In this document: piece by piece, positions 1 to 64,000 of the stretch
Layout of the letters: each line of letters opens with the position of its first letter
Numbering within the stretch: position 1 is the stretch's first letter
Virus record (IMG/VR): IMGVR_UViG_3300008261_000005
Strand: one strand, 5' to 3'
Source: a virus
DNA length: 64,000 bases
Translations under genes and position numbers: made by a program
Notes under the pieces: generated by a model
What the model was told of the DNA's origin: nothing
The model's input: the letters and a program-made list of their open reading frames with translations, nothing else
Database searches by the model: none

Positions 1-847
1 ACCAGTTGGTAGTTTTGTGTTTATGGGTCCAACTGGTTGTGGTAAAACTGAAACTGCAAAAGCACTTGCTAAACAGTTAGGTGTTAAACTTATTCGCTTT
101 GATATGAGTGAATATCAAGAAAAACACAGTGTGTCTAAACTAATCGGTAGTCCCCCAGGATATGTTGGCTTTGAAGAAAATGCTGGCTTGCTAATTACAC
201 AAATTCAAGAGAATCCAAATTGTGTATTATTGTTTGATGAAGTTGAAAAATCACATCCAGACGTAAGTACAATTTTGTTACAGCTAATGGATAACGGGTT
301 TGTTACTGGCAGCAATGGTAAGAAAGCTGATTGCCGAAACTTGATTCTTATATTGACCACTAACGCTGGCGCACAAGCAAGTGAAAAAAATCAAATTGGC
401 TTTGGTGCACAAGAAAAAGACTACACTGATTCTGATCTAAAGAAGTTTTTTGCTCCAGAATTCCGTAATCGATTAGATGCTGTTGTTACCTTTAAGAAAC
501 TTGGCAAAGACATTATGGTTAAGGTTGTTAACAAGTTTATTGCAGAATTGAGCGCACAGGTCAAAGAAAAGGGCATTAAAATTAAGATTGACAAATCTGC
601 AATTGAACTACTAATTGAAAAAGGATTTGATTCAAAAATGGGTGCTCGTCCTTTGCAGAGAACTATTGATCAACTAATTAAACGTCCGCTAAGTAAGATG
701 ATGTTATTTGGTGAACTAAAGAATGGCGGGCATTTGACTATTGGCTCGTTAAACGGTGAAATTACTCTTACTAAGAGAATAAAAATAATCAAGCCATTAT
801 TGCTAGAAAATGAAACTCAACCAGAAAATACTAGTCAAGAAAACTAA
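1..847 (+). CDS. ClpA/ClpB-family AAA+ ATPase, C-terminal part (5' truncated by window)
   Basis: Frame is open from the window edge (PVGSFVFMGPTGCGKT Walker A); RFDMSEY, LIGSPPGYVG, Walker B LLFDEVEK, PEFRNRLD and GARPL are second-AAA-domain motifs of ClpA/B. Confidence 0.9.
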   Translation, partial: PVGSFVFMGPTGCGKTETAKALAKQLGVKLIRFDMSEYQEKHSVSKLIGSPPGYVGFEENAGLLITQIQENPNCVLLFDEVEKSHPDVSTILLQLMDNGFVTGSNGKKADCRNLILILTTNAGAQASEKNQIGFGAQEKDYTDSDLKKFFAPEFRNRLDAVVTFKKLGKDIMVKVVNKFIAELSAQVKEKGIKIKIDKSAIELLIEKGFDSKMGARPLQRTIDQLIKRPLSKMMLFGELKNGGHLTIGSLNGEITLTKRIKIIKPLLLENETQPENTSQEN

Positions 848-857
848 AAAACTTTTT

Positions 858-1472
858 ATGGACAAATACCAGTACAAGGCAGTACTGGTATGTCCAGTTT
901 CAGCTTGGTTTAGGGGTTGTGATTTAGACTTTGCAAGGCACAAACTAAAAGCAATTGATCCAACTAAACTACCCTTATTGTCTCCCCCATGGAGTAAATT
1001 AAGAAGTTTAGCGGATTTAGATTTTTGCTTAATTCTCGAACACAAACTATCAAGTTTTCAAAACTTTGATATTAGAGTTGAACATCCGTTATTAAGTTTT
1101 TACACTAATGATTTTAACGATGTAGTATCGTTAACGTCTGTTGATATTGATCGTACAAAGTATGTTAGTATTCCAGACGAATTCTTGTATCCCAAGTTGG
1201 AAAAGAACACTGTATTTTTACCTAAGATTGATTTTGAATTCAAAATAACCATGGGTAAGACTCGTACTAGTTACGACAGCTTTATTAAATGGGCTAATAC
1301 TAGTGACAAAGTTCGATTAACTAAGAAATGCATACAAGAATTGTCAGCTGACTATTCATGGGGAGGCAGTTACTTCTATGTTAAAGATGAGAAGTCTCTT
1401 ACCATGGTGAAGATGTTTTTAGGCAGTGAAATCAGCAGAATAGACCGCGTAATCAACGCAATTCCAGCTTAA
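858..1472 (+). CDS. hypothetical protein
   Basis: Long ORF; ATG at 858 just after the Clp stop is the more plausible start than 810. No recognisable family. Confidence 0.6.
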   Translation: MDKYQYKAVLVCPVSAWFRGCDLDFARHKLKAIDPTKLPLLSPPWSKLRSLADLDFCLILEHKLSSFQNFDIRVEHPLLSFYTNDFNDVVSLTSVDIDRTKYVSIPDEFLYPKLEKNTVFLPKIDFEFKITMGKTRTSYDSFIKWANTSDKVRLTKKCIQELSADYSWGGSYFYVKDEKSLTMVKMFLGSEISRIDRVINAIPA

Positions 1473-1503
1473 ACAGAACAATCTCCTTAGAAGCTAAATT
1501 AGC

Positions 1504-1509
1504 TAAATA
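1504..1509 (+). promoter_or_regulatory. T4-like late promoter core (TAAATA)
   Basis: TAAATA in the intergenic gap ahead of the head-protein operon; the same hexamer precedes other structural genes. Confidence 0.5.
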
Positions 1510-1562
1510 TACGAACGGCGGATTAATATGAGTACGTTATTAGTCTTACAGCTTGGACATAT

Positions 1563-1967
1563 ATGAAAATTACAGAACTATTCAATAATACATCAAAGAG
1601 CATAGATGATGAACTTGAGCTAGATAAAATTGGGCTGAATAAAAAGACCAATGATCATAGCTCAGCAGATGACGAATATTCATTCGATCTTGCTGAAGAC
1701 ATTATCTATTTCATGCACAACAACGATGATTTTTATCGTAAAAAATTCTTTCCTATATTAAACTTATGTAAGAAACAGTTTGATCAAGGTCAATCATTTT
1801 CGCACAGAGTGTTTAAACCAGTTGTTACAAAAGCGTATAGCATATACAAAGACGAATTCCCATTAAGAGAACTTAGAGACGAATTAGATAAAGAAATGAT
1901 TGAAGAAATTTGTAAGAAAATTCACGAATCTGAGATGACGAATATGCGTGAAGGGGCTTACAAATGA
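1563..1967 (+). CDS. hypothetical protein, probable internal head protein
   Basis: 134 aa; N-terminus MKITELF resembles the M-K/R-x-x-E-L/F capsid-targeting pattern shared with neighbours. Confidence 0.55.
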   Translation: MKITELFNNTSKSIDDELELDKIGLNKKTNDHSSADDEYSFDLAEDIIYFMHNNDDFYRKKFFPILNLCKKQFDQGQSFSHRVFKPVVTKAYSIYKDEFPLRELRDELDKEMIEEICKKIHESEMTNMREGAYK

Positions 1968-2839
1968 TTTTAAACGAAGGCGGCAACATTTGGCCTGAGA
2001 GTACTGATTACGAACAAACTGTTGAAATGATTGACGGTTTAGTTCAAACCACTGAAGAGTTTGTCAGTGAAATTGGTCTAAAGATTCATGTCATTGGTAG
2101 TAGTGCTACGCCTACGCAAAATGCTTATTTAGGTGGTGAGCTTATTGGTATCTACAGAGAGCGTGAACAAAAGTTTGTTCCAGTTAAAGCATACGCAGAC
2201 AAATACAACACTGGAGAATTACCACAAGGTGTTGAACTAAAACCAAAAAGATCTGGCGACTTAGACGTTATGGCAGATTTAAATGATGCTGCTAGATTCT
2301 TTAAGACTAAAGATGGAAAAACAACACGTCAAGCGTTAGATGATTTCTTAAAAGAAAAAGGTTTAAAAACCCACAAAGCTGGTGTAACAGTTCATACACT
2401 CATTCCTTATGGTGAAGGTTTTTATCAAGTGGACATTAAAATTGTTCCTAAAGCAGAAATTGTAAGTAGATTTCATCACCACGCTATCCCACCAGGCAGT
2501 CCATACAAAGGTGTTAATAAACAAATGATGATTAATACACTTGCTAGCAGTGGAGGATTTTTGTGGAGTCCAGACGAAGGTCTTTACAAACGCGATGCTG
2601 CTGGTAAGAAGGCAGAGTTTATTAGTGATGATTTAAATGTTATTGCTCAAACGTTACTTGGACCAAACGCAAATGCAGATAGTTTGGGCAGTGTTGAAAG
2701 TATAATGGATGCTATTCCAGACGAAGCAAAACGTAATGAAATTTTCGACAAGGCAAAGGCATCTAGCAGTTGGCAAGCCGCAACTCCCACAGTCGGTACT
2801 AACGAATGGTTTAGTCGCACACTAAGGATGTTGAAATGA
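1964..2839 (+). CDS. Pol-beta-superfamily nucleotidyltransferase-like protein
   Basis: IGSS...SGDLDV plus a later QVDIK third acidic residue; N-terminus MILNE|GGN looks like a cleavable leader. Confidence 0.6.
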   Translation: MILNEGGNIWPESTDYEQTVEMIDGLVQTTEEFVSEIGLKIHVIGSSATPTQNAYLGGELIGIYREREQKFVPVKAYADKYNTGELPQGVELKPKRSGDLDVMADLNDAARFFKTKDGKTTRQALDDFLKEKGLKTHKAGVTVHTLIPYGEGFYQVDIKIVPKAEIVSRFHHHAIPPGSPYKGVNKQMMINTLASSGGFLWSPDEGLYKRDAAGKKAEFISDDLNVIAQTLLGPNANADSLGSVESIMDAIPDEAKRNEIFDKAKASSSWQAATPTVGTNEWFSRTLRMLK

Positions 2840-3987
2840 GATTAAGAGAACTATTTGAAGCAGCTCCACCCAAAGTAGGTCGTAAGTATCAACACATTGA
2901 AGACTTGGCGTTTACTAACGGCAGTAACGGAGCGCACCATGCAGTTGAACGTTTACGTAGCATGGGCAAACAATCTGGTTCAATTGAATTAAAGTGGGAC
3001 GGCAGTCCAGTTGTATACTGGGGTCGTGATGAGGATGGTGTTTTCCGTTTATTTCCTAAAAATGCGTGGGATTATTTGAAGCGTGGTACAACACAGACCA
3101 AGAGCGGTGTTAGTACTGAAATGAATAGTCCAGAAGACATTAGAAATTTTATTTTAGGTACTGGTAATACAGAACCTGGTAAAGAAAAACAACGCCAAAA
3201 CTATGCTAATCAAATGGCAAGTTTGTGGAGTTACTTTGAAAAAATTAGTCCAGAGGTTGGATATATTGAAGGTGGTATTTTATTTCATCCTGGACAACCA
3301 GCAAAATTAAATCCCAAAACAGGCGATTACGATTTTACACCAAACATTACTAGTTTTCATATTCCAGCAGATAGTGACTTGGGTAAAAGAATTAGAACTG
3401 CAAAAGTTATGGTGGCAGCAACTGGCTATTACGAAACAATGGGAACTAGCGATGAAACACGTTATCCCAACGCAGAAGAATTAAGTACACCAGACGTTAT
3501 TGTGCAAGGCACAACTTATGTTGAAGAAGCTCCAGATGTTGATGATAGTGAGTTAGATCAAATTGAGCAATACATTGATGCAAATGCAGATGCTATTGAT
3601 GCCTTTTTAGCACCCAAGCCAGGACTAAGCAAAGTGGGTGATATATTATATACATTCTTTAATCAAAATTTACGTGTAGCTGGAGTTAAAAATAAATTTC
3701 AGTCTTGGATTAAGAATCAAGTAGCAGCTAAAAAGATGTCGGCAGCTATGGCACAAAAAGTTTTATCTGATCCAGGATTAGATGCAGTTCTAACCACTGT
3801 GGAGATGATAACTGCTGCTAAGATGAATTTAATTACTGCATTAGGTGCAGGCACACATAGCGGCATTAAGCAAACTAAACCTGAAGGTTATGTTCAGGCC
3901 CATCCAGGCGGAGAATTTAAACGTGATGTTCCAGGACAGTTTGTTAAGGCAATTGACCAAGCTAACTGGGCTCCAAGGAAAGACTAA
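2836..3987 (+). CDS. ATP-dependent ligase-like nucleotidyltransferase (KWDG family, probably DUF6267-like)
   Basis: ELKWDGSP matches ligase motif I (KxDG); EGG and EGYV resemble later ligase motifs; MRLRELFE|AA leader. Confidence 0.6.
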   Translation: MRLRELFEAAPPKVGRKYQHIEDLAFTNGSNGAHHAVERLRSMGKQSGSIELKWDGSPVVYWGRDEDGVFRLFPKNAWDYLKRGTTQTKSGVSTEMNSPEDIRNFILGTGNTEPGKEKQRQNYANQMASLWSYFEKISPEVGYIEGGILFHPGQPAKLNPKTGDYDFTPNITSFHIPADSDLGKRIRTAKVMVAATGYYETMGTSDETRYPNAEELSTPDVIVQGTTYVEEAPDVDDSELDQIEQYIDANADAIDAFLAPKPGLSKVGDILYTFFNQNLRVAGVKNKFQSWIKNQVAAKKMSAAMAQKVLSDPGLDAVLTTVEMITAAKMNLITALGAGTHSGIKQTKPEGYVQAHPGGEFKRDVPGQFVKAIDQANWAPRKD

Positions 3988-5015
3988 TGAGATTACGTGA
4001 ACTATTGATAGAGAATTTAGACCGTACTGGCGAAAGTAAAAACGCAGTTGTAGGCTGGGGCCGTGGCATGGGGCACAAAGGTCACATGATGCTGGCCAGT
4101 AGCGTTTTAACACAGGCAAAAGATGATGGTGCCGATCCATATTTTGTAATCAGCAAAACAATGGGCAAAGATGATCCGTTAAGTCCTGATGAAAAATTAG
4201 ACATTTACAATCAAGTATTTCCAAATAATCCCAAAGTGTTCAACACAGCAACTGATGAAATGCCTGACTTGAATAGAGTACTTAAAAAGTTAGCTACTAT
4301 GGGCTATGGTAATGTTACTGTAGTTGTTGGTGCTGACCAGGTTAATGCATTCCAATACCTAGTACGTCCAGACAAGTCTGGAGTTGAACCGTATAAGCAG
4401 TTTGGTTTAGATGATTTAAAAGTAATTGCACGTCAAGAAACTAATGATCCAAGCAGAGAAGAGGAAGGTCCACGTGCTACACCTATGCGTCAAGCATTGT
4501 TAGACCCCAACATGAGCGATGAGGAAAAGTTTCAAGTATGGCGTGATTCAATGAATCCAGAAATTGACGATGAAAAAGTCAAACAACTAATGCAAACTGC
4601 ATTACAGCGTATGCAAGACTTTGCAAAACCCAAAGTAAGAGTAAAGAAAGACAAAATGGCAGCAGAAAACTCTCGTAACCCAGACTTAATGAGTCCAAGC
4701 GATTATGATCGCTATCAACAAAATCAAATGGACTATGAAAAACGTGATTTCAAACGTCGTGAAATGGAACATGAACTAGGACACGAAGATGAATGGCAAC
4801 GCCAGCAAGATTCTAAACCAGTAGTAGTAGGTAGGTATTTTTATAACGTGCCAGCTGGCAGAGAAGACGAAGCAGCCAGCTACGGAATCAAACAAACTAA
4901 GAGTGGTAAATGGTCTAAGGCAAAATATAATAAGAGCGGACGCACATGGGGATTCCAAAAAGATCTTGCAGATAAAGCATTTGGTAATGGAAGATACTGG
5001 GAACCAAAAAAATAA
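3987..5015 (+). CDS. HxGH-motif cytidylyltransferase-like nucleotidyltransferase with C-terminal extension
   Basis: GWGRGMGHKGH (HxGH), VVVGADQ and RATPMR (S/A-T-x-x-R) motifs; MRLRELLIE leader. Confidence 0.7.
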   Translation: MRLRELLIENLDRTGESKNAVVGWGRGMGHKGHMMLASSVLTQAKDDGADPYFVISKTMGKDDPLSPDEKLDIYNQVFPNNPKVFNTATDEMPDLNRVLKKLATMGYGNVTVVVGADQVNAFQYLVRPDKSGVEPYKQFGLDDLKVIARQETNDPSREEEGPRATPMRQALLDPNMSDEEKFQVWRDSMNPEIDDEKVKQLMQTALQRMQDFAKPKVRVKKDKMAAENSRNPDLMSPSDYDRYQQNQMDYEKRDFKRREMEHELGHEDEWQRQQDSKPVVVGRYFYNVPAGREDEAASYGIKQTKSGKWSKAKYNKSGRTWGFQKDLADKAFGNGRYWEPKK

Positions 5016-5017
5016 TT

Positions 5018-5311
5018 ATGAAACAGTATAGGATCACTACACAGGATTTAAACACGGATAGTAGCGATGACTGCTATCTTGATCCCAATGATCCTATACA
5101 TGAACTAAAAGCACTTGCAGGTATTGGCGGAGGTTTAGGCGGGCAAGCTAAACTACAAGAATACAGAGGTATGCAAGGAAGTAATATCAGTGCAACGGGT
5201 GACAGTAAAGGAGCCCTTATGAAGAAGCATGATATTAAACCGGGTACGCCCGAGTGGTTTAAATTGTGGTTTTCAAGACCATATCTAACTGGTGAAAAAC
5301 CAATAGATTAA
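5018..5311 (+). CDS. conserved-looking phage hypothetical protein
   Basis: 97 aa ORF in operon; GSNIS...IKPGTPEWFKLWFSRPY segment. Confidence 0.55.
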   Translation: MKQYRITTQDLNTDSSDDCYLDPNDPIHELKALAGIGGGLGGQAKLQEYRGMQGSNISATGDSKGALMKKHDIKPGTPEWFKLWFSRPYLTGEKPID

Positions 5312-5319
5312 TAAACCAA

Positions 5320-5325
5320 TAAATA
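5320..5325 (+). promoter_or_regulatory. T4-like late promoter core (TAAATA)
   Basis: TAAATA in the short gap before the GGAG RBS of the GH19 gene. Confidence 0.5.
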
Positions 5326-5345
5326 CACTACAATGGAGAAATAAA

Positions 5346-5978
5346 ATGAGTTTTGATTTTGATTTTACACTAGAAAAGGTAGCCGCTTGTATTAGCAAAA
5401 ATAAAGATCCTGAATCATGGTTCAAAGCACTTGCAGAGCATTTACCACAGTTCGAGATTAATACTCCAGCAAGAGTCGCTGGATTTATTTCGCAATGTCA
5501 GCACGAAAGTGGTGATTTTAATCTACTACAAGAAAACTTAAACTACGGAGCCAAAGGCTTACGTGGCACATTTGGCAAGTATTTTCCAACAGACGACATT
5601 GCAGTACAATACGAACGCAAACCAGAGATGATTGCTAATCGTGTATACTCAAGTCGTATGGGCAATGGTGACGAAACTAGCGGAGAAGGCTGGAAATATC
5701 GTGGTCGTGGATTACTTCAATTGACTGGTAAGAGTAACTACACGCAATGTAGTAAAGATCTTTTTGGTGATGATACACTTGTAGAAGATCCAGATCTTTT
5801 ACGAACACCAGAATATGCAGTACTAAGTGCTTGCTGGTTCTGGAAGAAAAACAATTTAAACGCAATTTGTGATACTGGCGATGTAGTAGCACTGAGCAAA
5901 CGTATTAATGGTGGAACTATTGGTCTTGATGACCGTATTTCACACTGGAATCATTGCTTGGAAATTTTAGAAAGCTAA
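5346..5978 (+). CDS. glycoside hydrolase family 19 lysozyme/endolysin
   Basis: AGFISQCQHESG, ENLNY, YRGRGLLQLTG, ACWFW and INGG are GH19 phage-lysozyme motifs. Confidence 0.9.
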   Translation: MSFDFDFTLEKVAACISKNKDPESWFKALAEHLPQFEINTPARVAGFISQCQHESGDFNLLQENLNYGAKGLRGTFGKYFPTDDIAVQYERKPEMIANRVYSSRMGNGDETSGEGWKYRGRGLLQLTGKSNYTQCSKDLFGDDTLVEDPDLLRTPEYAVLSACWFWKKNNLNAICDTGDVVALSKRINGGTIGLDDRISHWNHCLEILES

Positions 5979-5979
5979 T

Positions 5980-6219
5980 ATGAGGTTGTGGGAAATATTA
6001 CAAGAAGAAGCAACTGCCGGTTCTACTAGTGCCGGCAGTATTGCTACGGTTGTTAGCCCACACTTAGCAATTGGCAATAAGAAGACGCGAAACAGGTACG
6101 GAAAGGGTGGTAAGCCAAGGCCTCCTAAAGCAAAACAAGCGAAAAACAAAGACGGAACAGCGAAAAATGCACTTGATATGAAGGGCAGTATTTTCGGCGG
6201 CAAGCCCGTAAAACGCTAA
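5980..6219 (+). CDS. small basic probable internal head protein
   Basis: MRLWEILQEE|ATAGSTSAG leader followed by a K/R-rich body. Confidence 0.55.
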   Translation: MRLWEILQEEATAGSTSAGSIATVVSPHLAIGNKKTRNRYGKGGKPRPPKAKQAKNKDGTAKNALDMKGSIFGGKPVKR

Positions 6220-6222
6220 ATA
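6217..6222 (+). promoter_or_regulatory. T4-like late promoter core (TAAATA)
   Basis: TAAATA overlapping the stop codon, just upstream of the GGAG RBS of 6243. Confidence 0.45.
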
Positions 6223-6242
6223 CAACGATAACGGAGTTTACT

Positions 6243-7520
6243 ATGCACATCGATATGCAACCACAAGATGATATGAATGGCTTACCAGGCGGCGAAAGAG
6301 ACCGTGAAGGTGCTATGGCCAAAGCTGACTTATACAAGTTAGCAAATTACAGTTTAAAACTATTTAAAATGATGGAAGCTAATACACAACTAGAAGGTTG
6401 GGTACAGGCTAAGATCACAAAAGCAGCTGATTATGTCGCTAGCGTATACCACTATATGGAATACGAAATGAAGTTTAGCGAATACGGCCAAGCTATCGAT
6501 GACAGCGATGTTTATTCAGAAAGCCAAAAACGTGCTCTAAGAGGCAAGTTAATGGAAGCTAAAGAAAAGATCAAAGACCTTAAGAAAGCTCAAGCTGAAA
6601 AGATCAAGAAGAAAGAAGAAAAGGTCGATGAAGCAAGTGGTGTACGTGCAACAGACAAAAAGAAAGGCAAAGTTGAAAAGTCTGAAAAGAAGCAATACTT
6701 TGTCAAGTTAGAAAAAGACGGCGCAACGAAAGGCATGACTATTACTGCTGACGAAGGCGAAGCGCAAAGTGAAGTGCGTGATCGTGCCGCACGTGATGCA
6801 CGTAGTGGCGGATGGACAGTGGCTAGCATTCGTCTTAAAGACAGTGGTTCAGGTGAAGAATTAGACGAAGCTAAAAAATCAAAGAAAGCTAAAAGAGACT
6901 TTGATAAAGATGGTGAAGTAGAAACTGAAAAAGAAGAAGTATTTGGTTCACGTCGTAAAGCAGCCGGTTTACCATTTAAAGAATCTGCAGAAGAAAAATT
7001 TGCCAAAGAACGACAAGCCAAACGTGATGCTGAAGAAGATGAATGGGCAAAAAGCCATGCACTAGACAAAGTTAATCTCCGCCGTCGAAACAAACAGGAT
7101 GCTGAAGATGAAGAATTTTTAGCCAGCAGATCTGGTTCTAAAACAAAAGAAAGCATAGGACAAATAGGTAATAAACTTAGTGCTGCTGCTAAATCTGCCA
7201 TCCCAGCAACAGCAACAACTACAGTACCAGGCATGAGAGCCACTGGCGCAGATTTAAAGAAAGCAAATGCCAGTGCGGCACTTGGTGAAGGCAAATGCAA
7301 CCATACACCTAAAGGTAAAGCATGTCCAGTCCACGGTTTAAAAGAATGTGGCACATACATGGAAGCTAAAAAAGGAACTGGTGATGTAGGCAAGCCTAAC
7401 ACTGGTGGGAACAAAGGTTTCAAAGGTGTAGTTACTAGTGCTAAAAAATCTGGTTATTCAACTGAAGTTGCTAACAAGATTGCTGGCAAAGTTAAAAAAG
7501 ACATAATGGCAAAGAAATAA
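6243..7520 (+). CDS. prohead core/internal protein-like, highly charged
   Basis: K/E-rich; repeated hydrophobic-x-E|A/G/S sites; DFDKDG (EF-hand-like) and CNHTPKGKACPVHGLKEC (Cys/His) modules. Confidence 0.55.
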   Translation: MHIDMQPQDDMNGLPGGERDREGAMAKADLYKLANYSLKLFKMMEANTQLEGWVQAKITKAADYVASVYHYMEYEMKFSEYGQAIDDSDVYSESQKRALRGKLMEAKEKIKDLKKAQAEKIKKKEEKVDEASGVRATDKKKGKVEKSEKKQYFVKLEKDGATKGMTITADEGEAQSEVRDRAARDARSGGWTVASIRLKDSGSGEELDEAKKSKKAKRDFDKDGEVETEKEEVFGSRRKAAGLPFKESAEEKFAKERQAKRDAEEDEWAKSHALDKVNLRRRNKQDAEDEEFLASRSGSKTKESIGQIGNKLSAAAKSAIPATATTTVPGMRATGADLKKANASAALGEGKCNHTPKGKACPVHGLKECGTYMEAKKGTGDVGKPNTGGNKGFKGVVTSAKKSGYSTEVANKIAGKVKKDIMAKK

Positions 7521-7524
7521 TACC

Positions 7525-9060
7525 ATGGACATGAAGAAACTCCTATCCATTGTTGATAACAGTGGAACTAAAGAAAAAACAATAATCACTGAAGGTACTA
7601 ACATGGCTCAACAAATGGTCATGCAACAGTACTCTAAACCTCAACAAACTACTCCTAAGTTCAAAAGCAACATTAATGAATATTTAAAAGTAGTCAATAA
7701 TGAAATGCTAGGTGCGCTACAAGAACAGCAAGAGCAGAAAAAGATACAAGTTAAAAAGATTGTCAATCGTGTTTTGACTCGTATGGACGAGGGCAAAACT
7801 GTTAAAGCTGAAGCTCCTAAGCCACGCAACTTTGTAGCTAAAAACGCAACAACAAGTGGCGCTGGCGCACACAAAGATAAAAAGAAAGCTGACAAGCAAG
7901 GCGATGTTAAGCACAAAGCCAAAGCATTGGAACTAGCTGAGTTACGTACTGAAGTAAAAGATAAAGATGGTAAAGTCACAAGTTGGAAAGATGAAGGCGA
8001 GTGGAAAAAGTCCACTGCTAATAAAGATGGTCGTGGCAAAGTTACTAACCTAAGTGACAAAGCACGTCGTGAAACAGAGAAGTTGTCTAAGAAAGAACAA
8101 GATATTGACGAAGCAGCCAAAAAAGGTCTTTACTATAATGTAAACAAGCGCAAGGCTGCAGGTACTAGTAGACCAGCTAGCCATCCAAAAGCACCCACAG
8201 CACAAGCATGGAAGGATGCTGCCAAGACAGCTAAGAAAGAAAGCATAGCAGAAAGCTATGGTAGTGTAGAAGTTGGCGCACCAGTTAAAGTATACAGCAA
8301 CGTACTAAAGAAAGCAGTATTTGGCAAAGTTGTTAAACTTAGAGAAGGTCGTGCTTATGTTCAATATGATAATACAAAAATTATCATGGGACACCCAATT
8401 GACGCTGTTCAATTGAAAGAAGCAGCAACGGTTCCAGCACCAGCACCAGGCATGTTAGCGGGAGCAGGTAAGTTGGCAGGTAGATTTTTACCAGGACTTG
8501 GCGCAATAGCTGGCGGTGTTGATGCTTACGATAGAATTAAGAAAGGTGATTACACTGGTGCTGCACTATCAGCCGGTGCTGGTTTAGCAAGTTTTGTTCC
8601 AGTTGTTGGCACAGCGGCAGCAATGGGATTGACCGCAGCACAGCTAGGTAGAGATAAAGCACGTACTGGTAGTTTCCTTCCAAGCGAAGAAGAACAATTA
8701 GCAGCGGCAGCTAAAGATAAAAAGGCAGCAGCTCCTGGTCAAACGGCAACTCCGGCTCCAGGCGCAATGACTCCTAATCCAAAAGCTCCAGCAACTGCCG
8801 CAGCTAAACCTCAAGGAAATTTGGGAGTTAAGCAAATGCAAAAAGAATTAGGTGTTGATGCTGATGGCATAATTGGCCCATTAACTAAAGCAGCAATTGC
8901 TAAGAATCCCACAGTAGCAGCAAAATATGGTTTTGGTCCTGATGGCGCTGCATTACCTCAACAAGCAGCAACTCCTGGTCCTGGCGGCAAAATAGCATCA
9001 GCAGTTACAGCGGCCCTTCCAGTTGCCGGTGCGGCAGCTAGACAAGCATTAACTAAATAA
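7525..9060 (+). CDS. multi-module internal virion protein with peptidoglycan-binding motif
   Basis: Basic modules separated by x-x-E|A/G/S sites; Gly/Ala hydrophobic segment; VKQMQKELGVDADGIIGPLTKAAI resembles PG_binding_1. Confidence 0.55.
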   Translation: MDMKKLLSIVDNSGTKEKTIITEGTNMAQQMVMQQYSKPQQTTPKFKSNINEYLKVVNNEMLGALQEQQEQKKIQVKKIVNRVLTRMDEGKTVKAEAPKPRNFVAKNATTSGAGAHKDKKKADKQGDVKHKAKALELAELRTEVKDKDGKVTSWKDEGEWKKSTANKDGRGKVTNLSDKARRETEKLSKKEQDIDEAAKKGLYYNVNKRKAAGTSRPASHPKAPTAQAWKDAAKTAKKESIAESYGSVEVGAPVKVYSNVLKKAVFGKVVKLREGRAYVQYDNTKIIMGHPIDAVQLKEAATVPAPAPGMLAGAGKLAGRFLPGLGAIAGGVDAYDRIKKGDYTGAALSAGAGLASFVPVVGTAAAMGLTAAQLGRDKARTGSFLPSEEEQLAAAAKDKKAAAPGQTATPAPGAMTPNPKAPATAAAKPQGNLGVKQMQKELGVDADGIIGPLTKAAIAKNPTVAAKYGFGPDGAALPQQAATPGPGGKIASAVTAALPVAGAAARQALTK

Positions 9061-9081
9061 ACAGAATTCAAGGAAACTATC

Positions 9082-10713
9082 ATGGACTTACGAGCACTTA
9101 TCAACAAAATGGATCAGCTTTCAGAAGCTGAAGATCCAACAGCAGTTATTGCAAAATATACAGAAATGGGTAAAAAGCCCACAGTAGACATGCCAGCATT
9201 TATTGACCCAAAGGATGGCAAGGTCAAATACATGGATCAAACTAATGCACGTATGGGGGGTGGCGAACCTCAAATTAAAGTTATGCCAAGTGACTGGATC
9301 AAACGTTATGCTCCAGATTTGGCAGCAGCAATAGCGGCACAAGGTGCTACTGGATCTGCTTATGGCTCACAAGAAAAAGGTGGGTTATTTGGTATTAAGG
9401 GCCTTGGCAATTTTGATAAGGGAACTAGCGTTAATACTCAACAAGCTACTGGTGATGCGGAACACAAGAAAACTATTGCAAAAGCTAAAGAATTAATTAC
9501 CAAAATTAAGGCAGCAATCAGCACACCAAATACTGGAAGTCCAAATAGCGGAAGTAGTTATACTGGATCAGTTGGCAACGCTACTAATGAAACTTTAAAC
9601 TTCAAAGGAGCAATTGCTCGCCAGTTAGCTGAAAGTTTTGGGTATCAGTTAGTAGAAGGTGTTGAAGAAGCAAAGCCATTAATGGCAGAACTTGGAAAAA
9701 TTGTACAGGGTTTTGGATCTACAGAAGACCCTGAAATGTTAGCCATTGCGCAACAATATTCAGAGTTACAAAATTCTATGAACAAGACTGCAACAGCTCC
9801 AGGTCAAACAGCAACTCCAACTCCGGGTCAAACAGCAACACCAACACCAGGTAGTCCATCAACTCAAGACTTAACAAAAGCAGCTGGAGAAGCAGGCGAA
9901 GTTGTAGGTAAAAAATTACAACGTTTTAAAGAGCTACTAGCAAAGGCAAATGGAAAACCTGCGGCTGCGGCGGCAGGTGGTGCGCCAGCGGCAACCAATG
10001 CAGCAACATTAAGGGCAGCACAAAATCGAGCTTCTGGTTCTAATCCTTTATCAGCAGACTCAATTACTGCCAATGCAGCTCCTAAAAAGGAAAATATGAG
10101 TGAAGCAGAAAAGTATGCAGCTTTACGTGATCGTTTAGAAGCAATTGAATCAAGAGTTGACGAAGGTCCATTAGACTTAGTTAAAGGTGCATGGAATGCT
10201 GGTAAAGGTATTTACCAAGCTGCCAAGACAGGTTTATCAGGTGCACCAGTTGCAACTGGTAAACTAACATCAACTGGTGCTGCACAAATGACTGGTCAAG
10301 GTTCAAAGAAATTTGCAAAGCAATTGGCAACAATGCCAGCTGCTCAACGTGGTGCTTATCAAGCAGCTAAAGTTGTAAAAAATAATCCAGGCAAAACAGC
10401 ACTTGCCGCAACAGCAGCTGGAGCAACGTTAGGTTACGGTTTAAGTGGTAGTCCAGAAACTCCAGAAACTCCGCCAACTCCAACCGCTACTCCGGTACCA
10501 GGTGGTGGTGGCGGAGGTGGCGGAGGTACACGTCCAACTCCACAACCAACTCCACAACCAACTCCACAACCAACTCCATCAACTGGCGCACTAAGCGATG
10601 AAGAAATGAAAGAGTTAGACACATTAGCTCGATCTTTTAATGACAGCGAAGATGAAGAAATCTTAGGATTACAAAAACAATATAGTGATTTCAAATACTC
10701 ACTACAGAAGTAA
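9082..10713 (+). CDS. Ala/Gly/Pro/Thr-rich probable internal or ejection protein
   Basis: MDLRALINKMDQLSE|AE leader; internal E|A/G/S sites; hydrophobic ALAATAAGATLGYGL segment; P/T-rich repeats. Confidence 0.55.
   Translation: MDLRALINKMDQLSEAEDPTAVIAKYTEMGKKPTVDMPAFIDPKDGKVKYMDQTNARMGGGEPQIKVMPSDWIKRYAPDLAAAIAAQGATGSAYGSQEKGGLFGIKGLGNFDKGTSVNTQQATGDAEHKKTIAKAKELITKIKAAISTPNTGSPNSGSSYTGSVGNATNETLNFKGAIARQLAESFGYQLVEGVEEAKPLMAELGKIVQGFGSTEDPEMLAIAQQYSELQNSMNKTATAPGQTATPTPGQTATPTPGSPSTQDLTKAAGEAGEVVGKKLQRFKELLAKANGKPAAAAAGGAPAATNAATLRAAQNRASGSNPLSADSITANAAPKKENMSEAEKYAALRDRLEAIESRVDEGPLDLVKGAWNAGKGIYQAAKTGLSGAPVATGKLTSTGAAQMTGQGSKKFAKQLATMPAAQRGAYQAAKVVKNNPGKTALAATAAGATLGYGLSGSPETPETPPTPTATPVPGGGGGGGGGTRPTPQPTPQPTPQPTPSTGALSDEEMKELDTLARSFNDSEDEEILGLQKQYSDFKYSLQK
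9796..9850 (+). repeat. coding tandem repeat (PGQTATPT x2)
   Basis: gctccaggtcaaacagcaactccaactccgggtcaaacagcaacaccaacacca; a related APGQTATP copy occurs at 8731-8760 in the upstream gene. Confidence 0.8.
10534..10577 (+). repeat. 12-bp tandem repeat (ccaactccacaa x3 plus partial) encoding PTPQ repeats
   Basis: Read directly from the sequence; follows a poly-Gly run. Confidence 0.9.
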
Positions 10714-10728
10714 TCAAGTATAAGCATT

Positions 10729-10754
10729 AATGGCAGATTTATTCTGCCATTTTT
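10729..10754 (+). terminator. Rho-independent terminator ending the head-protein operon
   Basis: aatggcaga-tttat-tctgccatt stem-loop followed by a T-run. Confidence 0.8.
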
Positions 10755-10775
10755 GTCTTTAAAATTTCTTAGGTG

Positions 10776-10804
10776 TTGACACAGGATGATAATTAATATA
10801 TAAT
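10776..10804 (+). promoter_or_regulatory. sigma70-type promoter
   Basis: TTGACA (10776-10781), 17 bp, TATAAT (10799-10804): perfect consensus. Confidence 0.85.
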
Positions 10805-10827
10805 AGGCTATGTAAAGGAGAATCAAT

Positions 10828-11085
10828 ATGTCAGGTCGTAATTACGGTGCAGAAGAAAAGGCAAAATTGGAGCGTTTGATTAGTGAAGGTTCTACAGTAC
10901 TTCGTGAAATTGAAGATTTATCAGAAGGCTTGAAAGAAACAGTTAAGGCAGTAGCAGAAGAACTCAATGTAAAACCCAGCGTCATTAATCGTGCTATCAA
11001 AATTGCACATAAAGGCGATTGGTCAGCGCACAATGAAGATTGGGCAGAGATTGAAGCAATTCTTGATATCACCAAGCGTATCTAA
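10828..11085 (+). CDS. DsbA/GapR-like double-stranded DNA-binding protein
   Basis: 85 aa helical protein with the L-K-E-x-x-K-x-x-x-E-E-L-x-x-K-P-x-x-I-N-R-x-I-K-I pattern of T4 DsbA-like proteins; AGGAG RBS. Confidence 0.6.
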   Translation: MSGRNYGAEEKAKLERLISEGSTVLREIEDLSEGLKETVKAVAEELNVKPSVINRAIKIAHKGDWSAHNEDWAEIEAILDITKRI

Positions 11086-11107
11086 TAAATATTGCTAGGA
11101 AAGGTCG

Positions 11108-11160
11108 GCGGGCCATAAACCGCAACATGGGTGTTTGTCAGCCGCAAATGACATAAGGAG
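11108..11160 (+). promoter_or_regulatory. tandem hairpins abutting the polymerase RBS (candidate translational operator)
   Basis: gcgg-GCCATAAA-ccgc and tgtca-GCCGCAAA-tgaca, the second followed immediately by TAAGGAG. Confidence 0.55.
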
Positions 11161-11164
11161 AGAT

Positions 11165-13831
11165 ATGAGCTATGTAGACGCATGGTTCGACAGAGACAAT
11201 GACGTTGTCAAAGTTGTCGAACGCAATAAAGACGGCAAGAGGGAATTTAAAGATATCCCGGCCCGTTACTCATTTTACTACGATGATGCAAGAGGAAAAC
11301 ACCAAAGTATACACGGTACTCCAGTTAGCAAAGTTGTTTGTAAAACACAAAAAGATTTCCGCAAGGAAATGGCAATCCACTCCAACAAGAAACTATACGA
11401 AGCAGATATTAACCAAGTATTTGTATGTTTGAGTGAGAATTATATCAATGCCGAACCACCAAAGCTACACGTAGCATGGTTCGACATTGAGGTGGACTTT
11501 GATCCAGAAAGAGGCTACGCAAGTCCAGATGATGCGTTTATGCCAATTACTGCGATTGCTGTTCACCTACAATGGTTAGATACAATGGTTTGTTTAGCAG
11601 TGCCTCCAAAGACAATGACAATGGAGCAGGCTAAAGAATCAATCAAAGACATTCCAGACACTATGCTGTTTGAAACAGAAGCAGAAATGTTAGACACATT
11701 CTTAGATATCATTCAAGATGCAGACATTTTAAGTGGCTGGAACAGCGAGGGATTTGATATCCCGTACACCGTTAATCGTGTGACCAAAACTCTAAGCAAA
11801 GAAGACACTAGACGTTTTTGTTTGTTTAATCAATTCCCAAAACGCAGAGAGTATGAGAAGTTTGGAAAAAGTGCTGTAACTTATGATCTCATTGGTCGTG
11901 TACACTTGGACAGTTTAGAATTGTATCGCAAATACACATATGAAGAACGTCACACATATAGACTAGATGCTATTGGTGAAATCGAAGTTGGTGAAAACAA
12001 AGTTCCATATGAAGGAACTTTGGATCAACTTTATAATCATGATTTCCGCAAGTTTATTGAATACAACAGACAAGATACTGCCTTGTTGGACAAGATGGAT
12101 AAGAAGTTAAAGTTTATGGATCTTGCCAATACACTGGCACACGAAAACACAGTATTGTTACAAACAATTATGGGTGCTGTGGCTGTTACTGAACAGGCCA
12201 TTATCAACGAGGCACATCGTAGAGGCATGGTTGTACCCAATCGTGTTAAGATGGCTGAACGTGAAAATACTGCGGCAGCTGGTGCGTATGTTGCACATCC
12301 AAAAGAAGGCTTGCAAGATTGGATCGGCTCACTGGATATTAATTCACTGTATCCGTCTGCAATTCGTGCGCTTAATATGGGACCAGAAACTATTGTTGGG
12401 CAGTTACGTCAAACAATGACACAAAACTATATTGACAGTTTAATGGCCAAAGGTAAAAGTTTTGCTGGTAGTTGGGAAGGCGTGTTTGCGGCTTTGGAAT
12501 ATACCGCAGTAATGAATCAAGAAGTAGGCACCGAAATTACAATTGATTGGGAAAACGGAGACAGTGATGTACTAAGTGCTGCCGAAGTTTATAGACTAAT
12601 TTTTGAAAGTAAACAGCCTTGGGTGCTGAGTGCAAATGGTACAATCTTCACTTACGAAAAAGAAGGTATTATTCCTGGCTTGTTAAAGCGGTGGTATAGT
12701 GAACGTAAGGAAATGCAAGCCAAACTAAAAGACGCTATCAAAGCTGGTAATAAAATTGAAGAAGAATATTGGGATAAAAGACAACTGGTTAAGAAGATTA
12801 ACCTAAATAGTTTATATGGTGCTATTCTTAACAGTGGTTGTAGATTCTTTGACAATCGTATTGGGCAGTCAACTACATTGACTGGACGCACCATTTGTAA
12901 ACACATGGCTGGCAAGGTAAATGAAATTATTACAGGCGATTACGACCATGTGGGTAAAGCTATTATTTACGGTGATACTGATAGTTGCTATTTCTCAGCG
13001 TATAAAACTTTGAAGAAAGATATTGATAACGGATCATTACCATGGAGTAAAGAAACTGTTGTTTCATTATATGATCAAATTGGAGAAGAAGTAAACAGTA
13101 CATTCCCACAGTTTATGCTTGACTCATTCCATTGTCCAAAGTCACGTGGAGAAGTTATCAAAGCTGGACGTGAAATTGTTGCTAGTAAAGGTTTGTTTAT
13201 TACTAAGAAACGTTATGCTGTTCTTTACTATGATAAAGAAGGCAAACGTAGTGATATAGATGGCAAACCTGGTAAGATTAAAGCTATGGGTTTGGATTTG
13301 AAACGTAGTGACACTCCCGTGTTTATTCAAAACTTCTTAAGCGATGTATTGGAAAAAGTACTAACTGGTGCAACTGAAAAAGAAGTACTAGAAAATATTA
13401 CTCAATTTAGAAGTGAATTTAAAGCACGTCCAGGTTGGGAGAAGGGTAGTCCCAAACGTGCTAACAACATTGCGGAATATCAAGAGAAAGAAAAGAAAGC
13501 TGGTAAAGCTAATATGCCTGGTCACGTTCGAGCAAGCATTAACTGGAATACTCTAAAGCGTATGATGGACGACAAGTACAGTCAACAAATTGTAGACGGT
13601 ATGAAAGTTATTGTTTGTAAAGTAAAACAAAATCCATTAGGGTATACTAGCGTTGCTTACCCAGTAGATGAATTGCGTTTGCCGCAATGGTTTAAAGATT
13701 TGCCTTTTGACCACGCAGAAATGGAACAATCAATTATTGATAATAAACTTGATAACTTGATTGGTGTATTGAAGTGGGACGTGCAAAGTACAGAGGAGAA
13801 GAACACGTTTAATAAACTGTTCGAATTTTAA
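11165..13831 (+). CDS. family B DNA polymerase (T4 gp43-like)
   Basis: Exonuclease FDIEVD, WNSEGFD; polymerase DINSLYPS, KINLNSLYG, YGDTDS, KKRY; ATG at 11165 follows TAAGGAG; C-terminal clamp-binding-like FNKLFEF. Confidence 0.97.
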   Translation: MSYVDAWFDRDNDVVKVVERNKDGKREFKDIPARYSFYYDDARGKHQSIHGTPVSKVVCKTQKDFRKEMAIHSNKKLYEADINQVFVCLSENYINAEPPKLHVAWFDIEVDFDPERGYASPDDAFMPITAIAVHLQWLDTMVCLAVPPKTMTMEQAKESIKDIPDTMLFETEAEMLDTFLDIIQDADILSGWNSEGFDIPYTVNRVTKTLSKEDTRRFCLFNQFPKRREYEKFGKSAVTYDLIGRVHLDSLELYRKYTYEERHTYRLDAIGEIEVGENKVPYEGTLDQLYNHDFRKFIEYNRQDTALLDKMDKKLKFMDLANTLAHENTVLLQTIMGAVAVTEQAIINEAHRRGMVVPNRVKMAERENTAAAGAYVAHPKEGLQDWIGSLDINSLYPSAIRALNMGPETIVGQLRQTMTQNYIDSLMAKGKSFAGSWEGVFAALEYTAVMNQEVGTEITIDWENGDSDVLSAAEVYRLIFESKQPWVLSANGTIFTYEKEGIIPGLLKRWYSERKEMQAKLKDAIKAGNKIEEEYWDKRQLVKKINLNSLYGAILNSGCRFFDNRIGQSTTLTGRTICKHMAGKVNEIITGDYDHVGKAIIYGDTDSCYFSAYKTLKKDIDNGSLPWSKETVVSLYDQIGEEVNSTFPQFMLDSFHCPKSRGEVIKAGREIVASKGLFITKKRYAVLYYDKEGKRSDIDGKPGKIKAMGLDLKRSDTPVFIQNFLSDVLEKVLTGATEKEVLENITQFRSEFKARPGWEKGSPKRANNIAEYQEKEKKAGKANMPGHVRASINWNTLKRMMDDKYSQQIVDGMKVIVCKVKQNPLGYTSVAYPVDELRLPQWFKDLPFDHAEMEQSIIDNKLDNLIGVLKWDVQSTEEKNTFNKLFEF

Positions 13832-13832
13832 T

Positions 13833-14627
13833 ATGAAATTTATTATTGCAGGTTACGGATTTGTAGGTAAGGCAGTTAAGGCTGCTTTAAAATACACTTA
13901 TGAAACTGAAGTAGTTGATCCAGCACTCACTGAAGTTAAAATTTCAGATCATTATGATGCCGCTGGAATTATTATCTGTGTTAATACCCCTAGTGACGAT
14001 AATGGGGATTGTGATATCAGCAACGTGTTAGACGTTATTAGTCAAACACCAGTTCATATGCCAATCTTAATTAAAAGCACAGTAAGTCCAGACAAACTTA
14101 AAGCTATTACAGAAAAATATTCTGAACATAGCATTGCGTATAGTCCAGAGTTTTTAAGAGCAAAGTCAGCAATTGAAGATTTTGCCAAGCAAAAGTATAT
14201 GATTATTGGCGGTGATGATCCGTTGGATTTTTGGCACTGTGCTTTTAGGGGAGCAATGCCAAACTTGTTAGTAGTACACAAGTGTTCAATTGAAGAAGCT
14301 GCAATTATCAAATACGCAACAAATAGTTTTTTAGCAATGAAAGTATCGTTCTTTAATCACATATATGATATATGTGAGGCAAGTGGACATGACTTTGATA
14401 TTGTTAGACACTTAATTTGCCAAGATAACCGAATTGGCACAAGTCACAGCATGGTTCCCGGACCTGATGGTGAAAGAGGTTGGGGAGGGCATTGCTTTCC
14501 AAAAGATACATCGGCGTTTATTCATTACATTAATTCATTAGATCAAAAATTTGATTTATTGGAAACGGTAATAGAGTACAACAAAAAAGTAAAAAAAGGT
14601 GTTGACACAAGCGTCAATATCAGTTAA
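13833..14627 (+). CDS. UDP-glucose/GDP-mannose dehydrogenase family protein (short form)
   Basis: GYGFVG Rossmann motif, CVNTP, IKSTV, SPEFLR, KYATNSFLAMKVSF, GGHCFPKD. Confidence 0.85.
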   Translation: MKFIIAGYGFVGKAVKAALKYTYETEVVDPALTEVKISDHYDAAGIIICVNTPSDDNGDCDISNVLDVISQTPVHMPILIKSTVSPDKLKAITEKYSEHSIAYSPEFLRAKSAIEDFAKQKYMIIGGDDPLDFWHCAFRGAMPNLLVVHKCSIEEAAIIKYATNSFLAMKVSFFNHIYDICEASGHDFDIVRHLICQDNRIGTSHSMVPGPDGERGWGGHCFPKDTSAFIHYINSLDQKFDLLETVIEYNKKVKKGVDTSVNIS

Positions 14628-14630
14628 AAT
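14602..14630 (+). promoter_or_regulatory. sigma70-type promoter for the clamp-dpdA operon
   Basis: TTGACA-17-TAAAAT with upstream A-tracts (UP-element-like), inside the 3' end of the dehydrogenase gene. Confidence 0.7.
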
Positions 14631-14648
14631 ACAAACTTGGAGACCCAT

Positions 14649-15380
14649 ATGAAAAACATTTTACAAGACATCGTAGCACATACACATAGCCTAGGCTTTT
14701 TGCCAACAGTTAAAGTTTCTGGTGAGAACGGAGAAACAACTATTGAATCAATGGCAGAAGACCGTAGCGTTATTGTTAATGCTAAAACACACAAGGTAGT
14801 TACTGAATTTGCAGGCGTATTTGGTATGCCTAACTTAGACAAATTAGCACTACACTTGAAGAATCCAGAATATAAAGAAAACGCAAAGATTAATGTTGTT
14901 ACTAGTCAACGCAACGGCGTAGATATTCCAACAAGTTTGCACTTTGAAAATGCAACTGGCGACTTTGTTAACGATTATAGATTTATGAGTACTGAAGTTA
15001 TTAACGAAAAGTTAAAAAGCGTCAAGTACAAAGGCAACGGTTGGGACATTGAATTTGAACCTTCACTGAGCTCAATCAGTCGTTTGAAATTGCAAGCGGC
15101 TGCACATACAGAAGAAAACGTGTTCCAAGTCAAAACAGACAATGGCAATTTAGTTGTAAGTTTTGGTGATGCAAGTACACACGCTGGTAACTTTGTATTC
15201 CAACCAAATGTTGTTGGTAAATTGAAACACACATGGTCATGGCCAATTAACGCTGTTATTAGTATTCTTAACTTAGATGGTAAGAGCACAGTACGCATTA
15301 GTGATCAAGGCGCTATGCAAATTACAGTTGATAGTGGTATTACAGAATACAACTATATTCTTCCAGCTCAATCTAAGTAA
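14649..15380 (+). CDS. DNA polymerase sliding clamp (gp45-like)
   Basis: About 243 aa alpha/beta protein next to PolB; FGMPNLDKL and Y-R-F-M segments typical of jumbo-phage clamps; start chosen after GGAGA. Confidence 0.65.
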   Translation: MKNILQDIVAHTHSLGFLPTVKVSGENGETTIESMAEDRSVIVNAKTHKVVTEFAGVFGMPNLDKLALHLKNPEYKENAKINVVTSQRNGVDIPTSLHFENATGDFVNDYRFMSTEVINEKLKSVKYKGNGWDIEFEPSLSSISRLKLQAAAHTEENVFQVKTDNGNLVVSFGDASTHAGNFVFQPNVVGKLKHTWSWPINAVISILNLDGKSTVRISDQGAMQITVDSGITEYNYILPAQSK

Positions 15381-16957
15381 TGAATACAAACTTAACGGCT
15401 ACACAAAGCGATTACGCAAAGTTTTTGCCAGCAACGTCGACATTTTATTCGACGTTTGTTGGTAAACAACGTCATTTTAATTATGTAGACCCCACTCGTA
15501 TTCCGCCATCATTTGCACACGGTGCGGAGAGTCTCAACTATTTGGATCCAGACAAGGGTGCATTTTATTATCACTGGTGCTTGTATAGTGCTGGACATGC
15601 TAACTTAGACTTGAATAAGTTTGATCCAAAAGAGGATATGTTCCGTAACAGAGATCGCAATACATCTTGGGTGTTAGGTGACTCTGGTGGTTTCCAAATT
15701 GGTAAAGGCAAATGGACTGGTGATTGGAAAGATCCCAACTGTCCACGTGCAATGAAAAAGCGTAAACAAGTTTTAGCTTGGATGGATACCTTAATGGACT
15801 ATGGTATGTGTCTTGATATTCCAAGTTGGACTGCTAAAAATCCAGAAAGTCCTAAACTAATCGGCATTAGCAGTTATGCTGATGCAGTTAATGGCACATA
15901 TATTAATAATGATTACTTTGTTAATAATCGAAACGGCAATTGCAAGTTCTTAAACGTATTACAAGGCGAGAATCACGGTCAAGCAGATGACTGGTATGAT
16001 CGCATGAAAAAGTATTGTGATCCAAAGCAATACGGTGATCGTGCATTTAATGGCTGGGGTATGGGTGGCCAGAACATGTGTGATGTCGAGCTTGTACTAA
16101 GACGATTAGTTGAATTACGTTTTGATGGATTGTTAGAAAAAGGTCATCAAGATTGGATGCACTTTTTAGGTACAAGTAAATTAGAATGGGCAGTATTACT
16201 TACAGATATTCAACGTGTTGTTCGCAAACATCATAACGAAAACTTTAGTATCAGCTTTGACTGTGCAAGCCCGTTCTTAGCAACTGCTAACGGACAGATT
16301 TATATTCAAACAGAAACAGAAGATCGTAAAAAATGGACATACAGAATGACATCAAGTGCTGATGACAAGAAGTATGCTAACGATACACGTTTGTATAAAG
16401 ACGCAGTTATTCAAGATGGCATTTTAAAAGTATTTGAATCTAGTCCCATTATTGATCAGATTAAACTCAATGAAATTTGCATTTACGGCCCAGGCGATAC
16501 TAACAAGTTTGGACAAGTTAATAAAACATCGTGGGATAGTTTTAGTTATGGCATTATGATGGGTCATAATGTTTGGATGCATTTGAACGCTGTTCAAGAA
16601 GCCAACAGACAATATGATGCTGGTCGTTGCCCTAATATGTTAGTTGACGAACGTTTTGATCAGATATTCTTTAAAGACATTGTTGAAGCATTGTTTGCTA
16701 CAAGCGACAAAGGTACTGCGTTAAAAGTTATCGATGAATTTAGATTCTTTTGGAATCGTGTTATTGGTACACGTGGCGCAAGTGGTAAGAAAGCTATCAA
16801 TGCTCATACAAATTTTGAAAACTTGTTTGAGGTTGTAGAAACTGCTCCAGTTGTTGCACAACCAGTTGTTGAACATAGCGATGAATTTAGTGAAGATGAA
16901 ATTAACAAACTTGATGAACTAGAAACTGAAATCGAGAAAGAAGATGACGCTACCTGA
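15380..16957 (+). CDS. dpdA: tRNA-guanine transglycosylase-like DNA base-exchange protein (DpdA-like)
   Basis: TGT-fold motifs LGDSGGFQ, CLDIP, NVLQG, MGG, HFLG, SFDCASP; folE, queE and a queD-like gene lie nearby. Confidence 0.72.
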   Translation: MNTNLTATQSDYAKFLPATSTFYSTFVGKQRHFNYVDPTRIPPSFAHGAESLNYLDPDKGAFYYHWCLYSAGHANLDLNKFDPKEDMFRNRDRNTSWVLGDSGGFQIGKGKWTGDWKDPNCPRAMKKRKQVLAWMDTLMDYGMCLDIPSWTAKNPESPKLIGISSYADAVNGTYINNDYFVNNRNGNCKFLNVLQGENHGQADDWYDRMKKYCDPKQYGDRAFNGWGMGGQNMCDVELVLRRLVELRFDGLLEKGHQDWMHFLGTSKLEWAVLLTDIQRVVRKHHNENFSISFDCASPFLATANGQIYIQTETEDRKKWTYRMTSSADDKKYANDTRLYKDAVIQDGILKVFESSPIIDQIKLNEICIYGPGDTNKFGQVNKTSWDSFSYGIMMGHNVWMHLNAVQEANRQYDAGRCPNMLVDERFDQIFFKDIVEALFATSDKGTALKVIDEFRFFWNRVIGTRGASGKKAINAHTNFENLFEVVETAPVVAQPVVEHSDEFSEDEINKLDELETEIEKEDDAT

Positions 16958-17189
16958 TGAAAGATATCGAGCAGTATTGCAGACTCAAAAGTTTTTACTT
17001 GAGATTCTAACTACTCCTCGAGTTCCAAAAGCAATTAAAGACGGCGCTAGAAGTTGTTTGCGTCATTATCCTAGCGACTGGGATATGGAGCAGGCCGCAG
17101 AAGCAAGCCCGCATGTGTTTGCCAAACGCATGGAAGAGGTAACTCGAATGTTTAAATCCTACGAGGAAAAGAAAAATGAGCAAGCGTAG
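16944..17189 (+). CDS. small hypothetical protein
   Basis: 81 aa, overlaps both neighbours; PDERYRAV...TPRVPK...LRHYP. Confidence 0.6.
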   Translation: MTLPDERYRAVLQTQKFLLEILTTPRVPKAIKDGARSCLRHYPSDWDMEQAAEASPHVFAKRMEEVTRMFKSYEEKKNEQA

Positions 17190-18060
17190 TCTAGTCATTG
17201 GTATGGGTATTGGAAACTTGTACAAATCTGTGCTAGACAAACTTGGCCACGAAGTTATTACTGTGGATCAGGATATTACAAAAGGTGCAATGTTACCCAG
17301 TATTGATTCTGCTATACTATTGTATGCTCCGTTTGATACTGTACATATTTGTACACCTAACTTTACACATTTTGACATTGCAACCCGAGTTGCACCTGTA
17401 AGTAAAATTGTATTTGTTGAAAAACCTGGTGTTGCTCGATCAGAAAACTGGGCTACATTGGTTCAAACATTTAGCAATACACGCTTCATGATGGTTAAAA
17501 ATAACATGTGGCGTAGTAATATAAGTGAATTAAAGGAATTAGCCGCTAAAGCAAAGACTGTAGACATATTTTGGAGTAGGAAAAATTGTATTCCCAATCC
17601 AGGCAGCTGGTTTACTACTAAAAAATTAGCGTTTGGCGGAGTTAGTAGAGATCTAATGCCACACTTACTAAGTCTTTATGTTGCTATGAATCCAAACTGG
17701 CTAAAAGAACAACAAACTGGAAGACACTCACTACAATGTCATAATCTGGAAAATATTAAAAGTACTGAATATGGAACTATAAATCCTAATGGGACATACG
17801 ATGTGGATGATCGTTGCCATCTGTTATTTGGTAATAAATGGACTTTACTAGCAGATTGGGCTAATATGCATGAAGACGATAGCTCTATTAAATTTACAAT
17901 GGAAGATGGTAGCGTAGAACGTTTTGAACTAGGTTGGTGCCCAGAAGAAGCATATCATAATATGATTGTTGATACTATTGAAAACCTAACTAACAACAAT
18001 TTTTGGCAAGAACAATTACAACAAGACTTTTGGATACATGAAAGGATAGAAGATTTATGA
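17176..18060 (+). CDS. Gfo/Idh/MocA-family NAD(P)-dependent oxidoreductase
   Basis: VIGMGIG, ICTPNFTH, FVEKP, GGVSRDLMPH. Confidence 0.8.
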   Translation: MSKRSLVIGMGIGNLYKSVLDKLGHEVITVDQDITKGAMLPSIDSAILLYAPFDTVHICTPNFTHFDIATRVAPVSKIVFVEKPGVARSENWATLVQTFSNTRFMMVKNNMWRSNISELKELAAKAKTVDIFWSRKNCIPNPGSWFTTKKLAFGGVSRDLMPHLLSLYVAMNPNWLKEQQTGRHSLQCHNLENIKSTEYGTINPNGTYDVDDRCHLLFGNKWTLLADWANMHEDDSSIKFTMEDGSVERFELGWCPEEAYHNMIVDTIENLTNNNFWQEQLQQDFWIHERIEDL

Positions 18061-18950
18061 TAGTAGATACATTACAAACAGACGGTAAAGGTGCTTTCTT
18101 TGAAGCAAAGTACGATGTACAGCCTCCTGGAGAAACAGAAATCCAAGTAGCAGCGGTTATGACTGGTATTTGTAGAAGTGACATTGATATGATGCAAGGA
18201 AAGTTTGCGTTATTGCCATCAAATATGCATGGTCACGAAGGATTGGGTCAAATTATTGAAATTGGTAATAAAGTAACTGATGTTAAAGTAGGAGACCTTG
18301 TGGCAACACGTGGCGAGCCTGCGTATGCGGATGTATATAATGTACGTGCTAGAGAATATGTTAAGGTACCCGAAGCTGATCCTAAATACATACTAGAACC
18401 AGTAGCATGCGGGATTAATATTATTCATCAACCCATTAGAGAAATTGCAGAACGAAGTGGGCCAGGTAAGAGATTGCTGATTATAGGCAGTGGCTTCCTT
18501 GCTTGGGTTGCGTATCATACAATTAAACTAAATCATTTAGATTTTGAAATCACAGTAAAAGGTAAAAGCAATAAACGTCAGTGGGGAGAACTGCTTTCTG
18601 AAGAATACACTGGAACCTTTGACGTTATTATTGATTTGGGTTCAGGCCCAGATGTATTTGATCAACCAATCGTAAACAACGAAGCGTTAATTGTGTTTGG
18701 AAATCAAAAGCAAGTAAACACTGATTTTGGTAATTTACTTTGGAAAGCATGTACTATTATGTTCCCTAGTCCAAGAACTGAAGGTTTTTATAAATGTATG
18801 CAAGATGCGGCTACTTGGATTGAAAACGGTGACATAATTGTTGATAGATTTTGGTCAAACGCATATCCTAGAGTATCACAGTGGGAACAAGCATTTGAAG
18901 AAAGTATTAATCGAAAAGCCAATCAAAGCAGAGGCTACTTACTTTGGTAA
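18057..18950 (+). CDS. medium-chain (Zn) alcohol/polyol dehydrogenase family protein
   Basis: GICRSD and GHEGLG catalytic-Zn motifs, EPVAC, IGSGFLA. Confidence 0.8.
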   Translation: MIVDTLQTDGKGAFFEAKYDVQPPGETEIQVAAVMTGICRSDIDMMQGKFALLPSNMHGHEGLGQIIEIGNKVTDVKVGDLVATRGEPAYADVYNVRAREYVKVPEADPKYILEPVACGINIIHQPIREIAERSGPGKRLLIIGSGFLAWVAYHTIKLNHLDFEITVKGKSNKRQWGELLSEEYTGTFDVIIDLGSGPDVFDQPIVNNEALIVFGNQKQVNTDFGNLLWKACTIMFPSPRTEGFYKCMQDAATWIENGDIIVDRFWSNAYPRVSQWEQAFEESINRKANQSRGYLLW

Positions 18951-18958
18951 AATTGGAT

Positions 18959-18987
18959 TTGACTTTATATATTAATTATTATATACT
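18959..18987 (+). promoter_or_regulatory. sigma70-type promoter
   Basis: TTGACT-17-TATACT. Confidence 0.7.
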
Positions 18988-18993
18988 TACAAC

Positions 18994-19530
18994 ATGTTAG
19001 ATACACAACAAAGACAAGACGTCACATATTTTACAGGCTACGAAGTAGAGCATACTGTTTGTCATGGCATGTTCACTTTGTTTGTTGTAGGCACACCTCC
19101 TTTAGAAGACATACTTCGTAAGGCAGGGGATACACAAGCATACTTGGACGAAAGCAAACGTATTAAACATATTTACTTTGGCACTAGTCAAAGTTTTAAT
19201 CCTAAAAGTATTAGCCACGAAGAATATAAAGCATGGGATGAAGTTATTATTGGCTGTTTAAAAGCAGACTATTGGGTTACTTTAGACTTTGGTGTTGAAC
19301 ACATTGAAGGTGTATTGGAATCAGCATATAACGAATATCCTCGATTTGTTCCCATGATTAGTGTCAAGTTACCTTACATTAATCAACTCAACTATAATGC
19401 CACACTTAAACTGGACGACCGAACTTGGGGTGCTACAAATCCAGGTGTGTGGACACATCACTTACAGAGCTTGATGAGTAAAGACAAGTACACTCATTGG
19501 GATCAGTACACACAAGATACAACACTATGA
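18994..19530 (+). CDS. hypothetical protein in the deazaguanine locus
   Basis: 178 aa ORF coupled (ATGA overlap) to the QueD-like gene; HIYFG, VTLD and NPGVW segments. Confidence 0.6.
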   Translation: MLDTQQRQDVTYFTGYEVEHTVCHGMFTLFVVGTPPLEDILRKAGDTQAYLDESKRIKHIYFGTSQSFNPKSISHEEYKAWDEVIIGCLKADYWVTLDFGVEHIEGVLESAYNEYPRFVPMISVKLPYINQLNYNATLKLDDRTWGATNPGVWTHHLQSLMSKDKYTHWDQYTQDTTL

Positions 19531-19922
19531 TTCTTAAACAAGATATACGGCCGCTTAAAATGATTTGGGTCACATTTCAAAAGGAAGGCATCCATTGCTA
19601 TCCTGCGGCCGCAACAGACCCTAACCTAGCAACAGGAGATCAATATGATGTATCGTTTCTTGCTAATCCTCATCGTCATATTTTCCATTTTAGGGTATGG
19701 CTTAGTGTCACCCACAATGACAGAGATGTGGAATTCATACAATTCAAGCGATGGCTTGAACAACTGTATTCTAGCGCACAAGGTGTTTTGTCGCTAGATC
19801 ATAAGAGTTGCGAAATGATGTCGGACGAATTGTACGACACTATTTCCAATAAGTATCCAGGCCGTGAGGTTTGGATTGAGGTCTCCGAAGACGGAGAAAA
19901 TGGTTCATTTATTAAGTACTAA
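19527..19922 (+). CDS. QueD-like T-fold protein with LxxxHRHxF motif (DpdL-like)
   Basis: EGIHCY, LANPHRHIF replacing QueD CxxxHGH, KSCEM, VSEDGENG. Confidence 0.7.
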   Translation: MILKQDIRPLKMIWVTFQKEGIHCYPAAATDPNLATGDQYDVSFLANPHRHIFHFRVWLSVTHNDRDVEFIQFKRWLEQLYSSAQGVLSLDHKSCEMMSDELYDTISNKYPGREVWIEVSEDGENGSFIKY

Positions 19923-19941
19923 AATTAAAGGAAATACTCCT

Positions 19942-20181
19942 ATGAAAAACGAAGTCGTTAAGATTTTTGATGACCTGGACAACTATCTCGACTTTTGTCG
20001 CTTTGAGTTGCGTAACTATAACCCAGCCGACCTTTATAATAGGGAAAGTCAAAATTGGCGAGATTTTGAGTACAGCCGTCGACCTAAGAAGGCATGGAAC
20101 GGTGAACGTAAACCTTATTTGGGCAAGAATCCTCGTCCACATAATCCAAATTTTAACAGCAAACCAAGGTTCAAAGACTGA
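19942..20181 (+). CDS. small hypothetical protein
   Basis: 79 aa from the ATG after an AAGGA RBS; stop overlaps the glycosyltransferase start. Confidence 0.55.
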   Translation: MKNEVVKIFDDLDNYLDFCRFELRNYNPADLYNRESQNWRDFEYSRRPKKAWNGERKPYLGKNPRPHNPNFNSKPRFKD

Positions 20182-21254
20182 TGAAAGTCTTTTTAGTCGA
20201 CCTTGAAGCAGTTGACACACGGTACACTGGTCAATGGAAAACTAGTGTACCCAAACTACTTAAAAAGGCAGGACACAATGTTCAAATTATCTCTGGTCCT
20301 ATGGACATACCTAGTGCTACCACTCCAGGAGCGTTTCTTAACTTTGGCGGGACTAATATATACAAGGCTAGTCAAGTTGAGCAGATGGGTCGTTTATTTT
20401 GTAACGGAGCCGTTCATTCCGGCGATCACTTTATCTTTACTGATGCTTGGCATCCTGGTATCATAAACTTAAAGTACATGAGTGAGTTGCTAGGTATTCC
20501 GGTAACTACACACGGCTTATGGCATGCTGGATCATATGATCCACAAGACTTTCTTGGACGCTTGGTTGGTGCTAAACCTTGGGTTAGACATGCTGAGAAA
20601 AGTTTCTTCCATTCATTTGATTATAACTACTTTGCTACAGAGTTTCATATTAACATGTTTACTGAAAACTTGTTCCATGATACTCTTACTCCACCAAACT
20701 ATTATACTAATCAAAGTAAAATTATACGCACAGGATGGCCCATGGAGTATATGGAAGATACGTTAACAATGTATAAGAACATGCCCAAGCGTGATCTTAT
20801 CTTATTCCCACATCGTATTGCTCCAGAAAAACAAGTTAATATTTTTAGAGATTTAAAAGAACACTTACCACAATATGAATTTGTCGTATGTCAAGATCAA
20901 CAACTGACTAAAAATGAATATCATAATTTATTGGGTGAGGCAAAACTAGTGTTTAGTGCTAATTTGCAAGAAACATTAGGCATTAGTTGTTATGAAGGCA
21001 CTGTTGTAGATGCAATTCCAATGGTTCCTGACAGACTAAGTTACAAAGAAATGTACTTGGACACATTTAAGTATCCAAGTAAGTGGACCGAAAGCTGGGA
21101 CGCATATAATGTATATCGTCCTAATTTGTGTAAAGAAATTATACAGCATATGGATAATTACAGAACTAGGATTCCACAAATTAGAAAACAAAAGGATATC
21201 TTAAATGAACAGTTCTTTAGCGCCAGAGACTTACTCAATAACATTAAACAGTGA
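20181..21254 (+). CDS. GT-B fold glycosyltransferase (GT4-like)
   Basis: LFPHRIAPEK and ANLQETLGISCYEG (E-x7-E) C-terminal GT-B motifs. Confidence 0.75.
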   Translation: MKVFLVDLEAVDTRYTGQWKTSVPKLLKKAGHNVQIISGPMDIPSATTPGAFLNFGGTNIYKASQVEQMGRLFCNGAVHSGDHFIFTDAWHPGIINLKYMSELLGIPVTTHGLWHAGSYDPQDFLGRLVGAKPWVRHAEKSFFHSFDYNYFATEFHINMFTENLFHDTLTPPNYYTNQSKIIRTGWPMEYMEDTLTMYKNMPKRDLILFPHRIAPEKQVNIFRDLKEHLPQYEFVVCQDQQLTKNEYHNLLGEAKLVFSANLQETLGISCYEGTVVDAIPMVPDRLSYKEMYLDTFKYPSKWTESWDAYNVYRPNLCKEIIQHMDNYRTRIPQIRKQKDILNEQFFSARDLLNNIKQ

Positions 21255-21570
21255 CACAATTGACTTGTCGTCAATAACAAGTGCCAATACTGTAACTATA
21301 GACACTTCCGTGTTTGCTGGAAGTTATACACTTGCAAGCGGAAGTATTAGTACAATCTCTCCTTTAGATACTATTACTATTGGTGGATCAGATAATTGGA
21401 GTTTTAATTTACCAATTGAATGGGTTGATAGTTTCCCTAGCTACTCAGAAGTTGAAAAAATGTGTAAGGAATATCCTGCTTTAAAAATTGCATTTGAAAA
21501 ATTCAAACAAACTTATGCAATGATTGAGGACGATTGGGAAGCAAAGAAAGGCAATAAATATGCTTCTTAA
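21205..21570 (+). CDS. hypothetical protein
   Basis: S/T-rich N-terminus, helical C-terminus (MCKEYPALKIAFEKFK); start uncertain. Confidence 0.5.
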   Translation: MNSSLAPETYSITLNSDTIDLSSITSANTVTIDTSVFAGSYTLASGSISTISPLDTITIGGSDNWSFNLPIEWVDSFPSYSEVEKMCKEYPALKIAFEKFKQTYAMIEDDWEAKKGNKYAS

Positions 21571-22015
21571 ATTTTTAGAACACATTGGACGTAAACGTAT
21601 TATTATGGATCGCCAAAACGGTGCTCCACTTATCACACGTTACTATTTGTTCCTAAAGGATCGTAACTGGTTTCCGTTTAACATATTTTTACACAAGTTT
21701 CATCAGTCAGATCCTGGCGATGTACATGATCATCCGTGGCCTTATGCTACACTGATTTTAAAAGGCGGATACTATGAATGGATTCCGTTATTTGACGAGC
21801 AAGGTAATATGTCAGGTGAAATGTGTAAATGGCGAGGTCCAGGACATTTTCGTATATGTAGTGCTAACAGCTATCATCGTATTGAGCTTGATCCTAACGT
21901 AACTGCGTGGACATTGTTCATGCCAGGTCCACAAAAACAAGAATGGGGATTCCTTGTTAAAAATAAATGGATACATAATGAGCTATATCTTGAAGAACGC
22001 AAACAACATAGCTAA
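21560..22015 (+). CDS. cupin-fold protein
   Basis: HKFHQSD...HDHPW...ILKGGYYE...YHRI...WTLF cupin metal-binding pattern. Confidence 0.65.
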   Translation: MLLKFLEHIGRKRIIMDRQNGAPLITRYYLFLKDRNWFPFNIFLHKFHQSDPGDVHDHPWPYATLILKGGYYEWIPLFDEQGNMSGEMCKWRGPGHFRICSANSYHRIELDPNVTAWTLFMPGPQKQEWGFLVKNKWIHNELYLEERKQHS

Positions 22016-22346
22016 TACTACTAGTGGTGGCTACGTTTATACAACTACCAATACATCAGGACAGTTTTTAACAAGTGGGTCTAACGGTACAACGTGGACT
22101 AATCCAAATGACAATGTTATGATTGTTAAACAAACTCCGCCAGAATTAGAAGTTAAAGGTCGAATGGTTATTAACGGCCGTGACTTGGAAGAACGGTTAA
22201 ACACAATTGAAAAAGTCTTGCAAATTCCCGAAAGAGATGTTATACTTGAAAAGAAATATCCAAAACTAAAAAAGATGTATGACGAATACATAAATGCATT
22301 GGGTAAGTATAGAACATTTGAATCAATTAAAGGCGATCATGACTGA
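21978..22346 (+). CDS. hypothetical protein
   Basis: T/S/N-rich N-terminus, coiled C-terminus; start uncertain. Confidence 0.5.
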   Translation: MSYILKNANNIANTTSGGYVYTTTNTSGQFLTSGSNGTTWTNPNDNVMIVKQTPPELEVKGRMVINGRDLEERLNTIEKVLQIPERDVILEKKYPKLKKMYDEYINALGKYRTFESIKGDHD

Positions 22347-22566
22347 TAAACCAAAAGCAACTAAAATCGAATTTGCACCAGGCTGCTTTGATAATTTTGA
22401 TGGCACACAAGAAGAACTTGACGAACTTGTTTCTGAAATTCATCGTATGTTCAAAAGTGGAGAACTTGAAGAAAACTCCCATGAGGTAGATATAGAAGAT
22501 TTAGATGAAGACATTGTTGAAGCAATTATGCGTTCAGAAGAAGATGATAATCGTAATTTACAGTAA
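22339..22566 (+). CDS. small highly acidic protein
   Basis: 75 aa, about 24 Asp/Glu by hand count. Confidence 0.55.
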   Translation: MTDKPKATKIEFAPGCFDNFDGTQEELDELVSEIHRMFKSGELEENSHEVDIEDLDEDIVEAIMRSEEDDNRNLQ

Positions 22567-22574
22567 GGCACTTA

Positions 22575-23126
22575 ATGAAAAAGGTTTACTATAGCTGGAG
22601 TCAAATTGAAGGTGCTTGTTTAGATATTGCTAGACAGCTACAGCAAGACAACTGGCGTCCAGATTATATTGTAGGTATCACACGTGGCGGTGCTGTGCCA
22701 GCAGTACTGCTTAGTCAATATATGGGAATTCCCATGCGTCCATTACAAGTAAGTTTACGTGATGGTGGAGATTGTGTAAGCGACTTAGGCATGGCTGAAG
22801 ATGCATTTGGTTGTGTCCCTAGTGAAGTACGAGAATCCACTGGCACGTTTGTTGATCCGGCTTACAGAAAAAAAATTCTTATTGTAGACGACATTAATGA
22901 TCAAGGTAGCACTATTGCCTGGATCAAACAAGACTGGCCAAGTGGCTGTCATCCCGATCACGATTTTTGGAATCACGTGTGGGGAGGCAATGTTCGATTT
23001 GCTACACTAACTAACAATATGGCAAGTAAAGAAACTGTTGACTACTCTGTTTGGGAAGTCAACAAAGCAGAAGAGGACTGTTGGTTAGTTTATCCTTGGG
23101 AAGAGTTTTGGCGCAATGACAACTGA
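22575..23126 (+). CDS. type I phosphoribosyltransferase (Gpt-like)
   Basis: IVGITRGG and PRPP-binding LIVDDINDQGST; ends with the WLVYPWE motif seen in Gpt. Confidence 0.8.
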   Translation: MKKVYYSWSQIEGACLDIARQLQQDNWRPDYIVGITRGGAVPAVLLSQYMGIPMRPLQVSLRDGGDCVSDLGMAEDAFGCVPSEVRESTGTFVDPAYRKKILIVDDINDQGSTIAWIKQDWPSGCHPDHDFWNHVWGGNVRFATLTNNMASKETVDYSVWEVNKAEEDCWLVYPWEEFWRNDN

Positions 23127-23496
23127 TATTGAAAGGGCACTTGATGAAAAACGAGCACCGTGGACCGGTATTGAATACCGAACTAAAGACTATTGGGTCT
23201 TCCGAGATGCATACCCAGTTACGGAAGGACATCTGTTATTTGTGCCTACCAAAGAAGACTGGGACCATCTCTGGGATTGTTACAAAGCCGCATACAAATT
23301 TGGTTACATGGGCGTCGAGTCGGGCAGGTGGGACGCTTTTAATGTCGGACAAAACTGTGGCGAGGCTGCTGGACAAACAATAATGTATCCACATGTACAT
23401 ATGATTCCTAGACGCAAGGGTGATATGGAAGATCCACGTGGAGGTGTTAGACATGTTATTCCAGAAAAAGGAAACTATCGTGTTAGCGACAAATGA
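23116..23496 (+). CDS. HIT-family nucleotide hydrolase
   Basis: DAYPVTEGHLLFVP, NVGQNCGEAAGQT, YPHVHMIPR (first His of the triad replaced by Tyr). Confidence 0.85.
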   Translation: MTTDIERALDEKRAPWTGIEYRTKDYWVFRDAYPVTEGHLLFVPTKEDWDHLWDCYKAAYKFGYMGVESGRWDAFNVGQNCGEAAGQTIMYPHVHMIPRRKGDMEDPRGGVRHVIPEKGNYRVSDK

Positions 23497-23689
23497 GAAT
23501 CAAGTAGCAGTATTATGGGACAACCAAAATGGTTTTTGGTGGAATGAAACATGTGCTCTAGTACTAGAAGTATTTGGATTGCCTGGAAACAGATACGAAT
23601 CTCATCCTGAAGAAGATTGCATGACCTTTACATTTAAAAATAAAAAAGATGCTGATTTATGTCGTATACTTTTGAGCGAACGACTATGA
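23420..23689 (+). CDS. small hypothetical protein
   Basis: FGLPGNRY...FTFKNKKDA pattern; true start probably downstream of 23420. Confidence 0.5.
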   Translation: MIWKIHVEVLDMLFQKKETIVLATNENQVAVLWDNQNGFWWNETCALVLEVFGLPGNRYESHPEEDCMTFTFKNKKDADLCRILLSERL

Positions 23690-23883
23690 AGGATATTATC
23701 ATTGTCATACTTGCCGTTACAATATTGAGTATCTTTGGATATATGATTATACAAAATCAACCTCAAGGTAGATATTACGATTGCGGAATGGCAGAATGGC
23801 ATCCAGATATTCCGCAATCAGTTAAAGAAGAATGCCGCAAGCGGCACTACGAAAACTATAAAAAAGATCGCAACATAATTTGA
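23686..23883 (+). CDS. small membrane-anchored protein
   Basis: N-terminal hydrophobic helix, then YDC...HPD...EEC. Confidence 0.55.
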   Translation: MKDIIIVILAVTILSIFGYMIIQNQPQGRYYDCGMAEWHPDIPQSVKEECRKRHYENYKKDRNII

Positions 23884-23895
23884 TGGAAACAACAT

Positions 23896-24003
23896 ATGAC
23901 TCTTAAAAATAAGATAGAAAATTTACTTGAAAAATATTGGTTAGAATATGTAATTTTCTGGTTTGGTATAGGGTTTGTTGTATCTTATGGATACTTTAGT
24001 TGA
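23896..24003 (+). CDS. 35-aa single-pass membrane peptide (not in ORF track)
   Basis: Hand translation MTLKNKIENLLEKYWLEYVIFWFGIGFVVSYGYFS fills an otherwise empty gap. Confidence 0.45.
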   Translation: MTLKNKIENLLEKYWLEYVIFWFGIGFVVSYGYFS

Positions 24004-24028
24004 CATTTGCCTAAATAATCTATATAAT
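24000..24028 (+). promoter_or_regulatory. sigma70-type promoter for folE-queE operon
   Basis: TTGACA-17-TATAAT; a TAAATA hexamer also lies in the spacer. Confidence 0.8.
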
Positions 24029-24051
24029 GTACAAATGATCGGAGAATTAAC

Positions 24052-24822
24052 TTGACAACATTTACAACAGAAGACTTGAAGAACGCACTTACCGGTGCAG
24101 AACAACAAGGCGACGACAACAAAGATTACAAAGAAGCATACTTAGGCGATCATATTCGTTTTAAGATGAAACGTGAAGGTAAACGTTTTTGGGCAGGTGA
24201 TAACATCAGTGAATACTTGCACGAAGGTGATATAGAAAAATTAATTGACGAAGCAACACCTGCATTTGAGCAAGTGCTTGATAGTTTACTTATTGATAGA
24301 GAAAACGATCCTAATAGCAAAGGCACAGCACGTAGACTTGCTAAGATGTATTTTAACGAAATTATGGCAGGTAGATATGAATCAGCACCAGACGCAACAT
24401 GTTTTCCAAATGATTCGGCGGACCGTTATGAAGGCATGCTGGTTGTTCGTAGCGAGCTTCGCAGTATGTGTAGCCATCATCACCAACCCGTTACTGGCGT
24501 TGCTTATATTGGTATTATTGCGGCTGAGAAACTCATCGGACTTAGCAAGTATACAAGGATCGCTCAGTGGTGTGCCCGTCGAGGTACTCTCCAGGAGGAA
24601 CTTTGCAATGACATTGCTAGGGAAATCAGCCGAGCAACAAATTCCAAAAACGTAGCAGTATACATTCAAGCAACACACGGTTGCTGTGAGAATCGCGGCA
24701 TTATGGCACATAGTTCATTAACACAGACAACTGTACTTACTGGTTCATTTAAAACTGATCCAGGTGCTAAGAAAGAGTTTTTTGATAACATTAAATTACA
24801 ACAGGAGTTTGCCCCAAGATGA
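24052..24822 (+). CDS. folE: GTP cyclohydrolase I
   Basis: SMCSHHH, IGLSKYTRI, QEEL, HGCCENRG; TTG start after GGAG. Confidence 0.93.
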   Translation: MTTFTTEDLKNALTGAEQQGDDNKDYKEAYLGDHIRFKMKREGKRFWAGDNISEYLHEGDIEKLIDEATPAFEQVLDSLLIDRENDPNSKGTARRLAKMYFNEIMAGRYESAPDATCFPNDSADRYEGMLVVRSELRSMCSHHHQPVTGVAYIGIIAAEKLIGLSKYTRIAQWCARRGTLQEELCNDIAREISRATNSKNVAVYIQATHGCCENRGIMAHSSLTQTTVLTGSFKTDPGAKKEFFDNIKLQQEFAPR

Positions 24823-25037
24823 CAACAGCTAAAGACTTAACTGATCAATTAATTTTCCGTGCAAAGAATTTACAAGAATTTATTGTAGAGAGAGAATTCG
24901 ATCACATACCAGCAGGTGTGGTTAAATTTGATATACAACATACAGTTGGACATCCAGCACGTATTTTTGTTCCGGCGTTAACGCAAGACGAAGCAGAAAC
25001 AATGGTTGACGAATGGTTTGAGGAAGATGTAGAATGA
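24819..25037 (+). CDS. hypothetical protein
   Basis: 72 aa, ATGA-coupled on both sides. Confidence 0.55.
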   Translation: MTTAKDLTDQLIFRAKNLQEFIVEREFDHIPAGVVKFDIQHTVGHPARIFVPALTQDEAETMVDEWFEEDVE

Positions 25038-25366
25038 AATGGTTTGATAAATGGTTATATACCAAAGTTCGAGACATGTGGGAAAATAGAGACCACTACG
25101 ATCAAATAAATTCAACAGTATGGTTACAGGATAAACATAAAATGGCAATTGGTATGGGAACAGCAATGGTAGAACGTGGCCGTGCAGAAGGCGAAGGTCG
25201 CATTACATTTGAACTAAGCAATGCAGTTGGTGGTAAGATTCTCAATGTTCGACATTATGATGACCGTAAGGATCGACACGATCAACAAACTTATGTTATT
25301 CCCACTGGTGAAAATGTCGGTGAGCGTGTTGCTAAAATTATTAATTTAGAGATGTTCAAACAATGA
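25034..25366 (+). CDS. hypothetical protein
   Basis: 110 aa, ATGA-coupled. Confidence 0.55.
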   Translation: MKWFDKWLYTKVRDMWENRDHYDQINSTVWLQDKHKMAIGMGTAMVERGRAEGEGRITFELSNAVGGKILNVRHYDDRKDRHDQQTYVIPTGENVGERVAKIINLEMFKQ

Positions 25367-25752
25367 AAGCCCAAACTCCAGCAGAAGGTATTTTGAAGCA
25401 AAACGATTGGGGCGATTCAAAAGTTTATCGAGTTGCTTGCGAATGTTCTAATACAGATTGTGATCACAATGTCTGGGTAGAGTCTGATGATACAGGTATT
25501 TCTGTTAACATCTATGTTACTACTAGAACAAACTTTTGGTCAAAGTCACGCTGGACACATATTTGGACATTACTTACCAAAGGGTATATTGATACCGAAT
25601 CGACTATTTGTTTGAAAGAGCAACAAACAATTAATTATGCTCAAACTCTTGTAACTGCATCAGCAGACGTTAAAGAGTTTCGTAATACTAGACAAAATAA
25701 AGAAGAACGTGCTATAATAACAAAAATGGCAAAAGAACAGGATTGTGTATGA
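25363..25752 (+). CDS. hypothetical protein
   Basis: 129 aa with a CECxxxxC motif. Confidence 0.55.
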   Translation: MKAQTPAEGILKQNDWGDSKVYRVACECSNTDCDHNVWVESDDTGISVNIYVTTRTNFWSKSRWTHIWTLLTKGYIDTESTICLKEQQTINYAQTLVTASADVKEFRNTRQNKEERAIITKMAKEQDCV

Positions 25753-26615
25753 GTAAAATTAAAATAGCGGAACTGTTTTACAGTATCCAAGGTGAAGGAC
25801 GCTACATGGGTGTCCCGTCTGTGTTTCTGCGTACATTTGGGTGTAACTTTAAATGCGCAGGCTTTGGCATGCCACGTGGTGAAGTCAGTCACGAAGCTAC
25901 TGACATTGCGGCAACACACAAAATGATTGAGTCTTTTCAAAAGTATGAAGACTTGCCGCTTGTAAGCACAGGTTGTGACAGCTATGCATCATGGATGCCA
26001 GAGTTTAAAGATCTAAGTCCAATGTTAGAAAGTAACGCTATTGTAAATCGTATTATGGAGATACTTCCGCACAAGCGTTGGGAAGATGAGCATCTAGTTA
26101 TTACAGGCGGAGAGCCGTTGTTAGGTTGGCAACGTGCTTATCCAGATTTGTTAGATCATCCTAGTATGTGGCGTCTTAGAGAAATTACTTTTGAAACAAA
26201 CGGTACTCAAAAATTAACTCCAGAATTTGCTTCATATTTGCATACTTGGAAAAGTCATCATGATCAAGATTTTTGGCGTGAGATTACATTTAGTGTAAGT
26301 GCTAAACTTCCTTGTAGTGGCGAGAAGTGGGAAGAAGCAATCTGTCCTGAGATTGTATGTGAGTACGAAGAGTATGGTACAGCATATTTAAAATTTGTTA
26401 TTGCTACAGAACAAGACTTTGCCGATGCAGAACGTGCTACTGAAGAATATCGTAAAGCAGGTTTCACTGGACATGTTTATCTAATGCCAGTTGGCGGTGT
26501 AGAAAGTGTGTATGCATTAAACAATCGTAAGGTGGCCGATCTTGCTATGAAACGTGGATGGCGTTATAGTGACAGATTACAAGTGCCACTATTTAAAAAT
26601 GAGTGGGGTACCTAA
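25749..26615 (+). CDS. queE: 7-carboxy-7-deazaguanine synthase (radical SAM)
   Basis: ELFYSIQGEG, FLRTFGCNFKC...GCDS (CX3CX39C), ITGGEP, FETNGT, RLQVPLF. Confidence 0.88.
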   Translation: MSKIKIAELFYSIQGEGRYMGVPSVFLRTFGCNFKCAGFGMPRGEVSHEATDIAATHKMIESFQKYEDLPLVSTGCDSYASWMPEFKDLSPMLESNAIVNRIMEILPHKRWEDEHLVITGGEPLLGWQRAYPDLLDHPSMWRLREITFETNGTQKLTPEFASYLHTWKSHHDQDFWREITFSVSAKLPCSGEKWEEAICPEIVCEYEEYGTAYLKFVIATEQDFADAERATEEYRKAGFTGHVYLMPVGGVESVYALNNRKVADLAMKRGWRYSDRLQVPLFKNEWGT

Positions 26616-27163
26616 TGGCAAAATTACTAGTACTCGGATGTGGTAAGAAAGAACGTCCAGGAAATCCTGGAGATACTATTGTTACTGTAGACATTAACGA
26701 AAATGTTGGTGCTGATGTAGTACACAACTTAGATGTATTTCCATGGCCGTTTGAGAGTGGTGAGTTTGATGTTGTACATTTAGACAATGTATTAGAACAT
26801 TTAAACAACATTGTTAAAACAATGGAAGAAATTCATCGCATAACCAAACCAGGTGCTACTGTTACTATTATTGTGCCGTATTTCCGCAGTAAATGGGCCT
26901 GCGTTGATCCAACACATGTTCACTTTTTTACAGTAGATACATTGAGCTATTTTGTAAAAGGACATACATATCATGAAAGATATGCATATAGTCCTTGTAA
27001 ATTTAAAATGCATCGCAAAACATTTAACGAAGGAATTGATCAAACTTGGTTCCAAAAATTGTTAATACCATTTGCTGAATCAAATTTAGAATTTTACGAG
27101 AATAAAATTAGTCCAATATTCCCGTTAGAAACATTAACATATCATATGGAAACGATAAAATGA
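26615..27163 (+). CDS. class I SAM-dependent methyltransferase (Methyltransf_11-like)
   Basis: LVLGCG, VDIN, NLDVFPWPF, NVLEHL, DPTHVHFF. Confidence 0.75.
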   Translation: MAKLLVLGCGKKERPGNPGDTIVTVDINENVGADVVHNLDVFPWPFESGEFDVVHLDNVLEHLNNIVKTMEEIHRITKPGATVTIIVPYFRSKWACVDPTHVHFFTVDTLSYFVKGHTYHERYAYSPCKFKMHRKTFNEGIDQTWFQKLLIPFAESNLEFYENKISPIFPLETLTYHMETIK

Positions 27164-27612
27164 TTAAAGACTTTATAAAGAAAATTACTGGAATTAAAGC
27201 AATTGAAGATGCAACAGCAATGGCAAAAGCTGAGGCGGCAGTTGCTCAAAAGTTAACAGAACAAAAATTAAAAGAAGCCGCAGACGCAGAAGCCAAAGCA
27301 GAGCTTGCCAAATTGACTCCAAAAGAACGTGCTACACGTAAAGGCGAACCTTGGGTTTCCGTTTTGGATACTCATGTAAACAAAGATAATGTAAGAAACG
27401 GCTTTTTTGAGCTTGACTGGAACGCTGCTTTTGTAGTACAATTAAAGCAAGAAGGATATGGTTATGACGGTGATCCAGATGAAGAAATTGTGGATCGCTG
27501 GTTTAGAGACTTAGCTCGTAACATATTAAGCGATGAAGGTCAGGATGCTTCTAGAGGTGCTGGCTACATTAACGTAAGTAAACTTGCAGACGGAAAAGCA
27601 GAGGTAAAATGA
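27160..27612 (+). CDS. hypothetical protein
   Basis: 150 aa; GEPWV...GFFELDWN...EEIVDRWF. Confidence 0.6.
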   Translation: MIKDFIKKITGIKAIEDATAMAKAEAAVAQKLTEQKLKEAADAEAKAELAKLTPKERATRKGEPWVSVLDTHVNKDNVRNGFFELDWNAAFVVQLKQEGYGYDGDPDEEIVDRWFRDLARNILSDEGQDASRGAGYINVSKLADGKAEVK

Positions 27613-28610
27613 AATATATTTTAGTTGATACAGCAAATACGTTCTTTAGAGCGAGACATGTGATTAATGGAAGTGCTGATATCAAACTAGGTATGGCATT
27701 CCACATTACTCTCAACAGTATTAAAAAGGCTTGGAATGACTTTGGTGGCGATCACGTAGTGTTCTGCCTCGAGGGTCGTAGCTGGCGCAAAGATCATTAT
27801 CCTCCGTACAAACGTAACCGTAGCGAGGCACGTGCCGCACATACTGAAAAAGAAGCTGAAGAAGAAACAGTATTTTGGGAAGCGTTTGATACATTTAAAA
27901 CGTTTATTGCAGAAAAAACAAACTGTACAGTTTTACAACATCAGCAATTAGAAGCAGACGATTTGATTGCTGGCTTCATACAAAGTCATCCAAATGATGA
28001 TCATATTATCATTTCAACAGATACAGATTTCGTACAATTGATTGCACCCAATGTAAAACAATACAACGGTGTAATGGAAACTATTATTACGCACGAAGGC
28101 ATATTTGATGCTAAAGGTAAGCGTGTAGTTGATAAGAAAACACAAGAGCATAAAGAAATTCCAAATCCAGAATGGTTACTATTCCAAAAATGTATTCGTG
28201 GTGACCCCACTGATAATGTGTTTAGTGCGTATCCTAAGGTGCGTGTAAACAAACTACAAGAAGCATACAATGATCGAAAAGACAAGGGCTTCGCGTGGAA
28301 CAATATGATGTTGCAACGTTGGGTTGACCATAATGGCGAAGAACATCGTGTACTAGAAGACTATGAACGAAATCGTGTACTGATCGATTTGTCTGCACAA
28401 CCTAAAGAAATTCGAACAATAATTAACGAAACAATCGACACACAAGCAGTTCCTAAATCTATTGATCAAGTAGGTATTAGACTGCTAAAGTTCTGCAATT
28501 TGTATGATTTGAAGAAAATTACTGACAACATTACACAATATGCAGAACCATTCCAATCACGTTACCCTGAGTCAGCGGTAACATGGCGTAAATTACAACA
28601 GGAGAAATAA
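27609..28610 (+). CDS. rnh: 5'-3' exonuclease / T4-type RNase H
   Basis: LVDTAN, EADDLI, STDTDFVQL, GDPTDNV (FEN/PIN-family acidic motifs). Confidence 0.88.
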   Translation: MKYILVDTANTFFRARHVINGSADIKLGMAFHITLNSIKKAWNDFGGDHVVFCLEGRSWRKDHYPPYKRNRSEARAAHTEKEAEEETVFWEAFDTFKTFIAEKTNCTVLQHQQLEADDLIAGFIQSHPNDDHIIISTDTDFVQLIAPNVKQYNGVMETIITHEGIFDAKGKRVVDKKTQEHKEIPNPEWLLFQKCIRGDPTDNVFSAYPKVRVNKLQEAYNDRKDKGFAWNNMMLQRWVDHNGEEHRVLEDYERNRVLIDLSAQPKEIRTIINETIDTQAVPKSIDQVGIRLLKFCNLYDLKKITDNITQYAEPFQSRYPESAVTWRKLQQEK

Positions 28611-28611
28611 A

Positions 28612-28803
28612 ATGGCAAAACTAAGCAAACTAGCAAAAGTAAATGAATCAATTACAATCAACCGTTACGACAATGGTTGGATGGTAGAAGTTGGCGGTCG
28701 TGATAATGACAACGAATGGAAAAATTCTAAGATTGTATGCAATACAGAAGAAGAAGTACTTGCTGTAGTTAAAGAGTACAACGCAATGGAATTAGATAAT
28801 TAA
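28612..28803 (+). CDS. small hypothetical protein
   Basis: 63 aa after an AGGAG RBS. Confidence 0.6.
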   Translation: MAKLSKLAKVNESITINRYDNGWMVEVGGRDNDNEWKNSKIVCNTEEEVLAVVKEYNAMELDN

Positions 28804-28814
28804 GGAGTTATCAA

Positions 28815-29480
28815 ATGGCTATTTGGAAACTATCTCCACAATATAAAAAATCGGCCGTAGAAAAAATGTTTTTCTACAAAGAAGGTAAGGTCATCACTAT
28901 TGAGCAAGGATATCGCTGGGCTACATTTACTGTAGAATCTGACGAACAACCGCTTACCAATGATGAACTCAAAAACGAAGACGGTTACGAATTAAGCTGT
29001 ATTGATAACGATGAATCGTGGGAAATGTGGGATATGATTGACGGATGCTGGTGCGATATCGAAGATGGTAACGGCAAAGCATCTGAGGAAGATGTTGAAG
29101 AATTTATCACAGCGTGGGAAGAAGATTCTTTTGATGGTGTGGAAAATTTAGGTTGGCAGTGTGACGATACAGAGTACTATTACTATGGTCCATTGGAACT
29201 TACCAATGAAGATACTGGTGAAGTATTTAAAGGTGAGCCTGACGAAGATGCACCAGTTGCAAACGAAACATTAGAAGAAGCATCAGAAGAATTTCATGAA
29301 GAACCCGAAGTTACTGATTGGTTTCCAGTAAGCATTAATCCAGCAAGACAGGGGGCATATCAAGTAACATCAAGCAACATTCCAAATTGGCCGTTTCCAA
29401 GTTATGCACAATGGGACGGCGTTCAATGGAGTGACGAACATGTAGTCTCATGGAGAGGACTTTTAAAGGAGCCTGAATGA
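28815..29480 (+). CDS. highly acidic hypothetical protein with C-terminal DUF551-like segment
   Basis: TAAGGAG RBS; D/E-rich; TDWFP...P...G-x-Y...WDG...WRGL tail. Confidence 0.6.
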   Translation: MAIWKLSPQYKKSAVEKMFFYKEGKVITIEQGYRWATFTVESDEQPLTNDELKNEDGYELSCIDNDESWEMWDMIDGCWCDIEDGNGKASEEDVEEFITAWEEDSFDGVENLGWQCDDTEYYYYGPLELTNEDTGEVFKGEPDEDAPVANETLEEASEEFHEEPEVTDWFPVSINPARQGAYQVTSSNIPNWPFPSYAQWDGVQWSDEHVVSWRGLLKEPE

Positions 29481-29656
29481 TTACTAGAGAAAAACTAGAG
29501 CATCACATTGCACATTTGCAGGAAAAACATGACATCCTTGATGAACAAATTACTAAGTTAGAAGCGCATCATGAAAACGTGACTGATCTTAAAAAAGAAA
29601 AGTTACACCTCAAAGATGAAATTGAGAAATTTAAAGTTAAGGTAAAAATCATATGA
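29477..29656 (+). CDS. DUF465/YdcH-like coiled-coil protein (not in ORF track)
   Basis: Hand translation MITREKLEHHIAHLQEKHDILDEQITKLEAHHENVTDLKKEKLHLKDEIEKFKVKVKII; LKKEKLHLKDEI is the DUF465 signature; ATGA overlaps at both ends. Confidence 0.75.
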   Translation: MITREKLEHHIAHLQEKHDILDEQITKLEAHHENVTDLKKEKLHLKDEIEKFKVKVKII

Positions 29657-30126
29657 CAGATCTTCATGCTAAGCCAATCGTAGATGGCAAGCTGTGGGTA
29701 GTTGAACAAGACGGCGAACGTGTTGGGACTCTACATAAAAACGAAAACAACAAATATATGTTGAGTGCTAAAAACGGTGAACTTTACTTTAGTAAAAAAT
29801 CAGAAATTACAAAGAAATTTGGTGATAACTTTTTCTTAAAAGGAATTAAGACAACTGTTTCACATAGTAATGAAAATGAGTGTCACGGTTATCCAACTAA
29901 ATGGAAACCGTACAACTCAATGTATGATGTTAGACGCAAGCTACCCTTGTTTACTAAAAGTAATCAAAGTAAAAGTTTATTTTGTGCTGGTCATTATGTA
30001 ATTAAATTTCCTAAAAATTGGGTACGTAGTTTTTGTCCAAAATTAATTACTATTGAACGTTATGAGTTTTCAGGTCCATACTTAACTGAAGAAGAATCTA
30101 AAGAGGTATTGGCAAATGTCAAATAA
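29653..30126 (+). CDS. hypothetical protein
   Basis: 157 aa; LPLFTKS...FCAG...CPKLIT. Confidence 0.6.
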   Translation: MTDLHAKPIVDGKLWVVEQDGERVGTLHKNENNKYMLSAKNGELYFSKKSEITKKFGDNFFLKGIKTTVSHSNENECHGYPTKWKPYNSMYDVRRKLPLFTKSNQSKSLFCAGHYVIKFPKNWVRSFCPKLITIERYEFSGPYLTEEESKEVLANVK

Positions 30127-30358
30127 TCCAATTAATACAATACCTTTACAGCAATTCATTCAACAAGTAAAAATGGCTGATATGAGCCAGCAAAAAGAAG
30201 TAAAACTGGACATTAGGACTGCTAAATTGCTAGCATTCACTCTTGGCGAAGTAACTAGTAAGCTAACGCAAGATTATGAAAATCTTTTACACATTTTAAA
30301 GCAATCTACCAACGATACCGTCACTGTTGAGCTTGACGGGGGCGGTTTTAAAGACTAG
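30116..30358 (+). CDS. hypothetical protein
   Basis: 80 aa helical ORF in operon. Confidence 0.55.
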   Translation: MSNNPINTIPLQQFIQQVKMADMSQQKEVKLDIRTAKLLAFTLGEVTSKLTQDYENLLHILKQSTNDTVTVELDGGGFKD

Positions 30359-30366
30359 TTATAGGA

Positions 30367-30401
30367 TAAATATATGCGTATATTTGAGGAACGCATATAT
30401 G
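30367..30401 (+). promoter_or_regulatory. late promoter core overlapping an RBS/start-codon-sequestering hairpin
   Basis: TAAATA at 30367-30372; 10-bp inverted repeat atatatgcgt / acgcatatat with GAGGA in the loop and the ATG in the 3' arm. Confidence 0.6.
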
Positions 30402-30683
30402 AGTCGACCAAAACCAAAGGTACTGTTAGAGCATGTTAATAAGAAAAATTACAAATGTGAACAGGTTTTAGAAGCTGATGCCATCTGGGCTGTCTTCTAT
30501 AAAGGTGCACCTTTTAATTTAAAGAGCTTTAGCAATATTACAAGTTATCCAGGTCCTAAGTACAAGAAAGTTGCATTTAGTAATCCAGGCCATGCTATTA
30601 ATTTGGCAAAAAAATTGAACTTAACTTTTGGATGCAGTGATTTCCAAGTAACAGTTCTAACAACTGGTCAAGTATTGAAATGA
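30399..30683 (+). CDS. hypothetical protein
   Basis: MSRPKPKVLL...GPKYKKVAFSNPGHA; ATG after GAGGA. Confidence 0.65.
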   Translation: MSRPKPKVLLEHVNKKNYKCEQVLEADAIWAVFYKGAPFNLKSFSNITSYPGPKYKKVAFSNPGHAINLAKKLNLTFGCSDFQVTVLTTGQVLK

Positions 30684-31069
30684 TCAATTCACTGGCCTAC
30701 ACTAAGATTTTTTTAAAAGAACAAGAAAAATCCTTAGATGAAGCTAATGTAAAAATACATCACAGAATGTGGTGGCAAAACACTAGAACAAAAGACAAAG
30801 GCGGCTTACGCCTTACTGATGCTGGATACGAACATGTAACATCAGTCTTAGACTTAAAAGAATACGAAATCCCTTTCACTGAGCATGTGGAGCTAAGTCC
30901 ACAAACGATCATATTTTTTGATCAATTTATCGATTGTCCGTACTATCTGACCAATCAGAGTATAACCGTTTTTTCCGAGAAAAAAGCGTTCGAACTAATG
31001 TTGTTTTCGGACGACATCCGCAAGTACGGACTTATAAAAGCCATTAATTCACGAAAAGAATCTGAGTGA
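30680..31069 (+). CDS. hypothetical protein
   Basis: 129 aa; GGLRLTDAGY...CPYYL. Confidence 0.6.
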   Translation: MINSLAYTKIFLKEQEKSLDEANVKIHHRMWWQNTRTKDKGGLRLTDAGYEHVTSVLDLKEYEIPFTEHVELSPQTIIFFDQFIDCPYYLTNQSITVFSEKKAFELMLFSDDIRKYGLIKAINSRKESE

Positions 31070-31085
31070 TTTAACCAATTTCCTA

Positions 31086-31114
31086 TTGACTTTGTTGTGG
31101 AATTGCCGTATAAT
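31086..31114 (+). promoter_or_regulatory. sigma70-type promoter
   Basis: TTGACT-17-TATAAT. Confidence 0.8.
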
Positions 31115-31165
31115 ACATACATAGACAGTTAAACAACAACCCTCAACTTAAGATTGGAACATTAA

Positions 31166-32257
31166 ATGAGCGAGATTATTTCACGTACAGTTGGCCCAAA
31201 AGCAGCCAAAAAAGCTATTAGCAAAGGATTTGCAAAACGGCGTCCTTTGTTCCTATGGGGTCCTCCCGGTATTGGTAAATCCGATATTGTCAAGCAACTT
31301 GGCGAAGATATGGACGCTCATGTAATTGACGTTCGTTTGTCACTTTGGGAACCTACTGATATTAAAGGTATTCCATATTTTGATTCAAACGCTAACACAA
31401 TGGTTTGGGCTCCCCCAGGCGAATTGCCTAGCAAAGAGTTTGCTAAAAATCACAAACAAATTATCCTGTTCATGGATGAAATGAACTCTGCTCCGCCAGC
31501 AGTACAAGCGGCAGCTTATCAACTTATTTTGAATCGTAAAGTTGGTACTTACGAACTTCCAGATAACGTTCTCATTGTTGCGGCGGGTAATCGCGAAGCA
31601 GATAAGGGTGTAACTTATCGTATGCCCGCTCCGTTGGCTAATCGCTTCTTGCATTTGGAAATGCGTGTAGACTGGGAAGACTACAGTTTTTGGGCTACAG
31701 AAAATCGTATTCATAAAGACGTTGTTGGCTTTTTGACATTCTCTAAAAAGGACTTGTACGATTTTGATCCAAAAAGTTCAAGTCGTGCATTTGCTACTCC
31801 ACGTAGCTGGACATTTGTAAGCGAATTGCTTGAAGATGACGATACTGATGAAAACACACTGACTGACTTGATCTCTGGAGCAGTTGGTGAAGGCCTTGCT
31901 ATTAAGTTTATGGCGCACCGCAAGGTTGCTAGCAAGATGCCAAATCCAACTGATATTTTGACTGGCAAAGTTAAAAAGATGGATTCAAAAGAGATTTCTG
32001 CAATGTATTCATTAGCTGTTAGTTTGTGCTATGAACTTAAAGATTCTAGCGACAAGAATGCTAAAAATTGGAACGATCAAGTTAACTGTTTCTTTGAATT
32101 CATTATGAATAACTTTGAAACTGAATTGGTTATTATGAGTACTAAACTTGCTCTTACCCAATACAATTTGCCTCTGGATCCGGATGAGATTAAATGCTTT
32201 GATGATTTCCATGCCAAATTTGGTAAGTATATTTCGGCTGCAACGGAAAAACGTTAA
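31166..32257 (+). CDS. MoxR-like AAA+ ATPase
   Basis: GPPGIGKS, FMDEMN, AAGNR, ANRF, TPRSW. Confidence 0.85.
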   Translation: MSEIISRTVGPKAAKKAISKGFAKRRPLFLWGPPGIGKSDIVKQLGEDMDAHVIDVRLSLWEPTDIKGIPYFDSNANTMVWAPPGELPSKEFAKNHKQIILFMDEMNSAPPAVQAAAYQLILNRKVGTYELPDNVLIVAAGNREADKGVTYRMPAPLANRFLHLEMRVDWEDYSFWATENRIHKDVVGFLTFSKKDLYDFDPKSSSRAFATPRSWTFVSELLEDDDTDENTLTDLISGAVGEGLAIKFMAHRKVASKMPNPTDILTGKVKKMDSKEISAMYSLAVSLCYELKDSSDKNAKNWNDQVNCFFEFIMNNFETELVIMSTKLALTQYNLPLDPDEIKCFDDFHAKFGKYISAATEKR

Positions 32258-32267
32258 AATAAACCGA

Positions 32268-32296
32268 TTGACACCGCCTTCGGGCGGTGTTATAAT
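32268..32296 (+). promoter_or_regulatory. sigma70-type promoter whose spacer is a cUUCGg hairpin
   Basis: TTGACA-17-TATAAT; acaccgcc-ttcg-ggcggtgt spans 32271-32290. Confidence 0.8.
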
Positions 32297-32324
32297 ATAT
32301 ACTATAGCAACTTAGGAGCAGAAC

Positions 32325-33503
32325 ATGCAACACAGTCTAGACCCCGTAGTAGACAAAATTATCGTAGCTCGTGTGGGCTTACTTCTTCGCCATCCATTTT
32401 TTGGAAATATGGCAACACGCCTTAAGGTTGTAGACGCCAGCGACTGGTGTAAAACTGCGGCAACTGATGGTCGCAATCTATTTTACAGTCGTTCGTTTTT
32501 TGAAACCCTCACTACTAAGCAAGTAGAGTTTGTCGTTGCACACGAAATTCTTCATAACGTTTTTGACCATATGGGCCGACGTGAAGGACGCGATGCACGT
32601 ATTTTTAATATTGCCGCAGACTATTGTGTTAACGGACAATTGATTCGTGACCGTATTGGAGAACAGCCTCCAGAAATTAAAATCTTTCATGATCCAAAAC
32701 ATTATGGTAAGAGTGCAGAACAAGTATATGACGAGATTTATGACAGCATGGACGAACAAGAACTTGCCGCATTAGGCGAGTTACTTGACGAACATATTGA
32801 CTGGGAAAAAGATCCTAAAGACGGAGAAAGCCGTCCGCAATATACAAAAGAAGAACTTAAACAAATCCGTGATGAAATCCGTGAAGCTACTATGCAGGCT
32901 GCAAATGCGGCTGGTGCAGGTAATACCCCGGCCAATATTGCACGTATGATTAAGGAACTTACAGAACCTAAAATGAATTGGCGTGAACTGTTGCGTCAAC
33001 AAATTCAAAGTTTAATTAAAAACGATTACACTTTTGCACGTCCAAGTCGCAAAGGTCAAATGTCAGGTGCTATTTTGCCTGGTATGAAATTTGACGAAAC
33101 AATTGATGTTGCTATTGCTATTGACATGAGTGGTTCTATTGGAGATGATCAAGCAAAAGACTTTATTAGTGAAGTCAAAGGCATTATGGACGAGTACAAA
33201 GACTATAAAATTAAATTATGGTGTTTTGATACCAAAGTATATAACGAACAAGACTTTGACGGATACAGCGGTGAAGATATTCTCAATTACGAAGTTAAAG
33301 GCGGCGGCGGCACAGACTTTGATGCCAATTGGGAATACATGAAGAAATACGATATCAATCCTAAAAAGTTTATCATGTTTACTGATGGATATCCTTGGGA
33401 CTCATGGGGTGATGAAAATTACTGCGATACGCTATTCATTATTCACGGAAATGATTCTATTGTTCCACCATTTGGTTCTCACGCTTATTACGAGTTTAAA
33501 TAA
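32325..33503 (+). CDS. metallopeptidase-like (HExxH) plus VWA-domain protein (DUF2201-type)
   Basis: TAATDG, HEILH, MIDAS motif DMSGS, GGGTDF, FTDG. Confidence 0.85.
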   Translation: MQHSLDPVVDKIIVARVGLLLRHPFFGNMATRLKVVDASDWCKTAATDGRNLFYSRSFFETLTTKQVEFVVAHEILHNVFDHMGRREGRDARIFNIAADYCVNGQLIRDRIGEQPPEIKIFHDPKHYGKSAEQVYDEIYDSMDEQELAALGELLDEHIDWEKDPKDGESRPQYTKEELKQIRDEIREATMQAANAAGAGNTPANIARMIKELTEPKMNWRELLRQQIQSLIKNDYTFARPSRKGQMSGAILPGMKFDETIDVAIAIDMSGSIGDDQAKDFISEVKGIMDEYKDYKIKLWCFDTKVYNEQDFDGYSGEDILNYEVKGGGGTDFDANWEYMKKYDINPKKFIMFTDGYPWDSWGDENYCDTLFIIHGNDSIVPPFGSHAYYEFK

Positions 33504-33512
33504 GAGAGTGAG

Positions 33513-33791
33513 ATGGCAATAAAAAATGGTAAACCAAATCCTCTAAATTTGTTGGATCTAAGGAGAGTGGACTTTCCCGCTCACCATTTCTATTACATGA
33601 CTGTACCCAAGTACAATCCCACTTATGTAAAAACAATAGATAGTTGGATCTTCAATAACTTGAACGGCAGATATTATGTTGGGCAAGGTATTGAGCTAGA
33701 TTCAACTAACTCTATCATCTATGTCACAAAAGTTGGATTTGAGCAAGAAAAAGAGATTAGTTTTTTCTTGCTCGCATATTCAAATCTGTAA
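33513..33791 (+). CDS. hypothetical protein
   Basis: 92 aa ORF in operon. Confidence 0.55.
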   Translation: MAIKNGKPNPLNLLDLRRVDFPAHHFYYMTVPKYNPTYVKTIDSWIFNNLNGRYYVGQGIELDSTNSIIYVTKVGFEQEKEISFFLLAYSNL

Positions 33792-33815
33792 CTCCTAAAA
33801 TATAATACGGCTATA

Positions 33816-33848
33816 TAATAACGACATCACAATGTCGTTATTAAGGAG
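33816..33848 (+). promoter_or_regulatory. 12-bp hairpin overlapping an RBS
   Basis: taataacgacat-caca-atgtcgttatta; the 3' arm overlaps TAAGGAG. Confidence 0.5.
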
Positions 33849-33853
33849 ATACT

Positions 33854-34084
33854 ATGACTGAACAAACTAAAGAACAAGTCCAGGAAACTGCGCCAGAAAC
33901 CGCACAAGCACCTGACAACGATTTAACAATTAATGATCTAAACTCTATGAAGCAGATCATCGACATCGCAAGTTCACGCGGTGCATTTAAGGCAAACGAA
34001 ATGGAAGCTGTTGGTAAGGTTTATAATAAATTATCAAACTTCTTAGCTCAAGTAGCCGCAAAAGGACAACAAACAAATGGTTGA
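33854..34084 (+). CDS. hypothetical protein
   Basis: 76 aa; IDIASSRGAFKANE; TAAGGAG RBS. Confidence 0.65.
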   Translation: MTEQTKEQVQETAPETAQAPDNDLTINDLNSMKQIIDIASSRGAFKANEMEAVGKVYNKLSNFLAQVAAKGQQTNG

Positions 34085-34682
34085 TTTAAAACACGTAGCT
34101 AGGTTTATTGATTCTGGCAGAAAGTGTTTAGTAGCATATAGAACACTTCCTGGCGATGCATATAGCTGCCTAGTAATCCCAACAGAAAATTTACCAGAAT
34201 CACAACACGATGCACTTATTAGCATTGTCGAGTCTTCTGCTGCTCAATCGGCAAATGAATTTGCAGAAGTTCTTGCACGTCAGCAATTCCCAGATGGTAG
34301 CATTATGCTTGCCGCATTACACACCCAAGGTAAATTGATTAAAGTTGCAACTGATGCAATTGAAATGATTCCAAACTTTTCTGCCAAAGTAAGATTAGAT
34401 AAGTTAAACATTATCATTGCTGAACAGCGTAATGTTGCAGTTGACGATTTAGCAATCAAACCACCAGGTGGAAAATCTACTCAACTTGCTGAAGTGGTAG
34501 AGATTGCAACAGTAAATGAAGTTCCATCAGTTGCTCCAAAGGTTGATGCTACTGCGCCGGTTGAAGGAGATACGCCAGAGATCGTTGCCAAACGTTATCG
34601 CAGTCAAGCAGATAAGTTGGCAAAAGAAGCTGCACAATTTCGTAGACTAGCAGAGGACTTGGTACCGACTAAGAAAAAATGA
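34077..34682 (+). CDS. hypothetical protein
   Basis: 201 aa; YRTLPGD...FPDGSIML. Confidence 0.6.
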   Translation: MVDLKHVARFIDSGRKCLVAYRTLPGDAYSCLVIPTENLPESQHDALISIVESSAAQSANEFAEVLARQQFPDGSIMLAALHTQGKLIKVATDAIEMIPNFSAKVRLDKLNIIIAEQRNVAVDDLAIKPPGGKSTQLAEVVEIATVNEVPSVAPKVDATAPVEGDTPEIVAKRYRSQADKLAKEAAQFRRLAEDLVPTKKK

Positions 34683-34993
34683 CATCCAAGAAACTTTCAA
34701 AGGATGTTATTGAACGATGGCCCGAAGTATTTGAAGGGATACAGTTAAATGTAGTTCCCTTAAAATACTTACACTCTATTCAGATACATTTTAAAGATAA
34801 GAAGACCTGGGACATTGATATTTCTTCTAAAAAAGAAGAAATGACTTGGCAAGATGTTGAGAAAAATATTCACGAATTATTTGCACAATATCAAGACGAA
34901 ATTGAAAATGTAGATTTTAAACTTAATACTGAAAAATTAAAAAGTGATATAATCCAAGGTACTTCAAAATTCCTTAAGAAAAGAAAATTATAA
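34679..34993 (+). CDS. hypothetical protein
   Basis: 104 aa; WPEVF...VPLKYL. Confidence 0.6.
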   Translation: MTSKKLSKDVIERWPEVFEGIQLNVVPLKYLHSIQIHFKDKKTWDIDISSKKEEMTWQDVEKNIHELFAQYQDEIENVDFKLNTEKLKSDIIQGTSKFLKKRKL

Positions 34994-35658
34994 TGAAAGT
35001 TAAATTAATATCATCAAGTAAAGCCAGTAGAGAAATGGTAAATGAAGGTATTTACGATGCACAAGAGCTTATTGCCTTTTGTGCAAGAGTAAGTAACCCA
35101 GCTAATCAATTCAATACAGAAACTAGTGAGAAATTAATCAACTATCTAATCAAGCATCAACATTGGAGTCCGCTCGAAATGGTAAGTGCTTGTTTAGAAA
35201 TTGAAACCACACGTGATATTGCAAGGCAAATTTTAAGACACCGTAGTTTTAGTTTCCAAGAGTTCAGTCAACGCTATGCGGATCCTACTAAAGACTTGGA
35301 CTTTGTCATACGTGAGGCACGTCTGCAAGATACAACAAATCGTCAAAATTCTGTTGTAACTGATGACGTTGAATTGCAAGCGTGGTGGGATGCCAAGCAA
35401 AAGTTTATTATTGAAACTGTTAAACAAACATACGCAGAAGCTATTTCTAAAGGTATTGCTAAAGAACAGGCTCGTGCTATTTTACCAGAAGGTAATACAG
35501 TAAGTCGCTTGTACATGAACGGTACTTTGCGTAGTTGGATTCACTTTATTGAATTGCGAAGTGCAAACGGCACACAGTTAGAACATCAGCTGGTTGCTCG
35601 CGAGTGCGGACGAGTCATTGCAGAAGTGTTTCCAATGGCATCAAACCATATTAATTAG
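34993..35658 (+). CDS. thyX: flavin-dependent thymidylate synthase
   Basis: CARVS, HWSPLE, RQILRHRSFSFQEFSQRY (RHRx7S), EQARAILP, QLEH. Confidence 0.95.
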   Translation: MKVKLISSSKASREMVNEGIYDAQELIAFCARVSNPANQFNTETSEKLINYLIKHQHWSPLEMVSACLEIETTRDIARQILRHRSFSFQEFSQRYADPTKDLDFVIREARLQDTTNRQNSVVTDDVELQAWWDAKQKFIIETVKQTYAEAISKGIAKEQARAILPEGNTVSRLYMNGTLRSWIHFIELRSANGTQLEHQLVARECGRVIAEVFPMASNHIN

Positions 35659-36815
35659 TTGTAAGAGTTATCGCCGGGCCACAGAGGCAACTTTGTTCCC
35701 GGCGACCTTTTGGGTATTTTACTGTCAGCACTACTTACACAACTAGAAGTAATGCATGATTTAGGACCATCAAATAAGTTAAATCCAGTTTCAATATTGC
35801 CTAATGGAGCGTCATGACAACTATAGCTACGTTTGATACTGCCGTCAGGTTCACGTATAATAATACTACGGTATCCGCTTGAACATTCCCAATCTTTAAA
35901 TTTATTAAAGTTAAATGCATTAAATCGTTCAGCTTGATCCATGTACCAAACTTTTTTATTTTTGTCCACAAACTCTACTTGAAAGTGTTGCGGGATAGTA
36001 TCTTGTGAATATATAGGATCTGGAACTTTCTTAAATGTGGGTTCTGGTCTAACTACTAACTTAGCTTCTGCTGCCTTTGCTTCTGTATAGCCACGTTGCG
36101 GCATTCCGTTGTGTAATACTTTAAGCATTTCTGGAGTATACCCATCAACTACACGACTAGCAGTGGGATCACTTTGAGGCTTTAATGTTACATTAATTCC
36201 ACGATTGTGAAAGTATAATGCGTTCTCATAATCTTTATCAAACCATTCAGGAACCATTACCATGTTAATAGTTACTTGAACATCATGTTGCTGACATAAT
36301 TCTAATTTATCAGCAAACTCACTCATTTTTTCTTTAGTATTAACGTGTTCAGTATGCAGGCTAGCAGTGATACTTGCTCTATGAAATTTACTAACTGCCT
36401 TACAATATTCATCTCGATGCCATGCTAAACTACGACTCATATTCGTTGTCATATGTACACTAGTATAGTTTGTGTTTTCTGAATCATTGTTTAAGTGATT
36501 CAAAATGTCAATATAACCAGGATGAAACGTGGGTTCGCCGCCACTTAAACTAAAATGGAAACTATTAAATCCTCGGTCACGAGCTTGACGTTTAATCTCG
36601 TCAACAGTCTTTAAACACAGCTCAGTTGGTCTATGATCTTTTTTATCGCTTCGTGCGTAAGGCCAGCAGTAACTACACTTATAATTACAGAATCTGCCTA
36701 ACAGCCAACTTACTGTGAATAAGTCTCTATAAAGCATTGTACGTTGTCCAACACGTACTATATCGTCATAGGGTATTTGTGTAAAGTCGTATGCAGATGT
36801 TTTTAAATCACTCAT
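35655..36815 (-). CDS. radical SAM protein with C-terminal SPASM/twitch-like domain
   Basis: CNYKCSYC, LSGGEP, C-terminal WEC...SC...CITSSC; start at the TAATG overlap. Confidence 0.88.
   Translation of the reverse strand: MSDLKTSAYDFTQIPYDDIVRVGQRTMLYRDLFTVSWLLGRFCNYKCSYCWPYARSDKKDHRPTELCLKTVDEIKRQARDRGFNSFHFSLSGGEPTFHPGYIDILNHLNNDSENTNYTSVHMTTNMSRSLAWHRDEYCKAVSKFHRASITASLHTEHVNTKEKMSEFADKLELCQQHDVQVTINMVMVPEWFDKDYENALYFHNRGINVTLKPQSDPTASRVVDGYTPEMLKVLHNGMPQRGYTEAKAAEAKLVVRPEPTFKKVPDPIYSQDTIPQHFQVEFVDKNKKVWYMDQAERFNAFNFNKFKDWECSSGYRSIIIREPDGSIKRSYSCHDAPLGNIETGFNLFDGPKSCITSSCVSSADSKIPKRSPGTKLPLWPGDNSYN
35671..35711 (+). terminator. candidate terminator for the thyX transcript inside the convergent ORF
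   Basis: GC-rich inverted repeat tcgccggg ... cccggcga followed by ccTTTT at the strand-convergence point. Confidence 0.4.
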
Positions 36816-37279
36816 TAAGATTGAATCCACATAACTTTGGGTTTTGTTTCTACAGCATTTTCAAACACTTTCATGTCAACGTGTCTAGCCATAACAGCTT
36901 CATATTTGCTTTTATCAGAACTTTTGGGAGCGCATAGTCCACAACCACAAGTGTGTTTGGGACATATAATTGTTGGCATTGTACCAGCTTTTAAATGCTC
37001 TTCTAATTCTTTTAGAATTTTGTCGCCTTCGCTTAACTTACCAATTGGTCCGCGGGTTTGACCAAATTGTGCTTGGCATGTTTGATGATGGAATACACTA
37101 TCAGTTTGTTGTTCAATGTGCATAAAGAACCAATTGACGCTACAATGCCAACCTTTAAATTCTCTAAAATCTACAAACTTGCTTTTTCTATCAACACCAT
37201 CTTGACTTAGACACATGGTTCTACTACCACAGCACGGTCTACCTATTTTTAGACCCAATTCTTTCTTTTCTTCACTCAT
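36815..37279 (-). CDS. stand-alone Cys-rich SPASM/twitch-like domain protein
   Basis: PCCG, WHC, QTC, CPKHTCGCGLC; parallels the C-terminal domain of the neighbouring radical SAM protein. Confidence 0.6.
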   Translation of the reverse strand: MSEEKKELGLKIGRPCCGSRTMCLSQDGVDRKSKFVDFREFKGWHCSVNWFFMHIEQQTDSVFHHQTCQAQFGQTRGPIGKLSEGDKILKELEEHLKAGTMPTIICPKHTCGCGLCAPKSSDKSKYEAVMARHVDMKVFENAVETKPKVMWIQS

Positions 37280-37986
37280 GCTGCTTGTACCTTTTTAGTG
37301 TTATTTGACCAATAATCTTTCATCCACTGTAACTGTTCTTCAGTGTATTGATGTGCAAAATTGCTTTTACTGTCTGGTTCTTCGCCAATAATACGTGGAA
37401 CATATTTTATATCGTTGTCATCTAAAAATTCACATAGCTCAACACATTCGTCAAAGTATGCGGCATGAAACATCACATTGATACTGATACTACATTTATT
37501 AGCAGGGCCTTCTTTATGAAACTGAACCATACGATCTCTGACTTGTTGTTTAAGTGTGTCATCAGCCTCTGCATGGTAACTAACTGTTATGTGTCCAAAA
37601 TTTTCCATAACTTTCTGAGCCATTTTTTTACTCATTGCCCCATTGCTAGTAAGAGCAAAATTACACTCGTACTTGTCTTTATATTTGGTCTCGTATGCTT
37701 CTTTGAGGTACTTGGCAAAGGCAATAAAATTTGGATTTACTGTTGGTTCACCGCCAGTAAAACTAACACTTGCCCTCTTGTAATCTCTATAGGTCATGTA
37801 CAAATTTACATACTCCAACATAAAATCTGCATTTTTGATTAATTCTTCTAACGTGGCATGTGGGCTAAAATTGTCATGCCTATGAGCTGGACAATAACTG
37901 CAATCGTAATTACAGCGTCGACCAATATCCCAAGTTACTTGGAATACATTGCCATCAAGCAAATCAACTGTATCAAAACTAGCCAT
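37276..37986 (-). CDS. radical SAM protein (core domain only)
   Basis: CNYDCSYC, FTGGEP, LTSNG, VSYH. Confidence 0.88.
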   Translation of the reverse strand: MASFDTVDLLDGNVFQVTWDIGRRCNYDCSYCPAHRHDNFSPHATLEELIKNADFMLEYVNLYMTYRDYKRASVSFTGGEPTVNPNFIAFAKYLKEAYETKYKDKYECNFALTSNGAMSKKMAQKVMENFGHITVSYHAEADDTLKQQVRDRMVQFHKEGPANKCSISINVMFHAAYFDECVELCEFLDDNDIKYVPRIIGEEPDSKSNFAHQYTEEQLQWMKDYWSNNTKKVQAA

Positions 37987-39284
37987 TAAATATAATCCTT
38001 AAACTTTGGTTCTACATCGCACAAATTTTCTTGACGAATATTGTCTAATTGCTGTGTGTATTTTATAAATTCATTCCAGTGTGTATCATAATAATTATCG
38101 CTGTTCATATAACTTGTTACGCCTTTAGAAATATCTTCTGCTTGTTTAATTACATGCGCAGGATAATTATTATCTTTTACCCATTGAACAAACTCAACAA
38201 ACTTAACAGTGACATCTTTTTTGTATTGTTCTGGAAGGACACGTACATTTAAATGTTTTGGATGATGTGCAACATGATGTGTGATAATTGGGCGTTTTTG
38301 TGTGAAGTTTATTTTCTTTAAACCGCTTTCTGTTAATTTCCATTTCATAAAATCAATCATATGATTAACATTATACGCTGTTACTGTGAACGCAAGCCAA
38401 CCAAAAATATTATCTGGCAATTGATCAACCTTGTGTAAATTATCTAGTGTCTTTTGCCACTTAGCAGGATGTCGTTGATATTCTTGCATTGCACCCATAC
38501 CATCAACACTTGCACCAACACGAACTTGTTTAAAACTTTTCCATAAATTTGTAACACGAGTAGGAAGTGTACTCATGTTGGTATTGTACTCAATAATAAT
38601 ATGTTTTGCAGCATCTTTTTCAACACAACGTTCTAAGAAATCATAATGACGTTCAATTAGCATGGGTTCACCTCCCGCAAAATATACGTGTTGGATATTA
38701 TGTATGTTTGCCTCAAGTTGTTCCCAAAATGGTTCGTATTCTGGCCAGTCAAAAGCTGGAACATTCCCGTCAACAATTTCCATTATTCCGCCAGTATCTT
38801 TAAATTTATTACTGCCAGTTAACTTAATCCAATCATCGTACCATGCATTACTATCTGTTGGGCCGCACATACGACATTTTAAATTACAAAAATTTCCAAA
38901 TCTTAAATCATAATAAACTACAGGAAAGGTTTCAGTGGATATACTACCATCTTCAGCAGTTTTACTACGTGCTTCGTCGATAGTTAACTTCCATTGTTCA
39001 TTTTCGTATGTGCGTCTGCTAACTAACCCACTTGTTTCTTCGTTTTTACATCGTCCACATTCTTCGTTCCACACACCATTTAACATATTAAGACGAATTG
39101 TTTTCATCATACTGTTGTTACGTGCAAGGTCTAAATTATCTTTGCCAGCGTTAAATGCAGTGCCATCATCCTTGCGTATTACACCTTGATTTTTAGTCAC
39201 ATTTGCTTGACAACAAACTCGCATATCACCGTTTGCACGAATAGCTTGGAAGTTCCAAGGGATTGGGCAAAATGTATTACTCAT
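37986..39284 (-). CDS. radical SAM protein with N-terminal twitch domain
   Basis: FCPIPW...RVCC, CGRC, CNLKCRMC, FAGGEP, YNTN. Confidence 0.88.
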   Translation of the reverse strand: MSNTFCPIPWNFQAIRANGDMRVCCQANVTKNQGVIRKDDGTAFNAGKDNLDLARNNSMMKTIRLNMLNGVWNEECGRCKNEETSGLVSRRTYENEQWKLTIDEARSKTAEDGSISTETFPVVYYDLRFGNFCNLKCRMCGPTDSNAWYDDWIKLTGSNKFKDTGGIMEIVDGNVPAFDWPEYEPFWEQLEANIHNIQHVYFAGGEPMLIERHYDFLERCVEKDAAKHIIIEYNTNMSTLPTRVTNLWKSFKQVRVGASVDGMGAMQEYQRHPAKWQKTLDNLHKVDQLPDNIFGWLAFTVTAYNVNHMIDFMKWKLTESGLKKINFTQKRPIITHHVAHHPKHLNVRVLPEQYKKDVTVKFVEFVQWVKDNNYPAHVIKQAEDISKGVTSYMNSDNYYDTHWNEFIKYTQQLDNIRQENLCDVEPKFKDYI

Positions 39285-40138
39285 TTAGGTATCCTAGCTA
39301 CCATGTCAGGAATTTCTGTTTCTGCCCAGGAACGTTCTTGACACCAAAAACACTTGCCACAAGTTGGAACATAAATTCCTGGCTTATAATCTATAAGGCT
39401 TGGGAAAGTCTGACTAACAATTGCATCAGATAAATCGCCCTCGCAACTACGTGTAGTTTCATATAAATCTACAATTTTAAACAAGTAATATTGTGCAAGT
39501 ATCCAGGATTTGTCAACTAACAAAAATGGTAAGAATATGTGAGATCCATTTCTTTTTAAAATTAGTAGAGGTTCTTTTTTATCAGTGTCAATTCGACGTG
39601 CTGGCGGTTCACCGTCAATTGTATAGCTTAACGGATTGTGAGTAGTTGCATTAAATATAGCATCAAATTTATATTTGAAAATACAATATGAATTAAATTC
39701 ATCAATTTGAATTTGATCACCAGCTCGTAGCACACCTTTAGACATAATAATTTTACCCATTGCACCATCTTCAATTCCTGGAGCAATAAAATTAGTATGA
39801 CGATTTTCAATTACATCAGGAAACATTGATTTTAATTTATTAAAAACTTCTTCCGATATAGGTTCTTGCCAAGGTCTAGTATCCCAACAACGTATATGCG
39901 TGATAACATCTATTTTACAATCTAGTTTATTATCTTGAATAATTTTACATAACAAGAATGTGAGACAAGCACTATCTGCTCCACCTGATAAATTCACTCC
40001 AATTTTTTTCCAAGAAGTAGAAACTGGGATATCTAATCCGTTAATACGGTGTAATTCTAATTTTGGTAATTCACCACCGTACATTGCTTTGTACTGTGAT
40101 TTCATTTTGTTATACAAACTATTACTAAATTCAAACAT
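39281..40138 (-). CDS. QueC-like PP-loop ATPase/ligase
   Basis: LSGGADS PP-loop; C-terminal TRSC...CGKCFWCQER Zn site as in QueC. Confidence 0.65.
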   Translation of the reverse strand: MFEFSNSLYNKMKSQYKAMYGGELPKLELHRINGLDIPVSTSWKKIGVNLSGGADSACLTFLLCKIIQDNKLDCKIDVITHIRCWDTRPWQEPISEEVFNKLKSMFPDVIENRHTNFIAPGIEDGAMGKIIMSKGVLRAGDQIQIDEFNSYCIFKYKFDAIFNATTHNPLSYTIDGEPPARRIDTDKKEPLLILKRNGSHIFLPFLLVDKSWILAQYYLFKIVDLYETTRSCEGDLSDAIVSQTFPSLIDYKPGIYVPTCGKCFWCQERSWAETEIPDMVARIPK

Positions 40139-41549
40139 TAAAGATCTCCTTCATTTCTGGGAAAGTTTCTGCAAAGCTAATGCCACGCTGTGCATCACAT
40201 AAATCTAAAAATTCTTTCATTTCTGGAAGTCTAATGGTCCAATCTTCGCTTTCCATAAATTTTAACATACCGTCTAATCGACTAATACCATAACTAGCAT
40301 TGCGCCATTGCTCGTAAGTCACTTTACCCTTGTGCCATTCTGGTACACCTTTTTCCCAATTAGCTTCCCACCATGGATAAAATTCTTCGTACTTCTTGCG
40401 GCATTCTTCTTTAAACCATTTAGGCAAAACTTTTACATTCAAGTGAGGTGGATGATAAACAAAATGATAATTTACTCCACCAGCGCCAAATGGCCACATA
40501 TTAATTTTCTTAAAACCTTGTTCTAATTTCCATTTAATAAAATCAGGTATGTAGTAGATATTTAGAGCTTGGACTGCACACGCAACCGTAACTTCTGTAT
40601 TGCTTGGTGTTTGTGTATCTAAAATATGAAATACTTCAGCAGTCCTTGACCACTTGCTAGGATAACGAATGTAATCATTCATTTCCTCAATACTGTCTAC
40701 ACTATAATGAAAACGCACAAGTTTAAATTGTTTCCACAAATCAAACAAGTCATCTCTCCATTCTACACCGTTACTGTTATAACGCAATTCTAAATTTTTT
40801 GCATGTCCTTGACGAATACACTCTTCCAAAATTTCATAGTGTTCTTCAATAATTAAACTCTCCCCGCCTGCAAAATACAACTGTTGCATATTAGGAATTT
40901 GTTCATAAAACTGCTGCCAGAATATAGGATTATTTTTATGCCAGTTATAACTGCTACCATTTGTACTACCTTTATTTGACCACAACGTAGTTTGTTTTAA
41001 TGTTGAATTTTTAATCTTTGGATGTATTGCTTGCCAATCTTTAATCCATCCACTACTATCATGAGGACTGCACATTACACATGCTAACTGACATTTTGTT
41101 CCAAATCGCAAATCAATATAATTGAGTTTAGGAGGAACAGAACCATCTTCAGCAGTGTCGGCTACCAGTTGATTTAAATCTGTACGTTCCATCCAATATG
41201 CAGTTTCCCACATACGTTTGCTATTATGTCCAGCTGCTTCTTCTTTGTAACATTTAATACAACTAGGAGGTTGTTCGCCGTTAAGCATTTGCTTACGGAC
41301 ATTGCGCATATAGGTGCTGTTCCAACTTGATTGAAAATCGCTAACATTTAGATTAGCAGGTTTGCCTTCTTCTGTTTTTAGAATTCCAACCATACCCCCA
41401 TGTTGTTTGTCGTTGGTTGGACCAACACTACTTGCATTGGCCGTACAGCATACTCGCATACTTCCATCTGGACGTGTACTTAAATGCACCCACGGCAAAA
41501 TGCAAAAAGTTTCTGATGGAAGTTTAGTTGTTGGCTTAGGTGTTGTCAT
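40131..41549 (-). CDS. radical SAM protein with N-terminal twitch domain
   Basis: FCILPW...RVCC, CIKC, CQLACVMC, FAGGES, YNSNG. Confidence 0.88.
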   Translation of the reverse strand: MTTPKPTTKLPSETFCILPWVHLSTRPDGSMRVCCTANASSVGPTNDKQHGGMVGILKTEEGKPANLNVSDFQSSWNSTYMRNVRKQMLNGEQPPSCIKCYKEEAAGHNSKRMWETAYWMERTDLNQLVADTAEDGSVPPKLNYIDLRFGTKCQLACVMCSPHDSSGWIKDWQAIHPKIKNSTLKQTTLWSNKGSTNGSSYNWHKNNPIFWQQFYEQIPNMQQLYFAGGESLIIEEHYEILEECIRQGHAKNLELRYNSNGVEWRDDLFDLWKQFKLVRFHYSVDSIEEMNDYIRYPSKWSRTAEVFHILDTQTPSNTEVTVACAVQALNIYYIPDFIKWKLEQGFKKINMWPFGAGGVNYHFVYHPPHLNVKVLPKWFKEECRKKYEEFYPWWEANWEKGVPEWHKGKVTYEQWRNASYGISRLDGMLKFMESEDWTIRLPEMKEFLDLCDAQRGISFAETFPEMKEIFNV

Positions 41550-42666
41550 TTATAAATTTAATCTCGTTTTGATATGCTTTGTTATTGCCGCATGTTCTTA
41601 TACATTTTTCAATATGCATTTTATGTGAAGGATCCCAACTTGCTTCAAGTAGACTAGAAAACCACTCATGCGCCAGTATATCATCAATACTGTTATTAAC
41701 TAGGCTATTCCATCCTGGTTTGAAGTCTTTAGTTAGTTTTAAAAAGTCATCTCTATGAGTATGGGCCAATTGCCATAGGAAACAACACGGCCACATGGTC
41801 AAGTCTGATGCTATAAAAATTTCACCTTCATGTACTAATTTACAAACTATAGAATCTAAAATTCTTTTTTTCGTTGATTCATCATTTACTACATTTCCAG
41901 TAGACTTTCCTATTATTGGAACAAATCCTGTAGATGTAGAATATGTATTAATAAACTGTTGTAATTCCTTAACTTGTTCTATTTTACTATGAGCTTTATC
42001 ACTTGCTGTTGTAATAACAAAATCTTCTTTTATTGTTTTTTTAGTTGTTGAGTCTTTTTTAGGCAACTTAGCAACCCAGTCATTAATAGTGTTGCGAATA
42101 CCTGTTCTAGTAGCAAATTTAAAACCTAATCTACTAGCAGCCTGTCGTGCAATTTCTAATTCGTGTTCGTTATGATCAAACACAATAAACATCCAAGTAG
42201 CTGATGCAAATCCTTTTCCGCCCATAGCATATGCAGTCATATTTCGTTCAATAACATCAAAAACGGTATTGACTCGATAGATATGATTGGTTTCTTTGTG
42301 CCCGTCAACTGCAAATACTACATTAATTAGTTTAGTTTTAGAACTAATTTCCCCTAGTTCTTTCCACCATGCTACTGTTTGATAACCACCGTTAGTACTT
42401 ATTTGACAATAGCCGTTATGATCTGTTAGATATTTTACCATATCTAACATTTCAGGATGTACAACTGGATCTCCTAAAACTCCACAAAATTTAAATTGCT
42501 TCTTGGATATTTCTTTACTAGTTGGAAATAATCGTTTAATATCATTCAATGAAAAAGATTGAATTGTTAGTAGTTCAGGCATTCGTGTGCGTGTACAACC
42601 TGGACAGGCAGCATTACAATCGCTTGTAATTTCTAACTCGATCTTTTTGATATTATCAATGTTCAT
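41536..42666 (-). CDS. radical SAM protein with C-terminal Cys domain
   Basis: CNAACPGC, FCGVLGDP, STNGG, AVDG, WPCC, CIRTC. Confidence 0.85.
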   Translation of the reverse strand: MNIDNIKKIELEITSDCNAACPGCTRTRMPELLTIQSFSLNDIKRLFPTSKEISKKQFKFCGVLGDPVVHPEMLDMVKYLTDHNGYCQISTNGGYQTVAWWKELGEISSKTKLINVVFAVDGHKETNHIYRVNTVFDVIERNMTAYAMGGKGFASATWMFIVFDHNEHELEIARQAASRLGFKFATRTGIRNTINDWVAKLPKKDSTTKKTIKEDFVITTASDKAHSKIEQVKELQQFINTYSTSTGFVPIIGKSTGNVVNDESTKKRILDSIVCKLVHEGEIFIASDLTMWPCCFLWQLAHTHRDDFLKLTKDFKPGWNSLVNNSIDDILAHEWFSSLLEASWDPSHKMHIEKCIRTCGNNKAYQNEIKFINDNT

Positions 42667-43826
42667 TTAAACTGTTCCGCAAAGGCATCATATTTACCAC
42701 AGGTCTTAGCACATACAGATAATTTTCCTTCCGCACAACTGGGCTTGTTCCAGCTATCTGGTATAATCTTTTGAAAATATAGACCGTCTACAATATTCTC
42801 TAGAGTATTGATTTTAGCATTAATACTGTCTTTTCCAACTTGATTTATTGCGTCCCAGATTTGTGTTCCTTCAGAACTATGATACCAAACATACATTTGA
42901 CCCGCTGTCCAGCAACAAGGTTGAATAATTCCTTCTGCGCTCACATACACACTTTTTTCTTCAGAAACTTTACAGGTTATGTTTGAAGAATCTAAACTTA
43001 ATTCCATTTTAGACTTTTTAGCAGGATCTAAATTAAAACGCTGTGGAGTTTGGATTGCTGTTGCTTCAATTTGTTTAGAAGGAATATACTTAACAGTTTC
43101 CTGTTTGCCTAAAACATCACTTAGTTTATCCAACACCCCATTTCTGTATTTAGGATTAGTCGGTGCTTGTAATAAAGTTGTTGCACCTTTACGATTGGCT
43201 GCTTGATGCACTTCTTTTGTAACCCCGCTAGTATTACTAAAGAATCTAGCAGACTTTTTAAACTGGAATTTTTCAAAGCCCATTACACGACTTAGTTCTT
43301 CAGCAGTTTCAACTTGATGTTCATTGTGTGCAAAAACAATATAATCCCATCTTGCTCTGCCACCAGCATCAATAAATGCTTGTGCATTTTCTACTATCTT
43401 AGACCATACTGTATTTTGTCTGTATAAATGATTTGTGTCTTCTAATCCATCAATACTGAATACAACGTATGCGTTCTTACCTAACACCCTTGCTAAGTTT
43501 GCCCACCACTCAGGCTTTTTAGCACTGCCGTTTGTATACATTGTAAGATTCATTTTAGGATTGTGTTCTCTAAAATATGCAAACACTTCTAATGTATCTT
43601 TGGCCGCAACTGGATCCCCAAAATTACCGCACATATACATTCTATCTAACTGTGAAATAAATTCAGGTTTAAAAATAGTCTTGCAGTCATCCAAACTTAA
43701 TTCATTGTCTTTGAGATGTGGATTATCTTCACCGCCATTAATATTCCTTGCACACATAGGGCAAGCGGCATTACATGCTTCTGTAATTTCTAAATGAACT
43801 GTTTTTAAATCTGAATATCTATACAT
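42663..43826 (-). CDS. radical SAM protein with C-terminal Cys domain
   Basis: CNAACPMC, MCGNFGDP, TNGS, SIDG, QPCC, CAKTC. Confidence 0.87.
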   Translation of the reverse strand: MYRYSDLKTVHLEITEACNAACPMCARNINGGEDNPHLKDNELSLDDCKTIFKPEFISQLDRMYMCGNFGDPVAAKDTLEVFAYFREHNPKMNLTMYTNGSAKKPEWWANLARVLGKNAYVVFSIDGLEDTNHLYRQNTVWSKIVENAQAFIDAGGRARWDYIVFAHNEHQVETAEELSRVMGFEKFQFKKSARFFSNTSGVTKEVHQAANRKGATTLLQAPTNPKYRNGVLDKLSDVLGKQETVKYIPSKQIEATAIQTPQRFNLDPAKKSKMELSLDSSNITCKVSEEKSVYVSAEGIIQPCCWTAGQMYVWYHSSEGTQIWDAINQVGKDSINAKINTLENIVDGLYFQKIIPDSWNKPSCAEGKLSVCAKTCGKYDAFAEQFK

Positions 43827-44053
43827 TAAATGTCCATTAATAATCTTATATCTTTTCCAGGACCTACTTTACTAGGCATATCACCGTGTTGTTGGACATA
43901 CCATTGTATTACGGCTTTGTACCAATTTTGACTATTATGATGTGCTTCTTTATTAAACTTATGAATATTGTTACTTGTTGCTTCAAACGTAGATAAGGCT
44001 CTTGCTGCCTCTACTTGTAACGTTCTCAAATCCAATTCATCTAAGTCTATCAT
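43826..44053 (-). CDS. small hypothetical protein
   Basis: 75 aa, overlapping both neighbours in the operon. Confidence 0.55.
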   Translation of the reverse strand: MIDLDELDLRTLQVEAARALSTFEATSNNIHKFNKEAHHNSQNWYKAVIQWYVQQHGDMPSKVGPGKDIRLLMDI

Positions 44054-44901
44054 GGTCTTCCAATAAGCATATAACGCTTATACCCTGTTAATTGTAACAC
44101 ACCTTCATACAAAAGTCTAGTCATTGGAAACTTTTTCTTCATTTCTCCCATGCTGTGTATTGAATTGATATGATCTTCAACTTCATGTAAGTTATTACTT
44201 TGAATGACAAATAATGGATCCGTTTCTAAAGGTCGATTAACAAACTTATGATACCAATCTTCGTGAAAATGTTCTGCGCTAGTATTCACAATTAAATCAG
44301 GCGTAGTTTTTTCGTTAATTTCTTGACCAGTAGTATAATTTTTTATTTTATACTGACAACCTGTTCGATATAGCCAGCTCATATCTGTTAAGTCTAATTC
44401 TACAGACTTAACTTGATAGTTATTAATAAAATCTATATTAAAGATCTTATCACTAATTTCACATGCATTAGGATCAATATCAACAATTCTCATCTTATCA
44501 TAAGAGATGTTGGCTATATCAAAAAACTTACGTAATTGTCCGTACCAGCCAGCTAATAAAAATACAACTTTGAAATCTTTTTGTATTTTTGCCAACTCCG
44601 TAACTAACCAAATTTTACTTTGTACTTGGCCCCTACTAAATGCGTCTTGTAATGCAACTGGGTTATGCCCTTCTCTATAATACTTGTGGAATGTATCTAA
44701 AATTTCATTAGGAGCATATTTACGCAATGTATTAATAAACTCAACTATCCCAGCACCGTCATTAAATTTTATAATAGGATTGTCTGCATAAATCATATGC
44801 ATTAGAAAATCTACATATTTTTTTGACTCTTGATCATTGGCAAACGCAAAATAGTCTTCCAATCCATGTAGCCAACTAATATTATCAGTATTATTTTCCA
44901 T
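44050..44901 (-). CDS. class I SAM-dependent methyltransferase-like protein
   Basis: LLAGWYG (motif I-like), IVDID, IVNTSAEH. Confidence 0.55.
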   Translation of the reverse strand: MENNTDNISWLHGLEDYFAFANDQESKKYVDFLMHMIYADNPIIKFNDGAGIVEFINTLRKYAPNEILDTFHKYYREGHNPVALQDAFSRGQVQSKIWLVTELAKIQKDFKVVFLLAGWYGQLRKFFDIANISYDKMRIVDIDPNACEISDKIFNIDFINNYQVKSVELDLTDMSWLYRTGCQYKIKNYTTGQEINEKTTPDLIVNTSAEHFHEDWYHKFVNRPLETDPLFVIQSNNLHEVEDHINSIHSMGEMKKKFPMTRLLYEGVLQLTGYKRYMLIGRP

Positions 44902-45580
44902 TACATTCCTTATTAAATTGTTCAGCTAGCCAATCAAAGTCATTGATTAATTTTAATGCTGTCATGTCGCCTTTATTTGCAATACCGTATCTGGTTCCTG
45001 CCTTTGCGCCAGCTAATGCATATTTTCCATATGGTTTGTCTGCGCCCACTGTACACCACGCCTGTAATCTAACATCAGTTTCTTCTGATTTTTGTCTATC
45101 AATTACTTTACTAGATAATTTAACGCATTCTCTAAACGCACTTTTCCAAGTATTAAACTCATCAGTGTTAAAAGCAGTCACATTACTAATTACAGGCACT
45201 GCTTTAAAATGCTTACTAATACTAGTTGTCATATCTGGCTTGCTAGTATCCATATTAATTGTATCCAATCTAGGCAGAAGTTTTACTCCACCGTTCCCAT
45301 ATTCTAAATAGTTTACAGGGTTTAAACTTCTCCATACGTGTACAGTTTCTAGCCCACGAGATTCTAGTTTATAATCAAAATCAAAACTATCTAACACTTC
45401 TGCATCACCATCAACCACCCAAATCATTTTTGTAAAACATTTTTTAGCTGCAATGATATGAGCATTGTGTATCCCTTTAACTCCATGAACACGTTTTGTC
45501 ATAGGAAATCGATTTTTTAATTTTAGCCAGTTTGATTCTGCGTTTGGTTCGTTATAACTGATAAAGACGATATCAAACAT
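44891..45580 (-). CDS. GT-A fold glycosyltransferase-like protein
   Basis: DIVFISY, VVDGD (DxD), YGNGGVK; paralog of 45580-46494. Confidence 0.6.
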   Translation of the reverse strand: MFDIVFISYNEPNAESNWLKLKNRFPMTKRVHGVKGIHNAHIIAAKKCFTKMIWVVDGDAEVLDSFDFDYKLESRGLETVHVWRSLNPVNYLEYGNGGVKLLPRLDTINMDTSKPDMTTSISKHFKAVPVISNVTAFNTDEFNTWKSAFRECVKLSSKVIDRQKSEETDVRLQAWCTVGADKPYGKYALAGAKAGTRYGIANKGDMTALKLINDFDWLAEQFNKECNGK

Positions 45581-46494
45581 TACTTGCTCACTATAAATTT
45601 ATTGGGCATTCTAGGTGGATTAACATACATGGATTTAAATAGTTTACTTTGTTCGGCAGTAAACATATCTGCCATTTCTAATTCTAATTCGTGTACGAGA
45701 GTTTCTCCAATTCCCATAATTTCATAAGGTAACATTTTATCAGTTACTTTTCCATCATTGTTTTCCCAGTAATTGTTTAACCATTTAAAGTCACGTACAT
45801 TAACATAATCCCAATCTGTACAATTAGTCATGTAGCAACCTTGTCTAGCACCATATATTGCCCAAATGCCATTAGGCACATCTGCACCTATGTGCATCCA
45901 GACCATCAAACGTTGAAAATTCTTCCAGTGAACTTGCTTAACAATATTATCAGCTTTAGATCCCTCAAGCAATCCCATTTTGACACCTTCACGAAAGCCC
46001 GCACGCCAGGCTTGCTGTGGGCTTGCATTATTATGCACGTCACTCATGCATTGTTCCATTTGAATGTAATTAATATCCCAACAAAAATCCACTTGGGTCT
46101 TAGCATTATCACTTTCCGCAGCCTCGTGGGTCTTCATATCTAATACTAATTGCGTGGGCCAACACTTAATACCACCATTACCATATATCAATCCGTTAAT
46201 AACATTTTGTGCGCCCCAACTAATAACACTTTTATCAAGTTCAACGTCATCTTTAAATTCTATAACCTGTTCTAAAAATTCTGGACGTACAATATTGTCC
46301 CCGTCAATCACAATTAATCTTGGAGTACTACACAATCTAGCACAGGCCTTATGTGCTGCATCACTGCCCTCTACCCCGTGTACACGTTTAGCCCAAGGAA
46401 CTTTTTTTAACAAGTCTGCGTAATTTTTTTCAGCGTTAGGCTCATCATAACTTAGATATACGATATCACAGTCTATTACTTTTAATGTACTCAT
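45580..46494 (-). CDS. GT-A fold glycosyltransferase-like protein
   Basis: DIVYLSY, VIDGD (DxD), YGNGGIK, AWRAGFREGVK. Confidence 0.6.
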   Translation of the reverse strand: MSTLKVIDCDIVYLSYDEPNAEKNYADLLKKVPWAKRVHGVEGSDAAHKACARLCSTPRLIVIDGDNIVRPEFLEQVIEFKDDVELDKSVISWGAQNVINGLIYGNGGIKCWPTQLVLDMKTHEAAESDNAKTQVDFCWDINYIQMEQCMSDVHNNASPQQAWRAGFREGVKMGLLEGSKADNIVKQVHWKNFQRLMVWMHIGADVPNGIWAIYGARQGCYMTNCTDWDYVNVRDFKWLNNYWENNDGKVTDKMLPYEIMGIGETLVHELELEMADMFTAEQSKLFKSMYVNPPRMPNKFIVSK

Positions 46495-47078
46495 GCTACT
46501 AACAACCCATAAGATTTAAAATAACCAAAAGTTGAAATGGTAAAAGAATCAATATCTTCTTCTAAACTGGATTTAAAATGTAACTTATTTCCGTCTTTTA
46601 TATTGGAAACTTGTATGGTAATTGTTTTAAGCAAGTAATGGGGGTCTTTTACTGTAGTTAAATAAAAATCAAAAGTTGTAGATGGATTAATTTTAGATAT
46701 CATAACTTTAGCATCATCACTTAATAATATTTCCCAACGTTTTTGCTTTTTTTTATGAATGATTGTAAAATCTGTAATACCCTTATCAGTCACTCGAGGG
46801 ATTTCATAAATCAATGCACTGGATATTTTAATAGACTCGTCTTTAGTCTGTAATGCATTATCAAATTTAAAATAATCAATATTATATCGACAGTAATCTT
46901 TTTTTCCGCTTAAAAAATCATGCAATCTAGACTTTGGCACTTCTAAGTATCCACCAGTACTGGGTAAATTAGAAATGCCTGTAATAGTTCCAGCTTCGTC
47001 ATGCCAAACATACATTGTTTTAGGTATTTCTGACACTGCTTCTGCTTGTAAAATTTCTTGTAATGTAAGTGTATCCAT
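46491..47078 (-). CDS. hypothetical protein
   Basis: 195 aa ORF in operon. Confidence 0.55.
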   Translation of the reverse strand: MDTLTLQEILQAEAVSEIPKTMYVWHDEAGTITGISNLPSTGGYLEVPKSRLHDFLSGKKDYCRYNIDYFKFDNALQTKDESIKISSALIYEIPRVTDKGITDFTIIHKKKQKRWEILLSDDAKVMISKINPSTTFDFYLTTVKDPHYLLKTITIQVSNIKDGNKLHFKSSLEEDIDSFTISTFGYFKSYGLLVA

Positions 47079-47079
47079 A

Positions 47080-47901
47080 TTAATATCTCAATGTGTTAAT
47101 AATGTTATTTGTCAAAAAGTCATCCTCAGTGTAATGAAATACACCAGTTTGTAAAAAATTACCAATTTTTAACTGTTTATCTTGATTAAAACTAATACCT
47201 ATTTGATTTATCCAAGACGAAGGGGGACTGTCCCACCCCTGAATTGCTGGCTTCATGTGTACAAACGATGGAGAAACTTTAGATGTCATTTCGTGTTCTG
47301 TTTCCATAAACACTAACGCAAGTGCCGCATTGACATCCATACTACAAAATCTTTGTTTTGTATTAGGTAAGAATTTATCGTAAAATTGTTCCCAATTTTT
47401 AGTAATAACTTCTAACCATTTATAAAATTCGTATCCTTGCACTGACTTCTTAAAATAATGAACTCCAGTATATACATTAGGTAGGTTATTTGCAGTAAAA
47501 GTTTTTCTGTAATAATCATCACTAATTTCTCTACCTTTATAATCTTTTACACACGAAGTAAGACATATTGATTTGTTTTTAAGAAATTCCCACCAATGAT
47601 CATTCGATGTTAATAACAGCATGTCAGTATCATATATCAAACTTTCTTTAAACGGTGTTATATGTGCAATTTTCCACCTGTTTTCAACTTTCCATGTTTT
47701 TTCTTTAGCATCATCACCCCACGGTATATCTAATATGTGGTCAAATGTGTGTCTGTAATCATCAGGCACTGTATCATTTGTAATTAAACAAGTCTGATTA
47801 TGCTGTTTATTATTCAATTTGATAGATAGTGCAAGAGCATAGGCTTGTGTTACATAGTTTACGTTTGAGTTTTGAGCTAGGAATACATGACCTTTAGACA
47901 T
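47080..47901 (-). CDS. GT8-like glycosyltransferase
   Basis: YDTD (DxD), NVYTGVHYF, MD, VHMK; paralog of 47894-48736. Confidence 0.6.
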   Translation of the reverse strand: MSKGHVFLAQNSNVNYVTQAYALALSIKLNNKQHNQTCLITNDTVPDDYRHTFDHILDIPWGDDAKEKTWKVENRWKIAHITPFKESLIYDTDMLLLTSNDHWWEFLKNKSICLTSCVKDYKGREISDDYYRKTFTANNLPNVYTGVHYFKKSVQGYEFYKWLEVITKNWEQFYDKFLPNTKQRFCSMDVNAALALVFMETEHEMTSKVSPSFVHMKPAIQGWDSPPSSWINQIGISFNQDKQLKIGNFLQTGVFHYTEDDFLTNNIINTLRY

Positions 47902-48736
47902 TTCGTATAACCCTCAATAAGCTCTGTTTATTCATAACATGTACGTCTAAAGAATTGGTACTAATTGCAGTGTATTGATCTACTGTATTTTCTTTATTAA
48001 CTAGCAATGTCATTTTGTTATCAGTTGCGCTAATTAAAATGTCTCTGTCTAGGATATAGCTCAATTTATTAGCAATAGGCATGGCAAAATCACCACTAGT
48101 AAATCCGTTCATCATATGAATAGCAATGCTAAACGCAATATCATTGCGGTAACGTGTACTTGGTACTCTATACAATTTAGCATAGTATACCCAATTATCT
48201 TTAATGTGTTCAATTAAAGTGAAAAAATGTTCAGTTGTTGAATTTTTCCTAAAGAAAAATACAGTAGCCCAATAAAAAGGTATGCTAAACTGATTAATAT
48301 AATCAAACTCGCTGGTATTTCTCCACGATGCTAGATCATTATATTTGTTATATATTAAGAAATTATGATTTTGATCCCAGCAATATTCAAGAAATGATGA
48401 ATTAATTATAAAATCACTATCTATTACTAGTGTTTCATCATAAGGACTTAGGTAGAAACAATTTGCTCTGTTAGAATTTTTCCATACTAGGTTAGAATAA
48501 CTATCAGCGCCATCATAAAATTTTTTAACTTGCGTGGTTGTGTCAACAGATTCAATGATCTTATCAAATACATCTACATCGTTGGGGAAAGTCTTATATA
48601 GCCATTCAGAACTATCAGTTACTAGACTAACTGGTTTATTTAAAAAACGTTTTACCCGTTTGGCTGCATATATCGACAACTCCACATAGTCAACTTCAGA
48701 ATTATTAAAGGCAAATATTAATACACCTTGTGTCAT
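47894..48736 (-). CDS. GT8-like glycosyltransferase
   Basis: SPYDETLVIDSD (DxD), WATVFFF, RND, HVMNK. Confidence 0.6.
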   Translation of the reverse strand: MTQGVLIFAFNNSEVDYVELSIYAAKRVKRFLNKPVSLVTDSSEWLYKTFPNDVDVFDKIIESVDTTTQVKKFYDGADSYSNLVWKNSNRANCFYLSPYDETLVIDSDFIINSSFLEYCWDQNHNFLIYNKYNDLASWRNTSEFDYINQFSIPFYWATVFFFRKNSTTEHFFTLIEHIKDNWVYYAKLYRVPSTRYRNDIAFSIAIHMMNGFTSGDFAMPIANKLSYILDRDILISATDNKMTLLVNKENTVDQYTAISTNSLDVHVMNKQSLLRVIRNV

Positions 48737-49080
48737 AAATCTAACAAACTCTCAACTGATCTACTATTTTTGATTTTTTGATATTGGGTTTGATAACTGT
48801 TTGTCGCAGATGCATACACTGACAATATGCTGTCTAAAAATTCTGTTAGTGAGGGGATGTCTACTGGAAGATTATTGTCATCAAGAATGACTGAATCAGT
48901 ATGCTCAAGATCAATTAAAGTTTTTACAAAATTAATTAATTCTCTAGTGACTTTGAATGTTGCGCCGTTAAAAAAATAAACGCAATTTTGTTGATATTCT
49001 TCGTAAATTACCTTTTTTTGATTGGCCAACGTTGTTACAAAATTGGCAATTTCAAAGGCTTTTAATAGCTTGTCGTCCAT
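48733..49080 (-). CDS. hypothetical protein (possibly tail-fibre-assembly-like)
   Basis: 115 aa after a GGAGG RBS; first gene of the GT/radical SAM operon. Confidence 0.5.
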   Translation of the reverse strand: MDDKLLKAFEIANFVTTLANQKKVIYEEYQQNCVYFFNGATFKVTRELINFVKTLIDLEHTDSVILDDNNLPVDIPSLTEFLDSILSVYASATNSYQTQYQKIKNSRSVESLLDL

Positions 49081-49099
49081 ACGGACCTCCTGAACAATA

Positions 49100-49128
49100 A
49101 TTATACTATCTTATAATTATCGTGTCAA
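49100..49128 (-). promoter_or_regulatory. sigma70-type promoter for the GT/radical SAM operon
   Basis: Minus strand reads TTGACA-cgataattataagatag(17)-TATAAT, then GGAGG and ATG. Confidence 0.85.
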
Positions 49129-49141
49129 GAGCTATAAGGGT

Positions 49142-50104
49142 TTATATTCCGGATTGAGTGAATGCGGGACTAGGAACTGTTACGTTTGCTGATGCGGCTC
49201 TTGCAATTTTTACAATACTAGTTAGTGTACCAGTAACTTGTTCATCAACTCCAGGCCCTGGTCTACGTCCAGGTCGTTGATCTCCGAGGTCTGCGTCATC
49301 AAACTCAATAGTAAACGTTAATACTGTAGCAGTATTGTTAGCTGCATTCTTTTTAACTAGAATTCTATATTCGTTTTCTAGGTAAACCCCAGGAGTTGTT
49401 GGTTTAACAAAAACATATTGATCTGAAGTTGTCAACTCATACCAACCAATTGATGTTTTTGGATATCCGCCCGCGGCTTCAGTACCAGTATACGTAGTTC
49501 CGTGGGCTGCAAATTTAATTGTCCCCATTGCTGTTAGCATTTGATCCCAACGACCACCTTTGTCATTAGTTCCGCCTGTATAGCCAGTAATAGTTGCCGA
49601 GAATTGAAATGATCCGCCAGCGTTAAAGAAATGTCTTGCAGCATCACCAGATGCAAAAGTTATTGTAACTGTATGAGTTAACTTGCCATTCCACGGACTG
49701 GTTCTTCTAGAAAGTGTTGGATCATATAAGTTAACTGGTGGCGCTTCTGTAAGTGCAACCGTAAGTCGATCTGTGCTACAAAGTGAAGCAAAATCTTTAT
49801 ATTGATTAGCAAATGTGTCATCAATTAAGTCAGTAGTTGTAGGCAAAGTTAAACTTACGCTTTCATTTAACCCCGTTTGATGCTGACGAATTTTAAGCAA
49901 ATCAGTTCTCAGTGTATTCCATTGACTAACAGTTACTTTAACATCTGCTGCAACTTGTGCGCTACCAACTGCTTGCCCGTAACCAGAATCAGAAAGACCA
50001 GCTCCAAGTAAGAACTCAGTTGTACTTTGAATGTTATTAAAGTCAGCAGCATAAATTATGTTTCCAGCTGCTTTTGGGAATATCCCTGGTGATCCGATTG
50101 GCAT
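49142..50104 (-). CDS. virion structural protein (tail/baseplate)
   Basis: T/G/S-rich beta protein, GxxYGQ and RHFFNAGG segments, in the tail module. Confidence 0.6.
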   Translation of the reverse strand: MPIGSPGIFPKAAGNIIYAADFNNIQSTTEFLLGAGLSDSGYGQAVGSAQVAADVKVTVSQWNTLRTDLLKIRQHQTGLNESVSLTLPTTTDLIDDTFANQYKDFASLCSTDRLTVALTEAPPVNLYDPTLSRRTSPWNGKLTHTVTITFASGDAARHFFNAGGSFQFSATITGYTGGTNDKGGRWDQMLTAMGTIKFAAHGTTYTGTEAAGGYPKTSIGWYELTTSDQYVFVKPTTPGVYLENEYRILVKKNAANNTATVLTFTIEFDDADLGDQRPGRRPGPGVDEQVTGTLTSIVKIARAASANVTVPSPAFTQSGI

Positions 50105-50127
50105 AAGTAAGTCTCTTTATTCTGTGA

Positions 50128-50135
50128 TATTTATA
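50128..50135 (-). promoter_or_regulatory. T4-type late promoter (TATAAATA)
   Basis: Full T4 late consensus on the minus strand upstream of 50104. Confidence 0.65.
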
Positions 50136-51617
50136 TTATAAAATTAATGCTTCAACTAATTTGACCCCGGTGTCATCACTAGATTGTAATGCAACAGCAA
50201 AAACTCCATTTGAGAGTGGCGCTGCTACTACTGCACAGCCATTATCAGAAGCAATCAACTCGTCTCCCTTTTTAATGGCTCCAATTACTTTAACTGGAAC
50301 TCGGCCTTTAAGAGCAACAGTGGTACCACCCTCAAGACTCTTGTTCATTAAAAATGCTGGATGCGCACTTACTGCCCCAATTGCACGTTTACCTAATTTA
50401 CTAGCAGTAATTTCTGAAGTGCCGCCAATCATCACTACAGTTCCAATGTCATATTCTGCATCAGCTAAGTATTTTTCTGCCAAGTCAGCATAGTATGCCT
50501 CAGTAGCTGTTCCAATAAATAATCTTGCCGCTAAATCACCGTCTACTGTTCTTGCCGCAATGGTATTGCCAGTGTCTGATGTTGACGCTGCTCTAGCATT
50601 GCCTGCAACATTAACTGCATCTGCTGTAGTAGCAGTACCTTCAAACGATACTGCATATACTGAGGAAAATCTTGAAGTTGATGATCCAATGTCTGACGTA
50701 TTATCTGTACCAGGTAATACGTTAGGTCCAACTAATTTCATAGGGGTGTATGTTGCGCCAGAGGTAGTTCTAAATTCAATTGTACTGCTTAATTGATTTT
50801 CAAATACTGGAGTAGTGCCTTCAATGTAAACCGCAATATCATCATCGTTACCAACAGTATAGCCTAAATCACTAAATCTAATGGCAACTGACGGTAGTGT
50901 AGAAACATCATTTCTTACAAAACTTGAAGCTGCTACACCACCCAATCTTTCTGAGTTAGAAGCTGTTCCCCAGAATCTATAATCAGATCCAGTAACACCG
51001 CGGGCGTCAGCACCGGCAGTTACGTTTGGGGTGTTAATTAAAGTTAGGCCTTTCTTAATCACGCTAAACCCAGCAATTGCATTTACAGAATTTTTAAGGG
51101 TAAATTCAGTAGGAGAAATAATATAAACAGTTGCACCATCTACGACTGCTTCAATGATGGCATGTAATCCATCAGTAGTATCTGTAACACTACGTGATCT
51201 TAATTGAGTAGTGTCTGCATCTGCTACTGCTTGCGGTCCAATTAATGAAAATTGGTCATCGGCTTCGTTCCAAGCAAACAATTGATTAGTATTTGTGTTA
51301 AACCAGAAATCACCAGTAGTTAAACCAGTTGGTTCAGCAACCCCTATTTCAGCGCCGCCAGTTGTACGAAATTGTGTTCCGTCAAAGAATTTTAACTTAC
51401 TAGAAGTAGCATCAAACCATATTTGACCAGTAATTTTCTTAGGAGGAGGATTTTCTCCTGCAAAGTTTTCCAGCAAGAAAACAAAGTTTTCGTTCTGAAT
51501 TTCCCCGTAACCAGCGTAGTTTTTACCAACAAGTTTAATATCTAAACTGCTGTCTACGGTACCGTCTTCTACGGTAGCTGCTAAATCTTGATTGTATTTG
51601 TTAATATTGTAAGGCAT
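50136..51617 (-). CDS. tail fibre/baseplate protein with C-terminal intramolecular chaperone (peptidase G2-like) domain
   Basis: Shared N-terminal GKNYAGYG...NENF..LLENFA domain; C-terminal YADLAE...GTVV...ALKGRVPVKV...KGD. Confidence 0.7.
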   Translation of the reverse strand: MPYNINKYNQDLAATVEDGTVDSSLDIKLVGKNYAGYGEIQNENFVFLLENFAGENPPPKKITGQIWFDATSSKLKFFDGTQFRTTGGAEIGVAEPTGLTTGDFWFNTNTNQLFAWNEADDQFSLIGPQAVADADTTQLRSRSVTDTTDGLHAIIEAVVDGATVYIISPTEFTLKNSVNAIAGFSVIKKGLTLINTPNVTAGADARGVTGSDYRFWGTASNSERLGGVAASSFVRNDVSTLPSVAIRFSDLGYTVGNDDDIAVYIEGTTPVFENQLSSTIEFRTTSGATYTPMKLVGPNVLPGTDNTSDIGSSTSRFSSVYAVSFEGTATTADAVNVAGNARAASTSDTGNTIAARTVDGDLAARLFIGTATEAYYADLAEKYLADAEYDIGTVVMIGGTSEITASKLGKRAIGAVSAHPAFLMNKSLEGGTTVALKGRVPVKVIGAIKKGDELIASDNGCAVVAAPLSNGVFAVALQSSDDTGVKLVEALIL

Positions 51618-51634
51618 TCCTCACCCCTTTTGTA

Positions 51635-51640
51635 TATTTA
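51635..51640 (-). promoter_or_regulatory. T4-like late promoter core (TAAATA)
   Basis: Upstream of the GAGG RBS of 51617. Confidence 0.5.
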
Positions 51641-51642
51641 TG

Positions 51643-52944
51643 TTAAACTGGCGCCACTTGATTGTAAGCCCAGCCTCTGTTAACCCCAGTGTAGACCAGT
51701 GTAAATGCCCCACCTTCCTTGTTTGCTTCTAAATTTGACGTTGCTCCGTTGATTTTTCTTGAAAATGTATCTCTAGTTATTGTCAAGTGATTTGTGTCCC
51801 ATCCAGTAGTTGAACCATCAATAAAAGACACTTGCCAACCAATTTGTGGGTTTGCTGGCAATGCAATGCTAAAAGGCGCCAGAGTGGTATCTGCAATGAT
51901 TTTATCACCATTTACCGCTGTGTACGCAGAGCTAATTACTTTCCAAGTTGAGGTAATATTACCAGTAACGGTTAAACTGCCATCAATAGTAGCGTCCCCG
52001 CCAACATCCAATGTAGTTGTTGGTACTTCTTTAAAAATACCAACATATTGATCTACTGCATTTACAGAAATTGCTTCAACTAGTAATCCAGAACTCGATT
52101 TAACTTTAACTACAAAACTTTGTCCTGAACGATTACTCACTATCTGAAATGATGACCCACTAACTCTAAGTTCGCTATCTTGATTACCAAGTATTAACGG
52201 AACTGGGTTTTGAATAGTTAGTTGACCAGAGATGCTAGAACTTGCATCAGTAGCCACAAAACTAGTAGTAGTTTTTATTGCGCCAGATGGGTCAACTAGT
52301 GCATCAGCTTTACTAGCAGTTACATGAAATTTCATGTTGGATAATGTAGAAGCGTTAAACCCTTTTTTAATAATACCAGCGTATCCTTCATTGGTCAACT
52401 GGGTTGCTGCCGCTGCGTTAGGAGTAAATTCTTCTTTACTATAAATTCCTAACAATACTTGACTTGCCCACATCTTAACAACTGTTTTTAAATTTCCTGC
52501 AACATCTAACAAGCTAACCACTTCATGTCCTGAAATTCCTTGCTCTGCGGTATACAGCGGGCCAGCTAAGACAGTTTCAGTTCCATCGTAAAACCAAAGT
52601 TGGTTAGTTAAATTATTAATCCATAAATCTCCCTGTATTAAAGTTAAGGGAGTATTTGCATCAGACGATACGATAGGACCGCCGCTTGTTCTAAATTCAG
52701 TACCTGTGTAAACTTTTAATCTATTATCGCCAGTATCAAACCAAATTTGACCAGTTATAGGATATGTAGGCTGACTAGTGTTGGCAAAATTTTCTAAAAG
52801 TTTTATTAAGTTTTCATTAAACACTTCGCCGTAGTTGGAAGAATTTTTACCAATAAGTGTAAGATCGGTACTAACTTGATCAATAGTGCTATCGCCTAAT
52901 TCAGTAAGAACAGATCCGTTTGTTTTATTAATAATGTAAGTCAT
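51643..52944 (-). CDS. baseplate/tail fibre protein
   Basis: Same N-terminal domain (GKNSSNYG...NENL..LLENFA); GQIWFD and GDLW repeats. Confidence 0.65.
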   Translation of the reverse strand: MTYIINKTNGSVLTELGDSTIDQVSTDLTLIGKNSSNYGEVFNENLIKLLENFANTSQPTYPITGQIWFDTGDNRLKVYTGTEFRTSGGPIVSSDANTPLTLIQGDLWINNLTNQLWFYDGTETVLAGPLYTAEQGISGHEVVSLLDVAGNLKTVVKMWASQVLLGIYSKEEFTPNAAAATQLTNEGYAGIIKKGFNASTLSNMKFHVTASKADALVDPSGAIKTTTSFVATDASSSISGQLTIQNPVPLILGNQDSELRVSGSSFQIVSNRSGQSFVVKVKSSSGLLVEAISVNAVDQYVGIFKEVPTTTLDVGGDATIDGSLTVTGNITSTWKVISSAYTAVNGDKIIADTTLAPFSIALPANPQIGWQVSFIDGSTTGWDTNHLTITRDTFSRKINGATSNLEANKEGGAFTLVYTGVNRGWAYNQVAPV

Positions 52945-55025
52945 TATGCTACCTTCCCAGTAAATATAATGTAATTGATTGTTTGATAATGATTAACAAT
53001 ATCAACTGGGACATTTAGAGTCTCTGATACTAAATCGTCTGTAAAAATGCCGCCGCTGTCAGTCATTAATTGACCCTGTCCTGTAGCAACTAAACCATTG
53101 GATGCTTCAGCATTTGTGTCAATTGGGGATCCAGCCCTAGGGGCAAACGCATAGTACTGTGCTCCAGCATTACCTTTCATATCATGAACGTGTTCTGGTA
53201 AATTATTACGAGTCAATGATACTGAACTGGCGCCGCCTGTGCCGCCAATCTGATCTGCTGCAACTTCAGTAATCCTATCTGCTGGAATACTTCCTCCACC
53301 GTTGGACATGTCATCCCTGCCTAACGGAAATCTCCCTCGAAGATCAGGGAGTGCAAATGTGCCTGTACCAGTCAATAAACTTATTGATTTATAATTGTAT
53401 TGTATAATTGCAAATAATTCAGGGTATGTGGAAATTAATTGTTCACTGCCGTCGCATAGCAAATACCCTAGAGGTACTACAGTTCCAGCAAACGGCATAA
53501 TTACACCAGTTGGTACTAAGGGAATATTTGAAATTAAGGAATTTTTGGATAATCTTCTTAACGACCCAGCTCTACTAATTAAAAATTCATCAGTGAGAAA
53601 AGAATCAGTGGTTGATGTTTTGTTGGTAATAAAACTACTACTAATAACTGCTGTTAATACTACTTTTCCTGAAGGGGTAGAACCATTAAAATTGATTGCA
53701 GCACTTACAACATCACTTGCTTGCTCTACTACGCCTAGTGCAGATACCCTATCTCCTAAACTAAATGCAGTTGTACTCGTCAATGTTGTAGCAGCACCAG
53801 AAATACTACCGTTTAAGAAACCAGTAAAGCTGCCGCTAATTGTGGTAGCATCAATATTATCTGCATAGATATTACTCCATCTATTAATAGATGTTCCAAG
53901 ATCATAAATGCTATCAGTTCTTGGAATAATGTTGTCTACAACGCTAGTTCCAATGATGTTTAATCCGCCGCCGGCTCTAATTAATTTTGCTACGCTTACG
54001 CCTCCAGCAGTGACAATACTGCCAGTTGACAAGCTAGTAGAATCAGTAACGTTAGTTAATAATAATTGATTGCTTGCTTTAATACTACCTTCAACATCTA
54101 ACGCTTCGTCTGGGTTTGTTTTATTAATTCCAACTCTAGAGCTGCCGTCAATTCTAAGAACAGTTGGGGAGGTTGTTCCGCTTTTAATTTTAAAGTCAAT
54201 ACTAGAACCTGAAACTCTATTATAAACTACTGCTGCATTATTTTCAATTGAAATTGACAGCGCAGAGTCTCCGCCAATACTAATACCTGCATTATTTCTT
54301 ACACTAAATCCAAAATTAGTTGTACTTGCTTCATCTTTTCTTAAAAAGTTTGTGGCTGCTACAGTAGCAGAACCAATAATTAGTGCTTCAGCTTTTTCTG
54401 ATATCCCCCAAACTTTGGTACCAGTCGCAGATGCTTTGAAATTAGTTGTTGATAAATTTGTACCTTGTCTAATTAATGGGAACCCAACCGTTGACGCTTT
54501 TGGGGTAAATTCAGTATCGCTAATAATTACAACTCTGGTTCCATTTACAAATAAAGTTAGTACTGGAACTTGAACATCGGCAGTTGATGTAATTAGTTCA
54601 ACTTTTGCACCAGTTGCTTGGCCAGCACTATATTCTGGTCCCACTAGTACCCAACTTGATCCATTATAAAGATGCAGTTGTTGCGTTGTAGTGTTAACCC
54701 AAAGGTCACCAATAACACTAGTAGTTGGTGCGGACGAAGATTTCTTAACAGAGCCAGCTGCAACCCAATTGGTGTTATCCCAAATTTTTAATTGATTGTT
54801 AATGCCAACCCGTGTATCGTACCATAATTGGCCAGCAACTGGATTAGGTGGAGCAGAGGGTTTTGCAAAATTTTCTAGTAAATGCAAAAAGTTTTCAGCA
54901 ATAACTTGCGAATAACCCGCATAGTTTTTACCAACAAACTGTACACTCTTTTCAGAGTTTAATGTTTGGTCATCTACTGTGATTGGAGTTTTAGTTGTAT
55001 CTGTAAAATTTACTTGATAACTCAT
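52944..55025 (-). CDS. short tail fibre-like protein with tail collar domain
   Basis: Same N-terminal domain; PTGVIMPFAG...YLLCDG...LPDLRGRF tail-collar motif. Confidence 0.8.
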   Translation of the reverse strand: MSYQVNFTDTTKTPITVDDQTLNSEKSVQFVGKNYAGYSQVIAENFLHLLENFAKPSAPPNPVAGQLWYDTRVGINNQLKIWDNTNWVAAGSVKKSSSAPTTSVIGDLWVNTTTQQLHLYNGSSWVLVGPEYSAGQATGAKVELITSTADVQVPVLTLFVNGTRVVIISDTEFTPKASTVGFPLIRQGTNLSTTNFKASATGTKVWGISEKAEALIIGSATVAATNFLRKDEASTTNFGFSVRNNAGISIGGDSALSISIENNAAVVYNRVSGSSIDFKIKSGTTSPTVLRIDGSSRVGINKTNPDEALDVEGSIKASNQLLLTNVTDSTSLSTGSIVTAGGVSVAKLIRAGGGLNIIGTSVVDNIIPRTDSIYDLGTSINRWSNIYADNIDATTISGSFTGFLNGSISGAATTLTSTTAFSLGDRVSALGVVEQASDVVSAAINFNGSTPSGKVVLTAVISSSFITNKTSTTDSFLTDEFLISRAGSLRRLSKNSLISNIPLVPTGVIMPFAGTVVPLGYLLCDGSEQLISTYPELFAIIQYNYKSISLLTGTGTFALPDLRGRFPLGRDDMSNGGGSIPADRITEVAADQIGGTGGASSVSLTRNNLPEHVHDMKGNAGAQYYAFAPRAGSPIDTNAEASNGLVATGQGQLMTDSGGIFTDDLVSETLNVPVDIVNHYQTINYIIFTGKVA

Positions 55026-55026
55026 C

Positions 55027-55638
55027 TTATGCTCCGGCTATGCCAGTTAAACTTTGTATTCTAACTGTGTAATCAATTTGAATTAATCTATTCAATGATT
55101 TTTGTACTGGATGAAAAATCACATGTGTTAGTAACAAACTTGATCCAGTTGAGCTATAACTTTTTAGACCCAATTCGTCAAACACTGCTGGGCTTTCTGC
55201 ATCAGTAGTGTTGTCAAATGCCAACTGACCGCTGATGTTTTCGCCGTAATCTAATAAACAAGTAATAAACACATCAGTATAATTAGTGCCAGTCACGTGT
55301 CGAGTTTCAATGTAGTTCCTAACTGGATCAACGTTTGATACACTGCGGTCATCAACTACTTTACTGTATGTTTGATTATATAAACTGGCATTAGTACCAG
55401 TACTGTTTGGGGTCAAATATGTAATAATGCCTGTTGGGTCGACAGCGGTTCCGCCGTTACCAAACGCCATTTCATATATGAAGCCTTGCCCTGAGTTAGC
55501 TATACTCTGCGCCAATGCCACGCTGATATTTTCATAATGGATTGCATTACGTTTATTCACGAAAATTTCATTAGATTCTGGATTCCAGATCTTGATATGA
55601 CCTTCTACGTGTATTCCTGTTAAGTCTTTACTTTGCAT
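55027..55638 (-). CDS. virion structural (baseplate-associated) protein
   Basis: 203 aa between the wedge and fibre genes; FDELGL, VIFHPVQKS...IDYTVRI. Confidence 0.6.
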   Translation of the reverse strand: MQSKDLTGIHVEGHIKIWNPESNEIFVNKRNAIHYENISVALAQSIANSGQGFIYEMAFGNGGTAVDPTGIITYLTPNSTGTNASLYNQTYSKVVDDRSVSNVDPVRNYIETRHVTGTNYTDVFITCLLDYGENISGQLAFDNTTDAESPAVFDELGLKSYSSTGSSLLLTHVIFHPVQKSLNRLIQIDYTVRIQSLTGIAGA

Positions 55639-55657
55639 ATTTTTCTCTCAATCAGTA

Positions 55658-55663
55658 TATTTA
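55658..55663 (-). promoter_or_regulatory. T4-like late promoter core (TAAATA)
   Basis: In the gap upstream of 55638. Confidence 0.5.
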
Positions 55664-55685
55664 TTCAGTATTAATAACTGCTACT

Positions 55686-58600
55686 TTAAGTTGTGCTAGG
55701 ATTCTTGGCTGCTAGCGGGATGCCTTCGGTTGCTTTGATAAAGTTGGCAACTTTATTGTTTGAATCAACCAAAGCAGTGCCTGGATCATACCAAACTTTG
55801 CCAATTTTCTTAATAATAATCACCTTTGTTCCAATGGTTAAATCATTCAACAGTGTAACACCTGCGGTTGTTTCGTCTACTGAAAAATCAGCAGCAAATG
55901 ATACATCACCTTCCGTACTTTCCCAATGATTTTCTACATTGTACATTGAATAAGGATGCTTCTTAAGTCTTTGATTGCCTACAAAAAATTCCCAATTTGT
56001 TCGATCGTCTGTAAAACTGCTGGAACTCTTATGTGCTATTACGCATCTAAATGTAGAGCTTCCGTATAATACAATTTCACCAACTGAATAGTCAGTTAGT
56101 TCTGTCCAAGGCACTATGTTATAACCGCCAACAAATACTTCAATATCAGCTGGTACAGTGCTTACTACAGCATGAGTTACTGGATTTCTAATTGGATAAC
56201 GTTTAGGAATATACTGCAAGGGAATTGTATTAGTTGTACCGTCATGAATATATGTATCAATAATATAGTCATCGTTGTAAGGAATCGTTTCACTTATTCC
56301 AATGTCAATAACCAATGCTCCCGCAACGTGTTTTGTTGGAGTTCCTGTTCCTAGTGTCCCTCTACGCAACTGTCCAAGTACATTTTCATTAATGGTAAAG
56401 AATTCAATTCTTTCTCCGCCAACATAAATGATTCCTGGTAAATTGCGTTGTTTATTTCCCACATTAAGGACTGAGCTGTCAACTACAGTAATAGTTGAGT
56501 CATAAAAGTTTAGATCTAGAGCTAATAATGTTTTCTTATTAGCAGATAATCTCTTATAGTGATCTCTATTCAACATATCCTTAAACTGCATATATCCAAT
56601 TGTTTGTCTAACAACGTTCTTTGTAAATGTAATAATTGAATACACGTCATTTTCAGAAGTATTAGAAGTCAATTTAACTGCGTTCTTATTTGGCGTTAAT
56701 CGATAATCAACACTATGAGTTAACAATGTTCCGTTTTTAATGACCCACACATAATCATCACTCAATACATCTCTGCCTAAATCGAGAATTCCACCAATAA
56801 TTTTATTGTACGTAAAATATTCAACTGAATCTTGCGTTAAAGATATTGTAGGATTTATTTCAACTTCAGATCGCTGAATGTCTAATATGTTGTGATTGTA
56901 GTAAGAAATAATTTCAATTTCTTCTCCTAACAACGGAGTCGTTACAAACGTAATGTTAGTTTCTGATGTTATAAAATATTCAGCAGTTGTTAAAATGCTT
57001 ATTACCAAAGTCGCATTATTAATGTATACTCCAGCTTTCAATACAATGGCACCAGCTAATAAATCAACAGTATAATCTAACATCAATCTCATTTTTACGC
57101 CAGCAACATATATGTCAAAATCATCAATATTAAACACTTCAGCTTGAAATTTATGTGCTGGAATTGAATATGTTAATTGATTGTTTGATAATGTATAGTA
57201 TGTACAATTAGGACCAGTAAGAATACGTTGTCCAGATTTAACTATAACATTAGATTCTAATGGTAACGCTTGACCAACAGAGTTGGCTAACGTAAAGTTA
57301 TTAGTAGATCCGTCTCCTATTAAAGTTTCGCTTGTTGCTAAACTATAAGAGCTATCTGAAGAACTAGAAATTAAATAATTAATAATTGCCCCAACAGCTG
57401 GCGCGGCGCCAAATTTAATGCCAATTCTATCTGTTGCTTCATATGTTGAATCTGTTCTAAACAAGATATAACTTTGGTTGAGTCCAGAAACAATTACTAA
57501 AGAAGATGCTCCTTCAACCCATGGTGATCTAGTTATAAATTCAATATCTGTACCGTTGCCTACAAAGTAATCTAAATCTAAGATGTCTTGACCGTTAAAT
57601 CCAAAACTTGATACTGAAACAATTTCTCCTTGAGGTGGGATTGTTGATAGTGTTACAGACTGTGTGTCATAGTTGATTGTAAAGTCAGTTCCAAGTGCTA
57701 AGAAAGTTCCATCCACTGTTACAGTAACAGCATATTGAGTATTTGGGTACTGTCCTATATCAAAAGTATCTATCACGTTGTCGCTAACATAATTTTTAGT
57801 TGCTAATCTAGCTGAACCGCTGGCCGATCTATGAAATACCTTAACTGCAACTGCGTCAGTAATTTGACCTGGCACCACTTCTTCAGGGGCTGGACTTGAG
57901 GTGGTTGTTACAAAACCGTCGCCATCAACTAATATATCTTCTGCGGCTAAACCAGTAGCTGTAGAATATGCTAGGTTTCCTCCAATTAAGGTAGTGTCAT
58001 AGTCAAGTGAAGAAGGAGTAATTGCTCCGTCACTTGTACTCTTTCGGAAGATAACTTTATCACCATCATTAATATCCAAACTTGGTGTAGATCCTAAATT
58101 GGGCAATGTAATAGTATCAGTTACACCGTCACCCACAAATGTATTCATCACTGCGCCAGCTGGAGCAATTAATCGCCCATTAGGTTGTACAGTTGATCCG
58201 TCATATATATCAAAATACGGATCATCAATTCTAGTACCGTTGACGTATATATTAATTTCTTGTCCTACTGCTGGAATGTAAGGTAACGTGTAAGTGTAAG
58301 TGCTATCTCCAACAGTTACAATAAAATCATCAAAAACAGGATCGTATCCGTCCCACACATCTGCAAACCAAGGCAAATCGTCCCAGCCTGAGCTAGATTT
58401 AAAATTCAATCCAACAATGTTAACTCCGCCGTAATCAACACCAGTCATTAACTGTGATAAATCTTTACCCAATTGTCCACTGATTGGATCGTAGTAGTAT
58501 TGAATTCTATCTGCTGCGGATAGATAATTAAAATCCTTAACGTAATTAATTACAATTACTTCACCATTTGCTGGAGCAGAGTTAAATGTTAACACCCCAG

Positions 58601-61600
58601 AATAACTTGTATGTCCTCTAGTAGTAGTTTTTTTACTAGTCACCGAGAATGTATCTCGCAGTGCTTCTTGGCCGTTAGTATCTGTTGAGCTTGTTTTAAT
58701 AACAACAGTCGTCTTGCCAGTTTTTAAATCTGGACTCCATTTCAATGGGAATTGTAATCGAGATCCAGTTCCAATAAATTCTTCAGTCACAGCTAACGAT
58801 GTAATGTAATACTTGCTAGTAATTCTATCAAATTTAATTTTAATTAAAGAGCTTCGAACTAGATCATTTTTAATAAATGCAACCGCACGAGCTGGAACAC
58901 CAATAGTAGATAATCCGCCGTTCAATTCAACTGTCGGGGCAGAAAAGTATCCTTCACCACTAGTTACTATTTGAATTTTAGTAACTTTGCCGTTTGAAAT
59001 GTATGCTTTAGCCGTTGCTTGGGTTGTATTTGCTCCAGTTATAATAACTTCTGGATTTGTAATATATCCAGAACCACCGTCAACTAACACAATTTCTGAC
59101 ACATAAAATCCAGCATTATCAAGCCAATGTTTCCAAGGATAAGACAACAATTCATCGTTGTTAATAACAATTTCGTTTGTGTCACCAACTGATACTACTA
59201 CTGGAACAGATTGATTACCAATGGTAACTGGTGGTAGATCAAAATCAGTGACAACAGACTGGGTATTATCAATACTAGTATAAGAACTTACATATTCTCT
59301 AATTTTAGTTCTGTATGGTTTTACTTCAGCAATATAGCTTTCAAAATCAGCTAAGTTGTCGTTGTTGTATGTAACTTTCTGTTTTAAATTTCCTACGTTG
59401 TGCATTGCTTTAACAAAACTAGTTTTAAATGCCCAATCAACATATGATTGTTCACTTAATGCATATCTAAGACTTGCAAAGAAAAGTTTTAAGTACACAG
59501 TCCTCAATTCATCAATAAGAACCTTGTCTTTAATAGCTGTTAAAATAATTCTAAGTTCAACTGAACCTGAATTATCAAAAACATCAGTATCGTATAATGG
59601 CCCATCAAATCCTAAATTGGTTGCTACAAATTGATAGAACTTATTGGATATTTGAATTGTTCCATTTTGTCTGCCAATTACTTTGTAACTCTGTGTATAG
59701 TCTACAGAAGACACATCAGCAAACTTTTCTAGTAACATCCAGCCGGCTGAGCCAACAGTTTTAACTTTAACTGTTTGTCCAATATCTGCCAATAGTGTGT
59801 ATAACTGATTTGTTCCATCAACTGAGTAATCAATTTTTGTGAATAAATTATAACCAGGTGCATACCAGTCAACATAATTCCAAAATGCTAAAACATTGTA
59901 GCTTTGAGATTTAGTTCGAATCCAACTAGATGTACCAATATTAAATGCGTATATAGACCACCTTCCTAAGGCCTGTTCATCGCTAATGACCAATACTGCT
60001 AGCGATCTAATTGATAAGGTAGTGCTATTAGTGTACCCTTGGCCAGCATTGTTTATTATTACGCTGGCAATTCCGCCGTTAGCGTCTAAAACTGTTTTAA
60101 GTTTAGCATCTTTGCCAAGGCCATTAACTGTTATATAAGGTGCATTAATATATCCTGAGCCAGCTTTTGTAATAATAACATCTGTAATTCTGCCATCTTC
60201 AATTACTGGTAGTAAAGAAGGCATAGTGAAAGCCCCAGTATTAATTAATCGCAGTTCTGCATCAGTATCAACAACAGAATCATAAAGACCGCTAGGAAGA
60301 ATGCGTGTTCCATCAGCTTGTGTTACATAGTCTGGATAAGCATCGTACTTTTTAAAGTCTGTTAAATCTGTTGAATCAACTATTAGTTCAGATATTAGTG
60401 CAGAATTTAAACGCTCAATATATTGCTTTAGTGCTTCAATTCTATTGATAAACATGCTTTGTCTTGGTCTAAATTGCACCCCGTATTTTAACTTAGGGGG
60501 CAAGTTGATATCTGGAACTTGCCTATTATTGAGATCGTTACCTACTAAACTGTCAATCCATTTAGTTTCAATTGCAGTAGGTATTGATGTGTTAGGATGT
60601 TCACTGATAATTTTCCAATCAGTGTGAATATTCAAATCATCTTGGTCTACTAGCCAGTACTGCGCAGCTAATACGATATCAGAACTAACCAATAAATTTT
60701 GAACGTTTACTAGGCTAAAACTATCTGTTCCAGTAAATTCAACAAATTTATAGCCTTGACTCTTTGGATCTGCTATTAATGTTGCAACGTTGAAGGCAGA
60801 TATTAGTCTATCAGGAGCATTAGGTACTGTTGTTTTATTTTTAACCCAGAAATAATAAGTATTTTTAAAAGTTTTTGCAACGTTGTCATAACGTTTTTTA
60901 ACACTATATGTGGTGTTTCCATACAAACTTGTTCCGCTTATACCAGATGTTAAACCTACTTCAGTATCAGCCAGTTTATCCCACTCAGCTGGAGTATATT
61001 TTGTTTCAACCCACTCGTAAACGTCAATGCTACCAGTTTCATACAGTGTATTCCAAGTAGAATTTCTATAGACAACGTTACCAGTATAGCTATCTAAAAA
61101 TTTAGCTCTATCCAAGTTCCACCATAGAGTTCCAACTTGTTGTCCTAACCAAGCCATTCCGTCATCAACGTTTACTGCATCTGTTCCAACAGAATATGTT
61201 GCTGGATCATAATATGTTTTGTATTTGATTTCTTGCTCGGCAATTCCAGCAATTTTACCTTGCATTGGATCAATAATATCCAAATATGTTACAAGATTGC
61301 TAGTTTTCTTGTTGTATAAAAATAATTTTTTAATTTTTGTTACATCAACTTTATTTTTTTCTGATTGTAAAATGGTCCAGCTAAATGCTGAACGAACTTT
61401 GGAATATGTATAAACAACACCAGCATTTGAAACTTGACTATCTGTTTTTGGAGCTGATACAACTATAGTATTATCTCCAGCAGCAAGTGAATAACCGTAT
61501 TTGTCATTCATTGCATTGTCAACTAATAGAGATTCGCCATAGATAAAAGCAACATCATATTCATCGTAAATGTCAATACGGCCAGCATCTTTATTAAAGT

Positions 61601-64000
61601 CTACGATTTGTGTTGACCCGTTATCAAATATTGTTGACCCGTTATCAATTGAGTAAACAGTTTTACTATCGCCCATTGCGCTAAAAACTGCTAATGTTTT
61701 TCCGCCGTTGATAAGTTTTACTTTTGCTCCAAACTTTTCAGATGTTTCTGGATTTCTATTTGTAATTGTTTGTCGTGCAGCATATCCCAACGAGTCAAGA
61801 TCAAAAATTCTCACAACTCCTTGATCAGCTTTGGTATCATCTGAAAGGATAGACCCCACTGCCATCACACTTCCATCAGGAGTTATTGATACGCTTTCTC
61901 CAAATCGCTCTGGATCAATGGTAAATTGACTTGCTGTTATTGTTTGATCTAGTTCATATAGCGAAGTTGTATAATTGTAAATGAAGATTGATCCAGCTCC
62001 AAAGTTTGTAGTTGGAGCTGTTATAACGAGAGTTGAACCGTCTGCAGTCATGTCTATATCATAACCAAAGTTATCACCATTGGTGGTTGTTGTTTCAACT
62101 TCTCCTTCGCTAACCCAAGAACCCATGTTGCTAAAAATCATAACACGATTTTGATCAAGTCCAGGGAAAGTCTTAACTACAGCCATTCTATAACCAACAC
62201 TTAATTTTGCTAGTTTAATTTTAGATCCAAACAGCTGATTTGTAGTATTTCCACTTGCTAAGTTGGTAACAAATTGATACTCGCCGTTAGTATCAACTTG
62301 ATACATTAGCACACGACCTTGTCCACTAGTTGCGTCTGGGGCTCCAATTGCAAGCCAAACTCCGTCAGGTGAAAATGCTAACTCTTTTCCAAACCCTAGT
62401 AGCGGAGCATAAGCTGGTGGCATTTCAATTGTTTGTTTTTTTGTCCAGCCTGTAGTACTATTTGATTTAACGTACAAGGCAACATTATCTGCATTAGTTG
62501 AAGTTGCTAACACCGTTGCAGTAGCATCTACTGCTACCGTTCTTCCAAACTCTTCATTTATAGTTTGCGTAGAGGCTGTCAATGTTTTTCTTGAAAATAC
62601 TGGATTATTTTGCCATACAGTATTTTGTCCGCCACCGTCTATACCAGACCACAACAATTCGTTTGCTTTTAATTGCAACGGTAACTGTACTGCCTCATTG
62701 ATGCTGCCTATACGGTGACTGTTAAATTTATAGATTAAAATTTGAGAACTATCAGCAAACGGATCTTGCCAACCTGATATAGTTTTATCTATAGTAATCA
62801 AATCTAAATTAACACTACTAACTATATGAAATCCAGAAAGCACCCCAGCGTTGGCGATGCCAATTACGTCACCCGCATTTACTGATGGGATAGATTCACA
62901 TTCTAAAGTAATAACAGAATTAGCGTATTCAACAGTTCTTATAACAAAGTCAGCTTTAGTAAATCTATAAACGTTCCAACTGGTGCCTTCAAATGCTGTC
63001 CAAACATAATCACCTTCTTTTAATACATTGATATCCTCAGATACAATGTCAGTCAACGAGTCAACGTTAAGTGCAACTTGATCATATCTAACGTGGCCAG
63101 GAGTTCTTAGATACGGCTTATAATTTGTTATTGACGGCCAAGGGTTGTTGTTATATCCAGACGGTTTTAAATATAAATCATTTGGCGTCTGACGAATTAC
63201 AAAATCCACTACAGAAGGATCAATGCTGTTTGTTAATTCAAATGCTTGTGGATTAGTTTTAAATAGTGACTCATCTAAAGAAATTTCAATTTCGTCAAAT
63301 GCTTCTGAACCGCCGTATTGTCCAACACGTACAGCCCATTCTTCATTAAAATCAATACTTTCTTGGCCTTCAGCACTTAGTACATCAAATAATTTATTCA
63401 ATGAGTTAGCAGAACCTTTTTCAGGAATCATACCTTGATAAAATTTATATTCGCTTACATCATTTTTAATAATGTTTTCTAAGTATTGTCTTTTTTGATA
63501 TCCAACTAAGTGTTGAGCAACACGCTGTTGCCCGGCATCAAAATTATCAGATTCTAAATCATAAAAGTCAGTAAACTGCTCTGCCTTATAATCCCAGTTG
63601 GGAAGTAGCGCAGAAGTTGGTTTGTTTTCTAATCTAATCCAGCTGCTAGGATTAAATGTTTCAACTCCTGGAAGGAAGTTTTCTGCACTATAATAAAATT
63701 CTTTATATTTTACTATATCGCCTAGATTGTAATCAGTCCAAGAATTCCATTCTGTAATATCAGCTTGATCAAATACAAATCCAGGAATATCAAATCCGCC
63801 ATACCAACCAACTGTACGATAACCAGAAACTTTAATCCTATCTTGTTTATATCCAGCTTCTAAATTGTAAATTGTATCATTAAACTGTGTTGTATTATCA
63901 ATAATTAGTACATGTTCTTTTTGTACTAGATAAAAGCCCGCACCATAAATTCCTATTCCATCAATACGTGGGCTAAAAGAAAATTCGTTATCTTCTCGAG
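55686..64000 (-). CDS. giant baseplate wedge/hub protein (>2700 aa, 5' truncated by window)
   Basis: Hand translation shows the frame stays open from 63998 to the ORF-track Met at 63431; contains FG-GAP-like propeller repeats, F-x-G-D/N-G repeats and a CBM5/12-like segment. Confidence 0.75.
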   Translation of the reverse strand, partial: REDNEFSFSPRIDGIGIYGAGFYLVQKEHVLIIDNTTQFNDTIYNLEAGYKQDRIKVSGYRTVGWYGGFDIPGFVFDQADITEWNSWTDYNLGDIVKYKEFYYSAENFLPGVETFNPSSWIRLENKPTSALLPNWDYKAEQFTDFYDLESDNFDAGQQRVAQHLVGYQKRQYLENIIKNDVSEYKFYQGMIPEKGSANSLNKLFDVLSAEGQESIDFNEEWAVRVGQYGGSEAFDEIEISLDESLFKTNPQAFELTNSIDPSVVDFVIRQTPNDLYLKPSGYNNNPWPSITNYKPYLRTPGHVRYDQVALNVDSLTDIVSEDINVLKEGDYVWTAFEGTSWNVYRFTKADFVIRTVEYANSVITLECESIPSVNAGDVIGIANAGVLSGFHIVSSVNLDLITIDKTISGWQDPFADSSQILIYKFNSHRIGSINEAVQLPLQLKANELLWSGIDGGGQNTVWQNNPVFSRKTLTASTQTINEEFGRTVAVDATATVLATSTNADNVALYVKSNSTTGWTKKQTIEMPPAYAPLLGFGKELAFSPDGVWLAIGAPDATSGQGRVLMYQVDTNGEYQFVTNLASGNTTNQLFGSKIKLAKLSVGYRMAVVKTFPGLDQNRVMIFSNMGSWVSEGEVETTTTNGDNFGYDIDMTADGSTLVITAPTTNFGAGSIFIYNYTTSLYELDQTITASQFTIDPERFGESVSITPDGSVMAVGSILSDDTKADQGVVRIFDLDSLGYAARQTITNRNPETSEKFGAKVKLINGGKTLAVFSAMGDSKTVYSIDNGSTIFDNGSTQIVDFNKDAGRIDIYDEYDVAFIYGESLLVDNAMNDKYGYSLAAGDNTIVVSAPKTDSQVSNAGVVYTYSKVRSAFSWTILQSEKNKVDVTKIKKLFLYNKKTSNLVTYLDIIDPMQGKIAGIAEQEIKYKTYYDPATYSVGTDAVNVDDGMAWLGQQVGTLWWNLDRAKFLDSYTGNVVYRNSTWNTLYETGSIDVYEWVETKYTPAEWDKLADTEVGLTSGISGTSLYGNTTYSVKKRYDNVAKTFKNTYYFWVKNKTTVPNAPDRLISAFNVATLIADPKSQGYKFVEFTGTDSFSLVNVQNLLVSSDIVLAAQYWLVDQDDLNIHTDWKIISEHPNTSIPTAIETKWIDSLVGNDLNNRQVPDINLPPKLKYGVQFRPRQSMFINRIEALKQYIERLNSALISELIVDSTDLTDFKKYDAYPDYVTQADGTRILPSGLYDSVVDTDAELRLINTGAFTMPSLLPVIEDGRITDVIITKAGSGYINAPYITVNGLGKDAKLKTVLDANGGIASVIINNAGQGYTNSTTLSIRSLAVLVISDEQALGRWSIYAFNIGTSSWIRTKSQSYNVLAFWNYVDWYAPGYNLFTKIDYSVDGTNQLYTLLADIGQTVKVKTVGSAGWMLLEKFADVSSVDYTQSYKVIGRQNGTIQISNKFYQFVATNLGFDGPLYDTDVFDNSGSVELRIILTAIKDKVLIDELRTVYLKLFFASLRYALSEQSYVDWAFKTSFVKAMHNVGNLKQKVTYNNDNLADFESYIAEVKPYRTKIREYVSSYTSIDNTQSVVTDFDLPPVTIGNQSVPVVVSVGDTNEIVINNDELLSYPWKHWLDNAGFYVSEIVLVDGGSGYITNPEVIITGANTTQATAKAYISNGKVTKIQIVTSGEGYFSAPTVELNGGLSTIGVPARAVAFIKNDLVRSSLIKIKFDRITSKYYITSLAVTEEFIGTGSRLQFPLKWSPDLKTGKTTVVIKTSSTDTNGQEALRDTFSVTSKKTTTRGHTSYSGVLTFNSAPANGEVIVINYVKDFNYLSAADRIQYYYDPISGQLGKDLSQLMTGVDYGGVNIVGLNFKSSSGWDDLPWFADVWDGYDPVFDDFIVTVGDSTYTYTLPYIPAVGQEINIYVNGTRIDDPYFDIYDGSTVQPNGRLIAPAGAVMNTFVGDGVTDTITLPNLGSTPSLDINDGDKVIFRKSTSDGAITPSSLDYDTTLIGGNLAYSTATGLAAEDILVDGDGFVTTTSSPAPEEVVPGQITDAVAVKVFHRSASGSARLATKNYVSDNVIDTFDIGQYPNTQYAVTVTVDGTFLALGTDFTINYDTQSVTLSTIPPQGEIVSVSSFGFNGQDILDLDYFVGNGTDIEFITRSPWVEGASSLVIVSGLNQSYILFRTDSTYEATDRIGIKFGAAPAVGAIINYLISSSSDSSYSLATSETLIGDGSTNNFTLANSVGQALPLESNVIVKSGQRILTGPNCTYYTLSNNQLTYSIPAHKFQAEVFNIDDFDIYVAGVKMRLMLDYTVDLLAGAIVLKAGVYINNATLVISILTTAEYFITSETNITFVTTPLLGEEIEIISYYNHNILDIQRSEVEINPTISLTQDSVEYFTYNKIIGGILDLGRDVLSDDYVWVIKNGTLLTHSVDYRLTPNKNAVKLTSNTSENDVYSIITFTKNVVRQTIGYMQFKDMLNRDHYKRLSANKKTLLALDLNFYDSTITVVDSSVLNVGNKQRNLPGIIYVGGERIEFFTINENVLGQLRRGTLGTGTPTKHVAGALVIDIGISETIPYNDDYIIDTYIHDGTTNTIPLQYIPKRYPIRNPVTHAVVSTVPADIEVFVGGYNIVPWTELTDYSVGEIVLYGSSTFRCVIAHKSSSSFTDDRTNWEFFVGNQRLKKHPYSMYNVENHWESTEGDVSFAADFSVDETTAGVTLLNDLTIGTKVIIIKKIGKVWYDPGTALVDSNNKVANFIKATEGIPLAAKNPSTT

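Follow-up and report, generated by a model that had tools for sequence, protein, structure and literature searches.

A promoter-bearing operon of glycosyltransferase-like and radical SAM genes in a large uncultured T4-like phage, probably for building and editing an unidentified sugar decoration

Introduction

Virus-encoded glycan assembly includes the capsid and fibril glycosylation machinery of giant viruses. Chlorovirus PBCV-1 encodes soluble, cytoplasmic enzymes that glycosylate its capsid. Among these, the early-expressed A064R combines two rhamnosyltransferases and a methyltransferase in one chain (PMC9614988). In pelagimyophages and T4-like ocean viral genomes, a hypervariable host recognition cluster follows the giant VrlC-like gene and the tail fibres. 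This region contains GT8-type glycosyltransferases and swappable radical SAM cassettes, and one T4-like genome with 12 radical SAM genes is reported (PMC7029224, PMC5332604). These papers list the genes and suggest O-chain modification, but none tests a function, and they report no promoter, module structure, fusions, bacterial core or fold evidence. A cultured phage with a related block is the Ralstonia jumbo phage RsoM2USA (MG752970; PMC8504454), where the ORFs concerned are annotated as hypothetical and none has been studied. N-terminal-twitch radical SAM proteins are catalogued as NCBIfam NF033640 (N_Twi_rSAM), for which no characterised member was found in the papers searched. QueC and the QueC-like enzymes Cap9 and QatC share the PP-loop fold.

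Here we analyse an operon in a 64,000-nucleotide stretch (the window) of IMG/VR record IMGVR_UViG_3300008261_000005, which derives from a large uncultured T4-like phage. A sequence-only reading had described 16 tightly overlapping minus-strand genes behind the tail genes: six radical SAM enzymes in three paralogue pairs, four glycosyltransferases, a methyltransferase-like protein and a QueC-like ligase. It had proposed an assembly line for a modified glycan or glycopeptide, placed on tail or baseplate proteins or on the host surface, and knew of no such characterised pathway. The described gene set was confirmed by our analysis, whereas the proposed interpretation was only partly supported. 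The enzyme classes and the general idea of an assembly line for a modified glycan survived testing.

Results and Discussion

Organization and promoter of the operon

Sixteen minus-strand ORFs, numbered from g16 (first) to g1 (last), run from 49080 to 35655. Every junction overlaps by 1–16 nt or leaves a 1-nt gap. All 16 genes had dN/dS values of 0.00–0.24 against a relative that is 94% identical in DNA, indicating purifying selection. None of the products has a membrane-type hydrophobic segment, and all are predicted to be soluble.

The operon starts at its own perfect sigma-70-type promoter (49100–49128, minus strand; TTGACA-17-TATAAT), followed by a GGAGG ribosome site and the g16 start. It is one of four perfect sites in 64 kb, each directly upstream of a gene. 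Of 62 distinct g16-upstream regions in relatives, 42 have at most one mismatch, most at a similar distance from the start. In contrast, the upstream fibre genes carry T4-late-type TAAATA motifs. The neighbouring gene u1 (49142–50104, minus strand), which belongs to the fibre module and not to the operon, has a T4-late-type TATAAATA at 50128–50135. Thus, the position behind the tail genes does not mean co-transcription with them, and the operon is a separate transcription unit. u1 directly precedes g16 in 81 of 91 loci, and in phages the cassette was always found next to fibre-like genes.

The transferase-like segment

The first gene, g16 (48733–49080), encodes a 115-aa orphan without a Pfam, PHROG or NCBIfam hit. 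It was always first in relatives, and the order g16–g15–g14–(g13)–g12 held in 91 of 91 loci. g15 (47894–48736) and g14 (47080–47901) are GT8-like paralogues (24% identity, E = 5e-8). Their joint profile hit glycogenin at E = 7e-5 over the N-terminal half, and the DxD motif is invariant, but there was no Pfam hit. By eye, g14 carries DTD and a C-terminal H-x-K-P motif. g13 (46491–47078) is a poorly conserved 195-aa orphan between the two transferase pairs. It gave no family hit in the same three databases, shows 22–38% identity in most relatives, and is absent from many.

g12 (45580–46494) and its shorter paralogue g11 (44891–45580; 33% identity, E = 1e-31) are sequence orphans without a Pfam hit, and more than 8000 'hypothetical' clusters were returned for g12. 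They share the invariant SY-E-N, DGD and YGNGG-K motifs. The AF2 model of g12 (pLDDT 90) predicted a GT-A fold over residues 1–156 (VIA Z = 10.5 to GT-A enzymes) and a helical C-terminal domain. Foldseek hits included PBCV-1 A064R-D1 (among the top hits), the SunS and ThuS peptide glycosyltransferases, WrtF, and viral GT2/GT25 proteins including that of mycobacteriophage Che8. The transferase assignments therefore rest on fold and on a weak profile match, and not on family membership.

g10 (44050–44901) is the weakest assignment, a Rossmann methyltransferase-like protein. It is based on a Spermine_synth hit below the threshold (18.6 bits against a cut-off of 22.9) and on one language-model (Atlas) neighbour cluster in which 21% of members carry Methyltransf_31. 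Among the 120 best longer homologues, g12 was fused to g11, with or without g10, in 120. In 119 of them the order was retained, as 39 g12+g11 and 80 g12+g11+g10 proteins, with g10 as the C-terminal domain of the latter. The three-part fusion has the domain order of A064R, although there is no detectable sequence similarity, the host is a bacterium, and the giant-virus pathways have no radical SAM array. g9 (43826–44053) encodes a very conserved 75-aa orphan, preceded by g10 in 99 of 100 loci. Its mean column identity of 72% is spread evenly along the protein, no cysteine is conserved across the family, and PDB, Atlas and fusion searches gave no lead.

The radical SAM array

Six radical SAM enzymes are present. 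PF04055 scored over its cut-off for g1, g3, g4, g6 and g8. g7 scored 25.3 bits, below the cut-off of 29.5, but it contains CxxxCxxC and is a paralogue of g8 (27% identity, E = 1e-39). g8 (42663–43826; PF04055 34.8 bits) and g7 (41536–42666) carry a C-terminal CX13GX4C plus CxxxC auxiliary-cluster cysteine set. In g8, C18/C22/C25 and C285, C304, C305, C372 and C376 are invariant. g6 (40131–41549) and g4 (37986–39284) are N-terminal-twitch enzymes, 36% identical to each other. They scored 412 and 382 bits, respectively, against the NF033640 cut-off of 170, over the full length of the model, and here the family forms paralogue arrays inside a phage cassette. g6 is among the best-conserved genes of the cassette, being 78–98% identical in the 80 loci kept of 173 matching viral stretches.

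The third pair is formed by g1 and a conserved split of the same architecture, g3+g2. g3 (37276–37986; PF04055 46.6 bits) is the radical SAM core, the N-terminal half of this split paralogue, and is 25% identical to residues 32–237 of g1. g2 (36815–37279), its C-terminal half, is a Cys-rich 154-aa protein with a weak match to g1 residues 298–349 (E = 1e-3) and a dN of 0.000, and it follows g3 in the relatives that carry it. g1 (35655–36830; PF04055 60.2 bits) has a four-cysteine C-terminal domain, a mean column identity of 74%, and is the last gene of the operon.

The array is a variable add-on, with 0 to 12 copies in the related loci and 12 to 19 matches in related large phage records. Some phage relatives keep the transferase genes but have no radical SAM gene at all. 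The g12–g11–g6–g8–g1 core is also found in Bdellovibrionia chromosomes, with no fibre genes nearby. There, the copies are 59–61% (g6), 47–48% (g8) and 65% (g1) identical to the phage proteins. Thus, the enzymes are not tied to tail proteins everywhere.

The PP-loop ATPase and the 7-deazaguanine genes

g5 (39281–40138) is predicted to be a PP-loop ATPase with an invariant SGGADS motif and four invariant cysteines. The best fold match was QueC (Z = 14.2, rmsd 3.7 Å, 188 residues aligned), followed by TilS (Z = 13.6), Cap9 (Z = 12.6) and QatC (Z = 11.8). With QueC, Cap9 and QatC it shares the SGGxDS motif and a C-terminal cysteine cluster, but the Pfam QueC model does not match it.

We considered whether the cassette hypermodifies phage DNA or a nucleotide, with g5 supplying QueC to the 7-deazaguanine pathway encoded 10–20 kb away in the window. 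folE and a QueE-like gene lie on the plus strand, and folE has the same perfect promoter type. DpdA-like and QueD-like genes, but no QueC, have been noted in the window. Furthermore, g5 is the only QueC-fold gene here, and thyX abuts the operon. The predicted soluble enzymes and the sigma-70-type, non-late promoter would also fit, as the DNA-modifying enzymes of T4 are soluble and early. However, G002, a complete 383-kb relative, has folE, the DpdA-like gene and 12 radical SAM matches, but no g5-like gene. g5 ranges from 0 to 3 copies per related locus and drifts fast (30–50% identity, against about 80% for g6), varying in step with the radical SAM array rather than with the deazaguanine genes. 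In bacterial chromosomes the core reaches about 25–29 copies per genome, which is hard to reconcile with DNA modification. g5 is thus an accessory gene and not the missing QueC of the phage, and the DNA modification reading is very unlikely.

Proposed function

With the above results in hand, we propose a self-contained cytoplasmic cassette that builds and then chemically edits a sugar decoration, with a probability of about 0.5. The analysis established the 16-gene unit under purifying selection, its perfect sigma-70-type promoter, the two GT8-like and two GT-A-fold proteins with intact DxD motifs, the six radical SAM enzymes with auxiliary-cluster domains, and the functional unity of g12, g11 and g10, because elsewhere they are fused in that order. 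The chemistry, in contrast, is inferred. In this view, the four transferase-like proteins would add sugars from nucleotide-sugars to an acceptor in the cytoplasm, and g10 would methylate the product. g5 would activate a carboxylate with ATP, as QueC does, for example to amidate a uronic acid. The radical SAM enzymes would abstract hydrogen atoms from sugar carbons, giving epimerised, deoxygenated, oxidised or C-methylated residues, and their number would set how elaborate the product is. For the acceptor, a virion protein of the adjacent fibre module is slightly favoured over the envelope glycolipid of the host, by analogy with the soluble, early-expressed chlorovirus enzymes. Both assignments are tentative, and more than half of the weight remains with neither.

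The genomic context supports a glycan pathway. In the cultured bacterium Pedobacter aquatilis, the g11-like gene lies between GT25, radical SAM, GT4-like, two GT2, histidine phosphatase and FkbM methyltransferase genes. A UDPGP-family sugar-nucleotide pyrophosphorylase flanks the Bdellovibrionia radical SAM array, although the phage operon itself contains no nucleotide-sugar synthesis genes. The N-terminal domain of the N-twitch profile aligns to the twitch domain of BtrN, and its radical SAM core aligns to BlsE. Both enzymes act on sugar-like substrates. The absence of a membrane segment, flippase, polymerase or lipid-carrier gene from the operon fits direct cytoplasmic glycosylation.

Some findings point toward proteins or peptides as substrates instead. 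The radical SAM enzymes would then produce cross-links, epimerised residues or C-methylations on fibre-type proteins in phages and on surface proteins in predatory bacteria, and the GT-A-like pair would be peptide or protein glycosyltransferases. The best solved relative of the N-twitch profile is the peptide-modifying RiPP maturase 8vpo (cyclopropyl synthase, E = 4e-12), followed by SkfB. The fold matches of g12 include the glycocin S-glycosyltransferases SunS and ThuS (Z = 9.2–9.7). The largest bacterial N-twitch array (14 copies in 30 kb) contains no g11/g12 or GT8 gene, but it does contain two homologues of Asp/Asn beta-hydroxylase, a family that acts on proteins or lipid A. Such homologues sit inside the Bdellovibrionia array and in at least 9 phage cassettes. 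The constant proximity of fibre-like genes in phages is also in line with this reading, but the Bdellovibrionia islands have no fibre gene beside them. No precursor peptide, recognition element, protease or exporter is present, and the uniformly conserved g9, without a conserved cysteine, does not look like a precursor. The matches to solved radical SAM enzymes are generic, and also include viperin, BlsE and BtrN. We consider this alternative doubtful.

Remodelling of the host LPS or LOS core early in infection is similarly doubtful. It would mask receptors, blocking superinfection or the loss of progeny on cell debris, as PMC7029224 proposed for the glycosyltransferases of this region through O-chain modification. 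The promoter class, distinct from that of the late fibre genes, is in accordance with this. GT8 is the family of LPS-core glycosyltransferases, and GT25, found in the Pedobacter cluster, is named an LPS biosynthesis family. The lipid A hydroxylase LpxO belongs to the Asp/Asn beta-hydroxylase family, members of which occur in related arrays. However, the operon encodes no membrane-associated protein, flippase or carrier-lipid enzyme, and radical SAM enzymes are not known in LPS core synthesis. Early expression is equally true of the chlorovirus enzymes that glycosylate the capsid protein (PMC9614988).

The same module was found in a cultured phage. In RsoM2USA, ORF347–355 lie downstream of virion, sheath and giant structural genes. 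The fibre-like ORF355 is followed by homologues of g16, g15 and g14, an ORF in the place of g13, then g12, one N-twitch radical SAM gene, g11 and g10, with identities of 26–44%. This block has only one radical SAM gene and no homologue of g1, g5, g8 or g9. The C-terminal domain of u1 recurs in ORF355, just before the g16 homologue.

Gene Content and Family Assignments

The minus strand carries 16 ORFs between 49080 and 35655 (g16 to g1, in the order of transcription), and every junction overlaps by 1–16 nt or leaves a 1-nt gap. To test the sequence-only reading, which described an operon of six radical SAM enzymes, four glycosyltransferases, a methyltransferase, and a QueC-like ligase, we compared the encoded proteins with the Pfam, PHROG, and NCBIfam libraries. 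These searches identified six radical SAM enzymes. Five carried the CxxxCxxC motif and scored over the 29.5-bit cut-off of PF04055 (g1 60.2, g3 46.6, g4 37.1, g6 30.3, and g8 34.8 bits). The score of g7 (25.3 bits) was below the cut-off, but g7 has the motif and is a paralogue of g8 (E 1e-39). Both g4 and g6 are full-length members of the N-terminal-twitch family NF033640 (N_Twi_rSAM), with 381.8 bits over model positions 1–397 and 412.4 bits over positions 1–398, against a cut-off of 170. Profile residues 4–77 aligned to the twitch domain of BtrN (E 5e-6), which places the twitch domain N-terminal to the radical SAM core.

BLASTP confirmed three paralogue pairs: g4/g6 (36% identity), g7/g8 (27%), and g1/g3 (25%). 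The Cys-rich g2 matched the C-terminal part of g1, so g3+g2 is a split copy of the g1 architecture; the g3–g2 pair recurs in that order in the relatives that carry it. The SPASM domain PF13186 gave no hit for g7 or g8. The invariant residues C285-x13-G-x4-C304, C305, and C372-x3-C376 amount to five cysteines, a partial SPASM-like or twitch-like set as compared with the seven-cysteine SPASM motif.

The remaining ten genes had no significant hit in any family library; therefore, the labels proposed for them from sequence alone were tested by profile and by fold. For g14 and g15, no Pfam hit was obtained at E 0.01. Their joint profile hit glycogenin-1 and -2, which are GT8 enzymes, at E 7e-5 to 5e-4, but only over profile positions 5–103, and D91 and D93 of the DxD motif are invariant. 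The AlphaFold model of g12 (pLDDT 90) showed a predicted GT-A fold in residues 1–156 (Z 10.5, rmsd 3.1 Å, 136 residues aligned), although nucleotidyltransferases of the same fold score Z about 9. Foldseek hits of g12 included PBCV-1 A064R domain 1, SunS/ThuS, and WrtF and, in the viral library, GT2, GT25, and mycobacteriophage Che8 glycosyltransferases. The D64-G-D66 motif of the g11/g12 pair is invariant, but the pair had no Pfam, NCBIfam, PHROG, or PDB sequence match.

The model of g5 (pLDDT 89) matched QueC best (Z 14.2, rmsd 3.7 Å, 188 residues aligned), followed by TilS (13.6), Cap9 (12.6), and QatC (11.8), and its PP-loop SGGADS motif and four cysteines are invariant. The methyltransferase label of g10 is the weakest. 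It rests on a Spermine_synth hit of 18.6 bits, below the 22.9 cut-off, and on one Atlas neighbour cluster with 21% Methyltransf_31. The g10 profile had no PDB match, and an AGWYGQ motif, followed by DID, stands where the glycine-rich motif I would be.

Against a relative that is 94% identical in DNA (genome G001, locus L001), all 16 genes showed dN/dS values of 0.00–0.24, and no protein has a membrane-type hydrophobic stretch. The observation made from sequence alone is thus confirmed. Synonymous divergence from the same relative varied about 250-fold along the operon, from a dS of 0.004 in g1 to 0.9–1.1 in g5, g7, and g8 (1.1 in g7). This indicates a recombination mosaic in which the middle of the array has been swapped.

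Promoter Architecture

A perfect TTGACA-17-TATAAT lies at 49128–49100 (−), in the 61-bp gap before g16. Only four such perfect sites exist in the 64-kb window, the others being at 10776–10804, 24000–24028, and 32268–32296 (all +). Each lies in an intergenic gap directly upstream of a gene in the right orientation, and one precedes folE. They look like this phage's class of sigma-70-type, presumably early, promoters. Among relatives, 42 of 62 distinct g16-upstream regions carry the same promoter with at most one mismatch, most of them at a similar distance from the start codon.

The fibre genes showed a different pattern. The single TATAAATA in the window, at 50128–50135 (−), lies 31 nt before u1, the fibre-module gene next to the operon. 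The exact motif occurs once against 7.3 expected by chance, so it is depleted elsewhere. Related T4-late-like (N)ATAAATA/TAAATA motifs lie 25–31 nt before the start codons of the fibre-module genes u2 and u5 and of several + strand genes (gene starts at 51617 and 55638 on the minus strand and at 5346, 6243, and 9082 on the plus strand), but not before g16. The operon therefore sits beside the fibre genes but has its own promoter, of a different class, and co-transcription with the fibre genes as the sole mode of expression was rejected. By analogy with T4, this class would be early or middle. The promoter class is one argument for a host-envelope target of the cassette.

Distribution and Modular Structure

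The cassette is very common in uncultured viral contigs. Of 174 stretches matching the g6 patterns, 173 encode a relative, and the 80 loci kept are 78–98% identical. At least 596 viral stretches matched the g12 patterns. More than 8000 clusters at 90% identity match g12, all named 'hypothetical' where a source gives a name, and 963 clusters at 50% identity match g6 at E 1e-30 or better. A Megablast search of the operon against 50,697 phage records found no match.

The order g16–g15–g14–(g13)–g12 holds in 91 of 91 loci, and u1 precedes g16 in 81 of them. The radical SAM part is variable, with 0 to 12 copies counted within the stretch fetched after g12. In the window, thyX (34993–35658, +; TIGR02170, 157 bits) converges on g1 and overlaps its end by 4 nt, whereas in the six loci that have no radical SAM gene, thyX directly abuts g11. 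Five related phage records of 236–383 kb, two of them complete at about 383 kb, carry 12–19 radical SAM matches each.

Two anchors lie outside this phage group. The cultured Ralstonia jumbo phage RsoM2USA has a fibre-like ORF355, followed by homologues of g16, g15, and g14, an ORF in the place of g13, and then g12, one N-twitch radical SAM gene, g11, and g10. This block lies downstream of proteomically detected virion proteins, the sheath gene, and a 2541-aa structural gene. In the window, a giant ORF of at least 2581 aa (55686–63998, −; open at the window end) lies upstream of the fibre genes in the same relative position, and the pelagimyophage paper (PMC7029224) places VrlC at the start of this region. 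Two fibre-like genes of the window (50136–51617 and 51643–52944, −) share a conserved N-terminal segment of about 90 aa with the gene u4 and with RsoM2USA ORF355, and one of them has a C-terminal region with a weak match to the Peptidase_G2 intramolecular-chaperone domain. A profile search of PDB sequences with u1 gave nothing. The constant adjacency to fibre-like genes in two distant phage groups favors a virion protein as the target.

The second anchor is found in Bdellovibrionia chromosomes, which carry g12–g11–g6 | g8–g1 at 42–66% identity between MoxR/DUF58 and SppA, with no fibre gene and no GT8 gene. One genome (G007, contig C1, 745000–775000) has a 30-kb array of 14 N-twitch genes between a UDPGP-family pyrophosphorylase gene and rpoD/dnaG. 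This array has no g11/g12 homologue, but contains two Asp/Asn beta-hydroxylase homologues and several orphan genes that recur in phage cassettes; NCBIfam and Pfam searches with the orphan genes gave nothing. Two Bdellovibrionia genomes gave about 25 and 29 family matches. We considered whether these copies were mis-binned phage DNA, but this was rejected because they lie between MoxR/DUF58 and SppA, and beside rpoD and dnaG, on contigs of 0.49 and 0.92 Mb.

The GT-free bacterial array and its hydroxylases, together with the RiPP maturases among the nearest solved relatives of the radical SAM enzymes, support the main rival explanation, in which the radical SAM enzymes modify proteins or peptides. 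However, no precursor or recognition element is visible. The only small ORFs of the operon are g9 and g16, and no RRE, protease, or transporter family was hit in the operon, which therefore does not qualify as a RiPP biosynthetic cluster. We also considered g9 as a RiPP precursor, but it is uniformly conserved (72%) and has no conserved cysteine. Profile searches of PDB sequences with g9 gave only spurious repeat and antibody hits, the Atlas gave nothing, and no longer proteins containing g9 were found. Complex prediction of g9 with g8 and g10 returned no answer (score 0.00), which is not evidence either way.

Fusion Proteins and Bacterial Context

To look for functional links, we inspected the 120 best longer homologues of g12. 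Among these, 39 are g12+g11 fusions of about 535 aa and 80 are g12+g11+g10 fusions of 820–1220 aa, most of the latter having a stretch of roughly 190 aa without an assigned domain before the g10 domain. The domains are always in the gene order seen here; these three genes therefore work as one unit. The predicted layout, two transferase-like domains plus a methyltransferase-like domain, is that of chlorovirus A064R, which builds the end of the capsid N-glycan. According to the review describing it, the PBCV-1 glycosyltransferases are soluble, cytoplasmic, and expressed early (PMC9614988). An early-type promoter is thus compatible with a virion target, and we dropped early expression as an argument against it.

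In the cultured bacterium Pedobacter aquatilis (contig_0008; L190:4814–14239), a g11-like gene sits inside a cluster of GT25, radical SAM, GT4-like, two GT2, histidine phosphatase, and FkbM methyltransferase genes. This is an ordinary glycan-synthesis context that also pairs the family with a radical SAM enzyme. Of the 16 longest g6 relatives, 13 are tandem N-twitch/N-twitch fusions and one joins an N-twitch domain to a g7-like one, which suggests that the paralogues act in series.

Relation of g5 to the Deazaguanine Genes

The window also encodes folE and a QueE-like gene, and earlier notes on it add DpdA-like and QueD-like genes but no QueC. We tested whether g5 is the missing QueC of the deazaguanine pathway. 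The results excluded this role. The Pfam QueC model (PF06508) did not match g5 at E 0.01, and relatives scored only 14–17 bits against a cut-off of 22. All five large relatives have folE and the DpdA-like gene, but the complete relative G002 has no g5-like gene at all. Furthermore, g5-like genes occur in 0–3 copies per locus and drift fast. We regard g5 as an accessory tailoring enzyme of the cassette; an ATP-dependent amidation of a sugar carboxylate is inferred from QueC chemistry. A DNA target of the cassette is unlikely, given the bacterial copy numbers. Gfo/Idh/MocA and zinc-type alcohol dehydrogenase-like oxidoreductases and a phosphoribosyltransferase (17176–18950 and 22575–23126, +) are interleaved with the deazaguanine genes and could supply sugar or nucleotide precursors.

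Interpretation and Relation to Known Systems

The best-supported reading, with a probability of about 0.5, is a cytoplasmic cassette that builds a glycan and then edits it by radical chemistry. The proposal made from sequence alone, an assembly line for a modified glycan placed on tail proteins or on the host surface, is partly supported. The gene order, purifying selection, conserved promoter, and fusions were established directly by the sequence analysis, whereas all of the enzyme chemistry and the timing of expression are inferred. In addition to the adjacency to fibre-like genes and the A064R parallel, the absence of any lipid-carrier, flippase, or polymerase gene is in favor of a virion protein as the acceptor. 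The host envelope is suggested, besides the promoter class, by the LPS flavour of GT8, GT25, and the LpxO-like hydroxylases, and by a published proposal (PMC7029224). On present evidence, either acceptor remains possible.

A more far-reaching reading is not excluded, but seems improbable. In this view, the N-terminal-twitch radical SAM arrays, with 6 copies here, up to about 19 per phage, and about 25–29 per Bdellovibrionia genome, would be a diversifying toolkit, writing a combinatorial, radical-edited code of sugar or residue modifications onto the host-recognition fibres of phages and onto surface structures of predatory bacteria. This would be a new kind of post-assembly editing that tunes or hides recognition surfaces, using chemistry with no characterised precedent in any virus.

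Two papers describe glycosyltransferases and radical SAM cassettes in this region of T4-like aquatic phages, without functional tests (PMC7029224, PMC5332604), and we found no characterised member of the main enzyme families. Virus-encoded glycosylation machinery is known from giant algal and amoebal viruses and from a few mycobacteriophages, none of which couples sugar transferases to arrays of radical SAM enzymes. The present analysis may add the conserved promoter as compared with the late motifs, the g12+g11+g10 fusions and their A064R parallel, the Pedobacter context, the GT-free bacterial array with its hydroxylases, and the exclusion of g5 as the QueC of the pathway. The cassette sits in the region that sets host range in abundant aquatic phages, so its product could bear on phage–host recognition in freshwater and in the ocean. 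The fusion proteins give a single polypeptide to express, and the cultured phage RsoM2USA carries a version with one radical SAM gene, which together make the question accessible to experiment.
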